NCBI GenBank assembly: GCA_964016885.1
Contig: CAXHJY010000523.1
Location: 191,424-255,423, forward strand
Source: Eledone cirrhosa
Taxonomy: Eukaryota
Reading direction: 5' to 3'
Length of the DNA stretch: 64,000 nt
The position numbers and the translations under genes are program-made. The notes beneath the pieces were generated by a model. That model was not told the DNA's origin. It made no database searches and worked only from the letters and a program-made list of their open reading frames with translations. Positions 1 through 64,000 of the stretch are shown piece by piece. Numbering within the stretch: position 1 is the first letter of the stretch; each line of letters begins with the position of its first letter.

Positions 1-3000
1 CACACAGGCTGAATATCCACAGTGACACTAGTTGACAGTAAGACACTCACACACAGGCTGAATATCCACAGTGACACTAGTTGACAGTAAGACACACACA
101 CACAGGCTGAATATCCACAGTGACACTAGTTGACAGTAAGACACACACACAGGTTGAATATCCACAGTGACACTAGTTGACAGTAAGACACACACACACA
201 GACTGAATATCCACAGTGACACTAGTTGACAGTAAGACACACACACACAGGCTGAATATCCACAGTGACACTAGTTGACAGTAAGACACACACACAGGTT
301 GAATATCCACAGTGACACTAGTTGACAGTAAGACACACACACACAGGCTGAATATCCACAGTGACACTAGTTGACAGTAAGACACACACACACAGGCTGA
401 ATATCCACAGTGACACTAGTTGACAGTAAGACACACACACACAGGTTGAATATCCACAGTGACACTAGCTGACTGTAAGACACACACAGGCTGAATATCC
501 AGTGACACTATTTGACAGTAAGACACACACACACAGGCTTAATATCAACAGTGACACTAGTTGACAGTAAGACACACACACACAGGCTGAATAACCACAT
601 TGACACTAGTTGACTGTATCACACAAACACAGACTGAATATCCACAGTGACACTAGTTGACAATAAGACACACACACACTCAGGCTGAATATCCACACTG
701 ACACTAGTTGATAGTAAGACACACACACACACAGGCTGAATATCCACAGTGACACTAGTTGACAGTAAGACACACGCACACACAGGCTGAATAACCACAG
801 TGACACTAGTTGACAGTAAGACACACACACACACAGGATGAATATCCACAGTGACACTAGTTGACAGTAAGACACACACACACAGGCTGAATATCCACAG
901 TGACACTAGTTGACAGTAAGACACACACACATAGGCTGAATATCAACAGTGACACTAGTTGACAGTAAGACACACACACACACAGGCTGAATAACCACAG
1001 TGACACTAGTTGACAGTAAGACACACACACACACAGGATGAATATCCACAGTAACACTAGTTGACAGTAAGACACACACACACAGGCTGAATATCAACAG
1101 TGACACTAGTTGACAGTAAGACACACACCCACACAGGCTGAATAACCACAGTGACACTAGTTGTGAGTAAGCCACACACACACAGGCTGAATATCCACAG
1201 TGACACTAGTTGACAGTAAGACACACACACACAGGCTGAATATCCAGAATGACAGTAGTTGACAGTAAGACACACACACACACACACACACACACAGGCT
1301 GAATATCCACAGTGACACTAGTTGACAGTAAGACACACAATTACACACACAGGCTGAATATCCACAGTGACACTAGTTGACAGTAAGACACACACACACA
1401 GGCTGAATATCCAGAATGACACTAGTTGACAGTAAGACACACACACACACACACACACGCAGACTGAATATCCACAGTAACACTAGTTGACAGTAAGACA
1501 CACCCAGGCTGAATATCCACAGTGACACTAGTTGACAGTAAGACACACACACACAGGCTGAATATCCACAGTGACACAAGCTGACAGTAAGACACACACA
1601 CACAGGCTGAATATCCACAGTGACACTAGTTGACAGTAAGACACACACACACAGACCGAATATCCACAGTGACACTAGTTGACCGTAAGACACACACACA
1701 CAGGCTGAATATCCACAGTGACACTAGTTGACCGTAAGACACACACACACAGGCTGAATATCCACAGTGACACTAGTTGACAGTAAGACACACACACACA
1801 GGTTGAATATCCACAGTGACACTAGTTGACAGTAAGACACACACACACAGGTTGAATATCCACAGTGACACTAGTTGACCGTAAGACACACACACACAGA
1901 CTGAATATCCACAGTGACACTAGCTGACTGTAAGACACACACAGGCTGAATATCCAGTGACACTAGTTGACAGTAAGACACACACACACAGGCTTAATAT
2001 CAACAGTGACACTAGTTGACAGTAAGACACACACACACAGGCTGAATAACCATATTGACACTAGTTGACTGTATCACACACATACGGGCTGAATATACAC
2101 AGTGACACTAGTTGACAGTAAGACACACACACACTCAGGCTGAATATCCACACTGACACTAGTTGACAGTAAGACACACACATACACAGGCTGAATAACC
2201 ACAGTGACACTAGTTGACAGTAAGACACACACACACACAGGCTGAATATCCACAGTGACACTAGTTGACAGTAAGAAACACACACACACAGGCTGAATAT
2301 CCACAGTGACACTAGTTGACAGTAAGACATACACAGGCTGAATATCCACAGTGACACTAGTTGACAGTAAGACACACACACACACAGGCTGAATATCCAC
2401 AGTGACACTAGTTGACAGTAAGACACACACACACACAGGCTGAATATCCACAGTGACACTAGTTGACAGTAAGACACACACACACACAGGCTGAATATCC
2501 ACAGTGACACTAGTTGACAGTAAGAAACACACACACACACAGGCTGAATATCCACAGTGACACTAGTTGACAGTAAGACACACATACACAGGCTGAATAT
2601 CCACAGTGACACTGGTTGACAGCAAGACATACACAGGCTGAATATCCACAGTGACACTAGTTGACAGTAAGACACACACACACACAGGCTGAATATCCAC
2701 AGTGACACTGGTTGACAGCAAGACACACACAGGCTGAATATCCACAGTGACACTAGTTGACGGTAAGACACACACAGGCTGAATATCCACAGTGACACTA
2801 GTTGACAGTAAGACACACACACACACAGGCTGAATATCCACAGTGACACTAGTTGACAGTAAGACACACACAGGCTGAATATCCACAGTGACACTAGTTG
2901 ACAGTAAGACACACACACACACAGGCTGAATATCCACAGTGACACTAGTTGACAGTAAGACGCACACAGGCTGAATATCCACAGTGACACTAGTTGACAG

Positions 3001-6000
3001 TAAGACACACACACACACACAGGCTGAATATCCACAGTGACACTAGTTGACAGTAAGACACACACACACACACACACACACAGGCTGAATATCCACAGTG
3101 ACACTAGTTGACAGTAAGACACACACACAGCCTGAATATCCACAGTGACACAAGCTGACAGTAAGACACACACACACAGGCTGAATATCCACAGTGACAC
3201 TAGTTGACAGTAAGACACACACACACAGACCGAATATCCACAGTGACACTAGTTGACCGTAAGACACACACACACAGGCTGAATATCCACAGTGACACTA
3301 GTTGACCGTAAGACACACACACACAGGCTGAATATCCACAGTGACACTAGTTGACAGTAAGACACACACACACAGGTTGAATATCCACAGTGACACTAGT
3401 TGACAGTAAGACACACACACACAGGTTGAATATCCACAGTGACACTAGTTGACCGTAAGACACACACACACAGACTGAATATCCACAGTGACACTAGCTG
3501 ACTGTAAGACACACACAGGCTGAATATCCAGTGACACTAGTTGACAGTAAGACACACACACACAGGCTTAATATCAACAGTGACACTAGTTGACAGTAAG
3601 ACACACACACACAGGCTGAATAACCATATTGACACTAGTTGACTGTATCACACACATACGGGCTGAATATACACAGTGACACTAGTTGACAGTAAGACAC
3701 ACACACACTCAGGCTGAATATCCACACTGACACTAGTTGACAGTAAGACACACACATACACAGGCTGAATAACCACAGTGACACTAGTTGACAGTAAGAC
3801 ACACACACACACAGGCTGAATATCCACAGTGACACTAGTTGACAGTAAGAAACACACACACACAGGCTGAATATCCACAGTGACACTAGTTGACAGTAAG
3901 ACATACACAGGCTGAATATCCACAGTGACACTAGTTGACAGTAAGACACACACACACACAGGCTGAATATCCACAGTGACACTAGTTGACAGTAAGACAC
4001 ACACACACACAGGCTGAATATCCACAGTGACACTAGTTGACAGTAAGACACACACACACACAGGCTGAATATCCACAGTGACACTAGTTGACAGTAAGAA
4101 ACACACACACACACAGGCTGAATATCCACAGTGACACTGGTTGACAGCAAGACACACACAGGCTGAATATCCACAGTGACACTGGTTGACAGCAAGACAT
4201 ACACAGGCTGAATATCCACAGTGACACTAGTTGACAGTAAGACACACACACACACAGGCTGAATATCCACAGTGACACTGGTTGACAGCAAGACACACAC
4301 AGGCTGAATATCCACAGTGACACTAGTTGACGGTAAGACACACACAGGCTGAATATCCACAGTGACACTAGTTGACAGTAAGACACACACACACACAGGC
4401 TGAATATCCACAGTGACACTAGTTGACAGTAAGACACACACAGGCTGAATATCCACAGTGACACTAGTTGACAGTAAGACACACACACACACAGGCTGAA
4501 TATCCACAGTGACACTAGTTGACAGTAAGACGCACACAGGCTGAATATCCACAGTGACACTAGTTGACAGTAAGACACACACACACAGGCTGAATATCCA
4601 CAGTGACACTAGTTGACAGTAAGACACACACACACACACACACACACAGGCTGAATATCCACAGTGACACTAGTTGACAGTAAGACACACACACACACAC
4701 ACACACACAGGCTGAATATCCACAGTGACACTAGTTGACAGTAAGACACACACACAGCCTGAATATCCACAGTGACACTAGTTGACAGTAAGACACACAC
4801 ACACACAGGCTGAATATCCACAGTGACACTAGTTGACAGTAAGACACACACAGGCTGAATATCCACAGTGACACTAGTTGACAGTAAGACACACACACAC
4901 ACACAGGCTGAATATCCACAGTGACACTAGTTGACAGTAAGACACACACAGGCTGAATATCCACAGTGACACTAGTTGACAGTAAGACACACAATTACAC
5001 ACACAGGCTGAATATCCACAGTAACACTAGTTGACAGTAAGACACACACAGGCTGAATATCCACAGTGACACTAGTTGACAGTAAGACACACACACACAG
5101 GCTGAATATCCACAGGGACACAAGCTGACAGTAAGACACACACACACAGGCTGAATATCCACAGTGACACTAGTTGACAGTAAGACACACACACACACAG
5201 ACTGAATATCCACAGTGACACTAGTTGACAGTAAGACACACACACACAGGCTGAATATCCACAGTGACACTAGTTGACAGTAAGACACACACACACAGGT
5301 TGAATATCCACAGTGACACTAGTTGACAGTAAGACACACACACACAGGCTGAATATCCACAGTGACACTAGTTGACAGTAAGACACACACACACAGGCTG
5401 AATATCCACAGTGACACTAGTTGACAGTAAGACACACACACACAGGTTGAATATCCACAGTGACACTAGCTGACTATAAGACACACACAGGCTGAATATC
5501 CAGTGACACTATTTGACAGTAAGACACACACACACAGGCTTAATATCAACAGTGACACTAGTTGACAGTAAGACACACACACACAGGCTGAATAACCACA
5601 TTGACACTAGTTGACTGTATCACACAAACACAGACTGAATATCCACAGTGACACTAGTTGACAGTAAGACACACACACACTCAGGCTGAATATCCACACT
5701 GACACTAGTTGACAGTAAGACACACACACACACAGGCTGAATATCCACAGTGACACTAGTTGACAGTAAGACACACACACACACAGGCTGAATATCCACA
5801 GTGACACTAGTTGACAGTAAGAAACACACACACACACAGGCTGAATATCCACAGTGACACTAGTTGACAGTAAGACACACATACACAGGCTGAATATCCA
5901 CAGTGACACTGGTTGACAGCAAGACATACACAGGCTGAATATCCACAGTGACACTAGTTGACAGTAAGACACACACACACACAGGCTGAATATCCACAGT

Positions 6001-9000
6001 GACACTGGTTGACAGCAAGACACACACAGGCTGAATATCCACAGTGACACTAGTTGACGGTAAGACACACACAGGCTGAATATCCACAGTGACACTAGTT
6101 GACAGTAAGACACACACACACACAGGCTGAATATCCACAGTGACACTAGTTGACAGTAAGACACACACAGGCTGAATATCCACAGTGACACTAGTTGACA
6201 GTAAGACACACACACACACAGGCTGAATATCCACAGTGACACTAGTTGACAGTAAGACGCACACAGGCTGAATATCCACAGTGACACTAGTTGACAGTAA
6301 GACACACACACACACACAGGCTGAATATCCACAGTGACACTAGTTGACAGTAAGACACACACACACACACACACACACAGGCTGAATATCCACAGTGACA
6401 CTAGTTGACAGTAAGACACACACACAGCCTGAATATCCACAGTGACACAAGCTGACAGTAAGACACACACACACAGGCTGAATATCCACAGTGACACTAG
6501 TTGACAGTAAGACACACACACACAGACCGAATATCCACAGTGACACTAGTTGACCGTAAGACACACACACACAGGCTGAATATCCACAGTGACACTAGTT
6601 GACCGTAAGACACACACACACAGGCTGAATATCCACAGTGACACTAGTTGACAGTAAGACACACACACACAGGTTGAATATCCACAGTGACACTAGTTGA
6701 CAGTAAGACACACACACACAGGTTGAATATCCACAGTGACACTAGTTGACCGTAAGACACACACACACAGACTGAATATCCACAGTGACACTAGCTGACT
6801 GTAAGACACACACAGGCTGAATATCCAGTGACACTAGTTGACAGTAAGACACACACACACAGGCTTAATATCAACAGTGACACTAGTTGACAGTAAGACA
6901 CACACACACAGGCTGAATAACCATATTGACACTAGTTGACTGTATCACACACATACGGGCTGAATATACACAGTGACACTAGTTGACAGTAAGACACACA
7001 CACACTCAGGCTGAATATCCACACTGACACTAGTTGACAGTAAGACACACACATACACAGGCTGAATAACCACAGTGACACTAGTTGACAGTAAGACACA
7101 CACACACACAGGCTGAATATCCACAGTGACACTAGTTGACAGTAAGAAACACACACACACAGGCTGAATATCCACAGTGACACTAGTTGACAGTAAGACA
7201 TACACAGGCTGAATATCCACAGTGACACTAGTTGACAGTAAGACACACACACACACAGGCTGAATATCCACAGTGACACTAGTTGACAGTAAGACACACA
7301 CACACACAGGCTGAATATCCACAGTGACACTAGTTGACAGTAAGACACACACACACACAGGCTGAATATCCACAGTGACACTAGTTGACAGTAAGAAACA
7401 CACACACACACAGGCTGAATATCCACAGTGACACTGGTTGACAGCAAGACACACACAGGCTGAATATCCACAGTGACACTGGTTGACAGCAAGACATACA
7501 CAGGCTGAATATCCACAGTGACACTAGTTGACAGTAAGACACACACACACACAGGCTGAATATCCACAGTGACACTGGTTGACAGCAAGACACACACAGG
7601 CTGAATATCCACAGTGACACTAGTTGACGGTAAGACACACACAGGCTGAATATCCACAGTGACACTAGTTGACAGTAAGACACACACACACACAGGCTGA
7701 ATATCCACAGTGACACTAGTTGACAGTAAGACACACACAGGCTGAATATCCACAGTGACACTAGTTGACAGTAAGACACACACACACACAGGCTGAATAT
7801 CCACAGTGACACTAGTTGACAGTAAGACGCACACAGGCTGAATATCCACAGTGACACTAGTTGACAGTAAGACACACACACACAGGCTGAATATCCACAG
7901 TGACACTAGTTGACAGTAAGACACACACACACACACACACACACAGGCTGAATATCCACAGTGACACTAGTTGACAGTAAGACACACACACACACACACA
8001 CACACACAGGCTGAATATCCACAGTGACACTAGTTGACAGTAAGACACACACACAGCCTGAATATCCACAGTGACACTAGTTGACAGTAAGACACACACA
8101 CACACAGGCTGAATATCCACAGTGACACTAGTTGACAGTAAGACACACACAGGCTGAATATCCACAGTGACACTAGTTGACAGTAAGACACACACACACA
8201 CACAGGCTGAATATCCACAGTGACACTAGTTGACAGTAAGACACACACAGGCTGAATATCCACAGTGACACTAGTTGACAGTAAGACACACAATTACACA
8301 CACAGGCTGAATATCCACAGTAACACTAGTTGACAGTAAGACACACACAGGCTGAATATCCACAGTGACACTAGTTGACAGTAAGACACACACACACAGG
8401 CTGAATATCCACAGGGACACAAGCTGACAGTAAGACACACACACACAGGCTGAATATCCACAGTGACACTAGTTGACAGTAAGACACACACACACACAGA
8501 CTGAATATCCACAGTGACACTAGTTGACAGTAAGACACACACACACAGGCTGAATATCCACAGTGACACTAGTTGACAGTAAGACACACACACACAGGTT
8601 GAATATCCACAGTGACACTAGTTGACAGTAAGACACACACACACAGGCTGAATATCCACAGTGACACTAGTTGACAGTAAGACACACACACACAGGCTGA
8701 ATATCCACAGTGACACTAGTTGACAGTAAGACACACACACACAGGTTGAATATCCACAGTGACACTAGCTGACTATAAGACACACACAGGCTGAATATCC
8801 AGTGACACTATTTGACAGTAAGACACACACACACAGGCTTAATATCAACAGTGACACTAGTTGACAGTAAGACACACACACACAGGCTGAATAACCACAT
8901 TGACACTAGTTGACTGTATCACACAAACACAGACTGAATATCCACAGTGACACTAGTTGACAGTAAGACACACACACACTCAGGCTGAATATCCACACTG

Positions 9001-12000
9001 ACACTAGTTGACAGTAAGACACACACACACACAGGCTGAATATCCACAGTGACACTAGTTGACAGTAAGACACACACACACACAGGCTGAATATCCACAG
9101 TGACACTAGTTGACAGTAAGAAACACACACACACACAGGCTGAATATCCACAGTGACACTAGTTGACAGTAAGACACACATACACAGGCTGAATATCCAC
9201 AGTGACACTGGTTGACAGCAAGACATACACAGGCTGAATATCCACAGTGACACTAGTTGACAGTAAGACACACACACACACAGGCTGAATATCCACAGTG
9301 ACACTGGTTGACAGCAAGACACACACAGGCTGAATATCCACAGTGACACTAGTTGACGGTAAGACACACACAGGCTGAATATCCACAGTGACACTAGTTG
9401 ACAGTAAGACACACACACACACAGGCTGAATATCCACAGTGACACTAGTTGACAGTAAGACACACACAGGCTGAATATCCACAGTGACACTAGTTGACAG
9501 TAAGACACACACACACACAGGCTGAATATCCACAGTGACACTAGTTGACAGTAAGACGCACACAGGCTGAATATCCACAGTGACACTAGTTGACAGTAAG
9601 ACACACACACACACACAGGCTGAATATCCACAGTGACACTAGTTGACAGTAAGACACACACACACACACACACACACAGGCTGAATATCCACAGTGACAC
9701 TAGTTGACAGTAAGACACACACACAGCCTGAATATCCACAGTGACACAAGCTGACAGTAAGACACACACACACAGGCTGAATATCCACAGTGACACTAGT
9801 TGACAGTAAGACACACACACACAGACCGAATATCCACAGTGACACTAGTTGACCGTAAGACACACACACACAGGCTGAATATCCACAGTGACACTAGTTG
9901 ACCGTAAGACACACACACACAGGCTGAATATCCACAGTGACACTAGTTGACAGTAAGACACACACACACAGGTTGAATATCCACAGTGACACTAGTTGAC
10001 AGTAAGACACACACACACAGGTTGAATATCCACAGTGACACTAGTTGACCGTAAGACACACACACACAGACTGAATATCCACAGTGACACTAGCTGACTG
10101 TAAGACACACACAGGCTGAATATCCAGTGACACTAGTTGACAGTAAGACACACACACACAGGCTTAATATCAACAGTGACACTAGTTGACAGTAAGACAC
10201 ACACACACAGGCTGAATAACCATATTGACACTAGTTGACTGTATCACACACATACGGGCTGAATATACACAGTGACACTAGTTGACAGTAAGACACACAC
10301 ACACTCAGGCTGAATATCCACACTGACACTAGTTGACAGTAAGACACACACATACACAGGCTGAATAACCACAGTGACACTAGTTGACAGTAAGACACAC
10401 ACACACACAGGCTGAATATCCACAGTGACACTAGTTGACAGTAAGAAACACACACACACAGGCTGAATATCCACAGTGACACTAGTTGACAGTAAGACAT
10501 ACACAGGCTGAATATCCACAGTGACACTAGTTGACAGTAAGACACACACACACACAGGCTGAATATCCACAGTGACACTAGTTGACAGTAAGACACACAC
10601 ACACACAGGCTGAATATCCACAGTGACACTAGTTGACAGTAAGACACACACACACACAGGCTGAATATCCACAGTGACACTAGTTGACAGTAAGAAACAC
10701 ACACACACACAGGCTGAATATCCACAGTGACACTGGTTGACAGCAAGACACACACAGGCTGAATATCCACAGTGACACTGGTTGACAGCAAGACATACAC
10801 AGGCTGAATATCCACAGTGACACTAGTTGACAGTAAGACACACACACACACAGGCTGAATATCCACAGTGACACTGGTTGACAGCAAGACACACACAGGC
10901 TGAATATCCACAGTGACACTAGTTGACGGTAAGACACACACAGGCTGAATATCCACAGTGACACTAGTTGACAGTAAGACACACACACACACAGGCTGAA
11001 TATCCACAGTGACACTAGTTGACAGTAAGACACACACAGGCTGAATATCCACAGTGACACTAGTTGACAGTAAGACACACACACACACAGGCTGAATATC
11101 CACAGTGACACTAGTTGACAGTAAGACGCACACAGGCTGAATATCCACAGTGACACTAGTTGACAGTAAGACACACACACACAGGCTGAATATCCACAGT
11201 GACACTAGTTGACAGTAAGACACACACACACACACACACACACAGGCTGAATATCCACAGTGACACTAGTTGACAGTAAGACACACACACACACACACAC
11301 ACACACAGGCTGAATATCCACAGTGACACTAGTTGACAGTAAGACACACACACAGCCTGAATATCCACAGTGACACTAGTTGACAGTAAGACACACACAC
11401 ACACAGGCTGAATATCCACAGTGACACTAGTTGACAGTAAGACACACACAGGCTGAATATCCACAGTGACACTAGTTGACAGTAAGACACACACACACAC
11501 ACAGGCTGAATATCCACAGTGACACTAGTTGACAGTAAGACACACACAGGCTGAATATCCACAGTGACACTAGTTGACAGTAAGACACACAATTACACAC
11601 ACAGGCTGAATATCCACAGTAACACTAGTTGACAGTAAGACACACACAGGCTGAATATCCACAGTGACACTAGTTGACAGTAAGACACACACACACAGGC
11701 TGAATATCCACAGGGACACAAGCTGACAGTAAGACACACACACACAGGCTGAATATCCACAGTGACACTAGTTGACAGTAAGACACACACACACACAGAC
11801 TGAATATCCACAGTGACACTAGTTGACAGTAAGACACACACACACAGGCTGAATATCCACAGTGACACTAGTTGACAGTAAGACACACACACACAGGTTG
11901 AATATCCACAGTGACACTAGTTGACAGTAAGACACACACACACAGGCTGAATATCCACAGTGACACTAGTTGACAGTAAGACACACACACACAGGCTGAA

Positions 12001-15000
12001 TATCCACAGTGACACTAGTTGACAGTAAGACACACACACACAGGTTGAATATCCACAGTGACACTAGCTGACTATAAGACACACACAGGCTGAATATCCA
12101 GTGACACTATTTGACAGTAAGACACACACACACAGGCTTAATATCAACAGTGACACTAGTTGACAGTAAGACACACACACACAGGCTGAATAACCACATT
12201 GACACTAGTTGACTGTATCACACAAACACAGACTGAATATCCACAGTGACACTAGTTGACAGTAAGACACACACACACTCAGGCTGAATATCCACACTGA
12301 CACTAGTTGATAGTAAGACACACACACACACAGGATGAATATCCACAGTGACACTAGTTGACAGTAAGACACACGCACACACAGGCTGAATAACCACAGT
12401 GACACTAGTTGACAGTAAGACACACACACACACAGGATGAATATCCACAGTGACACTAGTTGACAGTAAGACACACACACACAGGCTGAATATCCACAGT
12501 GACACTAGTTGACAGTAAGACACACACACACAGGCTGAATATCAACAGTGACACTAGTTGACAGTAAGACACACACACACACAGGCTGAATAACCACAGT
12601 GACACTAGTTGACAGTAAGACACACACAGGCTGAATATCCACAGTGACACTAGTTGACAGTAAGAAACACACACACACAGGCTGAATATCCACAGTGACA
12701 CTAATTGACAGTAAGACACACGCACATAGGCTGAATAACCACAGTGACACTAGTTGTGAGTAAGACACACACACACAGGCTGAATATCCACAGTGACACT
12801 AGTTGACAGTAAGACACACACACACAGGCTGAATATCCAGAATGACACTAGTTGACAGTAAGACACACACACACACACACACACACAGGCTGAATATCCA
12901 CAGTGACACTAGTTGACAGTAAGACACACAATTACACACACAGGCTGAATATCCACAGTGACACTAGTTGACAGTAAGACACACACACACAGGCTGAATA
13001 TCCAGAATGACACTAGTTGACAGTAAGACACACACACACACACACACACACACGCAGACTGAATATCCACAGTAACACTAGTTGACAGTAAGACACACCC
13101 AGGCTGAATATCCACAGTGACACTAGTTGACAGTAAGACACACACACACAGGCTGAATATCCACAGTGACACAAGCTGACAGTAAGACACACACACACAG
13201 GCTGAATATCCACAGTGACACTAGTTGACAGTAAGACACACACACACAGACTGAATATCCACAGTGACACTAGTTGACCGTAAGGCACACACACACAGGC
13301 TGAATATCCACAGTGACACTAGTTGACCGTAAGACACACACACACAGGCTGAATATCCACAGTGACACTAGTTGACACTAAGACACACACACACAGGTTG
13401 AATATCCACAGTGACACTAGTTGACAGTAAGACACACACACACAGACTGAATATCCACAGTGACACTAGCTGACTGTAAGACACACACAGGCTGAATATC
13501 CAGTGACACTAGTTGACAGTAAGACACACACACACAGGCTTAATATCAACAGTGACACTAGTTGACAGTAAGACACACACACACAGGCTGAATAACCACA
13601 TTGACACTAGTTGACTGTATCACACACATACGGGCTGAATATACACAGTGACACTAGTTGACAGTAAGACACACACACACTCAGGCTGAATATCCACACT
13701 GACACTAGTTGACAGTAAGACACACACATACACAGGCTGAATAACCACAGTGACACTAGTTGACAGTAAGACACACACACACACAGGCTGAATATCCACA
13801 GTGACACTAGTTGACAGTAAGAAACACACACACACAGGCTGAATATCCACAGTGACACTAGTTGACAGTAAGACACACACACACACAGGCTGAATATCCA
13901 CAGTGACACTAGTTGACAGTAAGAAACAGACACACACAGGCTGAATATCCACAGTGACACTGGTTGACAGCAAGACATACACAGGCTGAATATCCACAGT
14001 GACACTAGTTGACAGTAAGACACACACACAGGCTGAATATCCACAGTGACACTGGTTGACAGCAAGACACACACAGGCTGAATATCCACAGTGACACTAG
14101 TTGACGGTAAGACACACACACAGACTGAATATCCACAGTGACACTAGTTGACAGTAAGACACACACAGGCTGAATATCCACAGTGACACTAGTTGACAGT
14201 AAGACACACACAGGCTGAATATCCACAGTGACACTAGTTGACAGTAAGACACACACACACACACAGGCTGAATATCCACAGTGACACTAGTTGACAGTAA
14301 GACACACACAGGCTGAATATCCACAGTGACACTAGTTGACAGTAAGACACACACACACACAGGCTGAATATCCACAGTGACACTAGTTGACAGTAAGACA
14401 CACACACAGCCTGAATATCCACAGTGACACTAGTTGACAGTAAGACACACACACACACAGGCTGAATATCCACAGTGACACTAGTTGACAGTAAGACACA
14501 CACAGGCTGAATATCCACAGTGACACTAGTTGACAGTAAGACACACACACACACAGGCTGAATATCCACAGTGACACTAGTTGACAGTAAGACACACACA
14601 CAGCCTGAATATCCACAGTGACACTAGTTGACAGTAAGACACACACACACACAGGCTGAATATCCACAGTGACACTAGTTGACAGTAAGACACACACACA
14701 CACAGGCTGAATATCCACAGTGACATTAGTTGACAGTAAGAAACTCACACACACAGGCTGAATATACACAGTGACACAAGTTGACAGTAAGACACACACA
14801 GGTTGAATATCCACAGTGACACTAGTTGACAGTAAGACACACACACACACAGGCTGAATATCCACAGTGACACTAGTTGACAGTAAGACACACACAGGCT
14901 GAATATCCACAGTGACACAAGTTGACAGTAAGACACTCACACACACAGGCTGAATATTCACAGTGACACAAGTTGACAGTAAGACACACACACACACAGG

Positions 15001-15632
15001 CTGAATATCCACAGTGACACTAGTTGATAGTAAGACACACACACACACAGGCTGAATATCCACAGTGACACTAGTTGACAGTAAGACACTCACACACACA
15101 GGCTCAATATCCACAGTGACACAAGTTGACAGTAAGACACACACAGGCTGAATATCCAGTGACACTAGTTGACAGTAAGACACACACACACACAGGCTGA
15201 ATATCCACAGTGACACTAGTTGACAGTAAGACACTCACACACACAGGCTGAATAGCCACAGTGACACAAGTTGACAGTAAGACACACACAGGTTGAATAT
15301 CTACAGTGACACTAATTGACAGTAAGACACACACACAGACTGAATATCCAGTGACACTAGCTGACAGTAAGACACACACACACAGACTGAGTATTCACAG
15401 TGACACTAGTTGACAGTATGACACACAGAGTCTGAATATCCACAGTGACACTAGTTGACAGTAAGACACACACACACAGGCTGAATATCAACAGTGACAC
15501 TAGTTGACAGTAAGACACACACACACAGGCTGAATATCCACAGTGATACTAGTTGACAGTGAGAGAGAGAGAGAGAGAGAGAGGGTGAATATCCACAGTG
15601 ACACTAGTTGACTGTATCACACACACACAGGC
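1..15632. repeat. Tandem minisatellite: 37-bp core GGCTGAATATCCACAGTGACACTAGTTGACAGTAAGA + variable (CA)n, unit ~45-63 bp; runs off the left edge
   Basis: Read directly; roughly 300 units. Diagnostic variants recur with ~3297-3299 bp period (336-aa repeat ORFs at 3635, 6932, 10231). Confidence 0.98.
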
Positions 15633-16351
15633 CAAATATGTAACCATGTATTTCAATGACTGTGGTTGAGATTATGTATTGAACAGTTGTTTCTGTAGAA
15701 AAAATTGCTCCTATGGGATTGGTTAATCAGGAATTATTGCAGCAGATTTCACAATATTAATTAGTTTGCTCCTTTATTAAGGTTTTAGTAAGATCATCTG
15801 ATCCCACAGGAATAGCAAATTAGGCATAGGCAATCTGAAGTACATGGTCAATCTGCAGCTCTTCAAGACAGTGTCTATGGTATGCAAAGTGTCATGATCT
15901 TATTAACAACTTTTTCATACTAAATTCAAAACCAGTTTCTTTTTCTATTTTATTGTTATATAAACCAAATATGAATTTTTTTTTCTTTTAAATATTTTTA
16001 GGATTACTTATTGTAATATAAGATGTAGTTTGTGCTACATATAATTTCTGTGACAATATTCTTTTCGTAATGTGACCTGATTTATGACGAGCAATATCTC
16101 CTGAGGCCTGCTAAGAGAAAGGTACATTCAACCTGTTAGAAATAGTAGCCAGATCTCCGTGGAATCCCACCTTATCTTCTTACAAAGAGAGTGTGACGCT
16201 AAATGAATCATGGTTAGGAAAAAAATAAGATGGTGTTGGTTGAAATGCCTTTGATGGTGAGTTTTCTGAATCAGAGATTACTTAGATACTTAGATCTAAA
16301 CATCAACTTGAAGCTAAAAATATTGTTAGACATTGATTTGGGACAGAATGA

Positions 16352-16355
<4 letters not shown>

Positions 16356-16447
<92 letters not shown>
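16356..16447. repeat. (TG)n/(TA)n compound microsatellite
   Basis: Read directly. Confidence 0.95.
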
Positions 16448-17217
16448 GAAGATAACCTGTGGATGTCCTTAAACCCATGGTCAAGACTTTGATAGAAGGC
16501 ACTGATGCTGTAGCTGCTGCTGAAGTTAGGACACTAGTAATGAAGCAGAATATGTGATGTGTCCATCACCATGTCCAACACAAGTACAATTTGTAGTTGA
16601 TAGATGATGATGACAATGATGATGATGACGATGATGATGATAATATAAGATACAGAAATGGACAATGTTAAAGTTGCAAATTGGTAGAATTATTGAAGCA
16701 TTGGGTTAAATGTTTTATGGTGTTTATTCCAGATCTCTGCCCTCTGAGTTCAAATCCCATTGATGTCAACTTTGTTTGTCATCCTTTCTATGAATAAAGT
16801 TGATAAGGGGTAGTGGATTGTTGGAATTGTTACAACATTGAATGTAATGTTATGTGGTAACTCTTTCAGCCCTTTGCATCCTGAATACACATATGATGTC
16901 ACTGATGTCAAGCTGGATTGACCTTTGCTTTCTCTTGGACAACATCAGTGGCATATAGACTGGGAGACATGCATGCATGGATGTGTGCTGGATTTCCATT
17001 ATAACAAACACTGAAAAACCTTGTCCAGACCTGTGTTCTGAAGAGTAGCTTTTCTGGTGCAGATCCATGGTCTCACAAGATATACTTACTTAGGTTAGGC
17101 TCCCAGCCAGGCCAAAATAACTTTTGTCATGTTGACCTTTCAATACTAATACTAACAGAGGCTGAATACTCCTCCCATGGATTGCAGTTTCTCCCTAACA
17201 GAGACAGATTCCCATTG

Positions 17218-17426
17218 TACGAGGTTGGCTGAAAAGTTCATAGGCTGATTATGAAAGAGTCATGCTAGGGCTGTGAAATCTTGCATGCATTAATTTCATC
17301 TCTCAACTCTTCTTATTAATAACTGCATTTTTCTTTCCAGGGACCATGTTGAAAAATAAACCACATTTAGTCATTTCATGAGAGTATCCTGGTCAGCATA
17401 TGAACTTTTCAGCCAACCCTCATGTA
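17218..17426. mobile_element. Mariner-type MITE
   Basis: ~30-bp TIRs TACGAGGTTGGCTGAAAAGTTCATAGGCTGA / TCAGCATATGAACTTTTCAGCCAACCCTCATGTA, TA at both ends, no ORF. Confidence 0.8.
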
Positions 17427-18020
17427 TATCCTAGCAACAGCTAACAAAGCAGAAGATGCAATGATCCAAGACATAAGTCTCCCAAGCATGTCACTTCTAC
17501 ATACCAATCTCCTGCAATATAGAGATGGGATTTTTGTTGTAGTAGTTTAGTCCTCTAAATGAGTGTGCCCCTGGTGAGGGTGGCATTAAGGTTCTATATT
17601 TTACCAAAGGACAACCTGTGTTTGGTCTGACTATCTACCACTTGGAGATTCGATACAACTCCAGATCTATTTAATTCATAGATGGGACTCTAATAAGTAT
17701 TACCACTGCATGTCAGAATAGACATTATCTTGTCAAACTAAAGACACATCACTAGATATAGAGACCCCAGATAAATAGATAATGTGATACTGTATACAAG
17801 AGAAACACACTCTTTCTCTTATTCTTTTCTCCCTTTATTTATTTCTTTTTCTCCTTGCCCATTTATTTATTTCACTCATTCTCTTGTTTTTAATCTAAAT
17901 TTCAAACTCCATTCTCAATTTTTGATTAACAGCCAGGCAGACAGACTGTCAGTGGCAGTGGGAGGTTGGTACAACATAACTGGATGGACATATAGATAGA
18001 CAGTTGTCACTAGGTAGATA

Positions 18021-18102
18021 TACAGGGTGTCCACAAAGTCATTAGACAATTTTATACAAATATATATATAAAATTGTCTGGTGACTTTGTGGACATCCTG
18101 TA
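18021..18102. mobile_element. 82-bp palindromic Tc1/mariner-superfamily MITE
   Basis: TA-CAGGGTGTCCACAAAGTC...GACTTTGTGGACATCCTG-TA; nearly the whole element is an inverted repeat. Confidence 0.75.
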
Positions 18103-18118
18103 AATGTAGTGTTTAGGA

Positions 18119-18304
18119 ATAATTGTTTCTAATTTTTGGCACAAGGCCAGCAATTCACCAGTAGATTACTGGTACTTTATTTTATCGACCCCGTAAGGAT
18201 GAAAGGCAAAGTTGACGTTGGCGGGATTTGAAATCAGAATGGAAAGGGCCGTAACTCTATGCGTCAAAGCATGACGTCCGACCCTCTACCGATACTGCCA
18301 ATCC
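18119..18304 (-). mobile_element. tRNA-derived SINE, family A
   Basis: Reverse complement of the family consensus: A-box-like TGGCAGTATCGGTAG, B-box GAGTTCAAATCC, body GCCTTTCATCCTTACGGGGTCGATAAAATAAAGTACCAG, tail GTAGAAACAATTA. More than 12 copies in the window. Confidence 0.9.
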
Positions 18305-19229
18305 TAATGCTATGTGCTAGAGGTGATGGAGATAGTTATGGTAATGATGTAGAGTCTGACTAGGGAGGAAGCAATTAATAGATAAGACTCCCTAGAGTGG
18401 TGTTTAAAATCTAAAAAAAACAAAAACAAGAGAGATAACTCCAATAAGATCAGTTAATTGAAAATTAGCCACTATAGATGAGGGGGGGGGGGGATCTGGT
18501 CTTTATAGCTAACTGGTAAAAAAAAACAACAGATGTATTTCATAAAGAAAATTAACTTGAATATCGAGTTTTGAGACGTGTATTAGAATTCGTAGGAAAA
18601 TGGAAAAACCCAACACCGTTTCGATGGTATTTTGCTGTTTTTAACAGCATCCTTATACTGAGTTTTTCCATTTTCCAACGAGATGTAATGTCTTATTAGT
18701 CCTCATTGAAGGACAACTAAGACTGATCACTTAATCTTGTCACCAAATGAGATAGTACTTTGCTGAACAGATCTAAGACTGAAACATGTCTATTGCTTGT
18801 ATCAACTGACTTTAAAGACCTTATTCATTGCAATCTGTATTTTCCACTTTGCTCAAAAATGTTGATCAACATTAATCTAACTGGAGTTATCTTACATCTT
18901 TTTTAGATCTTAAGCATTTCCTTCAGGGAGTTTTTGCCAACTAATTGCTGTGATAAAAACATATTTCAGTTGATCAAATTTGTTCAACTTACTATATGAC
19001 ATATGTGAGACCCTACTGTATTTTTATTTAGTATGCAGAATACCCCTTCCCCCTCGTTGCGTTCCTTGCCTACATTTAATGTATTTTGCCCCTAAACCAT
19101 ATATTGTAACTAGGAAGCTGGTGGCAATGATACCCACCCCTTTTCAAACTAGCAGAATGGAATCATCTATCAAAAGTTTCTGTTATCAACAGTCAGAATA
19201 AACCAAACATGTCTTAGAGGGGTGGGGGC

Positions 19230-19790
19230 AGTGAAAGAAAGAAGCAATAAGATAGAGAGAGGTAATGAGAGAGAGAGACAGACAATAAATGAGAGTGAGG
19301 CAGTAAGAAAGAAGCAATAAGGGAGATAGGCAGTGAGAGAAGTGTAATAAGAGAAAGAGGCAGTAATAAAGAGAGAGACAGGCAGTGAGAGAAAGGCAAT
19401 AAGATAGAGAGAGGTAATGGGAGAGAAAGAGACAATAAAAGAGAGAGGGGCAATGAGAGTGAGGCAATGAGAGGGAGGCAGTAAGAAAGAAGCAATAAGA
19501 GGGAGAGGCAGTGAGAGAAATGTAATAAGAGAGAGAAAGAGGTAGTAAGAGAGAGAGAGAGAGAGACAGTGAGGTAAAAGTTCTACAAATGTTTCTTTCC
19601 CCCCTTCTTTGCTTCTATGGTCTTCTCTTCCTCCAACTACCACACAAGGAAAATACATCAACTGAAGAAATATGATGTGGCTGGTTGCTATAGAAAAGCT
19701 TTGAGGAGAAGATAGAGGAGGAAAGATAGGCAGGGGTGAGGGGGAAGAGAAAGTAAAAGACAGGGAGCAAAGAGAAACATCAGCAGCAAC

Positions 19791-19823
<33 letters not shown>

Positions 19824-21370
19824 GGTGGTGGTGGTGGTGGTGGTGGTGGTAGTGGTGGTAGTAGTAGTGGTGGTGGTGGTGGTGGCTTTGGTAGTAGTAG
19901 TAGTAGTGGGGGTGGGGTTAGTTATTGTAAGAGGTGGAAAGGGAAGAGATTCAGAGGTAGGGAAGGAAGAGAAGAAGAGAAAAAGTAAACAAATAATAAC
20001 AAAAAGAAAAGAAAAAAAAGTTAAACCTAACAGCCACTGAAAGTAGAAAAAGAGAAAAAGACATCATCATCATCATTATCGTTGTCTTTAAATTATATCT
20101 ATTTATTATCTCCACCATCTTCATTACTATCATCTTCAGCAACTTTACAGCCACTGATGCTATCATCATCATCATCCTCATTACCACTGCTTTTATTGGC
20201 ACCATCATCATTCCCATCAACCTCAGTACCACTACCATAACCACCATCATCATTCCCATCAACCTCAGTACCACTACCATAACCATCATCATCATCAACA
20301 ACATCTTTCATCAGCATAGAACTTCATCATCAGCAGAATTTTGTTCCTTTATTTCTACAACCAGCTGCACTGCTGCCCACCCTACCCACCTACTCCTCAC
20401 TACCCTCACTACCACCATCACCACCAACACCTCCACTACACCAAAACTACCACCAACACCAAAACTACCACCAACATCAACACCTCCACTACACCAAAAC
20501 TACCACCAACACCAAAACTACCACTACACCAAAACTACCACCAACATCAACACCTCCACTACACCAAAACTACCACCAACATCAACACCTCCACTACACC
20601 AAAACTATCACCAACACCAACACCTCCAAAACTACCACCAACATCAACACCTCCACTACACCAAAACTACCACCTTCACCAACACATCAAAACTACCACC
20701 AACACCACTACACTAAAACTACCACCTACACCAACACCACTACACTAAAACTACCACCTACACCAACACCACTACACTAAAACTACCACCTACACCAACA
20801 CCACTACACCAAAACTACCACCTACACCAACACCACATCAAAACTACCACCATCACCACAACTACCACATCCATCACTACCTCTAACTATAGCAACAATA
20901 CCAGTAGTACCTCCTCTATAAACACTACCATTTGTAACAATACCAACAGCATCATCACTATCATCCCCAACCACTACAACTAGAAGGTAGAACCACCAAT
21001 ATGATTCTACTCTGGTCTGTAAGTGAAGTGAGAAAAAGTTTGGACATAGCAATAACTTAACTGTGAAGAAGTAAAAGTAGAAGAAAGTAAAAGAAAGAAA
21101 AAGAAAGAAAAAGAAAAAGAAGAAAAAGAAGAAGAAAAGGAAGAAGAAGAAAAAGAAGAGGCGGAGGGAAGGAGGAGGGGTGATAGAGTGCGAGGGAAAG
21201 TTGTCTGAATAACAGACAACAACAACTTTTATCAGCAACTTATTCCAATTTGGAAGTTGAGGGAGAGAAAAAGAGAAACAAAGTTTGAAGTCTAAACCCC
21301 TCTCCACCATCACCACCACACCCACCACTCCCACCATCACTCCCACCACCATTACTACTACTACTATTAG
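19230..21370. repeat. Low-complexity block: GA-rich, (GTG/GTA)n, (CAT)n and CAC-rich short tandem repeats
   Basis: Read directly; explains the poly-V, T/P/H-rich and poly-F ORFs. Confidence 0.9.
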
Positions 21371-21679
21371 AAAAAGTCTCTCCCTCTCTCTAATGAGTGG
21401 TCCCAATCAAAAAAAGAGTGCTTGTGACTGGACTGTGATATTTTACCCTAACCCTACTGGTCACTCATAAGCTGGTCAGCCTTTGTTTTAGCTGCTGGTC
21501 AGTTAAGTTGCCCCTGGATAAATATACAGTGTTTATAAAGAGTTTGGACTTGTGATTACATTTATCAAGGTAAGTGATTGATATACAAGTATTTTAATTT
21601 GCATTCTATTCACAACTACTAAAAGATCATTCAGTTAATGGTTTAAATGTTTTAAGTACTGTCTCTTCTACTTATTTCT

Positions 21680-21860
21680 GAGAGGGTCATCCTAAAACAC
21701 TCCTTCCAACAGGTCCTGTCAGAAGCAACTGTCTCCAACTGATCCGGCTGGATCCCCAAGCGAGACCAGCTAAGCTCATGGATTGTATCGAATAATCCTG
21801 CCCGGGTCTACTCCTGGGTCTCCTGCCGGCTGGTTTTGCTTGTAAAATCTGTCCAGCTTC
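21680..21860 (-). mobile_element. RTE-clade LINE ORF2 C-terminal fragment (Expander/Rex3-like)
   Basis: Minus strand reads QILQAKPAGRRPRSRP, then after a frameshift DTIHELSWSRLGIQPDQLETVASDRTCW. This is the G-R-R-P-R-G-R-P ... A-x-D-R-x-x-W C-terminal signature of RTE ORF2. Confidence 0.7.
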
Positions 21861-22343
21861 TTTCCTTTTAAGTACTGTGGTATTTTAAATACTCAGCCTA
21901 ATATGTTCTATTTTGTTTTCTATGTTATGTTGTTTTTTATTTGTGTGAAAGTATGTGTTTATATTGATCGATGTGTTATGGGTGTGTGTATGAAGATATG
22001 TTTTTATATGTGTATTTGAAATTTGAAATTATAGTTATTTCAAGTACATAATGATAACTACAAATATATATAATACGTGCATCTGTATATGTTTGTTTGT
22101 GTTAGGTCTGTGATAAATGTATGAGTTGGCATTGAAAGTTATTCTGATAATTGTATTTGTATACTAATGCATATGCAGGTAGATAGATAGATAGATCTGG
22201 CTACACAAATGGGAGGAACAAAACTCAATATATTAGTAGTAAATTGTGCTTTATTATTGCTGTGAAACCGGTGACTCAAGGGTCTGCAGTTTCATGCTAG
22301 GAATCACTTAATCAAACTTAGTGTAGCTTCACAGCTATAATAT

Positions 22344-22492
22344 TAATTGTTTCTACTTTAGGCACAAGGCCAGCAATTTTGAGGAAAGGAAAAATCGATT
22401 AAATCGACCCCAGTGCATAACTAGTGCTTTATTTATCAACCCTATAAGGATGAAAGGCAAAGTTAACCTCGGCGTTTCATCCTTACGGGGTC
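22344..22492 (-). mobile_element. SINE family A, 5'-truncated longer variant with a short inverted 5' piece
   Basis: Matches the family tail; ends with TTTCATCCTTACGGGGTC in the opposite orientation. Confidence 0.8.
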
Positions 22493-22738
22493 ACTAAAGC
22501 ACCATGGTTTCTTTATTCGCACGCAGAGCTGACATTAAGCAGACAATACAGATGGCACAGGATAATGCTGTATGTGTTTTTTGTGTAAAAAATGTTTTTA
22601 ATAAAGACTAAAAAAAAATAAACATTTAAAAAATCAAACATAACAAATTCTCCAAAGAGAGGAGATGTCCGATGGTCACTTGTAGAGAAAGCCCACAAAA
22701 AAACCATGGTAACACTGACTGCTAGGACAAGTGCCCTA

Positions 22739-23131
22739 TAATAATAATAATAATAATTTCTTTATTTGCGACTTGGACCTATATATAGGGGACAATTCAA
22801 AAACACAGGGACAGTGGGGGTTTACAATAAAATCGAGTAAAAACAAATTAACAAAAACAATTAAAACAATAAAATTCCCCAATAAGGGGGAGAACTACCC
22901 AGGTGCAACTCAGGTATCCCCACCAATCCTGAACCACCCTACACTTTGAGGGCATTCCTCAAATTATCCAGCCTACAAGTACACGCTCAGAGTATGCCCA
23001 TTCACATGGGTCATTCTCGCCACATTCACCCACCTTTTTGGAAATATACTGGAGGGCAGCACTTCTTTCTCCACCCTCACCTTCCTTTCCAAGTGAAACT
23101 TGAAAAAGTTGATGAGAACTTTGCAGAAAGA
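22739..23131 (-). mobile_element. L1/Tx1-like LINE 3' end (ORF2 C-terminus, 3'UTR, (ATT)n tail)
   Basis: ORF end LINFFKFHLERKVRVEKEVLPSSIFPKRWVNVARM...* then T-rich UTR, AATAAA and (TTA)n on the minus strand. Clade assigned from memory of the F..RW C-terminal motif. Confidence 0.6.
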
Positions 23132-23547
23132 TAAATTTATGAGCTTGCATTGACAAGTATACTGAAAGTTGTGCATGTGCATGTGTGTGAAAAAATATAT
23201 ATGTATATATATACACACACATATATATATATTGTGATACTTATGCCCAGGTGGGAGTATTTTGACAGTTGCCTAGAGTGAGAGTAGTGTGTGTGTGTGT
23301 GTTTGTGTATCTAAGACCACACTGGTACATAAGTGCTGCTGATATAAATAGGAGCTACTACCATGATTTATAGATATATAAATATATTTATGATAGATCT
23401 ATATATAGATCCACCTTTCTCTATAAAGGGACTGCTACATAAAATACTGCACATGTCTATGTTTATATGTTTATCTGTTATAATCAGCTTATACATTTAT
23501 TAGTTACAGCAACTGTATAGTTAGTTGTCAAGGTATGTATTAACATA

Positions 23548-23715
23548 GGCATGGGCATATGATTAAGAAGTTTTACTTTACATTGATGAAGTCCCAGGTG
23601 CAATCCCACTATATTACATCATGGGCAAGTAGTGTCTTTTACCATAACCTCTGGTCAACTCAACTTTTGTGACTAAAACTGAGTGAACTACATGAATAAT
23701 TTAAAGAAGCCTAGT
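23548..23715 (+). mobile_element. Degenerate tRNA-derived SINE head (third family)
   Basis: B-box-like CCAGGTGCAATCCCACT followed by TGGGCAAGT..GTCTT..ACCATAACCTCTGG. Related pieces at ~38950-39100 (+) and ~63395-63437 (-). Confidence 0.5.
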
Positions 23716-24456
23716 CACATATTGAGTCACACTGATTCTACCCGAGAACTATGTTAACTCTTTTGATACTAAATTGCCTGAAATTGACCCTGATTCTATG
23801 AAACAAAACCTCCCATTTTAAAGGGTTCCTATTTAAATTAACAAACCAATAGACGAATTCAAATGCTGCTGATGTAAAAAAATACATTAAAATAACTCTG
23901 TATTAGGAAATGTTAATGGTGAATTTCCAATAGATCTATCACTAAATCTATAGTGGTTGACATGGAGGGAAGATTGGCTCCACCAGGATTTGTTTTAAAT
24001 GCCCTAGAAACGGTGTATGTTAATGCACTGCACCAACACCTCCACCAAAATCTTCCAACATAATTCTTTTAAGTAAGAACTATTTGTTAAGTTACTATCT
24101 TATTAATGAAATAATCACTTTAGTAAATTTCTCAAAATTGTTCATTAATTAATTGAAATAGAGTGAATTTCATTATAAATACAGTAAAGACAGAGTGAAG
24201 GGAGTAAGTGTTTGAAATATTCAGCCATTTAGATGCTCATTCAATGATCAATTCACTGGAATCCTTACTGCCAAAACCTACTGAGATCTATTCATGTATT
24301 TGTAGGTGTGTATGTATGTAAAAAGACAGTTTCATAAATTGTAGTTATATAAGTATGTATGTGTATGTCAGTTTACATGTGTTTACATATGTTTTTTGTT
24401 TAGAAATACAGTCCCATCATAATCAACATCATTTTTCTGTTACACACACACACACC

Positions 24457-24502
<46 letters not shown>

Positions 24503-24764
24503 CTCGTGAAGACACACGCACACACACACATATATATAATATACACATATATGCCAAAGCCATGATCAAATGCACCTAGTACACATTGTAAAGTGGTTGA
24601 TGATAAGAAGGGCATCCAGCTGTAGAAACCAAATCAAGACTGGAATATATGTAAATGAGATGTGAGCCCATAGCTTCTCTGAGAAGGCAGTAAGTAATTC
24701 TAAGTATGTGATGACCTATCCAACCTATACTAGCATAGAAAAATATGAAATGATTTTATATGGG

Positions 24765-25114
24765 CTTGCAATCGAAAGGTTGTGAGTTCAATTCTTGGAC
24801 CGGGTGATGTGTTGTTTACTTGAGCAAGACACTTTATTTCACATTGCTCCAGTTTACTCAGCTGTAGAAATGAGATGATAGGACTGGGGTCCCTATCATT
24901 CCACTGCAAAGTGGTTGTGGAGGTGCCACGGCAAAAAAGCACCCAGCACTCACTGTAAATGAGGTTGGCGTTAGGAAGGGCATCCAGCTGTAGAAATCAA
25001 GCCAGAATCAGTTCCCGTATGAGCAAGACAAGGTCAGCCGACTGGACACTGCCCACAACAGGACAACCCGTCTAACCCATGCTAGCGTGGAAGAACAGAC
25101 GTAAAATGGTGATG

Positions 25115-25116
<2 letters not shown>
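24765..25116 (+). mobile_element. tRNA-derived SINE family B with RTE-like tail (5'-truncated)
   Basis: Closely matches 56568-56856; TAGGAAGGGCATCCAGCTGTAGAAA motif and (GAT)n end. Flanked by tail-only relatives at ~24575-24750 and ~25155-25370. Confidence 0.88.
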
Positions 25117-25160
<44 letters not shown>

Positions 25161-25435
25161 AAATGGTTATGTAAGAGTCATGACAAAAAACACCCAGCAC
25201 ACACTGTAAATGTGGTTGGCGTTAAGAAGGACAACCAGCTGTAGAAACTTAGCCAGAAACAGTTCTATATGAGCAAGACATGGTCATCTGACCCAACTTG
25301 CCTCTAATGGGACTACCTGTCTAACCCATACTAGCGTGGAAAATGGACGTTAACTGATGATGATGATGATATATATTTACATATATATATAGAGAGAGAG
25401 GTGCCTCTGTCCACTGTTTTCCAACTTTTAATCTA

Positions 25436-25829
25436 TAATTGTTTCTACTTTTGGCACAAGGCCAGCAATTATGCCAGTACATTACTGGTACTTTATTTTA
25501 TCAACCCCGTAAGGATGAAAGGCAAAGTGAACCTCAGCGGGATTTGAACTCAGATCGTAAAGGGGAGTAACTCTATGCTGCAAAGCATGGTGTCCGACCT
25601 ACCAATACTGCCAATCCCCCAAATTTTCCAACTATTAATCTATAATTGTTTCTACTTTAGGCACAAGGCCAGAAATTACCAGTGCATTACTGGTACTTTA
25701 TTTTATCGGCCCCGTAAGGATGAAAGGCAAAGTCAACCTCGGCAGGATTTGAACTCAGATCGTAAAGGGACGTAACTATGCTGGAAAGCATGGCGTCCGA
25801 CCCTCTACCGATACTGCCAATCCACCGCA
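25436..25829 (-). mobile_element. Two tandem SINE family A copies
   Basis: Copies at 25436-25617 and 25643-25829. TTTTCCAACT(T/A)TTAATCTATAATT is duplicated either side of the first copy (TSD). Confidence 0.9.
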
Positions 25830-26303
25830 TAATGATTGACTATTATTACAGTTATTTTCCACATTTGGGACACTCACATTTTTAAATGTTCATGTATGTA
25901 CACACATGCACACACATACATACACTAGTGGAATACCTGGCATTGCCAAGGTTTAGAAATAGTGACCCAGAGAAAATATCTTTGTTACTAATATCCACGA
26001 AATATGAACATTTCATGATTTAAATGAGCAAATGTCATATAGCTAATTAATGTAGATTAAATAAGAACACATGATTAAGAAAAAGTGAAAATAGTTCTTT
26101 GTACAATTGAACAAAATAGTTTCTTTTTTAGTTAAAATTCTTTGTTTTTCACTGATTAGTCTGGGAGTGAAATACAGTGGTTATTATGTTCACCAAGGCC
26201 TCTGATACAGGTGAGAAGGAGAGAGGAAAGTATGCTCAAATTGGATACTTGGTCTAAATACTTGCAACAGAATCGACTACACTACAATTTGTGTGGTATT
26301 TAA

Positions 26304-26528
26304 CCCTTTAGTTACCAATCTGACCAAAACCAGCTCTGGTTCTATGAAACAAAACCACCCATTTTAAAGGTTTCCGATTTAAATTAATATCTTCCAACAA
26401 TTTTATATAAGCACCTCACATTAAGTTACTATCTTACTAATGAAATAATTAATAATTTTAGTAAATCCCTCAAAATTCTTAATTAATTAATTAAAATGTA
26501 TTTCATTAGAAATGCGGTCATGAAAGGG
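26304..26528. mobile_element. TTAA-flanked piggyBac-type MITE, family 2
   Basis: TTAA-CCCTTT...AAAGGG-TTAA. Related, more decayed copies at ~23757, 34053, 35505-35691, 53357-53624 and ~53830-54031. Confidence 0.7.
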
Positions 26529-26959
26529 TTAAACCAAATGACTGATTAAGTCTACCCTCAAGTAGGTCATAGAAGGATTTGAACCGAGAACACAATAAAT
26601 AGGAAACAAATACCACAAAGTAGCCCATTGGACACCCCCAACAATTCTGCTAAACCTCTGCCCTTGACTGCAACTTTATTTTATTAATCATGAAATAAGT
26701 TGACTTACCTCTGCAGGATTTGAACTAAGTGAGAAGAGAAGACAATTGTAAGATATACGATAAAAGACAGTTTATCGTATATCTCAACAATCCTACCCAT
26801 TAACCACCTATCTTTACCTGAGGCAACTTATACATCCAATTACAGGGAAAATGTCAGCAATATTCACAGAAATATTTGAAATCTAGCTATATTATTTTGA
26901 TCAATAATGGGACCATGTGTTTGATAAGTGGAAAGACATTTGGAAATGATATTGATGTG

Positions 26960-29900
26960 ATAGCAGTATGCATTGTTGTGACACCAATACATATTGTTGT
27001 TACATCAATACATATTAGTGTTATATCAATAGATATTCCTGTCACATCTATAGATATTGCTGTTACATCAATACATATTGGTGTTACATCAATACATATT
27101 TGTGTTACATCAATGCATATTGGTGTTACAACAATACATATTGGTGTTACATCTATACATATTGGGTGTTACATCAATAAACATTGGTGTTACATCAATA
27201 AACATTGGTGTTACATCAATACACATTGCTGTTACATCAATAGACATTGGTGTTACATCAATAGACATTGGTGTTAAATCAATAGGCATTGGTGTTACAT
27301 CAATAGATGTTGGTGTTACACCAATAGACATTACTGTTAGAACAATACACATTGGTGTTACATCAATAGATATTACTCTAATATCAATACATATCATCTT
27401 TCATTAATATATATTACTGTTAGGGTGGTGGATTGGCAGTATCAGTAGAGGGTTTGACGCCATGCTTTCCAGCATAGTTACGTCCCTTTACGATCTGAGT
27501 TCAAATCCCGCCGAGGTTGACTTTGCCTTTCATCCTTACGGGGTCGATAAAATAAAGTACCAGTAATGCACTGGATAATTGCTGGCCTCGTGCCTAAAGT
27601 AGAAACAATTAATATATAATACTGTTACATCAATAGACATTGGGGTGACATCAATACACATTGGTGTTACATCAATGCATATAACTACTACATCAATACA
27701 CATTGGTGTTACATCAATAGATATTGGTGTTACATCAATACACATTGGTGTTACATAAATGCACATTGGTGTTACATCAATACACATTGGTGTTACATCA
27801 ATACACATTGGTGTTACATCAATATATATGGTGTTACATCAATACTTATTGGTGTTACATCAATACATATTGGTGTTACATAAATACACATTGGTGTTAC
27901 ATCAATAGATATTCGGTTACAATACTTATTGGTGTTACATCAATACACATTAGTGTTACATCAATACACATTGCTGTTACATCAATAGATATTGGTGTTA
28001 CATAAATACACATTGGTGTTAAATACATATTGGTGTTCCATCAATAGGCATTGTTGTTACATCAAAAGACATTACTGTTACATCAATACATATAACTGTT
28101 ACATCAATAGACATAACTGTTACATCAATAGACATTACTGTTACATCAATACATATAACTGTTACATCAATAGACATTACTGTTACATCAATACATATAA
28201 CTGTTACATCAATACATATAACTGTTACATCAATAGACATTACTGTTACATCAATAGACATTACTGTTACATCAATAGACATTACTGTTACATCAATACA
28301 TATAACTGTTACATCAATAGACATTACTGTTACATCAATACATATAACTGTTACATCAATACATATAACTGTTACATCAATAGACATTACTGTTACATCA
28401 ATACATATAACTGTTACATCAATAGACATTACTGTTACATCAATAGACAATACTGTTACATCAATACATATAACTGTTACATCAATAGACATTACTGTTA
28501 CATCAATACATATAACTGTTACATCAATAGACATTACTGTTACATCAATAGACATTACTGTTACATCAATAGACATTACTGTTACATCAATACATATAAC
28601 TGTTACATCAATACATATAACTGTTACATCAATAGACATTACTGTTACATCAATAGACATTACTGTTACATCAATACATATAACTGTTACATCAATAGAC
28701 ATTACTGTTACATCAATACATATAACTGTTACATCAATAGACATTACTGTTACATCAATAGACATTACTGTTACATCAATAGACATTACTGTTACATCAA
28801 TACATATAACTGTTACATCAATACATATAACTGTTACATCAATAGACATTACTGTTACATCAATAGACATTACTGTTACATCAATACATATAACTGTTAC
28901 ATCAATACATATAACTGTTACATCAATAGACATTACTGTTACATCAATACATATAACTGTTACATCAATAGACATTACTGTTACATCAATACATATAACT
29001 GTTACATCAATAGACATTACTGTTACATCAATAGACATTACTGTTACATCAATACATATAACTGTTACATCAATAGACATTACTGTTACATCAATACATA
29101 TAACTGTTACATCAATAGACATTACTGTTACATCAATAGACATTACTGTTACATCAATAGACATTACTGTTACATCAATACATATAACTGTTACATCAAT
29201 ACATATAACTGTTACATCAATAGACATTACTGTTACATCAATAGACATTACTGTTACATCAATACATATAACTGTTACATCAATAGACATTACTGTTACA
29301 TCAATACATATAACTGTTACATCAATAGACATTACTGTTACATCAATAGACATTACTGTTACATCAATAGACATTACTGTTACATCAATACATATAACTG
29401 TTACATCAATACATATAACTGTTACATCAATAGACATTACTGTTACATCAATAGACATTACTGTTACATCAATACATATAACTGTTACATCAATACATAT
29501 AACTGTTACATCAATAGACATTACTGTTACATCAATACATATAACTGTTACATCAATAGACATTACTGTTACATCAATACATATAACTGTTACATCAATA
29601 GACATTACTGTTACATCAATAGACATTACTGTTACATCAATACATATAACTGTTACATCAATAGACATTACTGTTACATCAATACATATAACTGTTACAT
29701 CAATAGACATTACTGTTACATCAATAGACATTACTGTTACATCAATACATATAACTGTTACATCAATAGACATTACTGTTACATCAATAGACATTACTGT
29801 TACATCAATAGACATTACTGTTACATCAATACATATAACTGTTACATCAATAGACATTACTGTTACATCAATACATATAACTGTTACATCAATAGACATT

Positions 29901-31033
29901 ACTGTTACATCAATAGACATTACTGTTACATCAATACATATAACTGTTACATCAATAGACATTACTGTTACATCAATACATATAACTGTTACATCAATAG
30001 ACATTACTGTTACATCAATACATATAACTGTTACATCAATAGACATTACTGTTACATCAATAGACATTACTGTTACATCAATACATATAACTGTTACATC
30101 AATAGACATTACTGTTACATCAATACATATAACTGTTACATCAATAGACAATACTGTTACATCAATACATATAACTGTTACATCAATAGACATTACTGTT
30201 ACATCAATAGACATTACTGTTACATCAATACATATAACTGTTACATCAATACATATAACTGTTACATCAATAGACATTACTGTTACATTAATAGACAATA
30301 CTGTTACATCAATACATATAACTGTTACATCAATACATATAACTGTTACATCAATAGACATTACTGTTACATCAATACATATAACTGTTACATCAATAGA
30401 CATTACTGTTACATCAATACATATAACTGTTACATCAATAGACATTACTGTTACATCAATACATATAACTGTTACATCAATAGACATTACTGTTACATCA
30501 ATACATATAACTGTTACATCAATACATATAACTGTTACATCAATAGACATTACTGTTACATCAATACATATAACTGTTACATCAATAGACATTACTGTTA
30601 CATCAATACATATAACTGTTACATCAATACATATAACTGTTACATCAATAGACATTACTGTTACATCAATACATATAACTGTTACATCAATAGACATTAC
30701 TGTTACATCAATACATATAACTGTTACATCAATACATATAACTGTTACATCAATAGACATTACTGTTACATCAATAGACAATACTGTTACATCAATACAT
30801 ATAACTGTTACATCAATACATATAACTGTTACATCAATACATATAACTGTTACATCAATAGACATTACTGTTACATCAATACATATAACTGTTACATCAA
30901 TAGACATTACTGTTACATCATTAGACATTACTGTTACATCAATACATATAACTGTTACATCAATAGACAATACTGTTACATCAATACATATAACTGTTAC
31001 ATCATTAGACATTACTGTTACATCAATACATAT
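26960..31033. repeat. 21-bp satellite; homogeneous core ~28076-31033 with two variants, CTGTTACATCAATAGACATTA and CTGTTACATCAATACATATAA; degenerate left flank
   Basis: Read directly; 7-aa periodicity of the 1014-aa and 997-aa ORFs. Confidence 0.97.
27423..27611 (+). mobile_element. SINE family A inserted in the degenerate part of the 21-bp satellite
   Basis: Full-length match; TAATATATA(T/A)TACTGTTA duplicated on both sides. Confidence 0.9.
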
Positions 31034-31221
31034 TGACTCCGCACTTCATGTCATAGTGCTCGGGCTGGTTTTCAGCAAGGCAGAGGGTTGGAATAACCTG
31101 GGTCAACAGGTATGAGAGTCACACTATGTCATTCAGTCAACTAACTTCATGCTATAGGAATGTTTGATCAATAGTGATTGAGAGTTATAAACCAATAAGA
31201 CTTAATTTGTGAGATCATTGA

Positions 31222-31410
31222 TGGATTGGCAGTATCGGTAGAGGGTCAGATGCCATGCTTTGCAGCAAAGAGTTACGGCTCTTTATGGTCTGAGTTCAAA
31301 TCCCGCCAAGGTTAACTTTGCCTTTCATCCTTACGGGGTTGATAAAATAAAGTACCAGTAATACACTGGGATAATTGCTGGCCTTGTGCCTAAAGTAGAA
31401 ACAATTATTA
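31222..31410 (+). mobile_element. SINE family A
   Basis: Match to the family consensus. Confidence 0.9.
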
Positions 31411-31561
31411 TTTCTAATGGTTTCTACTTATGTTGCTCATGTGGGGACATTTTCAAAATACACTACCTGTCATTATTTACTAATATTCAAGAATTTGAAG
31501 GGATTTATTAATGGAATTAACTTTTTCATTATTAAGCTAGTGTTTAGAACATAAACTAACA

Positions 31562-32345
31562 ATGGTCACACAATGCAGATCCTGGGTACACAAGAGATGT
31601 AGCAAGATAACAGGCAAACTAACAGGTAGGCAGAAATACGTTTGCAGTAGATGTACAGGGAAATTAGACAGTAGAAGTCGCATTGATAGACACATTTTTC
31701 AAATGCAGGCGGGTGCTATAGAAGTGGTGGATAGCTTCCGGTACCTAGGAGATCAGATTAGCATGGGAGGGGGGTGTTCCGAGGCCATAGTATCCAGAAT
31801 AAGGACGGGTTGGAAGAAGTTTAGGAAGCTGCTTCCTCTGCTGACGAAGAAGGGTTTCTCCCTGTGTACGAAAGGCCGGTTATATGATGCCTGTGTGAGG
31901 AACGCGATGCTGCATGGTAGTGAGACATGGGCAGCAACTGCAGAGGATATGCGACAGCTGGAGAGAAATGAGGCAAGCATGCTTCGTTGGATGTGCAATG
32001 TCAATGTATGTGAACAACCCAACATAAATGTGTTGAGAGAGAAACTGTGTCTGAGAGGGATAGAATGTAGTGTGCGAGAGAGGAGACTGCGATGGTATGG
32101 ACATGTGATGCGCATGGCGGATGACTGATGGGTGAAGAAGTGCCAGGAAATGCCAGTTGAAGGAAGACGTGGGAGAGGTTGACCACAAAAAACATGGGCG
32201 GAGGTAGTGAGAACAGACCTCAGATCGCTGAAGCTCACGGTGGAGATGACGAAGGACCGTGACGAGTGGAGAGATGCTGAATAAGACCCGTCCCACCCTT
32301 GCAAGCAGGGAAAAGCGGACATAAAATGATGATGATGACGATGAT
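31562..32345 (+). mobile_element. 5'-truncated RTE/BovB-type LINE (ORF2 C-terminal region, premature stops, (GAT)n tail)
   Basis: IEVVDSFRYLG, RIRTGWKKF, KGRLY..CVR.AMLHGSETW, RRLRWYGHVMRM and G-R-R-G-R-G-*-P-Q-K-T-W motifs; stops near 32128 and 32180. Confidence 0.92.
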
Positions 32346-32737
32346 AATCATTTTAAAATAAAGTATTTTGTATCATAGAACCAGGGGCAGTTTGATATCA
32401 AATGAGTTAATATTATATCTCTAAGATTTATAGGTAATTATGGAAATCTGTTTTTTTATAGGGTAAAAGGGTAATCCCCCCACCCTCTTCAGTCACAATT
32501 CCCCATGGGTGTTTTATATACCTTCGCAACTTATTTCTGCAGCTAAGTGAACTAGAACAACATGAAATGAAATGTCTTGCTGTAAAACACTGCATTGCCT
32601 GGTCTGGAAATTGAACTCACAATAGTGAACTCAATGCTTTACAGTACTTATAATTAGGTGGTGAATATAATTAGTCACTGAAGCATAGAGAAAAATGGTT
32701 TATAGCATTTATTCTGCCTTCTTTTCTCTGTGTTTAA

Positions 32738-32958
32738 CCCTTTAGCATTTACATTACTCTATATTCACTATTATATTTCCATGGTAAAGGCTTTACCTCA
32801 CATAATTATCTCACATAATGTCGAATCTTTGAGATTTTAATATTATTTATTTTGAGAACAATTCCTTAACATCACTATGAGCAGCCAGTTACAGTTGGTT
32901 TGAACAGAAAGAGGTGAGAGAACTCTGGTCGGATACAGCCGGTTTAAATGCTAAAGGG
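32738..32958. mobile_element. TTAA-flanked piggyBac-type MITE, family 1, nested in a decayed SINE
   Basis: TIR CCCTTTAGCATTTA / TAAATGCTAAAGGG with TTAA on both sides; the SINE A body resumes at 32962. Confidence 0.85.
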
Positions 32959-34374
32959 TTAAACTCTGCTGAGCTCAACTTTGCCTTTCATTCTTTCAGT
33001 ATCAATAAAACAAAGTACAAATTCAAGGCAGTGGATTGCCAGAATTGTTAGAGCATTGAACAAGATATCTTGCAGGATTTGTTCTGAACTTTTTTTTCCT
33101 TTTTTTTTTTTTTGTGTGTTTTGCATTGAAATCCCACTGTGGGTACCTTTAGGAGAGTGCCATTTGTTGCAAATACTCACACCAGGTCTCTAGTTTAACT
33201 TTTTACATCTTGAAATGTTTTACCAGAAAACATCTTTAAAAAATAGATTTGTTAATTCAAATATTTATAGTATTTTTACTGGTGGACAGAAATTTGCTGT
33301 GGAAATTTGCAATATTAGACTAAACACTAATTTTAGTGTGATGTAATCATAGTACTATTTTATATTTTTTTAATATCTTGCAATGCAGTTTCACGTGTTA
33401 CTGAAGGTTAAGAGTTAAAGATATCTCCTCTTCTCTCACCAATATCAGAGAGACCCCCCACCCACACACACACACAAAAGTGGTTATGGGCACAGCTGTA
33501 TCTGCCCTATAAAACAAATCATTGATGTCGAGATTAACATATTAAATAGTAATGTAATTCAAGTTTGTTTGTTTTTTGTCATTTGTTACTGTAGTATAAT
33601 GAATCAACTGAAAAATCTGACAATAATGGACAGACATTACAAAAGCCAACATTTTTAAAAACCAAGATGGGCTTTAACATTTCATAAACCTATATTTCAC
33701 TACCACCAACACAACTAAGCCCCAACACACAATTCATAGGTACCTACACATACATATATGTATAATGGTCCTTCATACATGGAGGTAGATTGATAGAAGG
33801 AAGAAAACCACAAGTAAAAGCAAAGATAAAAAATTTGGTAAAGGAACTATCTAAGGGAAATGGAGGGCCCAACGCTCAAAGGGATAAATAAACTAATGTA
33901 CCTATACGTCAATTTCGGTAGTTACACATTGATGAGGAATGTGGGTTCAAAAGGTATAGGCTAAATTATAGAAATAATGTGCATGTTCTCTCATGCATGT
34001 GCATTATAGCTGAAAATACAGATACACACACACAATTGTAGTAAAGCATTAACCCTTTTGATACCAAACCGTCCTTGGCTCAAAATTGTAAACCTGGTAT
34101 TTTTTCAAGTGTTTATATCTATCTAAAAACCTATTATAATTTTATATATATCACCCACACACACAGTTATAAGATTAAGTTATTCACTCTCCATCTAAAA
34201 GATGAAAGCCTTACTTATGATTCTAATTAATTTAGGATGCAGTGGTGATGGTGGGGTAGCAGATAAGTAGGTAGGGAGACTATCAAGTGTAGAAATAAGG
34301 AAGTGTGTGTAGAGAGAGGGAGGAAGGTATAGTTGGTGGTGGGTTTGGGATGGACAAGAGGGTTCAAATATTAT

Positions 34375-35174
34375 TAATACAGTTTGAATAAAAGACAGGG
34401 TGGTCATTATTGGATTGCCTGTTATATGTCTGCTTGATCGTTACTGACCTAAAGTTAAATAATTACAACATTTGAGTGGTTCTACTTTGTCCTAGCATCC
34501 TTTCAACTAACTCAGTCCAGTTAGTCAAACATAGCCAGCCAGCCAGCCAACTAACCAACCATCCCACTATCCAACTACCCCACCAACCAGACCAACCAAT
34601 CAACCAACCATCCAACCAGTCAACTAACCAACCAACCAACCAGCCAACACACCAGGCAACCAGCCAGCCATCTACCCAACCTTCCTTAACTTCAATCCAC
34701 TAACAACTAGTCCCCCACCAAATAATTGTTTCTACTTTAGGCACAAGGCCAGCAATTACCCAGTGCATAAAGTACCAGTAATGCACTGGGTAATTGCTGG
34801 CCTTGTGCCTAAAGTAGAAACAATTATTTGGTGGGGGACTAGTTGTTAGTGGATTGAAGTTAAGGAAGGTTGGGTAGATGGCTGGCTGGTTGCCTGGTGT
34901 GTTGGCTGGTTGGTTGGTTGGTTAGTTGACTGGTTGGATGGTTGGTTGATTGGTTGGTCTGGTTGGTGGGGTAGTTGGATAGTGGGATGGTTGGTTAGTT
35001 GGCTGGCTGGCTGGCTATGTTTGACTAACTGGACTGAGTTAGTTGAAAGGATGCTAGGACAAAGTAGAACCACTCAAATGTTGTAATTATTTAACCTTAG
35101 GTCAGTAACGATCAAGCAGACATATAACAGGCAATCCAATAATGACCACCCTGTCTTTTATTCAAACTGTATTA
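34375..35174. repeat. 800-bp near-perfect palindrome (394-bp arms, 12-nt spacer)
   Basis: Identical 75-aa ORFs on opposite strands (34476 +, 34846 -); one mismatch seen between the arms. Confidence 0.97.
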
Positions 35175-35921
35175 GACTACATTATCCAATAAGACAACAA
35201 GGTAAAATTTGAGAAAGATTTGGTTGTTATTTCTAGCATGTGAAGTGACTTTCTCATCTAGTGTGTTGTTATTTAGTCCAAAATAAACACTGATCGAGCA
35301 AACCTATGATCAAAGGCATTCTAGCCATGATCAATACGTCATTTTAGTGATATGTAGGACTACATTATCCAATGCCTTTTCCTTTCACAAGATGATTGAG
35401 TGTGATTTGACTGTTGTGTCTAGCATGTCAAATAACCACATAGCATCTCCCTTAGTGAGAAACATGTGCATTTTGTTGTGTACTTTGTACTGGATGGATA
35501 TTAACCCATTTGTTACCATATTTCTAATGTCTATAATTTGTTACTATATTTCTAATGCCTATAATTTTCAAATCCTGTAAAAAATAATCAAGAATTTGTA
35601 AAATAACTTTCTCATTATTAAGTTAATAGTTAGAACATAAAGATCAACAAAATCCCAGACCTCAGTTTTAGGTGCTTTGGTATCAAAAGAGTTAACAGTG
35701 TGTAGGGTATTTGTGTTCATGCATAAATGGGATTGTTATTTTTCAGCCCCGGGTCAACCATGATAGCACATATCGACATATAATCAAGGGACATTTTAGC
35801 CATAATCAACCTCTTTCTCTTTTAGAACGGAGCTTCTATTACAGTTTGGTTATTGGAGGAGGGCTTAAGTATATATATATACTGTACACGTGTATTGTTA
35901 TTATTAGCTCACACTTAGGAC

Positions 35922-36110
35922 AGTGGATTGGCAGTATCGATAGAGGGTTGGACGCCATGCTTTGCAGCACAGAGTTATGGCCCTTTACGGTCTGAGTTCA
36001 AATCCCGCTAAGGTTAACTTTGCCTTTCATCCTTACGGGGGTCGATAAAATAAAGTACCAGTAATGCACTGGGATAATTGCTGGCCTTGTGCCAAAATTA
36101 GAAAATTATT
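35922..36110 (+). mobile_element. SINE family A
   Basis: Match to the family consensus. Confidence 0.9.
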
Positions 36111-36461
36111 AGCTCACTCTTTTTTTTATCACCCATATGAAACTAAGAAAGAAATAAAAAAACATGATCATACTAACATATTTATAGTCAATAGACAATC
36201 AGTGTAGTAAAAACCACAGCACAAGTATATCGAAACAAATTATTGGGGGAGGGGCTCAAGTCCCAAAAACCTCTTAGTGTCGGAAGGCTGGTAGAATATT
36301 GTACTCTAGACTCTGGATAATATTATCCAATGTGTCCTTTAATGAGATGGTAGCATATGGCTATTATGTGTCTTTTAATAAGATAATAGTATATTGGCTA
36401 TTATTTCTAGCAGGTAGATTGAACACATAGGAGTACCCAATTGGCTTATGTAGATGGAGTA

Positions 36462-36737
36462 GATGTAATATGCAAGAGGGAAGACTAAACTTGTATGGGC
36501 ATGTAATACATATGGATGGGGATCGGAGAGTGAAGAAGTGCCAGTTGATGCCAGTGGAAGATGGTTGCAATAGAGCAAAACAGATAAAAACCTGGGCAGA
36601 GGTGGTGAGAGCTGATCACAATCTGGTGAACCTCACAGAGAAGATGATACAGAAATGCTACAAGTAGAGGGAGACTGTGTTGGAAAGGACCCATTTAACA
36701 TATGCCTGCATGGATAAGTGGACATAAGATGATGATG
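36462..36737 (+). mobile_element. Decayed RTE LINE 3' end
   Basis: RLNLYGHVIHM..VKKCQLMPVE...KTWAEVVRAD is homologous to 32070-32340; (GAT)n tail. Confidence 0.8.
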
Positions 36738-37113
36738 AGTATGTGTGTGTGTGTGTATACAGATGTGTGTGTGTGTGTGTGTGTGTATGGTTGTGTGTCA
36801 CGGTATAAGAGGTATAAAAAGGAAAATAGTCTTTGACTGGCCAATAACCATCAGAAATGTCTGCATGTTTGTATGTCTATATGAATATACATGTGTCATA
36901 TGGACACATGTATATATCTCTATCTCAGTGTGTGTGTATATATATATATATATATACATGCACACACGCATACACATATGTGCACACATTTGTACATAAA
37001 CAAACGCACACACTTTTCCATTCTTCTGGTGCCTGTTTTTGCTTTTAGCATCACTTCCTCCTCCATATAACCGCCACTTCCTCTGTTTTATATACAAACC
37101 AGTTTATACACAC

Positions 37114-37184
<71 letters not shown>

Positions 37185-37685
37185 TATATATATATGTATA
37201 TATATTTTTACACACGTATGCACTTACACAGAGAAAAGTATATATATATATACAATTTTTATTACTACTATCCTGCCTCCTTTAACCATATTTTCTCCTA
37301 ATTTACTTAGTTTCTGTTTTACATTCATAGCCGCCTGTCTGTCTGTCTGTTTATTTATATGTCTGACAATCTTGTCATATAACATACATACACATATATA
37401 CATATATATGTGTGTGTGTGTTCACATAGAATATGTATGTTCCTGATACATACACAATATACTACAGATATAAACTCATAATACATAAGTTCACCATATG
37501 CACAATACATACATACATACATAATTTATATACACTCCTTATATATAAGTCCACCAGACAATATACACATCTGAATCACTTCACAATGCACACTATATGA
37601 GTTTGTTTCTACTTGACCAGAACTGACTTGAAGCTAAACAACAACACAAAACATATACTTGTGTCTTTATTATTTTGAGATAATT

Positions 37686-37876
37686 GGTGTGAATTGGCAG
37701 TATCGGTAGAGGGTTGGACGCCATGCTTTCTAGCATAGAGTTGTGGCCCTCTACGTTCTAAGTTCAAATCCCGCTGAGGTTAACTTTGCCCTTCATCCTT
37801 ACGGAGGTCGATAAAATAAAATACCAGTAATGCACTGAGTAATTGCTGGCCTTGTGCCAAAAGTAGAAACAATTAT
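37686..37876 (+). mobile_element. SINE family A
   Basis: Match to the family consensus. Confidence 0.9.
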
Positions 37877-37951
37877 TTTGAGACAATTAAGTGGCTGAAA
37901 TGGTAAAGTTTCTGGAATAAAACCAAATATCTTCTACTTTAGCCTCCCTCC

Positions 37952-38182
37952 AAATATCAATCAGTCTCTGATAGGTTTGTGGTTGAGCCCGCAGCAATGG
38001 AGACTTCTGGTGTCCTTGGCCCTAGGTCCACCTCTCTTCTCACCGTCATCGGCACAGAGTTGGTTACCCACAGGTGTGAGCTTCACGAGCTGGAATGGTT
38101 CTTTCAGTGCATCTCCCTCACCACCCTCCAGGGAAACGCCTTCTCTATTCTATCTGCCAAGGCTGTGGGGTGGCCAGTGTGA
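37952..38182 (+). mobile_element. CRE-clade-like non-LTR retrotransposon C-terminal (restriction-like endonuclease) fragment
   Basis: KY.....F..EPAAMETSGVLG...IG...WFFQCISLTTLQGNAFSIL fits the KY / P.A.ET.G..G / QRIS...QRGNA motif series recalled for CRE-type elements. Confidence 0.65.
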
Positions 38183-38207
38183 GGGCCCCTATTTGCTCAT
38201 AATAGTG

Positions 38208-38392
38208 TTTCTACTTTTGGCACAAGGCCAGCAATTACCCCAGTGCACTACTGGTACTTTATTTTATCAACCTCGTAAAGATGAAAGGCAAAGTAAACCT
38301 CAGCGGATTTGAACTCAGAACGCAAAGGGCCATAACTCTATGTTGCAAAGCATGGTGTCTGATGCTCTACCGATACTGCCAAACCACTGCCC
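38208..38392 (-). mobile_element. SINE family A with 17-bp TSD
   Basis: ATTTGCTCATAATAGTG at 38191-38207 and 38393-38409. Confidence 0.92.
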
Positions 38393-39380
38393 ATTTGCTC
38401 ATAATAGTGAGAGATAGGGAGAGCAGGAGAGACGGAGGCAGTGACAGTGAGAGTTTGGTTCTTTTGTGTTTGGACCTGGTGTGTATGTATATGTTTCACT
38501 GATAGAATTAGCAGCTATATCTCCTTTGGAGCACACCCAATAATCTTCACATTTGTAATTATTTTTTGGTATATTTTTGTTGTTGTTTAAACAGTAGAAT
38601 TTGATAAACATAAACTGCAGAAGCATGTTGTATTTATATATATCATCATCATTTGATGTTTGTTTTCCTTGCTAGCAAGAGTTGCATGGATACACTTTAC
38701 TGTGGAACCAGCACAAGGGACGATGTCAGGTCTTTGACACACATGGAGAGTACTCTTGACTATTTGTTAGGCAATTTTCTATTGATAGATACCTTTTCAA
38801 TTAACAACCACTTTACAGAGTGTACTAGGTGCATTTTATATCAACACCAACACTATGGAGGTTGTCCTTGACACAACTGAAGAGCCCTCTCATACCTGTT
38901 TGGCATGATGCCCTTCCTATCACATATGTGTGTATATGTTTGTGCTTATATTTGTGTTTGTGTCGATGTTTATATTCCACAACTTAGTAGTTTGTTAAAC
39001 AAAGATTGATGAAATAAGTATCAGATTTGACTGTGGTCATTGTGATGGATTAAATTTCTTCCAGGCAGTGCCCCAGCATGGCTGCAGTAAATAATAAAAG
39101 ACAACACACACACACACACATACGTCCTGACACCCTGCTGCCTCCTCCACTTTTTTTCTGGTCTCATTTTGTTTACTCTATCTTGTTTTGACAAGTTGGA
39201 GTGAACAAAATAAGACCAGAAAGAAGTGGAGACAGAGAAAAACAAATAGTCATTGAGGAGGTCTTAGAATGTGTGATGAAAGAAGTTTGCCAAACTAACT
39301 AATAAAGCTGACGTGAAAATCAAATAGTGCATGTGTTTTCATTGGCAATATTTGCAATATGACCGTCACAAAATATAACA

Positions 39381-39461
<81 letters not shown>

Positions 39462-40935
39462 TGAAAGAGAGAACAACTTTTATTTCAGAGATCTTATATT
39501 AAAAACTATGCTTGATCTATTCTATTAAAGATTTTTTTCAGATAACTAATACATTAAAATAAGTACTAGGGTTTATATGAGAACCTTTGAAAATAGTCTC
39601 ATACACAGTCCAGTGATTGGAACCAATAAAGAATATAGTCATATTTTATAGTCATTCATCCTACCAAATATACTTTGCTAACAGTCACAAAGTGTAAGGG
39701 AGAGTTTTGTCAACTGAATTGACCCAGTTAATGACTGGTGCTTATTTTAGTGATCCCTTTCCCAAAAAGGGTGAAAAGAAAAATCAACCTGTGCAACATT
39801 TAAACTTAGAATATATAATAGAATCCTACATAGCATTAAAATAAGTAGATAGGTATACAGATAATATTCAAGTTTGCTGAACCTTCCTACTCATTTTATC
39901 ATTGAAAAGTTACATGTAAACCTGTTAAAAGAGATCCTTTGACTAGAGTGTTTAGTTCCAGTTCACTGATACAGTTAATATAAATAATAATAACAACAAT
40001 GATAAAGTACAAGCATAGAAAGGAAAGGAAGAAAATGATAAGAGAATACATGGGTAGTGTGTGAATGTGTATGTATGTATGTGTGTGTAGGGCAAGAATT
40101 TCCATACCAAGCAATCTGACAAATGGAGATAAATTAAGAGGAATTATGATGAAAGTAAAAAGGATTCAGAGTAAAAAAAGGGAGTTAGAATTACACAAAG
40201 ATTTGATGGGAATCATGTGGAAAACAGGGAGGGGGGATAGGGGAGGGGATAGAGAGGGGGGGGGGGGGGGGCAATGAACAAAAATTAGGAATGAGAAAAA
40301 AGGAAGAAACAAGAAGGGTGAAGTAGAGTCAATGTGTTTGTAAGATAAGAGAGAGAAAGAAAGAAAGAAGTTTTCAAGACAAATGCTTGGAGGAAAGAAA
40401 AATGAATACAAGCTAAAGAGAAGTAGAGAGTGAGAGAGAATGATCTAGAGAGAGCGGGAGAGAGAGAGAAGGGGGAGAGAGAGACAGAATGAAAGAGAGA
40501 GAGGGGTGAGAGAGACAGAATGAAAGAGAGAGAGAAAGAGATAGATAGACAGACTGAATGAGAGAGAGATAGACAGATAATGAATGAGAGAGAGAGACAG
40601 ACAAACAGAATGAATGAGAGAGAGAAAGATAGACAGAATGAAAGAGAGAGAGAAAGAATGAGCACTAGAGAGGGAGTGGGGGTTCAAATAACAAAGTGTG
40701 ATGAGAGAAGAGCTTTCAAGAGAAAGATCTGATTAAGAATAGTCTTTGATGAAAACGCCAAAAGTGCAGAAAGTTAAGAGTCTGCCAAATGTCTAGAAGA
40801 TTCCATTATCTGTAAGGAATTGGCTGTTGGTCTGATTGTTATCTTTTACAGAACCAGTTGTAGCATTTGAAGCCAGAATGACATGCAAATGTCATACACA
40901 CACATACACATAGACTGTAAATAATGATATCTATC

Positions 40936-40967
<32 letters not shown>

Positions 40968-41484
40968 CATATACACACACACACACACATATGTATATAT
41001 AGGCCTTATAAAACCTAGTAAATATATTTATTCTGTCTGTTCTTTTAGCCAAATTATATTGTTCTCTACAAAATATTAGATATGTGGTTTCCTATATTAT
41101 CGGCTGTGTGCAAGCGCTCTGAGGTCATGGATTTTTAGCTTCAATTCTCTCATTGAGTGATCTAGAGCCTTATGATCCTTACATATCGATGATGTGCTCC
41201 ATCATCAGCTTTTAAAAAAAATAATATATCATACACAAAACGCCAGCATCAACAGTTTTCCAAGAGATGGTAACATGAATCGACCTGTTATTTTTCTCTA
41301 AAAAATGTTTTCTGTTTCCACCATCTTTTTATTTCTTCTTTAATTTCTCATTCTTTCTTCTGATGAAAGACTACTTTCTACTATATCAAGCATAAAGCTA
41401 ATAATATATTTTTTTTATTGTACTGTGTTATTTGCTTTGTTATACTTATATATATATGTGAGTGTGTGTGTGTATATATATATA

Positions 41485-41791
41485 TATAGAATGGAAAACG
41501 AAAAATCAGTGATGCATCGGAACTCAATTTATTGTGGGTTACAATTGTTTCCCCGGCGAACAGCTTGAGGTGCGATCTGTGTGTGGATCAACCTGACTCT
41601 AGACGCGCAGGTTCCTCGGACACATCTATTGATTTCGGAGCATATCCTCTTCCATGGAAGAGGATATGCATGTCTAGAGTCAGATCGATCCACACACAGA
41701 TCGCACCTCAAGCTGTTCGCCGGAGAAACAATTGTAACACACAATAAATTGAGTTCTGATGCATCATTGATTTTTCGTTTTCCCTTCTATA
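41485..41791. mobile_element. Fold-back element with ~120-bp arms, a 30-bp central palindrome and a hammerhead-like motif (Penelope pLTR-like)
   Basis: Arms 41485-41604 and 41672-41791; perfect palindrome GCATATCCTCTTCCATGGAAGAGGATATGC at 41640-41669; left end abuts (TA)n. Confidence 0.75.
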
Positions 41792-42102
41792 ATACTCTGC
41801 TCCGTAGGAGTATGGAGTGCTCAACCGGCATGTTGCCTATGGAAGCATCTTAGCTACCATTAGACATATATATATATATGTATATATATATATGTATAAT
41901 ATATAGTTATATAGTTGTGGATACAAACAAAAGAAAAGAGCAATCAACATATCATGTAGAATTTGAGTAATTATGTTAACAATTTTACTTATCTCTGCTT
42001 AACCATAAGTTTCCATAGGTTTCAGGATGCAAGCATGTTTTAATCTTGAAACCACTGTTAGTATGGAGTTGTTAAACTATATATATATATATATAGTATA
42101 AT

Positions 42103-42307
42103 CAAAGTTTCATACACTTAATATGTATGTGCTACCAATGGTTTTGGGGTCCAGTCATGGCTAGCACTGTATAATGGGGGAGGCACTTTTAAACTGACCC
42201 TTTATTCAGGCACATGGAAAGAAATATTTCTCCATTATACAGTGGTGGCCATGACTGGATCCCAAAAACCATACATAGCACATGCATGTTAAGTGTATGA
42301 AACTTTG
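42103..42307. repeat. Inverted repeat with ~75-bp arms (MITE/fold-back)
   Basis: CAAAGTTTCATACACTTAA...CACTGTATAATGG pairs with CCATTATACAGTG...TTAAGTGTATGAAACTTTG. Confidence 0.85.
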
Positions 42308-42415
42308 TTTACATTAAAATAAGCTCTCTTCCAACAGATCGGGCACTGTTTTCATTGATCTTTCATCTATGAATTTCTACCAATGTATATATATAAAATA
42401 TATATATATATATAT

Positions 42416-42524
42416 AATTGTCTCTACTTTAGGCACAAGGCCAGCAATTACCAGTGCATTACTGGTACTTTATTTTATCGACCCCGTAAGGATGAAAGGC
42501 AAAGTCAACCTCGGCGGGATTTGA
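42416..42524 (-). mobile_element. SINE family A, 5'-truncated
   Basis: Matches the 3' half of the consensus. Confidence 0.88.
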
Positions 42525-43071
42525 TATATAATTTGATATATAATATACATACACCATTAATCTGTTTCTTTCATATCTGGTGAAACTCGCTATTACCAGC
42601 TAAACATGCATATATGTAGGAGAAAGTCATGTAGATATGTACATATAATCATATAAACACACACTCATACATATTTATACTTTCATATAAATATAGATAC
42701 AAATATCATGTGTGAAGCTCAAATTTTCGAACTTAAGAAAGCACAGAGAAAATAAATTTATAAGATGCAGAAAATAGTTGCAATTACAGTCAGTTGCTAT
42801 ATAATAGCTAATAAAAGAGCAAAGACCCTTAGATGGAAAAAATGTCAGCAGCCTCTACAAAGAATTGAACTCAATATCTGGGAGACACAGACTTTGATTC
42901 TTCATAGCAGCCACTAGCAATATTTTTTCCATCCAAAAAGGGTCTTTACCTTATTTTTGTAACCTATTTTACTGACTGTAATTGCTGTTATTTTCTGTGA
43001 TTGAGCTTCCAACAACTTATATACTTCGCCCTTTCTCTGGAAATCTTTTACATGTAAGGTATATATTATTT

Positions 43072-43154
43072 GTATTTAATCGATTCTGAGGAAATTATTC
43101 TAAGATGGGATATTCTTGTTAGTCTAATGAAATGGTTGTAAATAAATTAAATGC
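43072..43154 (+). ncRNA. Type I hammerhead ribozyme motif
   Basis: GTATTTAAT-CG-ATT CTGAGGA A ATTA...TAAT GAAA T GGTT G TA AAT-AA-ATTAAATGC: intact core and extended stem I. Confidence 0.6.
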
Positions 43155-44210
43155 TTTAATTAAAATCCTTGTTAATATTTATTCTTTATATATAAATATA
43201 TGTGTGTGTGTGTATATATATATATATGGTGGCTGCCAACTCATTTTCGAGTACGGCTACTACTTTATATCCATGTAGGAGAACCCCTACTGATGCGCTG
43301 AACGAGTGTGACTTTTTAGTTCAGCCAGCGACTAGAAAACTCTGGTACAAACACTACACTTGTGACAATTACTGACACATAGTGCTGGGCCCATGGTACC
43401 ATGTGATGACAAGTGCAGAGAGATCTCCAGATATAAAGCAATACCTGTGCCGTGAAGCTTTTATAGTGAGCAAAGGCACTGCACAAAGCCAGTCCCACTC
43501 TCTTAACCAAGATGATATTTACCAAAAAGAAGAACAAGTCAACATCATTGGATACTATCAGGGTTGCAGGTGTTATATCAGAGTTTTCCTTCTATAATTC
43601 TGCCTTGACAAAGGCTAAGGGGTCATCTCTCCCGGTGATTTTGGATGGCCATTGACTCTTAAGAGCTCCTTTGTCTTTGACAGGTTTTGTTTTTAGTCCT
43701 GCAGGATGTCCAAAGTCACCCTCCTCACCAAGAAACCTTGGTGGGATTGCCAGTTTAGTCGCCAATGACCCGACTATGAGACAGGTTGTACTGGGATACA
43801 TGTTACCAGTAGCACCAACTGGTGACCTGACATACTATATATATATATTTACATGCATACATACATATATATATATGTGTGTGCATACAATCACTTGTAT
43901 GTTCATTTTTGAACCTAAACAAAATGGCGGTTCTAACGGTTTATAACTTGAACCTTTTTAATATCAAGATTCCACCTTAACTGTAGGTCTATTACTTTGG
44001 TGATGTGTTTTGATTTTTGAGTTAATATGTTATAAATCTTTCTTTCGGCTCTGTTGAGAATACTAAATCACACATTTTTTTCTCCTGTACTGATATCGAT
44101 TTTTAATCAGTATTCATATCATCTATGTGCATATCAAGGATTTAGTGTTTGAAACAAATTGAATTAAAAATATATGTATTCATAAATCACTGTTATTCTC
44201 TCCAGCATTC

Positions 44211-44384
44211 AGTATCAGTAGAGGGTCGGACGCCATGCTTTGACGCATAGAGTTACGGCCCTTGCCATTCTGAGTTCAAATCCCGCCGAGGTTAACTTTG
44301 CCTTTCATCCTTACGGGGTCGATAAAATAAAGTACCAGTAATGCACTGGGTAATTGCTGGCCTTGTGCCAAAAGTAGAAAAAAT

Positions 44385-44386
<2 letters not shown>
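44211..44386 (+). mobile_element. SINE family A
   Basis: Match to the family consensus. Confidence 0.9.
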
Positions 44387-44415
<29 letters not shown>

Positions 44416-44497
44416 TATGTATTTCTGTAGAAAAGGTAAAGGAAAGAAGAATGCTCTATGTATAGTACAGAGCTATTCAATTGTTTATTATGTAATT

Positions 44498-44533
<36 letters not shown>

Positions 44534-45083
44534 CATATCGTAGGTCCTCAACACTTGATATAATTATAAGTGCGCTATTGTGACGAACTGTGCACCTGTT
44601 TTTTCTATGTCACGGTTGCATGCCAGATCTTGTGTCACTACTTATAATTTGCCTGTCTATCTTTTACTTTGACTGCCTCTCTTTCTCTCCCCCTTCCCAA
44701 TTCCCTGTCAAATAGTCTTTGCAAGGTGACTGCATTGCTTAATCTGACTATACTATATCACGTTTCTTTTCGTAACTATAATGAGGTCTTGAAGAAGGTC
44801 AGTGTGGTGTTGAATTTTTTTGAAGACCTGTTTGTTTGTGAATATATGAGATACATAAGATATGGTAGCATCACATTCTTAGTGCCTTATCTTTCTCTGT
44901 AGTGAGGTTCCATTTTCTCTCAATTTTCAATTAATTTTGAGAATCATAAAAAAATTGTAAAAATTTAATAAAATAATTAGCCTTTTCTCTGTTAAGATGA
45001 CGTTTGGAACATTACTTAACAGCAATTTCTTTTTTTTTTTAAATGTTGATGGAAGATTTTAATATCAATTTGAATATGTTTAA

Positions 45084-45301
45084 CCCTTTAGCATTTACAT
45101 TACTCTATATTTACTATTGTATTTTCATGATAAACACTTTATCTCACATAATTATCTCACATAATATCGAATCTACAGGATTTTGATATCTATTTTTAGA
45201 TGAATACCTTAAAATAAGTATGAGCAGTCAGTTATGGCCAGTTTGAACAGAAAGAGGTGAGAGAATTCTGGCCAGATATGGCCAGTTTAAATGCTAAAGA
45301 G
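45084..45301. mobile_element. TTAA-flanked MITE, family 1
   Basis: Homologous to 32738-32958, with TTAA on both sides; nested in a family-2 remnant ending ~45363. Confidence 0.85.
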
Positions 45302-45913
45302 TTAAATGGAGAGTTTTGTACCATAAAAGCAGGATGGTTTTAGGGAGTTTTGTATCAAAAGGGTTAACCATTTTAATTATCATAATTTGAATGAAATGCA
45401 CTTCCTATGTGTTTTAAATAATTTTGAAATAATCAAGAATTTGGAGGGAAATATCTAACTTTGAGATTTGGAACATAACAAAAGTTCTTACATAGAAATT
45501 ATGATGAAACGTTTTTTGCTAAATATAAACAATTTGAAATAAAAAATGTTGTATTATAGAATCATGAACGACCTCAGGCAGGTTAATAAACATCAACTGC
45601 TACATACACTATGACAGAATAAAAATAGAAAGGAAACAAAAAACAGTAAATTTTATCTGAAAAACTGATAAGCTGGCAGAAGTGTATTAACTGAAATATT
45701 TACATTACAGCGTTACCTGGTTTTGAAATAATCTTTTAACCAGTTATATTATGTGTAAGATAGACAAATGTTTAGTAGGCCACAATTTCTGCACATATAA
45801 TATATATATCATGGTGATATACACAGACACACCCATATACATATACATATACATATATATATATATAAACAAGCAGTCAACAGTTTAAAATTAACTTTGT
45901 TTATTCATATTTG

Positions 45914-45970
45914 CTGTTATATATATTTCGGTGAAAGCCATTATACAACAGCTATGCCCTCATCAGACAG
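45914..45970 (-). ncRNA. Minimal type I hammerhead ribozyme motif, canonical core
   Basis: Minus strand: CTGT CTGATGA GG GCAT AGCTGTT GTAT AATGGCT TTCA CC GAAA T ATAT A TA ACAG. Confidence 0.75.
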
Positions 45971-46875
45971 GTAGAATCTGAACAGAAAAGACAGAAAAAA
46001 ATTAACGATGGCATACAGCTTACTTCTGTTATTTCGATTTTTTTATATGCTCCGTGCTGAATTTTGGTGTTGTTTTCTCAAGGTACCGGTATATACATAT
46101 ATATATATTATGAGATACAAATACATCTAGAAAATAAGTTTGGTTATTTGGAAGCCGGACAATGCATGTGAGATATAAGTGCCAAGGTAATAAGAATTTG
46201 AGAAAATAGATAAAGAAAAGAAAAAACAAAAGAACTGAGATAAAACAGTGAGAACGATAGAAAGATACCATAGCAATTTTAATGATCCCAAATATTTTTG
46301 GATTTACCATCCATTATCAAGGGAAGTGCGTGGGGTCAGGGGAGGCTCAGAGAGAAACCTGAGAAATGTCGCGGGTGGCTGTTCAATTTAATTTTTTAAA
46401 AATATATATATATATATATCCATATGTGGTTCTTGTCTGATGACCCTGAGATAAGCAGGAGGAATATGTTCTAAATACAAAATAATACTGGTGTTAAAGA
46501 GAGAAACACTTTTTATGAATGAAATTTATAACCGGAAACAAATTTTCTAGATCTCTCAACTGGAAACGAATTTTCTAGATCTCTCAGTTCTCATAGTGTA
46601 AGCTTAAGTTGTTCTTTGAACAAAACTATCTCGGTCACATACATGTCCTTAGCCATCCAACAAGCTTGGTGGGGAGGTAAGCTCCTGAAACTGAGAAGGA
46701 GAATTTGGGGAAATGGCTAACCACTAAGATATTGAAACAATTGTAATATGCAAATTAAGTTTGTATATATGTTGCAACACTGACTTTGACTCTTTTAAAA
46801 CTCTGTCTATATATATATATATAAAGGAAATGAATACAAAGAGTTTAAAACCGTTAAAACATGTTTATATAATTG

Positions 46876-46918
46876 TGCACCTACGTACGTTTCGCCCTGA
46901 GCAGACTTATCAAGGGCA
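46876..46918 (-). ncRNA. Minimal type I hammerhead ribozyme motif, U3-A8 variant
   Basis: Minus strand: TGCCC TTGATAA GTC TGCTCAG GGC GAAA C GTAC G TA GG(T)GCA. Confidence 0.7.
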
Positions 46919-46958
46919 TGGAAAGCAAAATAATGTTCAATATAGGACATTATTTTGC

Positions 46959-46999
<41 letters not shown>

Positions 47000-47233
47000 A
47001 TTAGGTATCAAGAGAGAGAAGAGAATGGAAAGATGGTCGATACATTTATTTAGTTGCCAATAGTTTATGCATGTGTGCTCAATACTCGTGCCTACAGGGT
47101 TAAATATTAGAGGCGTCAATATTTAGTGGGCGAGAAAAAATAAGCAGAGCGATTATAAAGGAAATGAATACAAAGAGTTTAAAACTGTTAAAACATGTAT
47201 TTATAATCATATATGTGTGTGTGCATGTGTGTA

Positions 47234-47670
47234 TATCATTATCATTTAACATTCATTCTCCCTTCTAGCAAGAGTTGGATGGGTCTTCACAGACTGAGTA
47301 AGTACTCAAGCAGGGCTACTGACCTCTCAGATAGGTCAGGGTGCTGCATCGCCCATACATATGATCCTGCACTCAACAAAGTGCATTTTATCCTGATACC
47401 AACACTAAAGAAGCTATCATGTTTCTGACACAACTGAAGGGTCCTCCTGGCCATTTGTTTGGCAAGCTTTCTATGGCTGGATGCCCTTCCTATCACCAAC
47501 CATTTTACAGTGTGGACTGAGTGCATTTATTGTGTAGATGACCAATATATAAGATGATGTTCTGCAGCTGACACAATTAAAGGTCTTCTTGACCTTTTTT
47601 GGCATAGTTTCTAGAGTTGTATGCCCTTCCTATCACTAACCATTTTACAGGGTGTAATGGGTGCACCAGA
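47234..47670 (-). mobile_element. Decayed RTE/SINE-B 3' tail fragments
   Basis: ATCATTTAAC start and two GGATGCCCTTCCTATCAC-type motifs. Similar remnants at ~38642-38920 and ~60889-61135. Confidence 0.65.
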
Positions 47671-50230
47671 GAGGCTGTTAGTCATTGTTTCAACTGACGA
47701 GCCCTCTCTGCCCTACTGGAGATGGGACGAAAGAAAGGTAGATAAGTGTGATCTTATGAGTGTATGACAAATATGGTTGTATTTGACAGGGTAGGAAGAA
47801 GGAGCAACCTCAGATAGCGTAGGTGTATCAGGACTGTAAGGGTGGGGAAATGTAGTAATGGCAAGAATAGCTAAGGAGGGATATTGAAAGGAGCATGGAT
47901 GGGGTGGGGAGAGATTTTGGTTGCTTCTATCTCTAAAAATAAAAATAAAAAATTATTGAGTGATTTCTAATAAAAACAAAACACACTATTACAGGGAACA
48001 AAGGAGGAGATGAAAATAAGAAAAAGAAAACAAAAGGATAAAACAATGAAAGAAAGAGAGGGGGAGGAGCAGACACTACACCCCAGTCTAAGCAGTGCCA
48101 TAGCCACACCCTGCAGAGAAAATGGCAAATGCGTTATGTCAGAGAATGGCCAGAGACACCTGCTGCAACAGTCACCCCACTTCACAGGGCTCCCTTTTCA
48201 AGTGAGCTGCTATCTTTCCAACTTTACGGAAGAAATCATCAGTGCGGGGGACCAAGGATGCCAAAGATCTTGACAGCAGACAAATTATTTTTGGTTTTAT
48301 AGTTCTGAGATTAAATTCTGCTGAGGTTAGCTTTGTCTTTTATCCTCCTAAGACTGATAAATAAAGTACCAATGTAGGGAGGTGCAGTGATGGAATCGGT
48401 TTTTGTTCATTAGCTATCGTCTGCTTTCAAAATATCACAGCTTGTCTAACTAGTATTCCTATGATCAAAGGCATTCAAGCTGGTACCATCTTACATATTT
48501 TCATTCATATGGTTGTGTATGTAAATATACTTTAGTTGTAGAAGTGACATCCTCCACTACCAACTAATTTGCCATCCGCCTCTGGGTCTCAGCCGACAGA
48601 ATGGAGAATGAATTGCCCTAGAGGACAGTGAGGGAGACACACTGAAACAGCCACTCCACGAGTTCCAATAACACCCTTGTCCATTTTGGGTGATGGATTT
48701 AATCTATTACCCAGTTTTACCACCTGGCCCTTGGATGTATTTAGCAGACTTTCAACAACATGGATTCTAATCAAGTAAATTTACAAGCCAACATAAATCA
48801 ATCATATTTTCTTCATTTTGCAACTTTTTTTCCTGGATTTGCCAATACCAATAAGTGGTTGCATGGCCTACTAAAAATAGCAGCCACATTTCCTTCCAAT
48901 TGCATCATACTATCTTGAAAAATGAAGGGCACACTGGACAGTGTAATACTTGAATGTATTCCATTTAATTGGTTATAAATCTGCTTGAAGAAAACTGTAA
49001 GGAACTAAAAACAATAGCAACACCTACCACAACTTTCACCGTACCACTAGTAGAACAACTATCACTACTACTACCTCTCCACCACCAGCGTCACCATCAC
49101 CACCAACACTGCTACCACCACCAGCTTTACTGCCCTCATCACCACTACCAACATTACCAACCACAGCATCACTACCACCATTACCAACACCAACATCACA
49201 CTACCACCACCACCATCACCAGCATTATTAGTATTTTCAAGAGCAACTGTTAAAGCCATCACTTGTTGTACCCACCTGACAGGAAACTTACCATTGAATC
49301 TGCTGTCCATCAAACTACCACCCTACCATGTATTTCCCTCTCTTACTTCTTCCTCCAACTCCACTTGAAATCTTCAGAAGAAAACCAAAGAGGGAGTGAA
49401 GGAAGGAAGCTGTAGTGAAATACTTACTTACACTCTGCTGACAAGAGGAGTGTCACTCTAGAAAGTGAGCAAGTTGCTTATTTCCCCTCTCTACTATATA
49501 TTTTAAGGACCTGCTGTTTGTCTTCTCAGGTTTCAATTCATTCAAGGTGTCTAGTTTAAACACTCCCTCACCACCACCATCATTCCTACCATCCAACCAG
49601 GTCTTCCTGACTCTTTCTCTCCCTGCTCACTCTCATCTAAATTGACCTACCACCCATCTCCCTTTAAACACTCACAGCAAAGCCCTTCACAGAGCCAGCT
49701 CCCTTCAAGATAACTGGTGTCAATGACCCCACTAATTACTTTATGACAGAACAAGCATTCCTGTCAAGCTCCACATTCCCAAGATGCAGATACCAAGAAA
49801 ATGGAGGAATTATTTTAGGCCATGGCTATAGCCAAATAATATTATGTGTCTGTCTGTATATTATACTAGCAGTGGTACCCGGCGTTGCATGGAATAAGGT
49901 ATTTTGGAACGTGGGCCGCCAACTCTCTCTCTCTATCTATATATAGATAGAGAGACGGTGAATTGGCAGAGTCGTTAAGACATTGGATAGAATACTTTAT
50001 GGTATTCATCCCACCTCATTGCACGCTGAGAGTTCTTTGCCTTTCATCCTTTCGAGGTCGATAAAAAAATACTAATCCAGTACTGGAGTTGATTCTTCCT
50101 CTATAGAAAAAATCAGCTGTGTTCAGATCTGGAGAAAGAGTCGGATTCCTCCAGGTTCAAAAGGGCCCTAGACATGCCATATGATGGGGTCCTACGATTC
50201 CACAAGGAGTTATGGGATCTTTATTATATA

Positions 50231-50870
50231 CTAGCAGTGGTACCCAGCATTGCACAGGATAAGGTATTTTGGAATGTGGGCCGCCAACAGACCTAATTGT
50301 CGAAAAGCTGCATGCCTGGATAATATGTAAAGAAAATAAACCAAATACTCTGATGGCTGGATAATCTTTAAGATTTTCCTCGATGAAGCAGGAAAAATGC
50401 AGGTTTTCACCTAATGCGGGCCCTAGGGATCAAGAAAAGGAATTTTTTTTATGTGCATAATATGCCTTGAAATTTCAGGAAAATCGGCTAAACCTAACGC
50501 CTCAAAAAAGCCCTAAAAAGCTGAAAAAATGAAGTTTTTCACCTAATGTGGGCCCTAGGCCATAAAAAAGTTGGATTTTCTTTGCTAACAGTATGAAGAA
50601 GAGACTGACTAATACATAGTTACAATTTCAAGGAAATCAGTCTGACGTAACACCTAAAAAAAACAACTAAAAAGCTGAAAAAACGCGCAGTTTTTCTCCT
50701 AATGAGGGCCCTAGGGGATCAAAAAGTTGAATTTCTTTATGTGCATAACACTCCCTCAAACATAAGTAATACACATGTAAAGTTTGAAAAAAATCAGTTG
50801 GGTACTTCTCGAGTTTTAGGGATTCAAACACAGAGAGAGAGAGAGACAGACATCCTCAGTTTTATATAGA
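50231..50870 (-). mobile_element. Non-autonomous Helitron
   Basis: On the minus strand: 5' TC(TATATAAAACTGAGGATGTCTGTC) and 3' subterminal hairpin followed by CTAG; internal GGGCCCTAGG-containing subrepeats. Confidence 0.75.
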
Positions 50871-51454
50871 CATATTTTTTTTTTTCCTTAAAAAATGTAG
50901 AAATCTTTAATGCTGAAAATATATCTAGTTAGATTTTTTGTAGCGGCTGCTGGCCATTTTTTTTTACATTTATAGAAGTATTTTACCCAATTTTCTACAG
51001 TTATTTTCAGTATTTGAAATGTCTATCTACTCAGGAATGGTGGAACGGAATGGAGGGGGGAGGGGGGGACTGTCCCCAACTCCAAAAAAATCTACCAAAA
51101 CACACATCTATTTGTTTGTATATGCACTACAATCTATGTACATGTTATGTTTATCACATATCAAAGATTTTTTTTATATCTTGGTTGATAATTGATATCA
51201 ACTAAACTAATCACTACAACTAAATTGACCAAATTTGCCCCCCCCCCCCATTCAGAAACGCTTCCACCGCCCCTGTATATATATATATAAACAAGTGTTA
51301 GGTAGGTAGATAGGTAAGATACACATAGAGAGGTGAATATATCTAGATATATAGAGAGACATTGAGATTCATGTTTTGGTATTGTTGGCAAAACTGTTAA
51401 CCCTGTTTTTGTATTATGACCAGTAACTGTTCATTTGTTGTTGTTATTACCATA

Positions 51455-51642
51455 GGGCGGTGGATTGGTAGTATCGGTAGAGGGTTGGATGACATGCTTT
51501 GCAGCATGGAGTTACAGCCTTTTACGGTCTGAGTTCAAATCCAGCCAAGGTTAACTTTGCCTTTCATCCTTACAGGGTCAATAAAATAAAGTACCAGTAA
51601 TGCACTAGGATAATTGGTGGTTTTGTGCCAAAAGTAGAAACA
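51455..51642 (+). mobile_element. SINE family A with TSD GTTATTACCAT
   Basis: TSD at 51443-51453 and 51643-51653. Confidence 0.92.
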
Positions 51643-51832
51643 GTTATTACCATGGTTGTTTTTGTTGTTGATATTGTGTTAATGCAGTGGTTCCCAAAGT
51701 GGGTTCCACAAAGGAGTGAAAAAAGGTATAGGAGTATATTTATATTATGACTATATAATAGTATTAGACTTTGGGGTTCCCTCAAAAGTTCTAAACAAAA
51801 AGAGTTCTGTGTTTGAAAACGTTTCAACTTAA

Positions 51833-52042
51833 CCCTTTAGTATTCACATTACTCTATATATACTATTATATTTTCATGGTAAACGCTTTACCTCGCATAA
51901 TTATCTCACATAATATCGAATCTATGAGATTTTGAAAGTATTTATTTTGAGAACGATACCTTAATATCAGTATGAGTGGCCAGTTTCAACAGAAAGTGAT
52001 AGAGAATTCTGGCCGGTTTTGACCGGTTTGATCATTAAAGGG
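51833..52042. mobile_element. TTAA-flanked MITE, family 1
   Basis: Homologous to 32738-32958, with TTAA on both sides. Confidence 0.85.
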
Positions 52043-54548
52043 TTAATGAAAGTAAGTGAAAGGAGTGGACAGTCCAGATTACTTTAAAATGCAATATTTA
52101 AAGACCTGTGACTATTTTTATTGATTTCTCAAAAAAAAAAGAAGTGATTTTCGTAATTACCATGCAAAACTACATCAGTGTTGAAATTTACAATAAAAAG
52201 AAGCAATCAAATGCTGCATACCAAAAAGAAAATATCTCAGGAGGTTTTATAAGGCCATTAGTTGCATATTTCTCTGTAGTTGATCTCTGCTATTGACATC
52301 CACTGATGAGGTCACAATAATGCCTGGAAATTAGTTAAACATGTTTCAATCTATGGGTGAAATACATAAATTTAACTTGTTTACATACCTCAGTGTGTAT
52401 GTGCATGTGTGTTTGTGTGTGTGTGTGTGTGTTTGTGTGTGCATATTCATAGATAATCCTATACTGCATATGTTCATATCTATATTTATCATGTGTATAT
52501 TTGTGTGAGCGCATGTACATTCATAGATAATCGTTGTATATGTTCAGATATATATTTATGTGCATATTTGTGTGAGTGCATGTGTGTGTGTGTATTAAAT
52601 ATAAATATAATACACACTTAATCCATCAGTTGACATATTGCAAAAAAAAACCATTACCCATGATTTTCAAATATTTGAAGGAATTTAATAATATAATTAA
52701 TTTTCTCATTATTAAACTGTTGTTTCAAAGCTTCTTATTATGATGGAAGGGTTTTTTTTTTTTTATATAAATATAAACAGCTTTATATAAGAGATCTGAG
52801 GCAGTTGTATCTATTTGAAATACAAAGGGCCAAGTATTGTATGCAATCAATAGTTTGATTTCCGAAGATGGTTCCATCCACTTTAACCCTCATATGTAGA
52901 CCTTTTTAAGTGCATTTTTTCAAGTTTATAATACATATATTTTTACAACTCTTTATAAAATAAAAATAAAATTAGTTTTCCCTCTAACATAGCAGATATG
53001 TAAATGCATTGTGTGTTTTATATCGAATAATGATAATATTTGAATTAACAAGCCTGTTTTAAAATATATTCTGCTAAATCATTAGATGTTAAAAAGTAAA
53101 TTAAGATTTTAGGTGGGATAGTAGTGTGGGTGATGTGGTGGTGGAATGGGACTCCAGGCACCAGTATGATTTATGCCTCCTACCCACTTTTACTCTCATA
53201 GTCAATGGGTAAGATAATCCTGGCATCAGCTGTGCACTGTAAATTAGGGTGTTTCACTAACTTCTAATATTTTTTATTCCTTTCAACAGTGACATAATGT
53301 TGTTATGTTGTGTGTCACTTGGAATGATGTATTGGTTGTGGCTCTTGTTAATTTAACCCTTTTGATGCCAAACCACCTTAAACTGCCCTCCTCACCCCCA
53401 CCACTGTTCTATGATACTCAACTGTTTATTCAAGAATGTTTATTATTATCTAAAAAAAACTTCCATCATAATTTTATGTAAGAATTTTTGTTTAACTATA
53501 TCTAAACAACTTAATAATAAGAAATTTAGTTATATTATTAAATCCATTAAACTTCTTGATTATTTTCAAGATAATTTGAAAGCAACAGGCAATGACTTTC
53601 ATTAGAAGTATAATAACGAACGGGTTAACCTCCAAGCTAGCCCTGATTCAACTGACTGATGAAGAAAAGCATTCCAGCCATGACCATCCACTTTTATTCA
53701 GGCATAGTGTGTATCCCTGTTTTTAGAATAGATACACCATATCCTTGTATGCTGTAAGACATGACTATAATGGTTGACATCAGGAAAGGCATCCACAGCC
53801 TCAAAAATTCCCATCCAACTCATGTCAAAATTGTTTGTTTTAAAATATCTAAAACCCTTTAAAAACCTATCACAATTTTATGAAGGATCTTTGTTAAATT
53901 ATGTTCCAAACACCAACTCAGTAATAAGAGAATTAGTTATATAACTAAACCCCTTGAAATTCTTGATTATTTTCCAAATTATTTGAAAACCATCAGCAGT
54001 ATCTTTTATTAGAAATATGGCAATGAAAGGGTTAACCTATTTGGTACCAGCTTGCCTGAAACCACCCTATTTCTAAGATGAAAAACTGTTTGTTTTAAAG
54101 TGTTCATATTTAAATTTAAACCTTCCATTATGGTTTTATGTAAGAACCTTTGTTAAGTTATGGTCCAAACACCAAAATTAAAATATGAAAATCATAGGTA
54201 GCATCATTTATTAGAAATTGATAACAAAATGGTGAACTTGCTGTGGCAAAGAACTTATGTTGTTGTACCAAAGTTGTAACAAAACCTGAGAACGCTGAAG
54301 ATGTCTACATGTTTATTTACTGTTGTTATTATTATTATATGCCTGTTTATATTACTGTATATATTATATGACAGAACCTGAGATATTCAATTGCACTATA
54401 TATATATATATATATAGAAAGAGAGAGAGAGAAAGAGAGAGACAGTGAATTGGCAGAGTCATTAAGACATTGGATAGAATGGGCCCTAGACATGCCATAT
54501 GATGGGGTCCTACGATTCCACAAGGAGTTATGGGATCTTTATTATATA

Positions 54549-55469
54549 CTAGCAGTGGTACCCAGCATTGCACGGGATAAGGTATGCGGGCCACCAACAG
54601 ACCTAATTGACGAAAAGCTGCATACCTGGATAATATGTAAAGAAAATAAACCGAATACTCTGATGGCTGGATAATCTTTAAGATTTTCCTCGATGAAGCA
54701 GGAAAAATGCAGGTTTTCACCTAATGTGGGCCCTAGGGGATCAAGAAAATGAATTTTTTTTATGTGCATAATATGCCTTGAAATTTCAGGAAAATCGGCT
54801 AGATGTAACGCCTCAAAGAAGCCCTAAAAAGCTGAAAAAATGAAGTTTTTCACCTAATGCGGGCCCTAGGCCATAAAAAAGTTGGATTTTCTTTGCTCAC
54901 GGTATGAAGAAGAGACTGACTAATTACATAGTTACAATTTTAAGGAAATCAGTCTGAGGTAACGCCTCAAAAAACCTCTAAAAACCTAAAAAAAACGCAG
55001 TTTTTCACCTAATGCGGGCCCTAGGGGATCAAAAAGTTGAATTTCTTTATGTGTATAACACTCCCTGAAACATAAGTAATACACATGTAAAGTTTGAAAA
55101 AAGTCGGTTGGGTACTTCTCGAGTTTTAGGGATTCAAACTCACAGACACACACACACACATACAGACATCCTCAGGGAAGTGACGTAATGCAAACAGTCA
55201 GACATACAGCCAGATATTATAAGGGCGCAACGTTATATGTATCTATCTAAAAAGAGAAAGACTAAGAATTATAGAGAGAGATCACTAAATCGCCTAATGC
55301 GGTCCCTAGGGCATTGAAAATTTGAAATTTTGTTTGCTCAGAACACTCCCTGAAACATAAGTACTACATGTGTAAAGTTTGAAAACAGTCGGTTGGGTGC
55401 TTCTCGAGTTTTGGGGATTCAAACTCGCACACACACACACAGACAGACATCCTCAGTTTTATATATAGA
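54549..55469 (-). mobile_element. Non-autonomous Helitron, same family as 50231-50870, with a duplicated 5' segment
   Basis: High similarity to the 50.2-kb copy; CTAG and TC termini; the segment ending ACAGACATCCTCAG occurs twice (~55154 and ~55456). Confidence 0.75.
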
Positions 55470-55490
55470 TATATATATATATATCAGATA

Positions 55491-55640
55491 GGATGTGGTA
55501 AAAACCAAGTAGACCATAACAAACCAGAGTACTCAATACTTGGGCTAGTAGAGTGGGTAATATGAAAAGATTCAGAACCTCAACGGCTGAGCTAGATCCG
55601 AACTAGATCATAGTTCAGCCATCGGGATCCTGAATCTTTA
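55491..55640. mobile_element. Small (TA)n-embedded repeat with terminal hairpin; relatives at 63713-63845 and 63917-64000
   Basis: Shared body GACCATAAC...CAGAGTACTC.ATACT..GG.TAGTAGAGT; inverted repeat at 55566-55639. Confidence 0.7.
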
Positions 55641-55819
55641 TATATATATATATATTGTAATTTTTCGGTCGCATGGGTGATTTTAGACATAATCTTTGTG
55701 TGTTGGTATTTTAACGATAGTTATAGCTCTGATTTATCTGAATTATTGAGCCCTCTGCCACTCATGTCGAATTTGTTTATCGTAAACTCGTGAGCTGATT
55801 TTTCGATACTCGATTATTC

Positions 55820-55932
<113 letters not shown>

Positions 55933-56567
55933 ATGGCATGGAAAGAAGGTGAGATAGAGAAAGTGTGATGTAGACAGAGAAGATAGTGATGAAAAGAAGC
56001 AGAGAAAGTGGGTAGGCTGAGAAAAAAAGATAATATTAAACCTTACACCTTTCACAAACAAGGAATAAACAAGACAACAAAAAAACAGCAACAGTTAACA
56101 GCAACAAGTGATTCAGCTCAAATGAGGTGCTCAGCTCTCTGCTCTGTCAGCTTTCTTAATGTTTATTTAACAAGAAAGCATCATTATCATCATCATCGCT
56201 ATCATTGTCACCATCATAATGAGAGTTCTAACTATTTCAAACCATCTGAAACAACAACAACAAGGAAAAGAGAGAACTTTGCACAGATGGCATATTAGAT
56301 TCCATGAGTTATGGCACTTGTTAAATCATCAATATATATATAATATATATATGTGTGTGTAAGTACATATATATATTATATATATATATATAATATATAT
56401 ATGTATGTGTAAGTACATATATATATTATATATATATATATAATATATATATGTATGTGTAAGTACATATATATATTATATATATATATATATGTATGTG
56501 TAAGTACATATATATATTATATATATATATATGTGTGTGTATGTAAGTACATATATATATTATATAT

Positions 56568-56906
56568 GGAGGCATATGGCTTAGTGGTTAGAGCATTGAC
56601 CTTGCAATCGAAAGGTTGTGAGTTCAATTCTCAGACCGGGTGATGTGTTGTTTCCTTGAGCAAGACACTTTATTTCACATTGCTCCAGTTTACTCAGCTG
56701 TAGAAATGAGGTGATAGGGACTGGGGTCCATATCATTCCACTGCAAAAGTGATCGTGGAGGTGCCACGGCAAAAAAAGCACCCAGCACTCACTGTAAAAT
56801 GAGGTTGGTGTTAGGAAGGGCATCCAGCTGTAGAAACCAAGCCAGAATCAGTTCCCATCCCACCCTTGCAAGCAGGGAAAAGCGGACGTATGATGATGAT
56901 GATGAT
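56568..56906 (+). mobile_element. Full-length tRNA-derived SINE family B
   Basis: A box TGGCTTAGTGGTTAG, B box GAGTTCAATTC, body CCTTGAGCAAGACACTT, RTE-like (GAT)n tail; inserted in a TA-rich tandem array. Confidence 0.9.
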
Positions 56907-56928
56907 ATGTGTAAGTACATATATATAT

Positions 56929-56960
<32 letters not shown>

Positions 56961-56984
56961 ATATATATATGTATGTGTAAGTAC

Positions 56985-57020
<36 letters not shown>

Positions 57021-57853
57021 ACTTACACATACATATATACACTCCATACTCATAGAAACACACATATATGTATTTACATACATACACATTATATACAGGC
57101 ACACATATATATATTGTATACATATACAGACACATATATACATTATATCCACATACATATATACACTGCATACACATAGAGAGACATATTATATACACAT
57201 ACTGACACACGTATACATGTATCTACACATATTTACACACACATACATTATATAAACTTATACACACACATACATTATATATATATACATACACATACAT
57301 TATATACATACACAATACACATAAATATACTGTATACACATAATATACACATACCGACACATATACATGTGTTTATACATATTTACACACATATACATTA
57401 TAAACACATACAGACACACACATATATATATATAGACACATACAGACACACATATACATTGCACACACACACATATATATATATATAGACACATATACAC
57501 ATACACAGACACTTATAACATATGTTTACACATGCATACAGACATACATATATATTGCTTACACATACAAAAACAGATATACAATATACACACATATATA
57601 TATATATATGCTTACTTATACACAGACATACATCACTTACACATACACACAAACACACATTTACATTGTATACTAGCACCTCCAACACCACCACTTACAC
57701 ACTGACCCACATACATATGTTTACACAATATGCTGGCACATACATTCAGAAGCACACTCATACATTTGCACACACATGCAAATACACACACACACACACA
57801 CACATGCAAACATACATTCAGAAGCACACTCATACATTTGCACACACATGCAA

Positions 57854-57903
<50 letters not shown>

Positions 57904-58045
57904 ACACACACATGCAAACATACATTCAGAAGCACACTCATACATTTGCACACACATGCAAATACACACACACATACAAACATACATTCAGATGCACACA
58001 TACACACTCAGAAGCACACACATTCAAACACTGACACATATGAAT

Positions 58046-58114
<69 letters not shown>

Positions 58115-58200
58115 TACATTCAGAAGCACACACACACATTCAGAAGCACACACATTCAAACGCTGACACATGCAACTTACACACACATACATACAGAGTT
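56907..58200. repeat. Degenerate (TA)/(CA) microsatellite region with short CATTCAGAAGCACAC-containing tandem units
   Basis: Read directly. Confidence 0.9.
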
Positions 58201-58399
58201 ACTTATACAGTGAAGCTGTGTAAAGGTGTATATGTGGAAAGTGGTGGGGTGTATATAAGAGAAGAAGAAAGAGTTAGGAGTTAAGTGGAGTGTTACCAGT
58301 CACTGTAAAGGTACTGTATACCCAGGCTTGTATTTCTGAATAAACAGATTTCACAATATAATATAAACAATAGAAGAACTGAAGGGAAACAGTAACAGG

Positions 58400-60150
58400 G
58401 GTGGTGGTGGTAGAGGTTGTGGTGGTGGTGGTGGTGGTAGAGGTTGTGATGGTGGTGGTGGTGGTGGTGGTAGAGGTTGTGGTGGTGGTGGTGGTGGTAG
58501 AGGTTGTGATGGTGGTGGTGGTGGTGGTGGTAGAGGTTGTGATGGTGGTGGTGGTGGTACAGGTTGTGATGGTGGTGGTGGTAGTGGTAGAGGAGGTGGT
58601 GGCAATGGTGGTGACGGTGGTGGTGGTGATGATGGTATTAGTGATGGTGGCAGTGGTAGTGATTGCAATGGTGGTGGTAGAGGTGATGGTGGCAGTGGTA
58701 GTGGTAGAGGTGGCAGTGGTAGAGGTGGTGGTAGAGGTGGTAGTGGTAGAGGTGGCAGTGGTAGAGGTGGTGGTGGCAGTGGTAGAGGTGGTAGTGGTAG
58801 AGGTGGTGGTGGCAGTGGTAGTGGTAGAGATGATGGTGGCAGTGGTAGAGGTGATGATGGCAGTGGTGGTGGTAAAGGTGATGGTGGCAGTGATGGTGGT
58901 AGAGGTGATGATGGCAGTGGTGGTGGTAAAGGTGATGGTGGCAGTGGTGGTGGTAGAGGTGATGGTGGCAGTGGTGGTGGCAGTGGTGGTGGTAGAAGTG
59001 GTGGTGGAAGTGGTGGTGGTAGAGGTGATGGTGGCAGTGGTGGTGGTAGAGGTGATGGTAGCAGTGATGGTGGTAGAGGTGATGGTGGCAGTGGTGGTGG
59101 TGGTAGAGGTGATGGTGGCAGTGGTGGAGGTAGAGGTGATGGTGGAAGTGGTGGTGGTAGAGGTGATGGTGGCAGTGATGGTGGCAGTGGTGGTGGTAGA
59201 GGTGATGGTGGCAGTGGTAGTGGTAGAGGTGATGGTGGCAGTGATGGTGGTAGAGGTGATGGTGGCAGTGGTGGTGGTAGAAGTGGTGGTAGAGGTGATG
59301 GTGGTAAAGGTGATGGTGGCAGTGGTAGAGGTAGAGGTGATGGTGGCAGTGATGGTGGTAGAGGTGATGGTGGCAGTGGTGGTGGTAGAGGTGATGGTGG
59401 CAGTGATGGTGGCAGTGGTGGTGGTAGAGGTGATGGTGGCAGTGGTAGTGGTAGAGGTGATGGTGGCAGTGGTAGAGGTAGAGGTGATGGTGGCAGTGGT
59501 GGTGGTAGAAGTGGTGGTAGAGGTGATGGTGGTAAAGGTGATGGTGGCAGTGGTAGAGGTAGAGGTGATGGTGGCAGTGATGGTGGTAGAGGTGATGGTG
59601 GCAGTGGTGGTGGTAGAGGTGATGGTGGCAGTGGTAGAAGTAGAGGTGATGGTGGCAGTGATGGTGGAAGTGGTGATGGTGGCAGTGGTGGTGGTAGAGG
59701 TGATGGTGGAAGTGGTGGTAGTAGAGGTGATGGTGGCAGAGATAGTGGTAGAGGGGATGGTGGCAGTGGTGGTGGTAGAGGGATGGTGGCAGGGGTAGTG
59801 GTATGGTGGCAGTGGTAGTGGTGATGGTGGCAGTGGTAGTGGTAAAGGTGATGGTGGTAGAGGTGGTAGTGGTAGTGGTGATGGTGGCAGTGGTAGTGGT
59901 AGAGGTGATGGTGGCAGTGACAGTGGTAGAGGTGATGGTGGCAGTGGTGGTGGCAGTAGTAGTGATGGCAATGGTCGTGGTGGCAGTGATGGTAGCGGTG
60001 GCCATGGCAGTGATGATGATGTTGTTGGAAATAGTGGTGGTGGTGGTGGTGGTGATGATGGTGGCTGTGATGGAGATGGTCATAGTGGGGGGAGGAGGTA
60101 GTAGTGGGGTTGGAGGTGCTTGTAGAGATGGTGGTGGTGGTGGTAGCAGG
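58400..60150. repeat. (GTG)n-derived cryptic minisatellite (GTGGTAGAGGTGATGGTGGCA-type units)
   Basis: Read directly. Confidence 0.93.
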
Positions 60151-60519
60151 ATTAGCAAGGGTTATTGTTGGAGAGTGTGGTAATACTAACTGGGTGGGTA
60201 ATGTAATGATGGGAGAGAGAAAGAGACAGGGACTGTGTGTAAAATGATTTTGAAAGGTATGTGTGTGTTTTGTGGTGTACGTTCATGTGTAAGTGCTCAT
60301 GTGTGTGTGTGTGTGTAACATTTAAACAGATGCTAATGTATTTTTTTTTCTCGAAAGAAAACATTGATTCCACACACGCACACAACACACACATACATAC
60401 AGTTTAATAATGTAAAAAAATGATCCCCTCTGTTGGTGATTTTTTTTTTTCTTATCAATATCAACCAGTTTTCAAGGACCAGCAGCATATTTTTCATTTA
60501 ATTTCTGATGAGCTGATAA

Positions 60520-60734
60520 CCCTTTAGTATTTAAACCAGCCATATCCAGCCAGAATTCTCTTATTTCTTTCCGCTCAAACCAGCCATAATTTGCTACTCA
60601 TACTGATGTTAATGTATTGTTCTCAAAATAAATAATATCAAAATTTCATAGATTCGATATTATGTGAGACATTATGTGAGGTAAAGCCTTTACCTTGACA
60701 ATATAATAGTATATATAATGTAAATGATAAAGGG
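60520..60734. mobile_element. MITE family 1 in reverse orientation, flanked by ATAA
   Basis: Reverse complement of 32738-32958; ATAA at 60516-60519 and 60735-60738. Confidence 0.82.
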
Positions 60735-61179
60735 ATAAGCGATTCTTATATGTCAATATGAAGATATTTTCAGTTTAAAAACAAATGTACGTATATCTCG
60801 CAGTTGATTATATTTGTTATTAGTAAAATGTATATAAATTGATTAAATAAATGACTTAGTTAATTCCACCTATTCATTATTCTATATATCATCATTATTT
60901 AACGTCCATTTTTTCCATGCTAGCATGGGTCAGATGAGGTGTCCCATTGTGAGACAAGTCAGATCAGATGTCCATGTCTTGCTCATACAGAATTGTTTCT
61001 GGCTTATGTATATCATCATCCCCATTCAACGTCCATTTGTCCACACTAGCATGAGTTAAATGAGTTGTCCTGTTTGAGATCTGATGACAATGTCTTGCTT
61101 ATACAGGACTTATTTTTCTTAATGCCAACCACATTTACATACATACAAACATACATACGTATGTATGTAAAGAGGAATC

Positions 61180-61224
61180 AGCTTGATTATAGTTTCAGGT
61201 GTTATTAGGTTCTCATCAGCAACT
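61180..61224 (-). ncRNA. Degenerate hammerhead motif
   Basis: Minus strand: AGTTG CTGATGA GAACCTAATAACACCT GAAA C TATA A TC AAGCT; core intact, stems damaged. Confidence 0.45.
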
Positions 61225-61337
61225 ATTTACGTTGCTCTTAGCTCAACACCGTAAAATTGTATTAAAGACACTATTTGAAAAACAAAAGTTAATTTTCAGC
61301 TCCCATTCATGCAGGTTTAGCTGACCTCCTATGAGGT

Positions 61338-61559
61338 TGTATTTCATGAAAGGTTTCTTGGGTGTTTTAATGATAGGAGACCCATTATATATATATATAT
61401 ATACATGGTGGCTGCCAACTCGTTTTCGAGTACGGCCACTACTTTATATCCATGAAGTAGTGGCCATACTCGAAAACGAGTTGGCAGCCACCATGTATAT
61501 ATATATATATAATGGGTCTCCTATCATTAAAACACCCAAGAAACCTTTCATGAGATACA
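61338..61559. repeat. ~220-bp fold-back palindrome
   Basis: ~110-bp arms with few mismatches and a ~4-nt loop at ~61448-61451; the inner arm matches 43227-43275. Confidence 0.93.
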
Positions 61560-61570
61560 TATATACATAT

Positions 61571-62089
61571 ATATATACATAAATAGCAATTTCTGTGTTT
61601 CTTTGTTTGTTTGTGAACCTAAAACTCAAAAACTACCAAACCGATCTTGATGAAACTTGACACGTGTGTGGGGCTCATGCCCATTTGATTTCTTACGTAT
61701 ATTTCATTTTAATCAAAGGGTTCCCAAGGGGCTCAAACCCCTGCTGAGAATGTTTTCCCTTCGATTTATATGAAATTTAAACCATAGGTAAATAACAAGA
61801 TATGATGCCGATTTACAAAATTTCAGCAAATTTCAATAATAATAAGACACCCTAATGGGGGTTCTATTATTTTCCTTATAGCAACACTCAACTTCTCTGA
61901 CAAACATGTTTTCACCTGACCAATGCAATCAACAATATTTGTTTGTATTATTGTTTCGTAAATGAATTTGTCTTCGCTTTTCATTATCTGTCCTATATTT
62001 AGATTTCATTTTTGGTCTGAGAGGCATTGGGCATTTTAATGGGAACTGGGAATACCCCCGCTCCCAGGTATTATGGGATACCTCAGCTA

Positions 62090-62090
<1 letters not shown>
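61571..62090 (+). mobile_element. Probable non-autonomous Helitron (second family)
   Basis: Starts ATATACATAAATAGCAATTTCTGT-(TTTG)n and ends with a GC-rich hairpin-like segment and CTAG before T in (TA)n. Confidence 0.55.
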
Positions 62091-62129
<39 letters not shown>

Positions 62130-62132
<3 letters not shown>

Positions 62133-63376
62133 AAAATTAACCTGTCTAAGACTAAAGTTCTAGTTTGTAGGAAGGAAAATAGGGCACCGGTTCCATCCGG
62201 GAAATGGCCATGCTCAGTGTGTAGGAAAGGAGTAGGTAGAAACTCCATTTTATGTCCCAAATACAAAGTATGGGTGCATAAAAGATAAGCTAACTAAGAA
62301 CATAGATTTTATATGTGGCCGGTGCTCTGGTGCAATAAGTAGCAGCAAGTGCCCACAAAATACTAGCTCATTCAATTGCACAGATGGTTCTATAGAAATA
62401 GTGGACACCTTCTGTTACCTGGGTGACAAAATCAGCAGTGGTGGAGGGTGCTCTGAAAGTACAGTAGCTAGGGTCAGAACTGGATGGAAAAAGTTCAGAG
62501 AGCTTATACCACTATTAGCCGCTAAAGGGTTCTCTCTAAAAATGAAAGGCAGGCTGTATGATGCCTGCATACGAACAGCAATGTTACATGGCAGTGAGAC
62601 CTGGGCATTGTGTGCAGAGGATATATGCAGTTGGAGAGGAACGAAGCTTGCATGCTCCGCTGGATGTGTAATAGTAATATACGTGAACGGCAAAGCATAA
62701 ACGAACTAAGGGAAAAATTAGAAATAAGAGGGATCAGATGTTGTTTACTCGATAGAAGACTACGTTGGTATGGTCACGTGATGCGCATGAAAGACGACAG
62801 CTGTATAAAAAAAGTGCAGGGCAATAAAAATAGACGGTAGCCACGGAGTAGGCAGACCCAGAAAAACGTGGGACGACTTGATAAATTCCGACCTCACACA
62901 TTTACACCTCTCCAAGACAATGTCACTGGACTGAGATCTTTGGCGCTACACAGTAATACAGAAGACCCGCCTTACCTAAGTACAAATTGAAACCTACTAC
63001 AGTCAGTAGGCACCTCTAACAAAAATACACCCTCGTCCCACTACCCCTACCCCATCCACACCATCCCTTTCAATGTAAAGTTATGTTGGTACCACAACAC
63101 ATCCAGTCCGGAATAAATGAGGTTGTGTAGGTGTCACGACAAAAAAAACACACAGTCCACGCTGTAATGTGGCCGTGTAGGCACAGTAAAAACCTCCCAG
63201 ACCACACTGTAAACGTGGTTAGTGTTAGGAAGGGCATCCAGCCGTAGAAAACTCGCCAGACAATCTTATGCGAGCAAGACAACCACTCTTGCCTCAAGTG
63301 GGAAAACTCCCGTCCAAACCCATGCAAGCGTGGAAGATGGACATTAAACGATGATGATGATGATGATGATGATGAT
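62130..63376 (+). mobile_element. 5'-truncated RTE/BovB-type LINE with frameshifts, long 3'UTR and (GAT)n tail
   Basis: LKINLSKTKVL..GKWPCSVCRKGVGRNSILC...WVHKR*..FICGRC...IEIVDTFCYLGD...LHGSETW...RRLRWYGHVMRM; 3'UTR contains TAGGAAGGGCATCCAGCCGTAGAAA. Confidence 0.92.
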
Positions 63377-63839
63377 ATATATACACACACAAAAAGAGCC
63401 TTCTTCAGTTTCTGACTACCAAATTCATTCACAAGGCATAGTATGTATATATATATATAAATACGTATATTGCAGCAACAAACATTCTAAGGTAATTTTC
63501 CCTGCTAATGCAGGTGTTAGCCTTGCAGGTCCCATGGTAAGCTTCTCCATTCCTTCTCATCAACAGCTTGGTTTTCATTTCGTCCTCCTTCATGTCTTTC
63601 TTGGTCTTCCCTCTCCTCCATTTCCTTCCATCACTCCTCTAACCCAGTCACTTTCATCCTTACTCAACATGACACACACACATATATATATATATAACAA
63701 AGAAACAAAGAAGGTGTGGTAAGATACCAGGTGGACCATAACACACCAGAGTACTCGATACTTTGGGTAGTAGAGTGGGTAATAGTTTGGATCTAGCTGT
63801 CGAAACGGCCCGGAGCTCAGAGGTCGGGGTCCTGACTCT

Positions 63840-63895
<56 letters not shown>

Positions 63896-64000
63896 GGATT
63901 CAGTTTGAAACTCGTTAGACCATTACTCAACAGAGTACTTGATACTGGGGTAGTAGAGTATGGTTATATTATAAAGAGTCTGGAACTGGCTGTTTTAACT

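Follow-up and report, generated by a model that had tools for sequence, protein, structure and literature searches.

Hammerhead motifs at (TA)n tracts of an Eledone cirrhosa contig as probable truncated ends of Penelope-like elements with Hydra-clade features

Hammerhead-bearing, (TA)n-targeting Penelope-like elements (PLEs) of the Hydra clade are an already published class, with one member from Octopus bimaculoides (PMC4209133; PMC8557442). The features listed for this clade, including Hydra-1_Obim (Craig et al. 2021, PMC8557442), recur among the families described below: a C-terminal GIY-YIG, RWK and DKT motifs, a CxCx5C linker, CxxC and CxH, together with (TA)n insertion, a hammerhead near the 3' end, inverted 5' copies and tails. 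Compared by eye, the hammerhead and N-terminus of Hydra-1_Obim are unlike those of all five of our families, and none of the 26 Hydra rows in File S2 of that paper has a C4 or U3-A8 core. The same source lists one octopus Hydra family, against at least 18 hammerhead clusters here, and gives a general length below 3 kb, a tendency rather than a rule, which two of our families (A and D) exceed. Published PLE hammerheads (PMC4209133) share with ours a short palindromic helix III, the dimer model, a U3-A8 covariant core, an extra base after position 9 and an occurrence mostly as single copies from truncated PLEs. An intron ending at helix I, reported there for Penelope of D. virilis, has a possible counterpart in an intron-like stretch of our family C, while the passages of that paper drawn on here make no mention of a U4C family and do not name octopods.

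Three further systems are close in part. Poseidon of Anolis carolinensis (PAc; Frangieh et al. 2024, PMC11167929) has two reverse-transcription starts whose interval equals the tail, as proposed here, and has AT-rich targets and an uncut RNA template in common with our elements; its hammerhead activity is reported as dispensable in vitro. PAc belongs to a different clade and starts at a non-homologous AC-rich stem-loop, whereas the starts proposed here lie at target-matching TAT/ATATAT words and the tails measure ~75-180 nt. Animal non-LTR retrozymes (Cervera and de la Pena 2020, PMC7229834) likewise have a type I hammerhead, whose loop III is often palindromic, but are described as non-coding 150-450 bp tandem repeats giving circles, in contrast to what are probably dispersed, truncated ends of coding elements here. 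Finally, C4 is also known from a natural hammerhead variant of a viroid (cited by Perreault et al. 2011, PMC3088659); that variant is given as rare and much reduced in in vitro activity, whereas here C4 predominates in two retrotransposon families of high copy number.

The window, a 64,000-nt stretch of contig CAXHJY010000523.1, carries five hammerhead motifs, at 41535-41624 (-), 43072-43154 (+), 45914-45970 (-), 46876-46918 (-) and 61180-61224 (-), exactly where a sequence-only reading had placed them; BLAST among the five gave no cross-hits, in agreement with its description of them as unrelated. Their families are called A, B, C, D and F in this order, and the ends to which they belong are as follows.

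41489..41651, - strand: family A, putative 5'-truncated pLTR, the 3' end of a Penelope-like element of the Hydra clade, bordered by (TA)n; identity to the 3' end of copy L160 94%
41535..41624, - strand: family A hammerhead, core CCGAGGA (U4C) at 41619-41613, stem III C-G, loop AATT
43017..43186, + strand: family B, truncated 3' end with hammerhead, core CTGAGGA at 43086-43092, predicted cut after 43140
45868..46075, - strand: family C, putative truncated Hydra-clade 3' end with hammerhead, core CTGATGA at 45966-45960, loop ATAT, predicted cut after 45918
46824..46948, - strand: family D, putative truncated Hydra-clade 3' end with hammerhead, core TTGATAA (U3-A8) at 46913-46907, loop GTAC
61165..61270, - strand: family F, old low-copy hammerhead relic, core CTGATGA at 61219-61213

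The family A hammerhead, with its long stem II region, has its predicted cut after 41540; that of D lies after 46882. From the predicted cut to (TA)4 there are 51, 46, 50 and 58 nt in A, B, C and D; across 31101-64000, a (TA)4 starts within 65 nt downstream of just 10.9% of positions. An AATAAA is present in A, B and C and an ATAAA in D, F having neither, and the stem III loops AATT (A), ATAT (C), GTAC (D) and TATA (F) are self-complementary, all as previously noted. The proposed core consensus C/UUGANRA fits B, C, D and F, A departing from it at position 4 (U4C).

A loose descriptor, comprising YUGANRA, GAAA-N-4-N'-UH and a stem I as short as 2 bp, was run on 31101-64000. The shuffled-control scan of this region, suggested as a check alongside the motifs, gave 4 loci, where block-wise dinucleotide shuffles averaged 0.45, and none of 60 shuffles reached 4. 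At the tightest setting (stems I and II each at least 4 bp) no locus was found in the region; an initial, too strict descriptor matched nothing, and the strict descriptor recovers D alone among the five window loci. The hammerhead is never the minimum-energy fold of the window copies (z -1.97 to +0.13), and a Rfam scan at E up to 5 returned 117 matches, none of them to a hammerhead family. One of the 4 loose matches, at 39475-39541, lies outside the five loci and resembles noise.

These poor folds, the blank Rfam result and the extra loose match are what one would expect if the motifs were chance matches in AT-rich, repeat-dense DNA. Against this stand the shuffle result and the family majorities, which restore stems and core, so that chance is scarcely credible as an explanation. 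Moreover, the strict descriptor has 48 matches in 481,853 bases flanking PLE-related matches (overlapping loci retained) versus 0-1 in each of 8 shuffles. In a control of 28 loci of an unrelated repeat (85,695 bases) there were no strict hammerheads; 48 per 482 kb is thus not a genome-wide density.

All five motifs belong to dispersed families, and copies restore pairings lost in the window. Counting C4 as intact, the core letters are intact in 27/30 A, 14/30 B, 21/30 C and 27/30 D copies; stems I, II and III and the self-complementary loop III are present at family level and decayed in the window copies. The cores of B, C and F are canonical, that of D is U3-A8 covariant (both bases in 30/30 copies) and that of A deviates with C4, while the B loop, GGUC, is self-complementary through G-U pairs. 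The motifs are minimal type I hammerheads, predicted from their sequence to self-cleave, and the earlier assignment to the Penelope pLTR type, in many (TA)n-associated families, is upheld.

Longer members of families A and D contain a whole RT and GIY-YIG frame, and those of C endonuclease remnants. The absence of coding sequence, correct inside the window, does not extend to families A, C and D; the search for autonomous partners, recommended at the outset, found RT and/or GIY-YIG coding sequence upstream of the ends of all three. In A and D, copies are ordered pLTR, tail, ORF, 3' UTR, hammerhead, (TA)n. The ORF-bearing family A copy, L160, runs from an inverted copy through a pLTR with hammerhead, the tail and the ORF motifs (RMRWR, SDKT, YRDD, CxCx5C, CxxC) to the same 3' end, for an element of ~4.6 kb. 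The family D search gave 731 candidates. Four long D copies, alignable at 91-94% over 1.4-3.4 kb, encode RVRWK, SDKT, YRDD, CxCx5C, YIGA, CxxC and CxH, the element being ~3.5 kb; the window end is 95% identical to the end of the ORF-bearing copy L158. Adjoining pieces in the window reproduce other parts of the same elements, and a sixth stump, overlooked before, stands tail-to-tail with D across one shared TA tract.

41672..41865, + strand: inverted, more truncated family A end without the 5' half of the core, followed by a ~75-nt tail and (TA)n
46995..47207, - strand: second family D piece, the last ~54 nt of the pLTR plus a ~160-nt tail (5' UTR start), to (TA)n
46728..46807, + strand: sixth stump, 3' half of another family's hammerhead, loop AATT, with a U4 core in relatives

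The inverted arms of family A are 41485-41609 and 41667-41791; the inverted copy is 89% identical to the pLTR-tail junction of L160, its ~75-nt tail being the start of the element's 5' UTR. Likewise, the second D piece is 96% identical to the pLTR-5' UTR junction of L158.

By motif, a GIY-YIG endonuclease is indicated by YIGA with flanking Cys downstream of the RT in D, a decayed equivalent in A and remnants in C. The RWK and DKT motifs appear as RVRWK and SDKT in D and as RMRWR and SDKT in A; the CxCx5C linker is found in A, C and D, CxxC in A and D, while a terminal CxH occurs in C and D and is missing from the single A copy. In a Foldseek search with a model of the family D RT (pLDDT 87), telomerase RTs took 7 of the 10 top ranks, the best match being a bacterial DRT2 RT; this telomerase-like feature was seen in none of B, C and F. 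The lengths of D and A, above the <3 kb of most Hydra elements, come from long linkers and 3' UTRs. Every ORF copy examined carries stops or frameshifts; four ORF pieces matched no Pfam family, PDB sequence searches gave no matches, and RVT_1 appeared in 1 of 6 homologues, below its cut-off. The RTs of A and D are 48% identical over 246 aa. Assignment to the Hydra clade is by motifs, the RT tree being built from our loci and homologues.

Taken together, we are highly confident that A, C and D are 5'-truncated pLTR ends of protein-coding Penelope-like elements with Hydra-clade motifs, inserted at (TA)n, with B and F likely to be such stumps as well. Their description as non-autonomous mini-elements is therefore wrong for at least three of the five.

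Family C (1,411 candidates) illustrates how such an end can mislead. Treating it as a fixed 215-nt non-autonomous unit was abandoned when further searches extended it into an ORF: L277 and L272 have CxCx5C, YIGA and CxH upstream of the 3' UTR, and L277 reaches the C end, unbroken from endonuclease remnants through the 3' UTR to the family C end and tail. Within this end lies one more feature.

45971..46023, - strand: family C, intron-like stretch (52-53 nt) that runs up to hammerhead stem I

A donor-like word is present in 18/30 family C copies and a TAG abutting stem I in 23/30, although the window copy has lost the acceptor G; a donor-like and an acceptor-like word at a spacing of 52-53 nt occur in family C only. 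From these words, we infer that the stretch may be spliced as an intron.

A kinship with animal non-LTR retrozymes, whose short tandem monomers are cleaved by the hammerhead and propagate via circular RNAs, had also been proposed. Type I topology and a palindromic loop III are common to both, three family D pieces lie on one strand ~146 nt apart (G000:C4:295079981-295080392), and one family C locus has a 241-nt spacing. Yet a second same-strand hammerhead within ~1.5 kb was found in 0/30 A, 0/30 B, 3/30 C, 0/30 D and 0/5 F loci, thus in 3 of 125, with one spacing below 450 nt; families A, C and D are coding, and copies are variably 5'-truncated with inverted partners rather than unit-length monomers. 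The proposal is thus unsupported and, for A, C and D, largely refuted; for the loci as a whole we regard it as very improbable.

Family B (299 candidates, near-full matches 77-88% identical to the window copy) has the same anatomy as A, C and D. Position 7 of its core varies (G 12, T 11, A 5), the remaining positions holding in 24-29 of 30 copies. Matches to its tail-end pattern enter a microsatellite in 11 of 11 cases and never a body; a tight family B pattern had one match. No ORF was linked to B: an ORF beside a B piece in L286 was set aside, because it has its own, different hammerhead end. Upstream homology stops after ~630 nt in a low-complexity tract. Family F is smaller still: all 5 candidates match, 4 non-self ones at 73-77%, and one further copy was found by pattern. 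Its window copy has a C-A mismatch in stem III, at a position where 5 of 5 aligned relatives have G; the copies examined have no (TA)n end, ORF, tail or inverted copy. A query of 61165-61385 caught an unrelated 105-bp tandem family, and a second family F search matched an unrelated repeat.

It is conceivable, if rather unlikely, that B and possibly F are true non-autonomous elements of ~0.6-0.8 kb with pLTR, hammerhead and tail, copied in trans by a Hydra-clade enzyme. The longest B copies begin in a TA/TG tract that lies ~630 nt upstream of their end, past which they have no sequence in common, and the B loci examined hold no collinear RT or endonuclease match, as such elements would have it. 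Nevertheless, the 3' UTRs of A and C likewise include a low-complexity tract, past which lies the ORF, and the boundary in B may thus mark a point of truncation; family C too seemed fixed at ~215 nt until traced into its ORF. Since family B is old, long copies are expected to be rare.

Returning to truncated stumps as the preferred reading, copies stop at two fixed points, the pLTR end or ~75-180 nt beyond, and in ORF-bearing copies both fall on TAT or ATATAT words. (TA)3 stands at the end in 16/30 A, 22/30 B, 23/30 C and 26/30 D copies, the remaining A ends mostly continuing into a tail that itself ends at (TA)n; tails are present in 10/30 A, 4/30 B, 7/30 C and 4/30 D copies, and inverted 3'-end copies lie upstream in 8/30, 7/30, 2/30 and 9/30, respectively. 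We propose that the element endonuclease nicks (TA)n and that reverse transcription would be primed inside a pLTR-to-body transcript at TAT/ATATAT words; early termination could leave 5'-truncated stumps, and a second priming event an inverted 5' copy. Because sequence on either side of the predicted cut is retained in the copies, the templates would have been uncut RNA. The priming site of Poseidon is not homologous to the cut DNA, which, for one element in vitro, counts against the microhomology priming step. Having a stem III extension of 1 bp and a self-complementary loop, the hammerhead would cut mainly as a dimer, and may trim tandem transcripts without being required for each insertion.

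The U4C core of family A is the lone unusual feature, predicted from the sequence to weaken cutting and spread over thousands of copies in one lineage. The family A search gave 2,448 first-look candidates, of which 40 were scored; C occupies core position 4 in 30 of the 30 top matches and in 72 of the first 100 pattern matches listed, and among 30 pattern-selected copies the 5' break lies 6-857 nt from the core. In a family outside the window, with stems kept paired, the U4C core is favoured by 6,450 versus 129 matches. We rejected the idea that U4 in family A arose solely through CpG decay, because 7 of 8 U4 copies share linked changes. In the tree of loci and homologues, the RT pieces of A and J are the lowest pair at 42% identity, a sister relation being supported neither way. 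Tentatively, and with less than even confidence, we suggest that thousands of copies descend from C4-hammerhead sources in which stem II and the dimer palindrome were kept by compensatory changes, selection perhaps holding, in two divergent Hydra lineages, a throttled ribozyme slow enough to spare most template RNA.

Penelope stumps can thus pass for SINE-like mini-elements and be missed by Rfam, and this genome has many more Hydra-type families than the single octopus one in the paper defining the clade (PMC8557442). The C4 and U4 subfamilies of family A bear on the role of the PLE hammerhead: they co-exist, so a clean comparison of activity is possible, and a throttled C4 ribozyme, if true, would make them natural matched subfamilies for testing that role.

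All five hammerhead motifs proposed by the sequence-only reading are present in the window:

41535-41624, reverse strand: hammerhead locus A
43072-43154, forward strand: hammerhead locus B
45914-45970, reverse strand: hammerhead locus C
46876-46918, reverse strand: hammerhead locus D
61180-61224, reverse strand: hammerhead locus F

No BLAST similarity was detected among the five, in agreement with their description as sequence-unrelated. The core C/UUGANRA, claimed for every locus, does not hold for A, which reads CCGAGGA. The nearby downstream (TA)n tract, claimed for four of the loci, is borne out for A, B, C and D, with (TA)4 at 51, 46, 50 and 58 nt, respectively, from the predicted cut; F reaches none. 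When scanned against shuffled controls, the region 31101-64000 contained four matches to a loose descriptor (B, C, D and one weak match previously unlisted) versus a mean of 0.45 in the shuffles, 0 out of 60 of which scored as high. The window copies are decayed, only one out of five passing a strict descriptor; none showed a hammerhead fold when folded alone, and an Rfam scan listed no hammerhead family. The region 31101-64000 has 37% GC and 50 (TA)5+ tracts.

Own-genome searches were carried out over the 3.0-Gb assembly; in each, 40 matches were scored (5 for F), and 30 loci were then retrieved. First-look candidates, which are not copy numbers, amounted to 2,448 (A), 299 (B), 1,411 (C), 731 (D) and 5 (F). 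The top matches are skewed towards the window copy. In the family alignments, majorities restore pairings decayed in the window copies. The C majority returns stem II to 3 bp plus 5 bp and stem I to 5 bp, and the B majority again has G10.1-C11.1, together with a stem III of C-G. Core position 7 is free to vary in B (G 12, T 11, A 5), U3 and A8 occur in 30 out of 30 D copies, and relatives of F carry a G at the site of the window copy's stem III mismatch.

The strict descriptor gave 48 matches in 481,853 flank bases versus 0-1 in each of eight shuffles, overlapping loci being kept in the count. Over 1,180,568 fetched bases it gave 166 distinct contexts, which single linkage groups into 18 clusters. 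Because the loop palindrome is built into this descriptor, it is not independent evidence in these matches. A control set of 28 loci selected through an unrelated repeat gave 0 strict matches in 85,695 bases, indicating that intact motifs cluster near other Penelope-like element (PLE) insertions.

Ten longer regions were fetched. Four D copies align across 1.4-3.4 kb and encode RVRWK, SDKT, YRDD, CxCx5C, YIGA, CxxC and CxH. A structure model of the D reverse transcriptase (RT), built from 50 sequences, has pLDDT 87, and telomerase RTs occupy seven of its ten top structure-match ranks; Pfam and PDB sequence searches returned no matches. A homologue from Argonauta hians, the sole named eukaryote among 120 matches listed, groups with these RTs in one clade, which makes an octopod the likely source of the DNA. 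For A, the full order is seen in L160, a locus elsewhere in the genome: inverted truncated copy, terminal repeat (pLTR) with hammerhead, tail, ORF, long low-complexity 3' UTR and hammerhead. Treatment of C as a fixed 215-nt unit was dropped once searching, first from the tail and next upstream, had led to endonuclease remnants in two loci, L272 and L277; in L277 the sequence runs unbroken from these remnants into the C end with its tail. Tails and inverted copies are present in B. Its upstream homology gives out after ~630 nt, within a TA/TG tract, and searches upstream and from the tail linked no ORF to it. F is an old relic, for which neither a tail nor a (TA)n end was found, and no ORF. Every ORF copy seen is broken, and within the window no ORF of these elements was found apart from a 16-residue 5' UTR match.

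Copies stop at (TA)n at either the pLTR end or the end of the tail, which measures ~75 (A), 100 (C), 163 (D) or 180 nt (B). Where a copy bears the ORF, its tail forms the beginning of the 5' UTR, and TAT or ATATAT words are found at each of the two end points. The 5' breaks vary from 6 to 857 nt from the core, clustering at 32-35 nt (30 pattern-selected A copies), and upstream inverted copies occur at 8 (A), 7 (B), 2 (C) and 9 (D) out of 30 loci. We propose that (TA)n would be nicked, that short homology between the target and the TAT/ATATAT words would allow priming, that reverse transcription would terminate early, and that the hammerhead may trim tandem transcripts as a dimer. Minimal PLE hammerheads are reported to cut weakly and only as a dimer (PMC4209133). 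In a Poseidon element, reverse transcription is primed internally on uncut RNA, at either of two sites whose spacing sets the tail (PMC11167929); this result speaks against the short-homology priming step.

Several other repeats were observed. A sixth PLE-type stump (46728-46807, forward), truncated inside its own hammerhead, lies tail-to-tail with locus D in one TA tract. Just past a TA tract, 46430-46490 (forward) carries a CTGATGA core and a short hairpin but lacks an intact GAAA; it may be a decayed hammerhead. Elsewhere in the genome, L286 (reverse strand 2970-6290) holds an AT-rich Hydra-type element (loop GCGC) that is near-complete and belongs to a different family; a B stump is nested in its terminal (TA)n. 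Pieces of a hairpin-rich 105-bp unit, found in tandem arrays on several chromosomes, lie at 61290-61385 and 61516-61557 and in L121-L150; no hammerhead core was seen in this unit. A fold-back pair (61405-61493) and a single copy (43226-43275) represent a short end that contains a nested hairpin and stops in (TA)n; it is possibly the tail of another PLE. At 55490-55640 (forward) lies a decayed member of a (TA)n-flanked repeat that is very common and is also seen in L192 and L227. Further inverted duplications lie at 42074-42310 and 34375-35174, the 394-nt arms of the latter (34375-34768 and 34781-35174) being 100% complementary as listed, with a piece of a common SINE-like repeat at the centre. 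Large satellite arrays occupy 1-15629 and 26972-31035 (periods ~49-63 nt and 21/42 nt), and a remnant LINE-like ORF 3' end closing in (GAT)n repeats (31540-32350, forward) was recognised by eye only.

The motifs of the elements found here are those defining the Hydra clade, which combines (TA)n targeting with canonical hammerheads and includes Hydra-1_Obim (Craig et al. 2021; PMC8557442). In Octopus vulgaris, a 2026 annotation describes 31 recently active Penelope-like families, hammerheads not being mentioned in the accessible part of that source (PMC13282606). Retrozymes are short tandem non-coding repeats (PMC7229834), a description that the present families do not fit. We conclude that the motifs are real and the families new, of an already known kind.

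An A pattern open to either base at core position 4 gave 308 matches, the first 100 listed comprising 72 with C (C4) and 28 with U (U4). Among the 30 A copies fetched, seven out of eight U4 copies have linked changes in common, several lengthening stem I, and both states therefore had source elements. Family J, outside the window, has 6,450 matches with C4 versus 129 with U4, and 0 in reversed-pattern controls:

L352-L388, e.g. L366:1493-1900: family J, Hydra-type element with C4 hammerhead core, exact pattern matches

L366 joins J to a Hydra-type RT, and in several J subfamilies both stem II and the palindrome of loop III are retained. Across 21 distinct rows, 97% of cells pair and three pairs are changed on both sides, which 0 out of 500 shuffles reach; one double change turns the dimer palindrome from AATT into AGCT, AGTT being seen too. 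These apparently compensatory changes are suggestive only, since each is carried by one row, most of stem II was set by the search pattern, and U4 copies make up 7 of the 23 rows. C in place of U at this position (U4C) has been published as a low-activity viroid variant (PMC3088659). No report of U4C in retrotransposons was found in the literature searched, a scope excluding Lunse et al. 2017 and Repbase, and none of the 26 Hydra entries in File S2 (PMC8557442) has it. The C4 lineage is the sole part that we judge worth experimental work.

What the first reader, a model, noticed from the sequence alone, without database searches (positions are those of the whole stretch)
45914..45970. Best-preserved hammerhead: every catalytic-core nucleotide intact
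The minus strand has CUGAUGA, the G10.1-C11.1 pair, a stem II capped by a 7-bp hairpin (AGCTGTT/AATGGCT), GAAA and a 1-bp stem III extension with palindromic ATAT loop. The cleavage triplet is AUA and stem I is CTGT/ACAG with a possible ATTC/GAAT extension. AATAAA follows ~9 nt later, then (TA)n. It is the most likely of the set to still self-cleave (inference).
Basis: partly seen in the sequence, partly recalled or inferred. Interest (0 to 1): 0.72.

Follow-up and report, generated by a model that had tools for sequence, protein, structure and literature searches.

The report
Decayed hammerhead from a jumping gene
This is a real hammerhead (self-cutting RNA) motif, one of many related copies of a small repeat that is likely the cut-off end of a Penelope-type jumping gene, but this copy has lost several base pairs that its relatives keep and is predicted to fold into a non-cutting shape, so it is an ordinary, likely inactive remnant.

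Summary
The motif is there letter for letter (45970-45914, minus strand) and is not chance: a strict descriptor gives 1 hit in the window and 0 in 1,500 shuffles. It sits in a ~220-nt element between (TA)n runs (46089-45868). The element is a dispersed repeat: 607-662 contigs per run of one sample and 366 in a second organism match it. In those relatives the core and the palindromic stem III carry no listed variant, while stem positions vary in pair-compatible ways. This copy is not well preserved: it breaks two stem II pairs and the fifth stem I pair that most relatives keep. An 11-bp rival helix covers the cleavage site (pair probability 0.82-1.0). Its 2-bp stem III needs a partner, and no second copy lies in the window. 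A neighbour 950 nt away also has a complete (U3-A8) core. Best reading: a 5'-truncated, decayed Penelope-like element end with a dimer-type type I hammerhead, a published kind. The link to a Penelope ORF and cleavage itself are untested. The scan has noted such elements many times elsewhere in this genome. Low interest.

The parts
45868..46089 (-). Whole repeat copy (~220 nt) between two (TA)n runs; likely a 5'-truncated end (pseudo-LTR) of a Penelope-like element or a non-autonomous derivative
   Evidence: TA runs on both sides; contigs of relatives span 45885-46081 and none of the listed related pieces bridges to the next element at 46109 (table 8, 16 of 3,669 pieces shown); 17 X4 contigs run on beyond 46081 with other letters, median 110 nt; single copy in the window
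45914..45970 (-). Type I hammerhead motif
45960..45966 (-). Core C3-A9, CUGAUGA
   Evidence: no variant at 12% or more in 4 of 4 runs, but depth here is only about 5% of that at GAAA
45930..45959 (-). Stem II: a 13-position register with a 4-nt loop; 10 of 13 paired in this copy, 12 of 13 with family-majority letters (C.C at position 4 is shared)
   Evidence: register; family letters
45918..45929 (-). GAAA, 2-bp stem III with palindromic UAUAUA, U16.1 and A17; predicted cut 3' of 45918
   Evidence: homodimer of the 8-nt strand only -3.2 kcal/mol
45913..45952 (-). Rival 11-bp helix 45952-45942 / 45913-45923 covering the cleavage site, stem I 3' strand and stem III
   Evidence: pair probabilities 0.82-1.00 in 45905-45975; MFE
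45971..46023 (-). Intron-like stretch (inferred): GUAAG at 46023, pyrimidine tract, and in most relatives AG at 45972-45971 directly before helix I; this copy has AC there and a private AG at 45979-45978
   Evidence: 18 of 20 pyrimidines in 46000-45981; family letters at 45971 and 45978; same layout described for Drosophila virilis Penelope; splicing not tested
45900..45905 (-). AAUAAA, polyadenylation-signal-like
   Evidence: use not tested
45865..45904 (-). 3' tail folding as a bulged hairpin up to the TA junction
   Evidence: -10.4 kcal/mol, z -3.83, 1 of 200 shuffles as good; 65-75 contigs per run share a similar, slightly longer tail (loose ends at 45885)

Best explanation
This is a type I hammerhead motif inside a ~220-nt dispersed repeat copy that sits between TA runs; the copy is likely a 5'-truncated, decayed end of a Penelope-like retroelement (or of a non-autonomous element copied by one) and is predicted not to cut itself on its own. 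In the parent elements the ribozyme likely formed a 5-bp stem I and a long stem II, and cut after AUA only when two copies paired through the palindromic stem III or when the element's protein helped it fold (inferred from published relatives). A Penelope-type reverse transcriptase likely wrote this copy into a TA microsatellite starting near the tail hairpin and stopped early (inferred). Since then it has drifted: the conserved core reflects selection on the parents plus too little time for loss here, not upkeep of this copy (inferred). Shown: sequence, repeat status, family variants, TA flanks, absence of a partner in the window. Computed: misfolding. Not shown: link to a Penelope ORF, transcription, cleavage.
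For: Repeat: 662, 607 and 658 contigs (X1-X3, one sample) and 366 (X4, another organism) lie on 45884-46000; summed depth up to 29,577 against about 10 on the unique flank (the tool warns this is no copy number). Structure kept in the family: of 55 testable positions (45915-45969) 11 vary at 12% or more in at least one run; 0 of 13 core and 0 of 6 palindrome positions, 11 of the other 36 (Fisher p 0.005; 0.009 without the site private to this copy; core alone p 0.036-0.07). The listed letters at 9 of 9 polymorphic stem sites pair with a letter listed at the partner site, including both-side changes at 2.1/1.1 (45967 U>C, 45917 A>G) and 10.1/11.1 (45959 G>A, 45930 C>U). Decay of this copy: G45957, U45935, C45971. 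Misfold: hammerhead fold -3.1 (-5.9 without stem III) against MFE -11.9; double hammerhead -18.8 against -23.8 for two misfolded monomers. Anatomy matches published PLE hammerheads: long helix II, 4-5-bp helix I, palindromic helix III, mostly single scattered motifs, intron end at helix I in D. virilis; (TA)n insertion and 5' truncation in PLEs including octopus families. Single min-HHRs showed no detectable cleavage in vitro; the Anolis PLE hammerhead needed protein; AUA was the slowest of four triplets post-transcriptionally.
Against: No RT or GIY-YIG remnant next to it: six-frame Pfam scan of 43001-50000 gave 1 weak unrelated match, and no published consensus matched, so 'Penelope' rests on anatomy. 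The extra nucleotide between 9 and 10.1 typical of PLE min-HHRs is absent in the best register. The tool does not phase variants, so both-side changes are not shown on one molecule; only contigs 80% alike were counted; positions are not independent. Nearest-neighbour folding ignores Mg2+, tertiary contacts, co-transcriptional folding and protein help, and it also misfolds the neighbour motif by a similar gap. Two G-C pairs still close stem II at the core. AUA is a natural, working triplet and ranked second of four during transcription.
Confidence: 0.75

Rival explanations
1. One reading: this copy is still a working ribozyme, as a monomer or as a homodimer through the UAUAUA palindrome.
For: All 13 core positions, G10.1-C11.1 and a second G-C pair, 4-bp stem I and an allowed triplet are intact. 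It is the only exact C3-G8 core with palindromic stem III in the window. Axolotl hammerheads with 1-2-bp helix III cleave weakly as monomers and well as dimers.
Against: Three family pairs lost; rival helix with p 0.82-1.0; all-A-U dimer helix -3.2 kcal/mol; no second copy in 64 kb; the neighbour's palindrome is not complementary (heteroduplex +1.0 kcal/mol); no known transcript.
Confidence: 0.12
2. The repeat is a solo monomer of a non-LTR retrozyme (a small circular-RNA parasite) and not a truncated end of a protein-coding Penelope-like element. The copy would be decayed in this case too.
For: Size about 220 nt fits retrozyme monomers (220-240 bp in coral); high copy load; no ORF near; a preprint derives animal retrozymes from PLE pLTRs, so the two grade into each other.
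Against: No tandem unit here; relatives continue 5' beyond 46081 and end 3' in AT-rich sequence; none of the joints shown links the element's end to its start (15 of 76 shown); helix II is long and helix I short, unlike the canonical 4-bp/6-bp retrozyme type; intron-like tract and AAUAAA fit a Pol II pLTR.
Confidence: 0.2
3. The copy has been taken over by the host as a cis element (acceptor, polyA site or RNA-cutting switch) in an unseen transcript.
For: It holds an acceptor-like AG, AAUAAA and an intact core.
Against: These features come with the family; no host exon was recognised in 43001-50000; private changes weaken the fold.
Confidence: 0.03
4. Chance arrangement in AT-rich DNA.
For: No Rfam hammerhead match; loose descriptor hits in 110 of 1,500 shuffles; hammerhead fold is not the MFE.
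Against: Strict descriptor 0 of 1,500; hundreds of related contigs in two organisms with pair-compatible variation.
Confidence: 0.01

Closest known systems
Type I hammerheads in pseudo-LTRs of metazoan Penelope-like elements (Cervera and de la Pena 2014, PMC4209133; parts 1-2 of 4 of the text read)
   Same: Long helix II, 4-5-bp helix I, G10.1-C11.1, small palindromic helix III, mostly single dispersed motifs, many families per genome; intron end at the start of helix I as in D. virilis Penelope (here seen only as family-majority AG).
   Different: No extra nucleotide between 9 and 10.1; helix II register of 13 positions with a shared C.C mismatch; no linked ORF found.
Hydra-clade and other (TA)n-targeting PLEs (Craig et al. 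2021, PMC8557442; passages and part 2 of 59 of the supplement read)
   Same: (TA)n insertion, 5' truncation, hammerhead near the 3' end followed by a short tail; an octopus family (Hydra-1_oBim) has a listed hammerhead; Hydra-2_aMil has the same ctgt/acag stem I and A17.
   Different: All Hydra motifs in the table have 3-4-bp non-palindromic stem III; Hydra-1_oBim's motif is different in sequence; no match to this family's short motifs in the supplement.
Poseidon_Ac of Anolis (PMC11167929; passages)
   Same: PLE hammerhead with AT-rich target preference and a stem-loop near the copy end.
   Different: There the ORF starts inside stem II and cleavage was shown (protein-assisted); here no ORF and no test.
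Animal non-LTR retrozymes (PMC7229834, passages; bioRxiv 10.64898/2026.07.22.740005, part 1 of 5)
   Same: Short non-coding repeat with a type I hammerhead whose weak helix III favours dimers.
   Different: Not in tandem here; helix sizes are of the PLE type; no circular RNA evidence.

Membership tests
Hammerhead ribozyme, type I | Core C3 U4 G5 A6 N7 G8 A9, G12 A13 A14, A15.1-U16.1, H17 | tested here: met
Hammerhead ribozyme, type I | Three helices can form around the core, helix I open | tested here: met
   4 + 10 of 13 + 2 pairs; pair-compatible variation in relatives
Hammerhead ribozyme, type I | This copy adopts the active fold | tested here: inconclusive
   Model disfavours it by 6.0-8.8 kcal/mol, pair probabilities at most 0.003; model lacks Mg2+ and protein
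Hammerhead ribozyme, type I | Site-specific self-cleavage | not testable with these tools
   needs transcription assay
Rfam hammerhead families | Score at the family's gathering threshold | tested here: not met
PLE min-HHR type (PMC4209133) | Long helix II, short helix I, G10.1-C11.1, palindromic 15.2-16.2 and loop 3 | tested here: met
PLE min-HHR type (PMC4209133) | Unpaired nucleotide between A9 and 10.1 | tested here: not met
   best register pairs G45959 directly with C45930; so filed as working like these motifs, not as a strict min-HHR
Penelope-like element | RT plus GIY-YIG ORF joined to the repeat | tested here: inconclusive
   none in 43001-50000; no whole genome held, so longer family members could not be read
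Penelope-like element | (TA)n insertion, 5' truncation, shared 3' tail | tested here: met
Penelope-like element | Spliceosomal intron in the pLTR | tested here: inconclusive
   donor-like and acceptor-like letters only; no RNA run to show splicing
Hydra clade of PLEs | Hydra-type RT/EN; in the published table a 3-4-bp stem III | tested here: not met
   stem III here is 2 bp with palindrome; protein not available
Non-LTR retrozyme | Two or more consecutive tandem units each with a hammerhead | tested here: not met
   single copy in window; criterion; other loci not visible
Non-LTR retrozyme | Circular RNA expressed | not testable with these tools
   no RNA run available

The most novel reading that the evidence does not exclude
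The family carries a built-in OFF switch for its ribozyme: the distal 5' arm of stem II (GCUGUUG) repeats the stem I 5' arm and can pair with the cleavage site, an upstream loop-less copy of the 3' half (GAAAUAACAG, 46035-46026) offers a second substrate strand, and the fifth stem I pair is the G of the intron's acceptor AG, so splicing or the element's protein would decide whether and where the RNA is cut.
Probability: 0.1. Interest if true: 0.55.

Novelty: new member of a known kind. Interest (0 to 1): 0.15.

Why it matters
The copy itself matters little: hammerheads at the ends of Penelope-like elements are published, also for an octopus family, and this scan has noted many in this genome. 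The useful lesson is practical: an intact core is a poor guide to activity, and the family-majority form, not this copy, is what should be assayed. If the alternative pairing and the acceptor-in-stem-I layout proved conserved and functional, they would give a handle on the open question of what PLE hammerheads do and how their cutting is controlled.

Tried and rejected
Rfam scans: nothing relevant. No whole genome is held, so family members were seen only through contig and read tables (table 3 shows 40 of 276 rows). Sequencing runs: no RNA holder listed; this says nothing on expression. Metagenome scans: 0 exact matches to the 3' half; 13 loci for a gapped pattern, 0 of 13 homologous by nhmmer. 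Craig et al. supplement: 0 relevant hits for 6 short motifs; line breaks could hide matches; only part 2 of 59 was read. Read ends at 45889 in the RAD runs were not used as a boundary, since they lie at a TTAA site and may be restriction cuts. AUUC/GAAU extension: no support in the model; family letters A/G at 45977 neither support nor break it. Heterodimer with the 46913 motif: palindromes not complementary. A complete second hammerhead upstream using UUGAGAA at 46081 and GAAAUAACAG: rejected, no stem I partner and no 10.1-11.1 pair (not found). Type III-like use of the upstream strand: -2.0 kcal/mol against MFE -28.1. Inverted relation between this tail and the tail at 46820-46873: seen by eye, not recovered by blastn or nhmmer, dropped. 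Tail hairpin in neighbours: weak (z 0.68 and -1.74). Folding of the family-majority form and of a spliced form was not computed, so how far the private changes tip the balance is inferred from pair counts only. Not-in-print checks: 'octopus' + 'hammerhead ribozyme' 5 papers, 4 listed, none on this family; 'cephalopod' + 'Penelope' + 'retrotransposon' 15 papers, 14 listed; the Octopus vulgaris repeat paper PMC13282606 has 0 occurrences of hammerhead or ribozyme in its main text (its repeat library and supplements not seen). Repbase and Dfam were not available, so the family may already be named there.

Full report
Observation. A strict type I descriptor finds only this site in the window and nothing in 1,500 local dinucleotide shuffles; a loose one finds 2 sites, and 110 of 1,500 shuffles have a hit. 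Rfam does not score it. The window is animal-type DNA full of microsatellites, satellites and short repeats; earlier scan notes call the genome cephalopod or octopus-like, which I did not test.

The element. The motif lies in a ~220-nt stretch, 46089-45868, with TA runs on both sides. There is no second copy in the window by blastn-short or nhmmer. No genome is held, so I laid public contigs and reads on it. On 45884-46000, 662, 607 and 658 contigs of three runs of one sample and 366 contigs of another organism align at 80% or more; summed depth peaks at 29,577 against about 10 on the unique flank (the tool warns that this is not a copy number, and X1-X3 may be the window's own sample). Full-span contigs differ from this copy at 12-20 of about 105-117 letters (32 of 2,302 pieces shown). 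Listed pieces of relatives cover 45885-46081 or 46109-46383 but not both, so the upstream neighbour is a separate element; 17 contigs of X4 continue beyond 46081 with other letters, so this copy looks 5'-truncated. 65-75 contigs per run share a slightly longer version of the 3' tail ending in AT-rich sequence.

What the family conserves. In one search differences can be listed for 45915-45969 (55 positions). Eleven vary at 12% or more in at least one run. None is among the 13 core positions or the 6 palindrome positions; 11 of the other 36 vary (Fisher p 0.005; 0.009 without 45957, which is private to this copy; for the core alone 0.036 to 0.07 depending on which sites are dropped). One variable site is in loop 2. 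At the 9 polymorphic stem sites the listed letters pair with a letter listed at the partner: 45967 U>C (13% in X1, 13% in X4) with 45917 A>G (20%, 8%); 45959 G>A (9%, 10%) with 45930 C>U (9%, 29%); 45931 C>U opposite G; 45935 A or G opposite U; 45940 U>C opposite G; 45952 G>A and 45937 U/C. In X4 the CpG partner of C45930, G12, stays under 12% while C>U reaches 29%. Limits: variants are not phased, only about 5% of the depth reaches CUGAUGA, the 80% cut-off favours conservation, and sites are not independent. Even so the pattern is that of a fold kept in the parent elements.

How this copy differs. With majority letters stem II pairs at 12 of 13 positions, with one shared C.C; this copy pairs 10 of 13. 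It has G45957 where 96% (X1) and 90% (X4) have U, breaking pair 3, and U45935 where 99.6% and 97.6% have A or G, breaking pair 6. It has C45971 where 91% and 88% have G, which would give a fifth stem I pair with C45913. One change goes the other way: C45937 makes G-C where most have G-U. U45945 (81-89% other letters) extends a rival helix, 45952-45942 with 45913-45923, 11 bp, pair probability 0.82-1.00, which covers the cleavage site, the stem I 3' strand and stem III; G45957 takes part in a second misfold with the core (p 0.30-0.37). The hammerhead fold scores -3.1 kcal/mol (-5.9 without stem III) against -11.9 for the MFE; the double hammerhead scores -18.8 against -23.8 for two misfolded monomers. 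These are nearest-neighbour figures without Mg2+, tertiary contacts or protein, and the neighbour motif shows a similar gap (8.5-8.9), so they rank risk and do not prove inactivity.

The 'set'. A wider census (C3-G8 or U3-A8 core, one further mismatch) gives 4 sites in the window: this one, 46913 (U3-A8, complete core, CGUACG palindrome, homodimer -9.8 kcal/mol), 46320 (U3-A8, G12 changed to A) and a weak purine-rich hit at 49377. U3-A8 is a natural covariant in PLE hammerheads. So this site is the only exact canonical core, but not the only complete one, and the neighbour's dimer helix is stronger. The two palindromes cannot pair with each other.

What it is like. Cervera and de la Pena 2014 (PMC4209133; parts 1-2 of 4 read) describe thousands of type I motifs per animal genome in and from PLE pLTRs, with long helix II, 4-5-bp helix I and palindromic helix III; a single S. 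mansoni motif showed no detectable cleavage, dimers little; in D. virilis Penelope the intron ends at the 5' end of helix I. Here a GUAAG at 46023, a pyrimidine tract (18 of 20) and, in most relatives, AG at 45972-45971 give the same layout; splicing is inferred only. Craig et al. 2021 (PMC8557442; passages, supplement searches, part 2 of 59) report 5' truncation, tails and (TA)n targeting, and list an octopus Hydra family with a hammerhead; those motifs have 3-4-bp stem III and none matches this family. The Anolis PLE hammerhead cut only with protein and was not needed for insertion in vitro (PMC11167929, passages). AUA is natural, slowest of four triplets after transcription, second of four during it (PMC1636495, passages). 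Retrozymes are tandem units (PMC7229834, passages; bioRxiv 10.64898/2026.07.22.740005, part 1 of 5); this copy is single. No RT or GIY-YIG remnant lies in 43001-50000, and the extra nucleotide after A9 is missing, so I file it as working like a PLE-end hammerhead, clade unknown.

Mechanism. Likely history: a parent element transcribed from its pLTR carried the ribozyme between an intron and a polyA signal; cutting after AUA needed a second copy or protein help; a PLE enzyme copied the RNA's 3' part into a TA run and stopped after about 220 nt; the copy then drifted.

Loose ends. The first 7 pairs of the rival helix use letters that are the family majority as far as listed, because the distal stem II arm repeats the stem I arm. 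Upstream, GAAAUAACAG at 46035-46026 repeats the 3' half without the palindrome (5 of 20,000 shuffles, pattern chosen after the fact), though a fold using it is not favoured. These could be a switch or duplication by-products; I give the switch 0.1.

Verdict. Observation confirmed; interpretation partly supported. A real but decayed solo member of a known kind of element. Chance that this copy cleaves measurably alone or as a homodimer: about 0.12. Interest 0.15.

Noticed in passing
window 46918-46876 (-): Second hammerhead of another family: U3-A8 core, GAAA, CGUACG palindrome, GUA triplet, complete core. High depth in X1, X5 and X6 but zero in X4 over 46818-46946; a second copy of its 54-nt tail at 47154-47207.
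   Followed up: partly
window 46324-46286 (-): Third hammerhead remnant, U3-A8 core with G12 changed to A; stems I and II form well in the model (p 0.62-0.98). It lies in a separate repeat at about 46109-46383.
   Followed up: partly
window 46437-46480 (+) and 46728-46774: CUGAUGA on the plus strand at the edge of another TA-embedded repeat, and a very high-depth repeat end at 46732-46774; might belong to the rearranged-hammerhead families in earlier scan notes.
   Followed up: no
window 46035-46026 (-): GAAAUAACAG repeats the hammerhead's 3' half without the palindrome, just before the donor-like GUAAG; 5 of 20,000 shuffles (post hoc); no matching 5' half found.
   Followed up: partly
window 34375-35174: Perfect 394-bp inverted repeat with a 12-nt spacer.
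   Followed up: no
window 1-15629 and 26972-31035: A 49-bp satellite (317 copies) and a 21/42-bp satellite (194 copies).
   Followed up: no
window 44210-44390 and about ten other places: Abundant ~180-bp SINE-like repeat at 86-96% identity; a second ~230-bp repeat at 45077-45306 with three other copies.
   Followed up: no
window 31541-32128 (+) and 62236-62700 (+): Two similar open frames that look like LINE fragments by eye; Pfam gave only a sub-threshold PHD match for the first and nothing for the second.
   Followed up: partly
window 46922-46961: Short inverted repeat directly 5' of the 46913 motif.
   Followed up: no

Follow-up and report, generated by a model that had tools for sequence, protein, structure and literature searches.

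The window, the whole 64,000-nt stretch of Eledone cirrhosa DNA that was analysed, consists of AT-rich, repeat-filled animal DNA with satellites, (TA)n runs and SINE-like repeats. An insertion at 46820-47207 carries one hammerhead motif between two copies of a terminally redundant segment. All positions are window coordinates, and the element is read on the minus strand as RNA sense. The features are listed below; X1, X2, X4 and X6 are public sequence runs introduced further on.

46820 to 47207, minus strand: whole insertion, about 1.16 units, non-coding, 32% GC, in the order tail, body, hammerhead, tail; high read depth from other loci
47154 to 47207, minus strand: 5' copy of the redundant segment, 51/54 identical to 46820-46873; its outer end is the equivalent of 46873, 8 nt past the predicted cleavage site
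46995 to 47153, minus strand: body segment after the tail, high-copy at about 47025-47150 (X1 summed depth 3466-11752 against 20.3 in bin 46684-46714)
47101 to 47125, unstranded: 9-bp hairpin where coverage of the family is deepest, from a computed fold
46951 to 46994, unstranded: probable 44-nt insert, made of a 12-nt inverted copy of the adjoining arm and (TA)16; from one X4 contig, compared by eye
46922 to 46961, unstranded: 40-nt hairpin, z -6.46, with its outer right arm inside the probable insert
46876 to 46918, minus strand: type I hammerhead motif with U3-A8 core; stem I of 5 bp with a bulged U, stem II of 4 bp, stem III of 2 bp with a palindromic loop
46907 to 46913, minus strand: core TTGATAA, with U3 at 46913 and A8 at 46908, both kept in the X6 and X2 loose-end consensus
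46881 to 46882, minus strand: predicted cleavage site after GUA, from its position in the motif
46820 to 46873, minus strand: 3' copy of the redundant segment (tail), ending 58 nt past the predicted cut at the start of a (TA)n run
46808 to 46823, unstranded: 3'-terminal (TA)8 run, likely the target of insertion and masking any target-site duplication, as judged from the sequence and the (TA)n bias of Penelope-like elements (PMC8557442, available part)

The direct repeat described in the earlier note, 46821-46864 and 47155-47198, was recovered with 43 of 44 positions identical and a spacing of 334, and could be extended without gaps to 46820-46873 and 47154-47207 (51/54 identical). What is repeated is the stretch immediately following the predicted cut. 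Its placement downstream of that cut on the minus strand was as proposed; the proposed distance of about 17–20 nt had to be given up, being 8 nt with the extended repeat. Read as RNA, the insertion opens 8 nt beyond one cut-site equivalent, takes in the body and a single ribozyme, and stops 58 nt beyond the next cut. It thus holds 1.16 units with one ribozyme, and no further copy of the unit was found in the window. With a length of 334 nt (about 290 nt without the insert), a GC content of 0.32 and no long frame, the unit falls within the range given for non-LTR retrozymes (150-450 bp, GC <50%, type I hammerhead). Both flanks, which were inspected for a target-site duplication (a feature that exceeds 4 bp where non-LTR retrozymes have one), are TA-rich microsatellite.

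The predicted minus-strand core TTGATAA is present at 46913-46907 and is surrounded by a complete type I layout. Stem I is formed by 46918-46914 with 46881-46876 (five pairs and one bulged U) and stem II by 46906-46903 with 46897-46894 (two G-C and two G-U pairs). GAAA at 46893-46890 is followed by the palindromic CGTACG at 46889-46884 and then by the GUA triplet, after which cleavage is predicted to occur, between 46882 and 46881. The motif comprises the type I core N3-UGA-N-N8-A ... GAA with a Watson-Crick 3-8 pair (here U3-A8), three helices, an A15.1-U16.1 pair, an NUH triplet and an open stem I. The G10.1-C11.1 pair is likewise present (G46906-C46894), and the palindromic stem/loop III reads ACGUACGU. 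Two descriptors, both composed after the motif had been seen, were run over 16001-64000: the strict one gave one match and none in 100 dinucleotide shuffles, the looser one two matches and none in 200 shuffles. Rfam returned no hammerhead at gathering score or among the nine matches at E<=10, and a motif with a canonical core at 45966 was likewise missed at gathering score. The nine matches themselves, to microRNA and snoRNA families, were rejected since all lay far under their cut-offs. The catalytic fold is disfavoured both in the monomer of this copy (-4.1 vs -12.2 kcal/mol; z 0.04) and as a dimer joined through ACGUACGU (-22.8 vs -33.1). With one ribozyme and a competing fold, the copy at 46820-47207 is probably inert.

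The neighbourhood contains further sequences of interest. A second type I hammerhead lies 0.9 kb away in the same orientation (45868-45970, minus strand, core at 45966). It has a canonical C3-G8 core, a 4-bp stem I, a long decayed stem II (7/10 paired) and a palindromic loop III, and a 50-nt tail past its cut runs into (TA)n without terminal redundancy; it looks like the truncated Penelope-type 3' end of another family. The tails of the two hammerheads are weakly alike (47 of 5000 shuffles; 33.5 vs 32.0 for the best of 91 other pieces preceding (TA)n). CTGANGA ... GAA(A) motifs that fail the descriptor occur at +47694, +31841, +46437, +52303 and -61219, and some of these may be decayed hammerheads. 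The flanks at 46729-46800 and 47242-47460 derive from other repeats of high copy number; the left piece is cut at 46728/46729, where 99 X1 contigs diverge. We take these flanking repeats to resemble octopus SINE/LINE ends. Penelope elements have 5' introns. By eye, a branch-point-like CTAAT stands 14 nt 5' of TAG|G in the conserved body (47109-47093, minus strand), and GTAGGT at the cut site is a possible donor in a longer copy; both signals are weak.

Elsewhere in the window, a 49-nt satellite (about 317 copies, higher-order repeat of about 3.3 kb) fills 1-15629 and a 21-nt satellite (about 194 copies) fills 26972-31035; the long spurious ORFs of the window are due to these two arrays. A SINE-like repeat of about 190 nt occurs in at least 10 copies of 84-96% identity (18118, 25435, 25642, 27427, 31222, 35923, 37689, 38199, 44210 and 51460). 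An 802-bp near-perfect palindrome (98.8%) at 34375-35174, of otherwise ordinary sequence and centred on a SINE fragment, is either a recent fold-back or an assembly artefact. Three MITE-like palindromic elements of 214-318 bp were observed at 41485-41791, 61338-61559 and 42099-42311 (83%, 94% and 76%). A sigma-70 promoter scan gave 7 sites with 4.1 +/- 2.0 expected and was set aside as irrelevant in animal DNA.

The occurrence of the unit beyond this locus was examined with public reads and contigs placed on 46560-47460 at 80% likeness. Four runs were used: X1 and X2, which represent one sample; X6, which consists of RAD reads from another sample of the same organism; and X4, which carries a different organism label and may represent a relative or trace DNA. 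Runs X3, X5, X7 and X8 stood outside the family comparison; X4 and X5 hold small shares, X4 contributing seven pieces. In X1, summed contig depth reached 4587 and 3920 over 46839-46900 and 3466-11752 over 47025-47148, as opposed to 20.3 in the flank bin 46684-46714. Summed depth is not copy number, and these values indicate many related loci. Hundreds of X6 reads fell on the unit and none on the low-depth bin 46684-46714, and thus the unit reads stem from other loci. In the middle of the unit (46932-47024), X1 depth was low at 139-319, which is partly due to repeat masking and would likewise result from a rare deletion junction. The unit at 46820-47207 is a copy of an abundant high-copy repeat family. 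The proposal of a retroelement-type repeat family was upheld. In the deepest part of the body, 47117 is C>T in 9673 of 11310 depth (X1) and in 274 of 376 plus-oriented reads (X6); with T at this position, the arms of the hairpin at 47101-47125 are perfect complements in most copies.

Other copies also bear on the core. The consensus of loose ends behind 46897, read as reverse complement, is TTGAGAA with a GCCC/GGGC stem II. It is supported by 361 reads at an agreement of 0.96 in X6, where the RAD reads stem from few loci, and by 18 contigs at 0.7 in X2, and the 4-nt loops differ between the two. The reads behind it agree in the tail and in the ribozyme's 3' half, diverging at loop II. This shows that U3-A8 is kept in at least one diverged subfamily beyond the copy at 46820-47207. 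Fixed positions 3 and 8 combined with a changing position 7 and loop II are what the hammerhead structure predicts, and the view that U3-A8 is a compensatory change rather than random decay was accordingly upheld. Among the 40 of 253 variant positions shown, 46903 and 46905 were present and 46913 and 46908 were absent; C3 or G8 is therefore unlikely to be the majority letter, and, the positions shown being 40 of 253, a C3-G8 minority is possible. In the one X4 contig discussed below, the core letters are unreadable for a comparison of positions 3 and 8. On the RNA strand, 46903 is C in 623 of 631 depth in X1 and in all 131 plus-oriented reads of X6, while 46905 is C in 467 of 631 depth in X1 but in 3 of 131 plus-oriented reads in X6. 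Since other copies carry C at these positions, at least one stem II position of the copy studied here has changed by decay from a G-C to a G-U pair. Most family copies have a better-paired stem II.

The 40-bp hairpin at 46922-46961 is real as a structure (-16.5 kcal/mol, z -6.46, 0/200 shuffles); as a core feature of the family, however, it is probably to be discarded, a view that depends on one contig. This X4 contig (151 nt, depth 4.3) matches 46836-46939 with four differences, and its loose end corresponds to about 46944-46950 joined directly to 46995-47012 (by eye, 6/7 and then 14/18 letters, with one 2-nt gap), leaving out the 44 nt of 46951-46994. Because the contig joins both sides without this stretch, the basic unit is probably about 290 nt, an insert of 44 nt probably accounts for the rest of the 334-nt period, and the long hairpin is probably a local fold-back, all three according to this one contig. 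Two separate insertions flanking (TA)16 were ranked low, as the X4 contig is continuous across that point. The z of -3.71 for the whole-unit fold was dropped as a sign of a structured circle, since it reflects mostly the 40-nt hairpin and (TA)16.

Some copies extend beyond the 5' end seen here. One contig of X1, with a depth of 19.2, connects the body end via the tail to the ribozyme, with a joint from 47175 to 46853, 11 letters between and at least 36 letters on each side; a similar joint, 47174 to 46850, occurred in X1 and X2. These contigs show that there are copies reaching further 5' than the copy at 46820-47207. Tandem short units and a long Penelope parent, at its 5' end, would be equally expected to give such a body-tail-ribozyme joint. 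A joint from 47135 to 46850 in X6 (260 reads with two start places, RAD reads deriving from few loci) was rejected as proof of tandem units because its short side of 23 letters lies within the redundant segment, and the joint 47187 to 46865 was rejected since its short side lies there as well. No tandem array was seen at the locus or in the window.

Published systems were compared with the element on the basis of the available parts of each source. A change from C3-G8 to U3-A8 has been described as a covariation in several natural hammerheads and is reported to be active in vitro (Perreault et al. 2011, PMC3088659); the element has the same covariation, and in the available part of that paper those hammerheads are not tied to an animal short retroelement. 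About 1,300 U3-A8 minimal hammerheads in Penelope-like elements named Cercyon were reported from Schistosoma mansoni (Cervera and De la Peña 2014, PMC4209133). Cercyon hammerheads, mostly single dispersed motifs, likewise combine U3-A8 in an animal retroelement with G10.1-C11.1, and their palindromic stem III, like the one found here, implies dimer cleavage, a subject covered in a review (PMC6765202). In contrast to Cercyon, stem II here has 4 rather than 7-8 bp, no unpaired base stands between A9 and G10.1, and no RT-endonuclease ORF lies beside the motif (PMC4209133). The helix sizes (5 plus bulge, 4, and 2 plus palindrome) correspond to the canonical type I form that animals carry in tandem repeats (PMC4209133, PMC7229834) and not to the minimal form with a long stem II.

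Non-LTR retrozymes are short non-coding animal repeats with type I hammerheads that give rise to linear and circular RNA of 170-400 nt (Cervera and De la Peña 2020, PMC7229834). A preprint describes retrozymes as non-autonomous Penelope derivatives that often occur as solo monomers, and one of nine dimers tested there was cleaved (Li et al. 2026, bioRxiv 10.64898/2026.07.22.740005). The element resembles them in its non-coding unit of about 290-334 nt, GC <50%, 4-bp stem II, short palindromic stem III, high copy number and proposed mobilisation by Penelope. An 'active' retrozyme of Li et al. consists of two consecutive units, each with a complete hammerhead, whereas this locus has one ribozyme; the copy at 46820-47207 is therefore not 'active' in their sense. 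The element thus behaves like a non-LTR retrozyme monomer, and its membership of the class is unproven because the locus lacks the second ribozyme. Its U3-A8 core finds no mention in the main-text descriptions of retrozymes as available (PMC7229834; bioRxiv 10.64898/2026.07.22.740005), and the supplement of the former may show some.

Penelope-like elements target (TA)n and leave tails and inverted 5' pieces (PMC8557442). For an element of this kind from anole, reverse transcription begins inside the RNA, 3' of the hammerhead, at AT-rich nicks and leaves a 'tail', and ribozyme cleavage is dispensable for insertion in vitro (PMC11167929). Like Poseidon of Anolis, the insertion stops some tens of bases beyond its hammerhead, lies at an AT-rich/(TA)n target and has a partial-tandem layout (PMC11167929, PMC8557442). 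Unlike Poseidon, it has no ORF, and its tail of 58 nt past the cut is non-coding, whereas the anole start lies 111-118 nt into an ORF (PMC11167929). An ORF for RT plus GIY-YIG between pseudo-LTRs, a trait of autonomous Penelope-like elements, is absent from the locus. Judged by frame length, no Penelope ORF was seen nearby, the longest stop-to-stop frame in 41000-53000 being 104 aa.

The literature searched, supplements aside, yielded neither a U3-A8 retrozyme nor the family of 46820-47207 by name, nor a paper linking the C3U/G8A change to Penelope, and no paper on cephalopod hammerheads was among the matches listed. The novelty implied by the earlier note was overstated, variant and element class both being in print already (PMC3088659, 2011; PMC4209133, 2014; PMC7229834). 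Pattern scans returned 70 metagenome, one viral and four prokaryote genome loci, none of which (0/75) could be accepted as a relative: BLAST of the unit recovered only the searched 18-mer with at most 29 nt around it, at four loci. A second viral scan gave no loci. Seven of the metagenome loci (L007, L022, L039, L041, L045, L062 and L070) combine TTGANAA with a paired GCCC/GGGC stem and a downstream GGTCG/GTCG; they resemble prokaryotic U3-A8 hammerheads and are unrelated to the element.

Taken together, we favour, at a probability of roughly 0.65, the interpretation that the insertion is a partly decayed copy of a repeat that is abundant, short and non-coding and carries a U3-A8 type I hammerhead motif; it is likely a non-autonomous derivative of Penelope, comparable to the non-LTR retrozymes of animals, and a Penelope reverse transcriptase-endonuclease likely inserted it at (TA)n. 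Source copies would be transcribed as RNA longer than one unit, in which two ribozymes would pair via ACGUACGU, a palindrome of 8 nt, and cut. Reverse transcription by the Penelope enzyme would begin at an internal site of the RNA, about 60 nt beyond a hammerhead, span one unit and halt with 8 nt left to the upstream cut-site equivalent; the result would be one ribozyme and a 54-bp duplicated tail. A redundancy produced from a self-cleaved or circular monomer had been suggested. A linear monomer cut at both ends gives no redundancy; the template must therefore have held more than one unit, either as a circle or as a multimer with one uncut ribozyme. The suggestion thus holds for the more-than-unit template and fails for the linear monomer, and the end positions do not require a circle.

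A family identical in every respect but its template, a covalently closed RNA circle on which rolling reverse transcription halted after 1.16 turns, is an alternative that we regard as unlikely, though to be taken seriously. Coral, mussel and axolotl contain circularised monomers of animal retrozymes in abundance (PMC7229834, available part), a circle would supply the more-than-unit template that the redundancy demands, and helix I, whose start lies just past the stop point, could stall the enzyme. On a circle, however, the stop could fall anywhere in about 334 nt, yet it is found no more than 8 nt from the cut-site equivalent (odds of about 3 in 100 if position alone is considered, for one copy and post hoc). 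This proximity favours a linear RNA with a cleavage-made 5' end, with the proviso that it comes from one copy and that a helix I stall on a circle gives a similar picture. Rather improbable, too, is a one-off gutted Penelope: a long parent would have contributed its beginning as tail and body and its end as hairpin side and ribozyme, a template jump would have removed the ORF, and there would be no short family that propagates itself. Such a jump would be marked by the short inversion and (TA)16, inverted 5'-truncated pieces with (TA)n being typical of Penelope insertions (PMC8557442, available part); depth is high at both unit ends and low in the middle, and the body-tail-ribozyme joint fits a 5' pseudo-LTR. 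Against it, the X4 contig joins both halves at the same point without the insert; as X4 has this junction and no depth on the low-copy flank bin, the joined form itself appears to be repeated (by eye, one contig). In addition, the 4-bp stem II without an unpaired base after A9 departs from the 7-8-bp minimal hammerheads of Penelope pseudo-LTRs (PMC4209133, available part). This explanation stays live because the joint is compatible with tandem short units and with a long-parent 5' end alike.

Recombination between units of a hammerhead satellite array, with a trimmed or moved piece ending up here without reverse transcription, is very unlikely. Intra-array recombination likewise leaves one unit with a short redundancy, and retrozyme families do reach long arrays (bioRxiv 10.64898/2026.07.22.740005, available part); however, both ends of the insertion fall at ribozyme-related positions, the 3' end abuts (TA)n as does that of the second, different hammerhead nearby, and no array remnant occurs in the window. 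Least credible by far is a chance motif within a local duplication in AT-rich DNA. The missing Rfam match and a monomer fold no better than shuffles would agree with chance, but the descriptor found nothing in 200 shuffles, and core and stem II are conserved family-wide while the loop and position 7 vary, which refutes chance unless reads were mis-assigned.

With this locus, a known class gains a further host and a further family. How animal retrozymes re-enter genomes is itself a hypothesis in the available parts of the literature (PMC7229834; bioRxiv 10.64898/2026.07.22.740005), and the family provides material on the role of the hammerhead in Penelope elements and on the copying of retrozymes back into genomes. 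A stronger version of the favoured interpretation, which we put forward as speculative, is an abundant retrozyme family with fixed U3-A8 in canonical-type helices, whose 5' ends lie at the ribozyme cut and whose 3' ends lie at a Penelope internal start about 60 nt past the cut. If true, it would be genomic evidence that ribozyme cleavage determines the template's 5' end in vivo, and animal retrozymes would be moved by Penelope enzymes from linear, not circular, RNA. In a high-copy family with both ends kept, a stop at the cut site (linear) and a run past it (circle) can be told apart from an assembly alone, and the same copies also allow a test of a shared Penelope-type start at their 3' ends.
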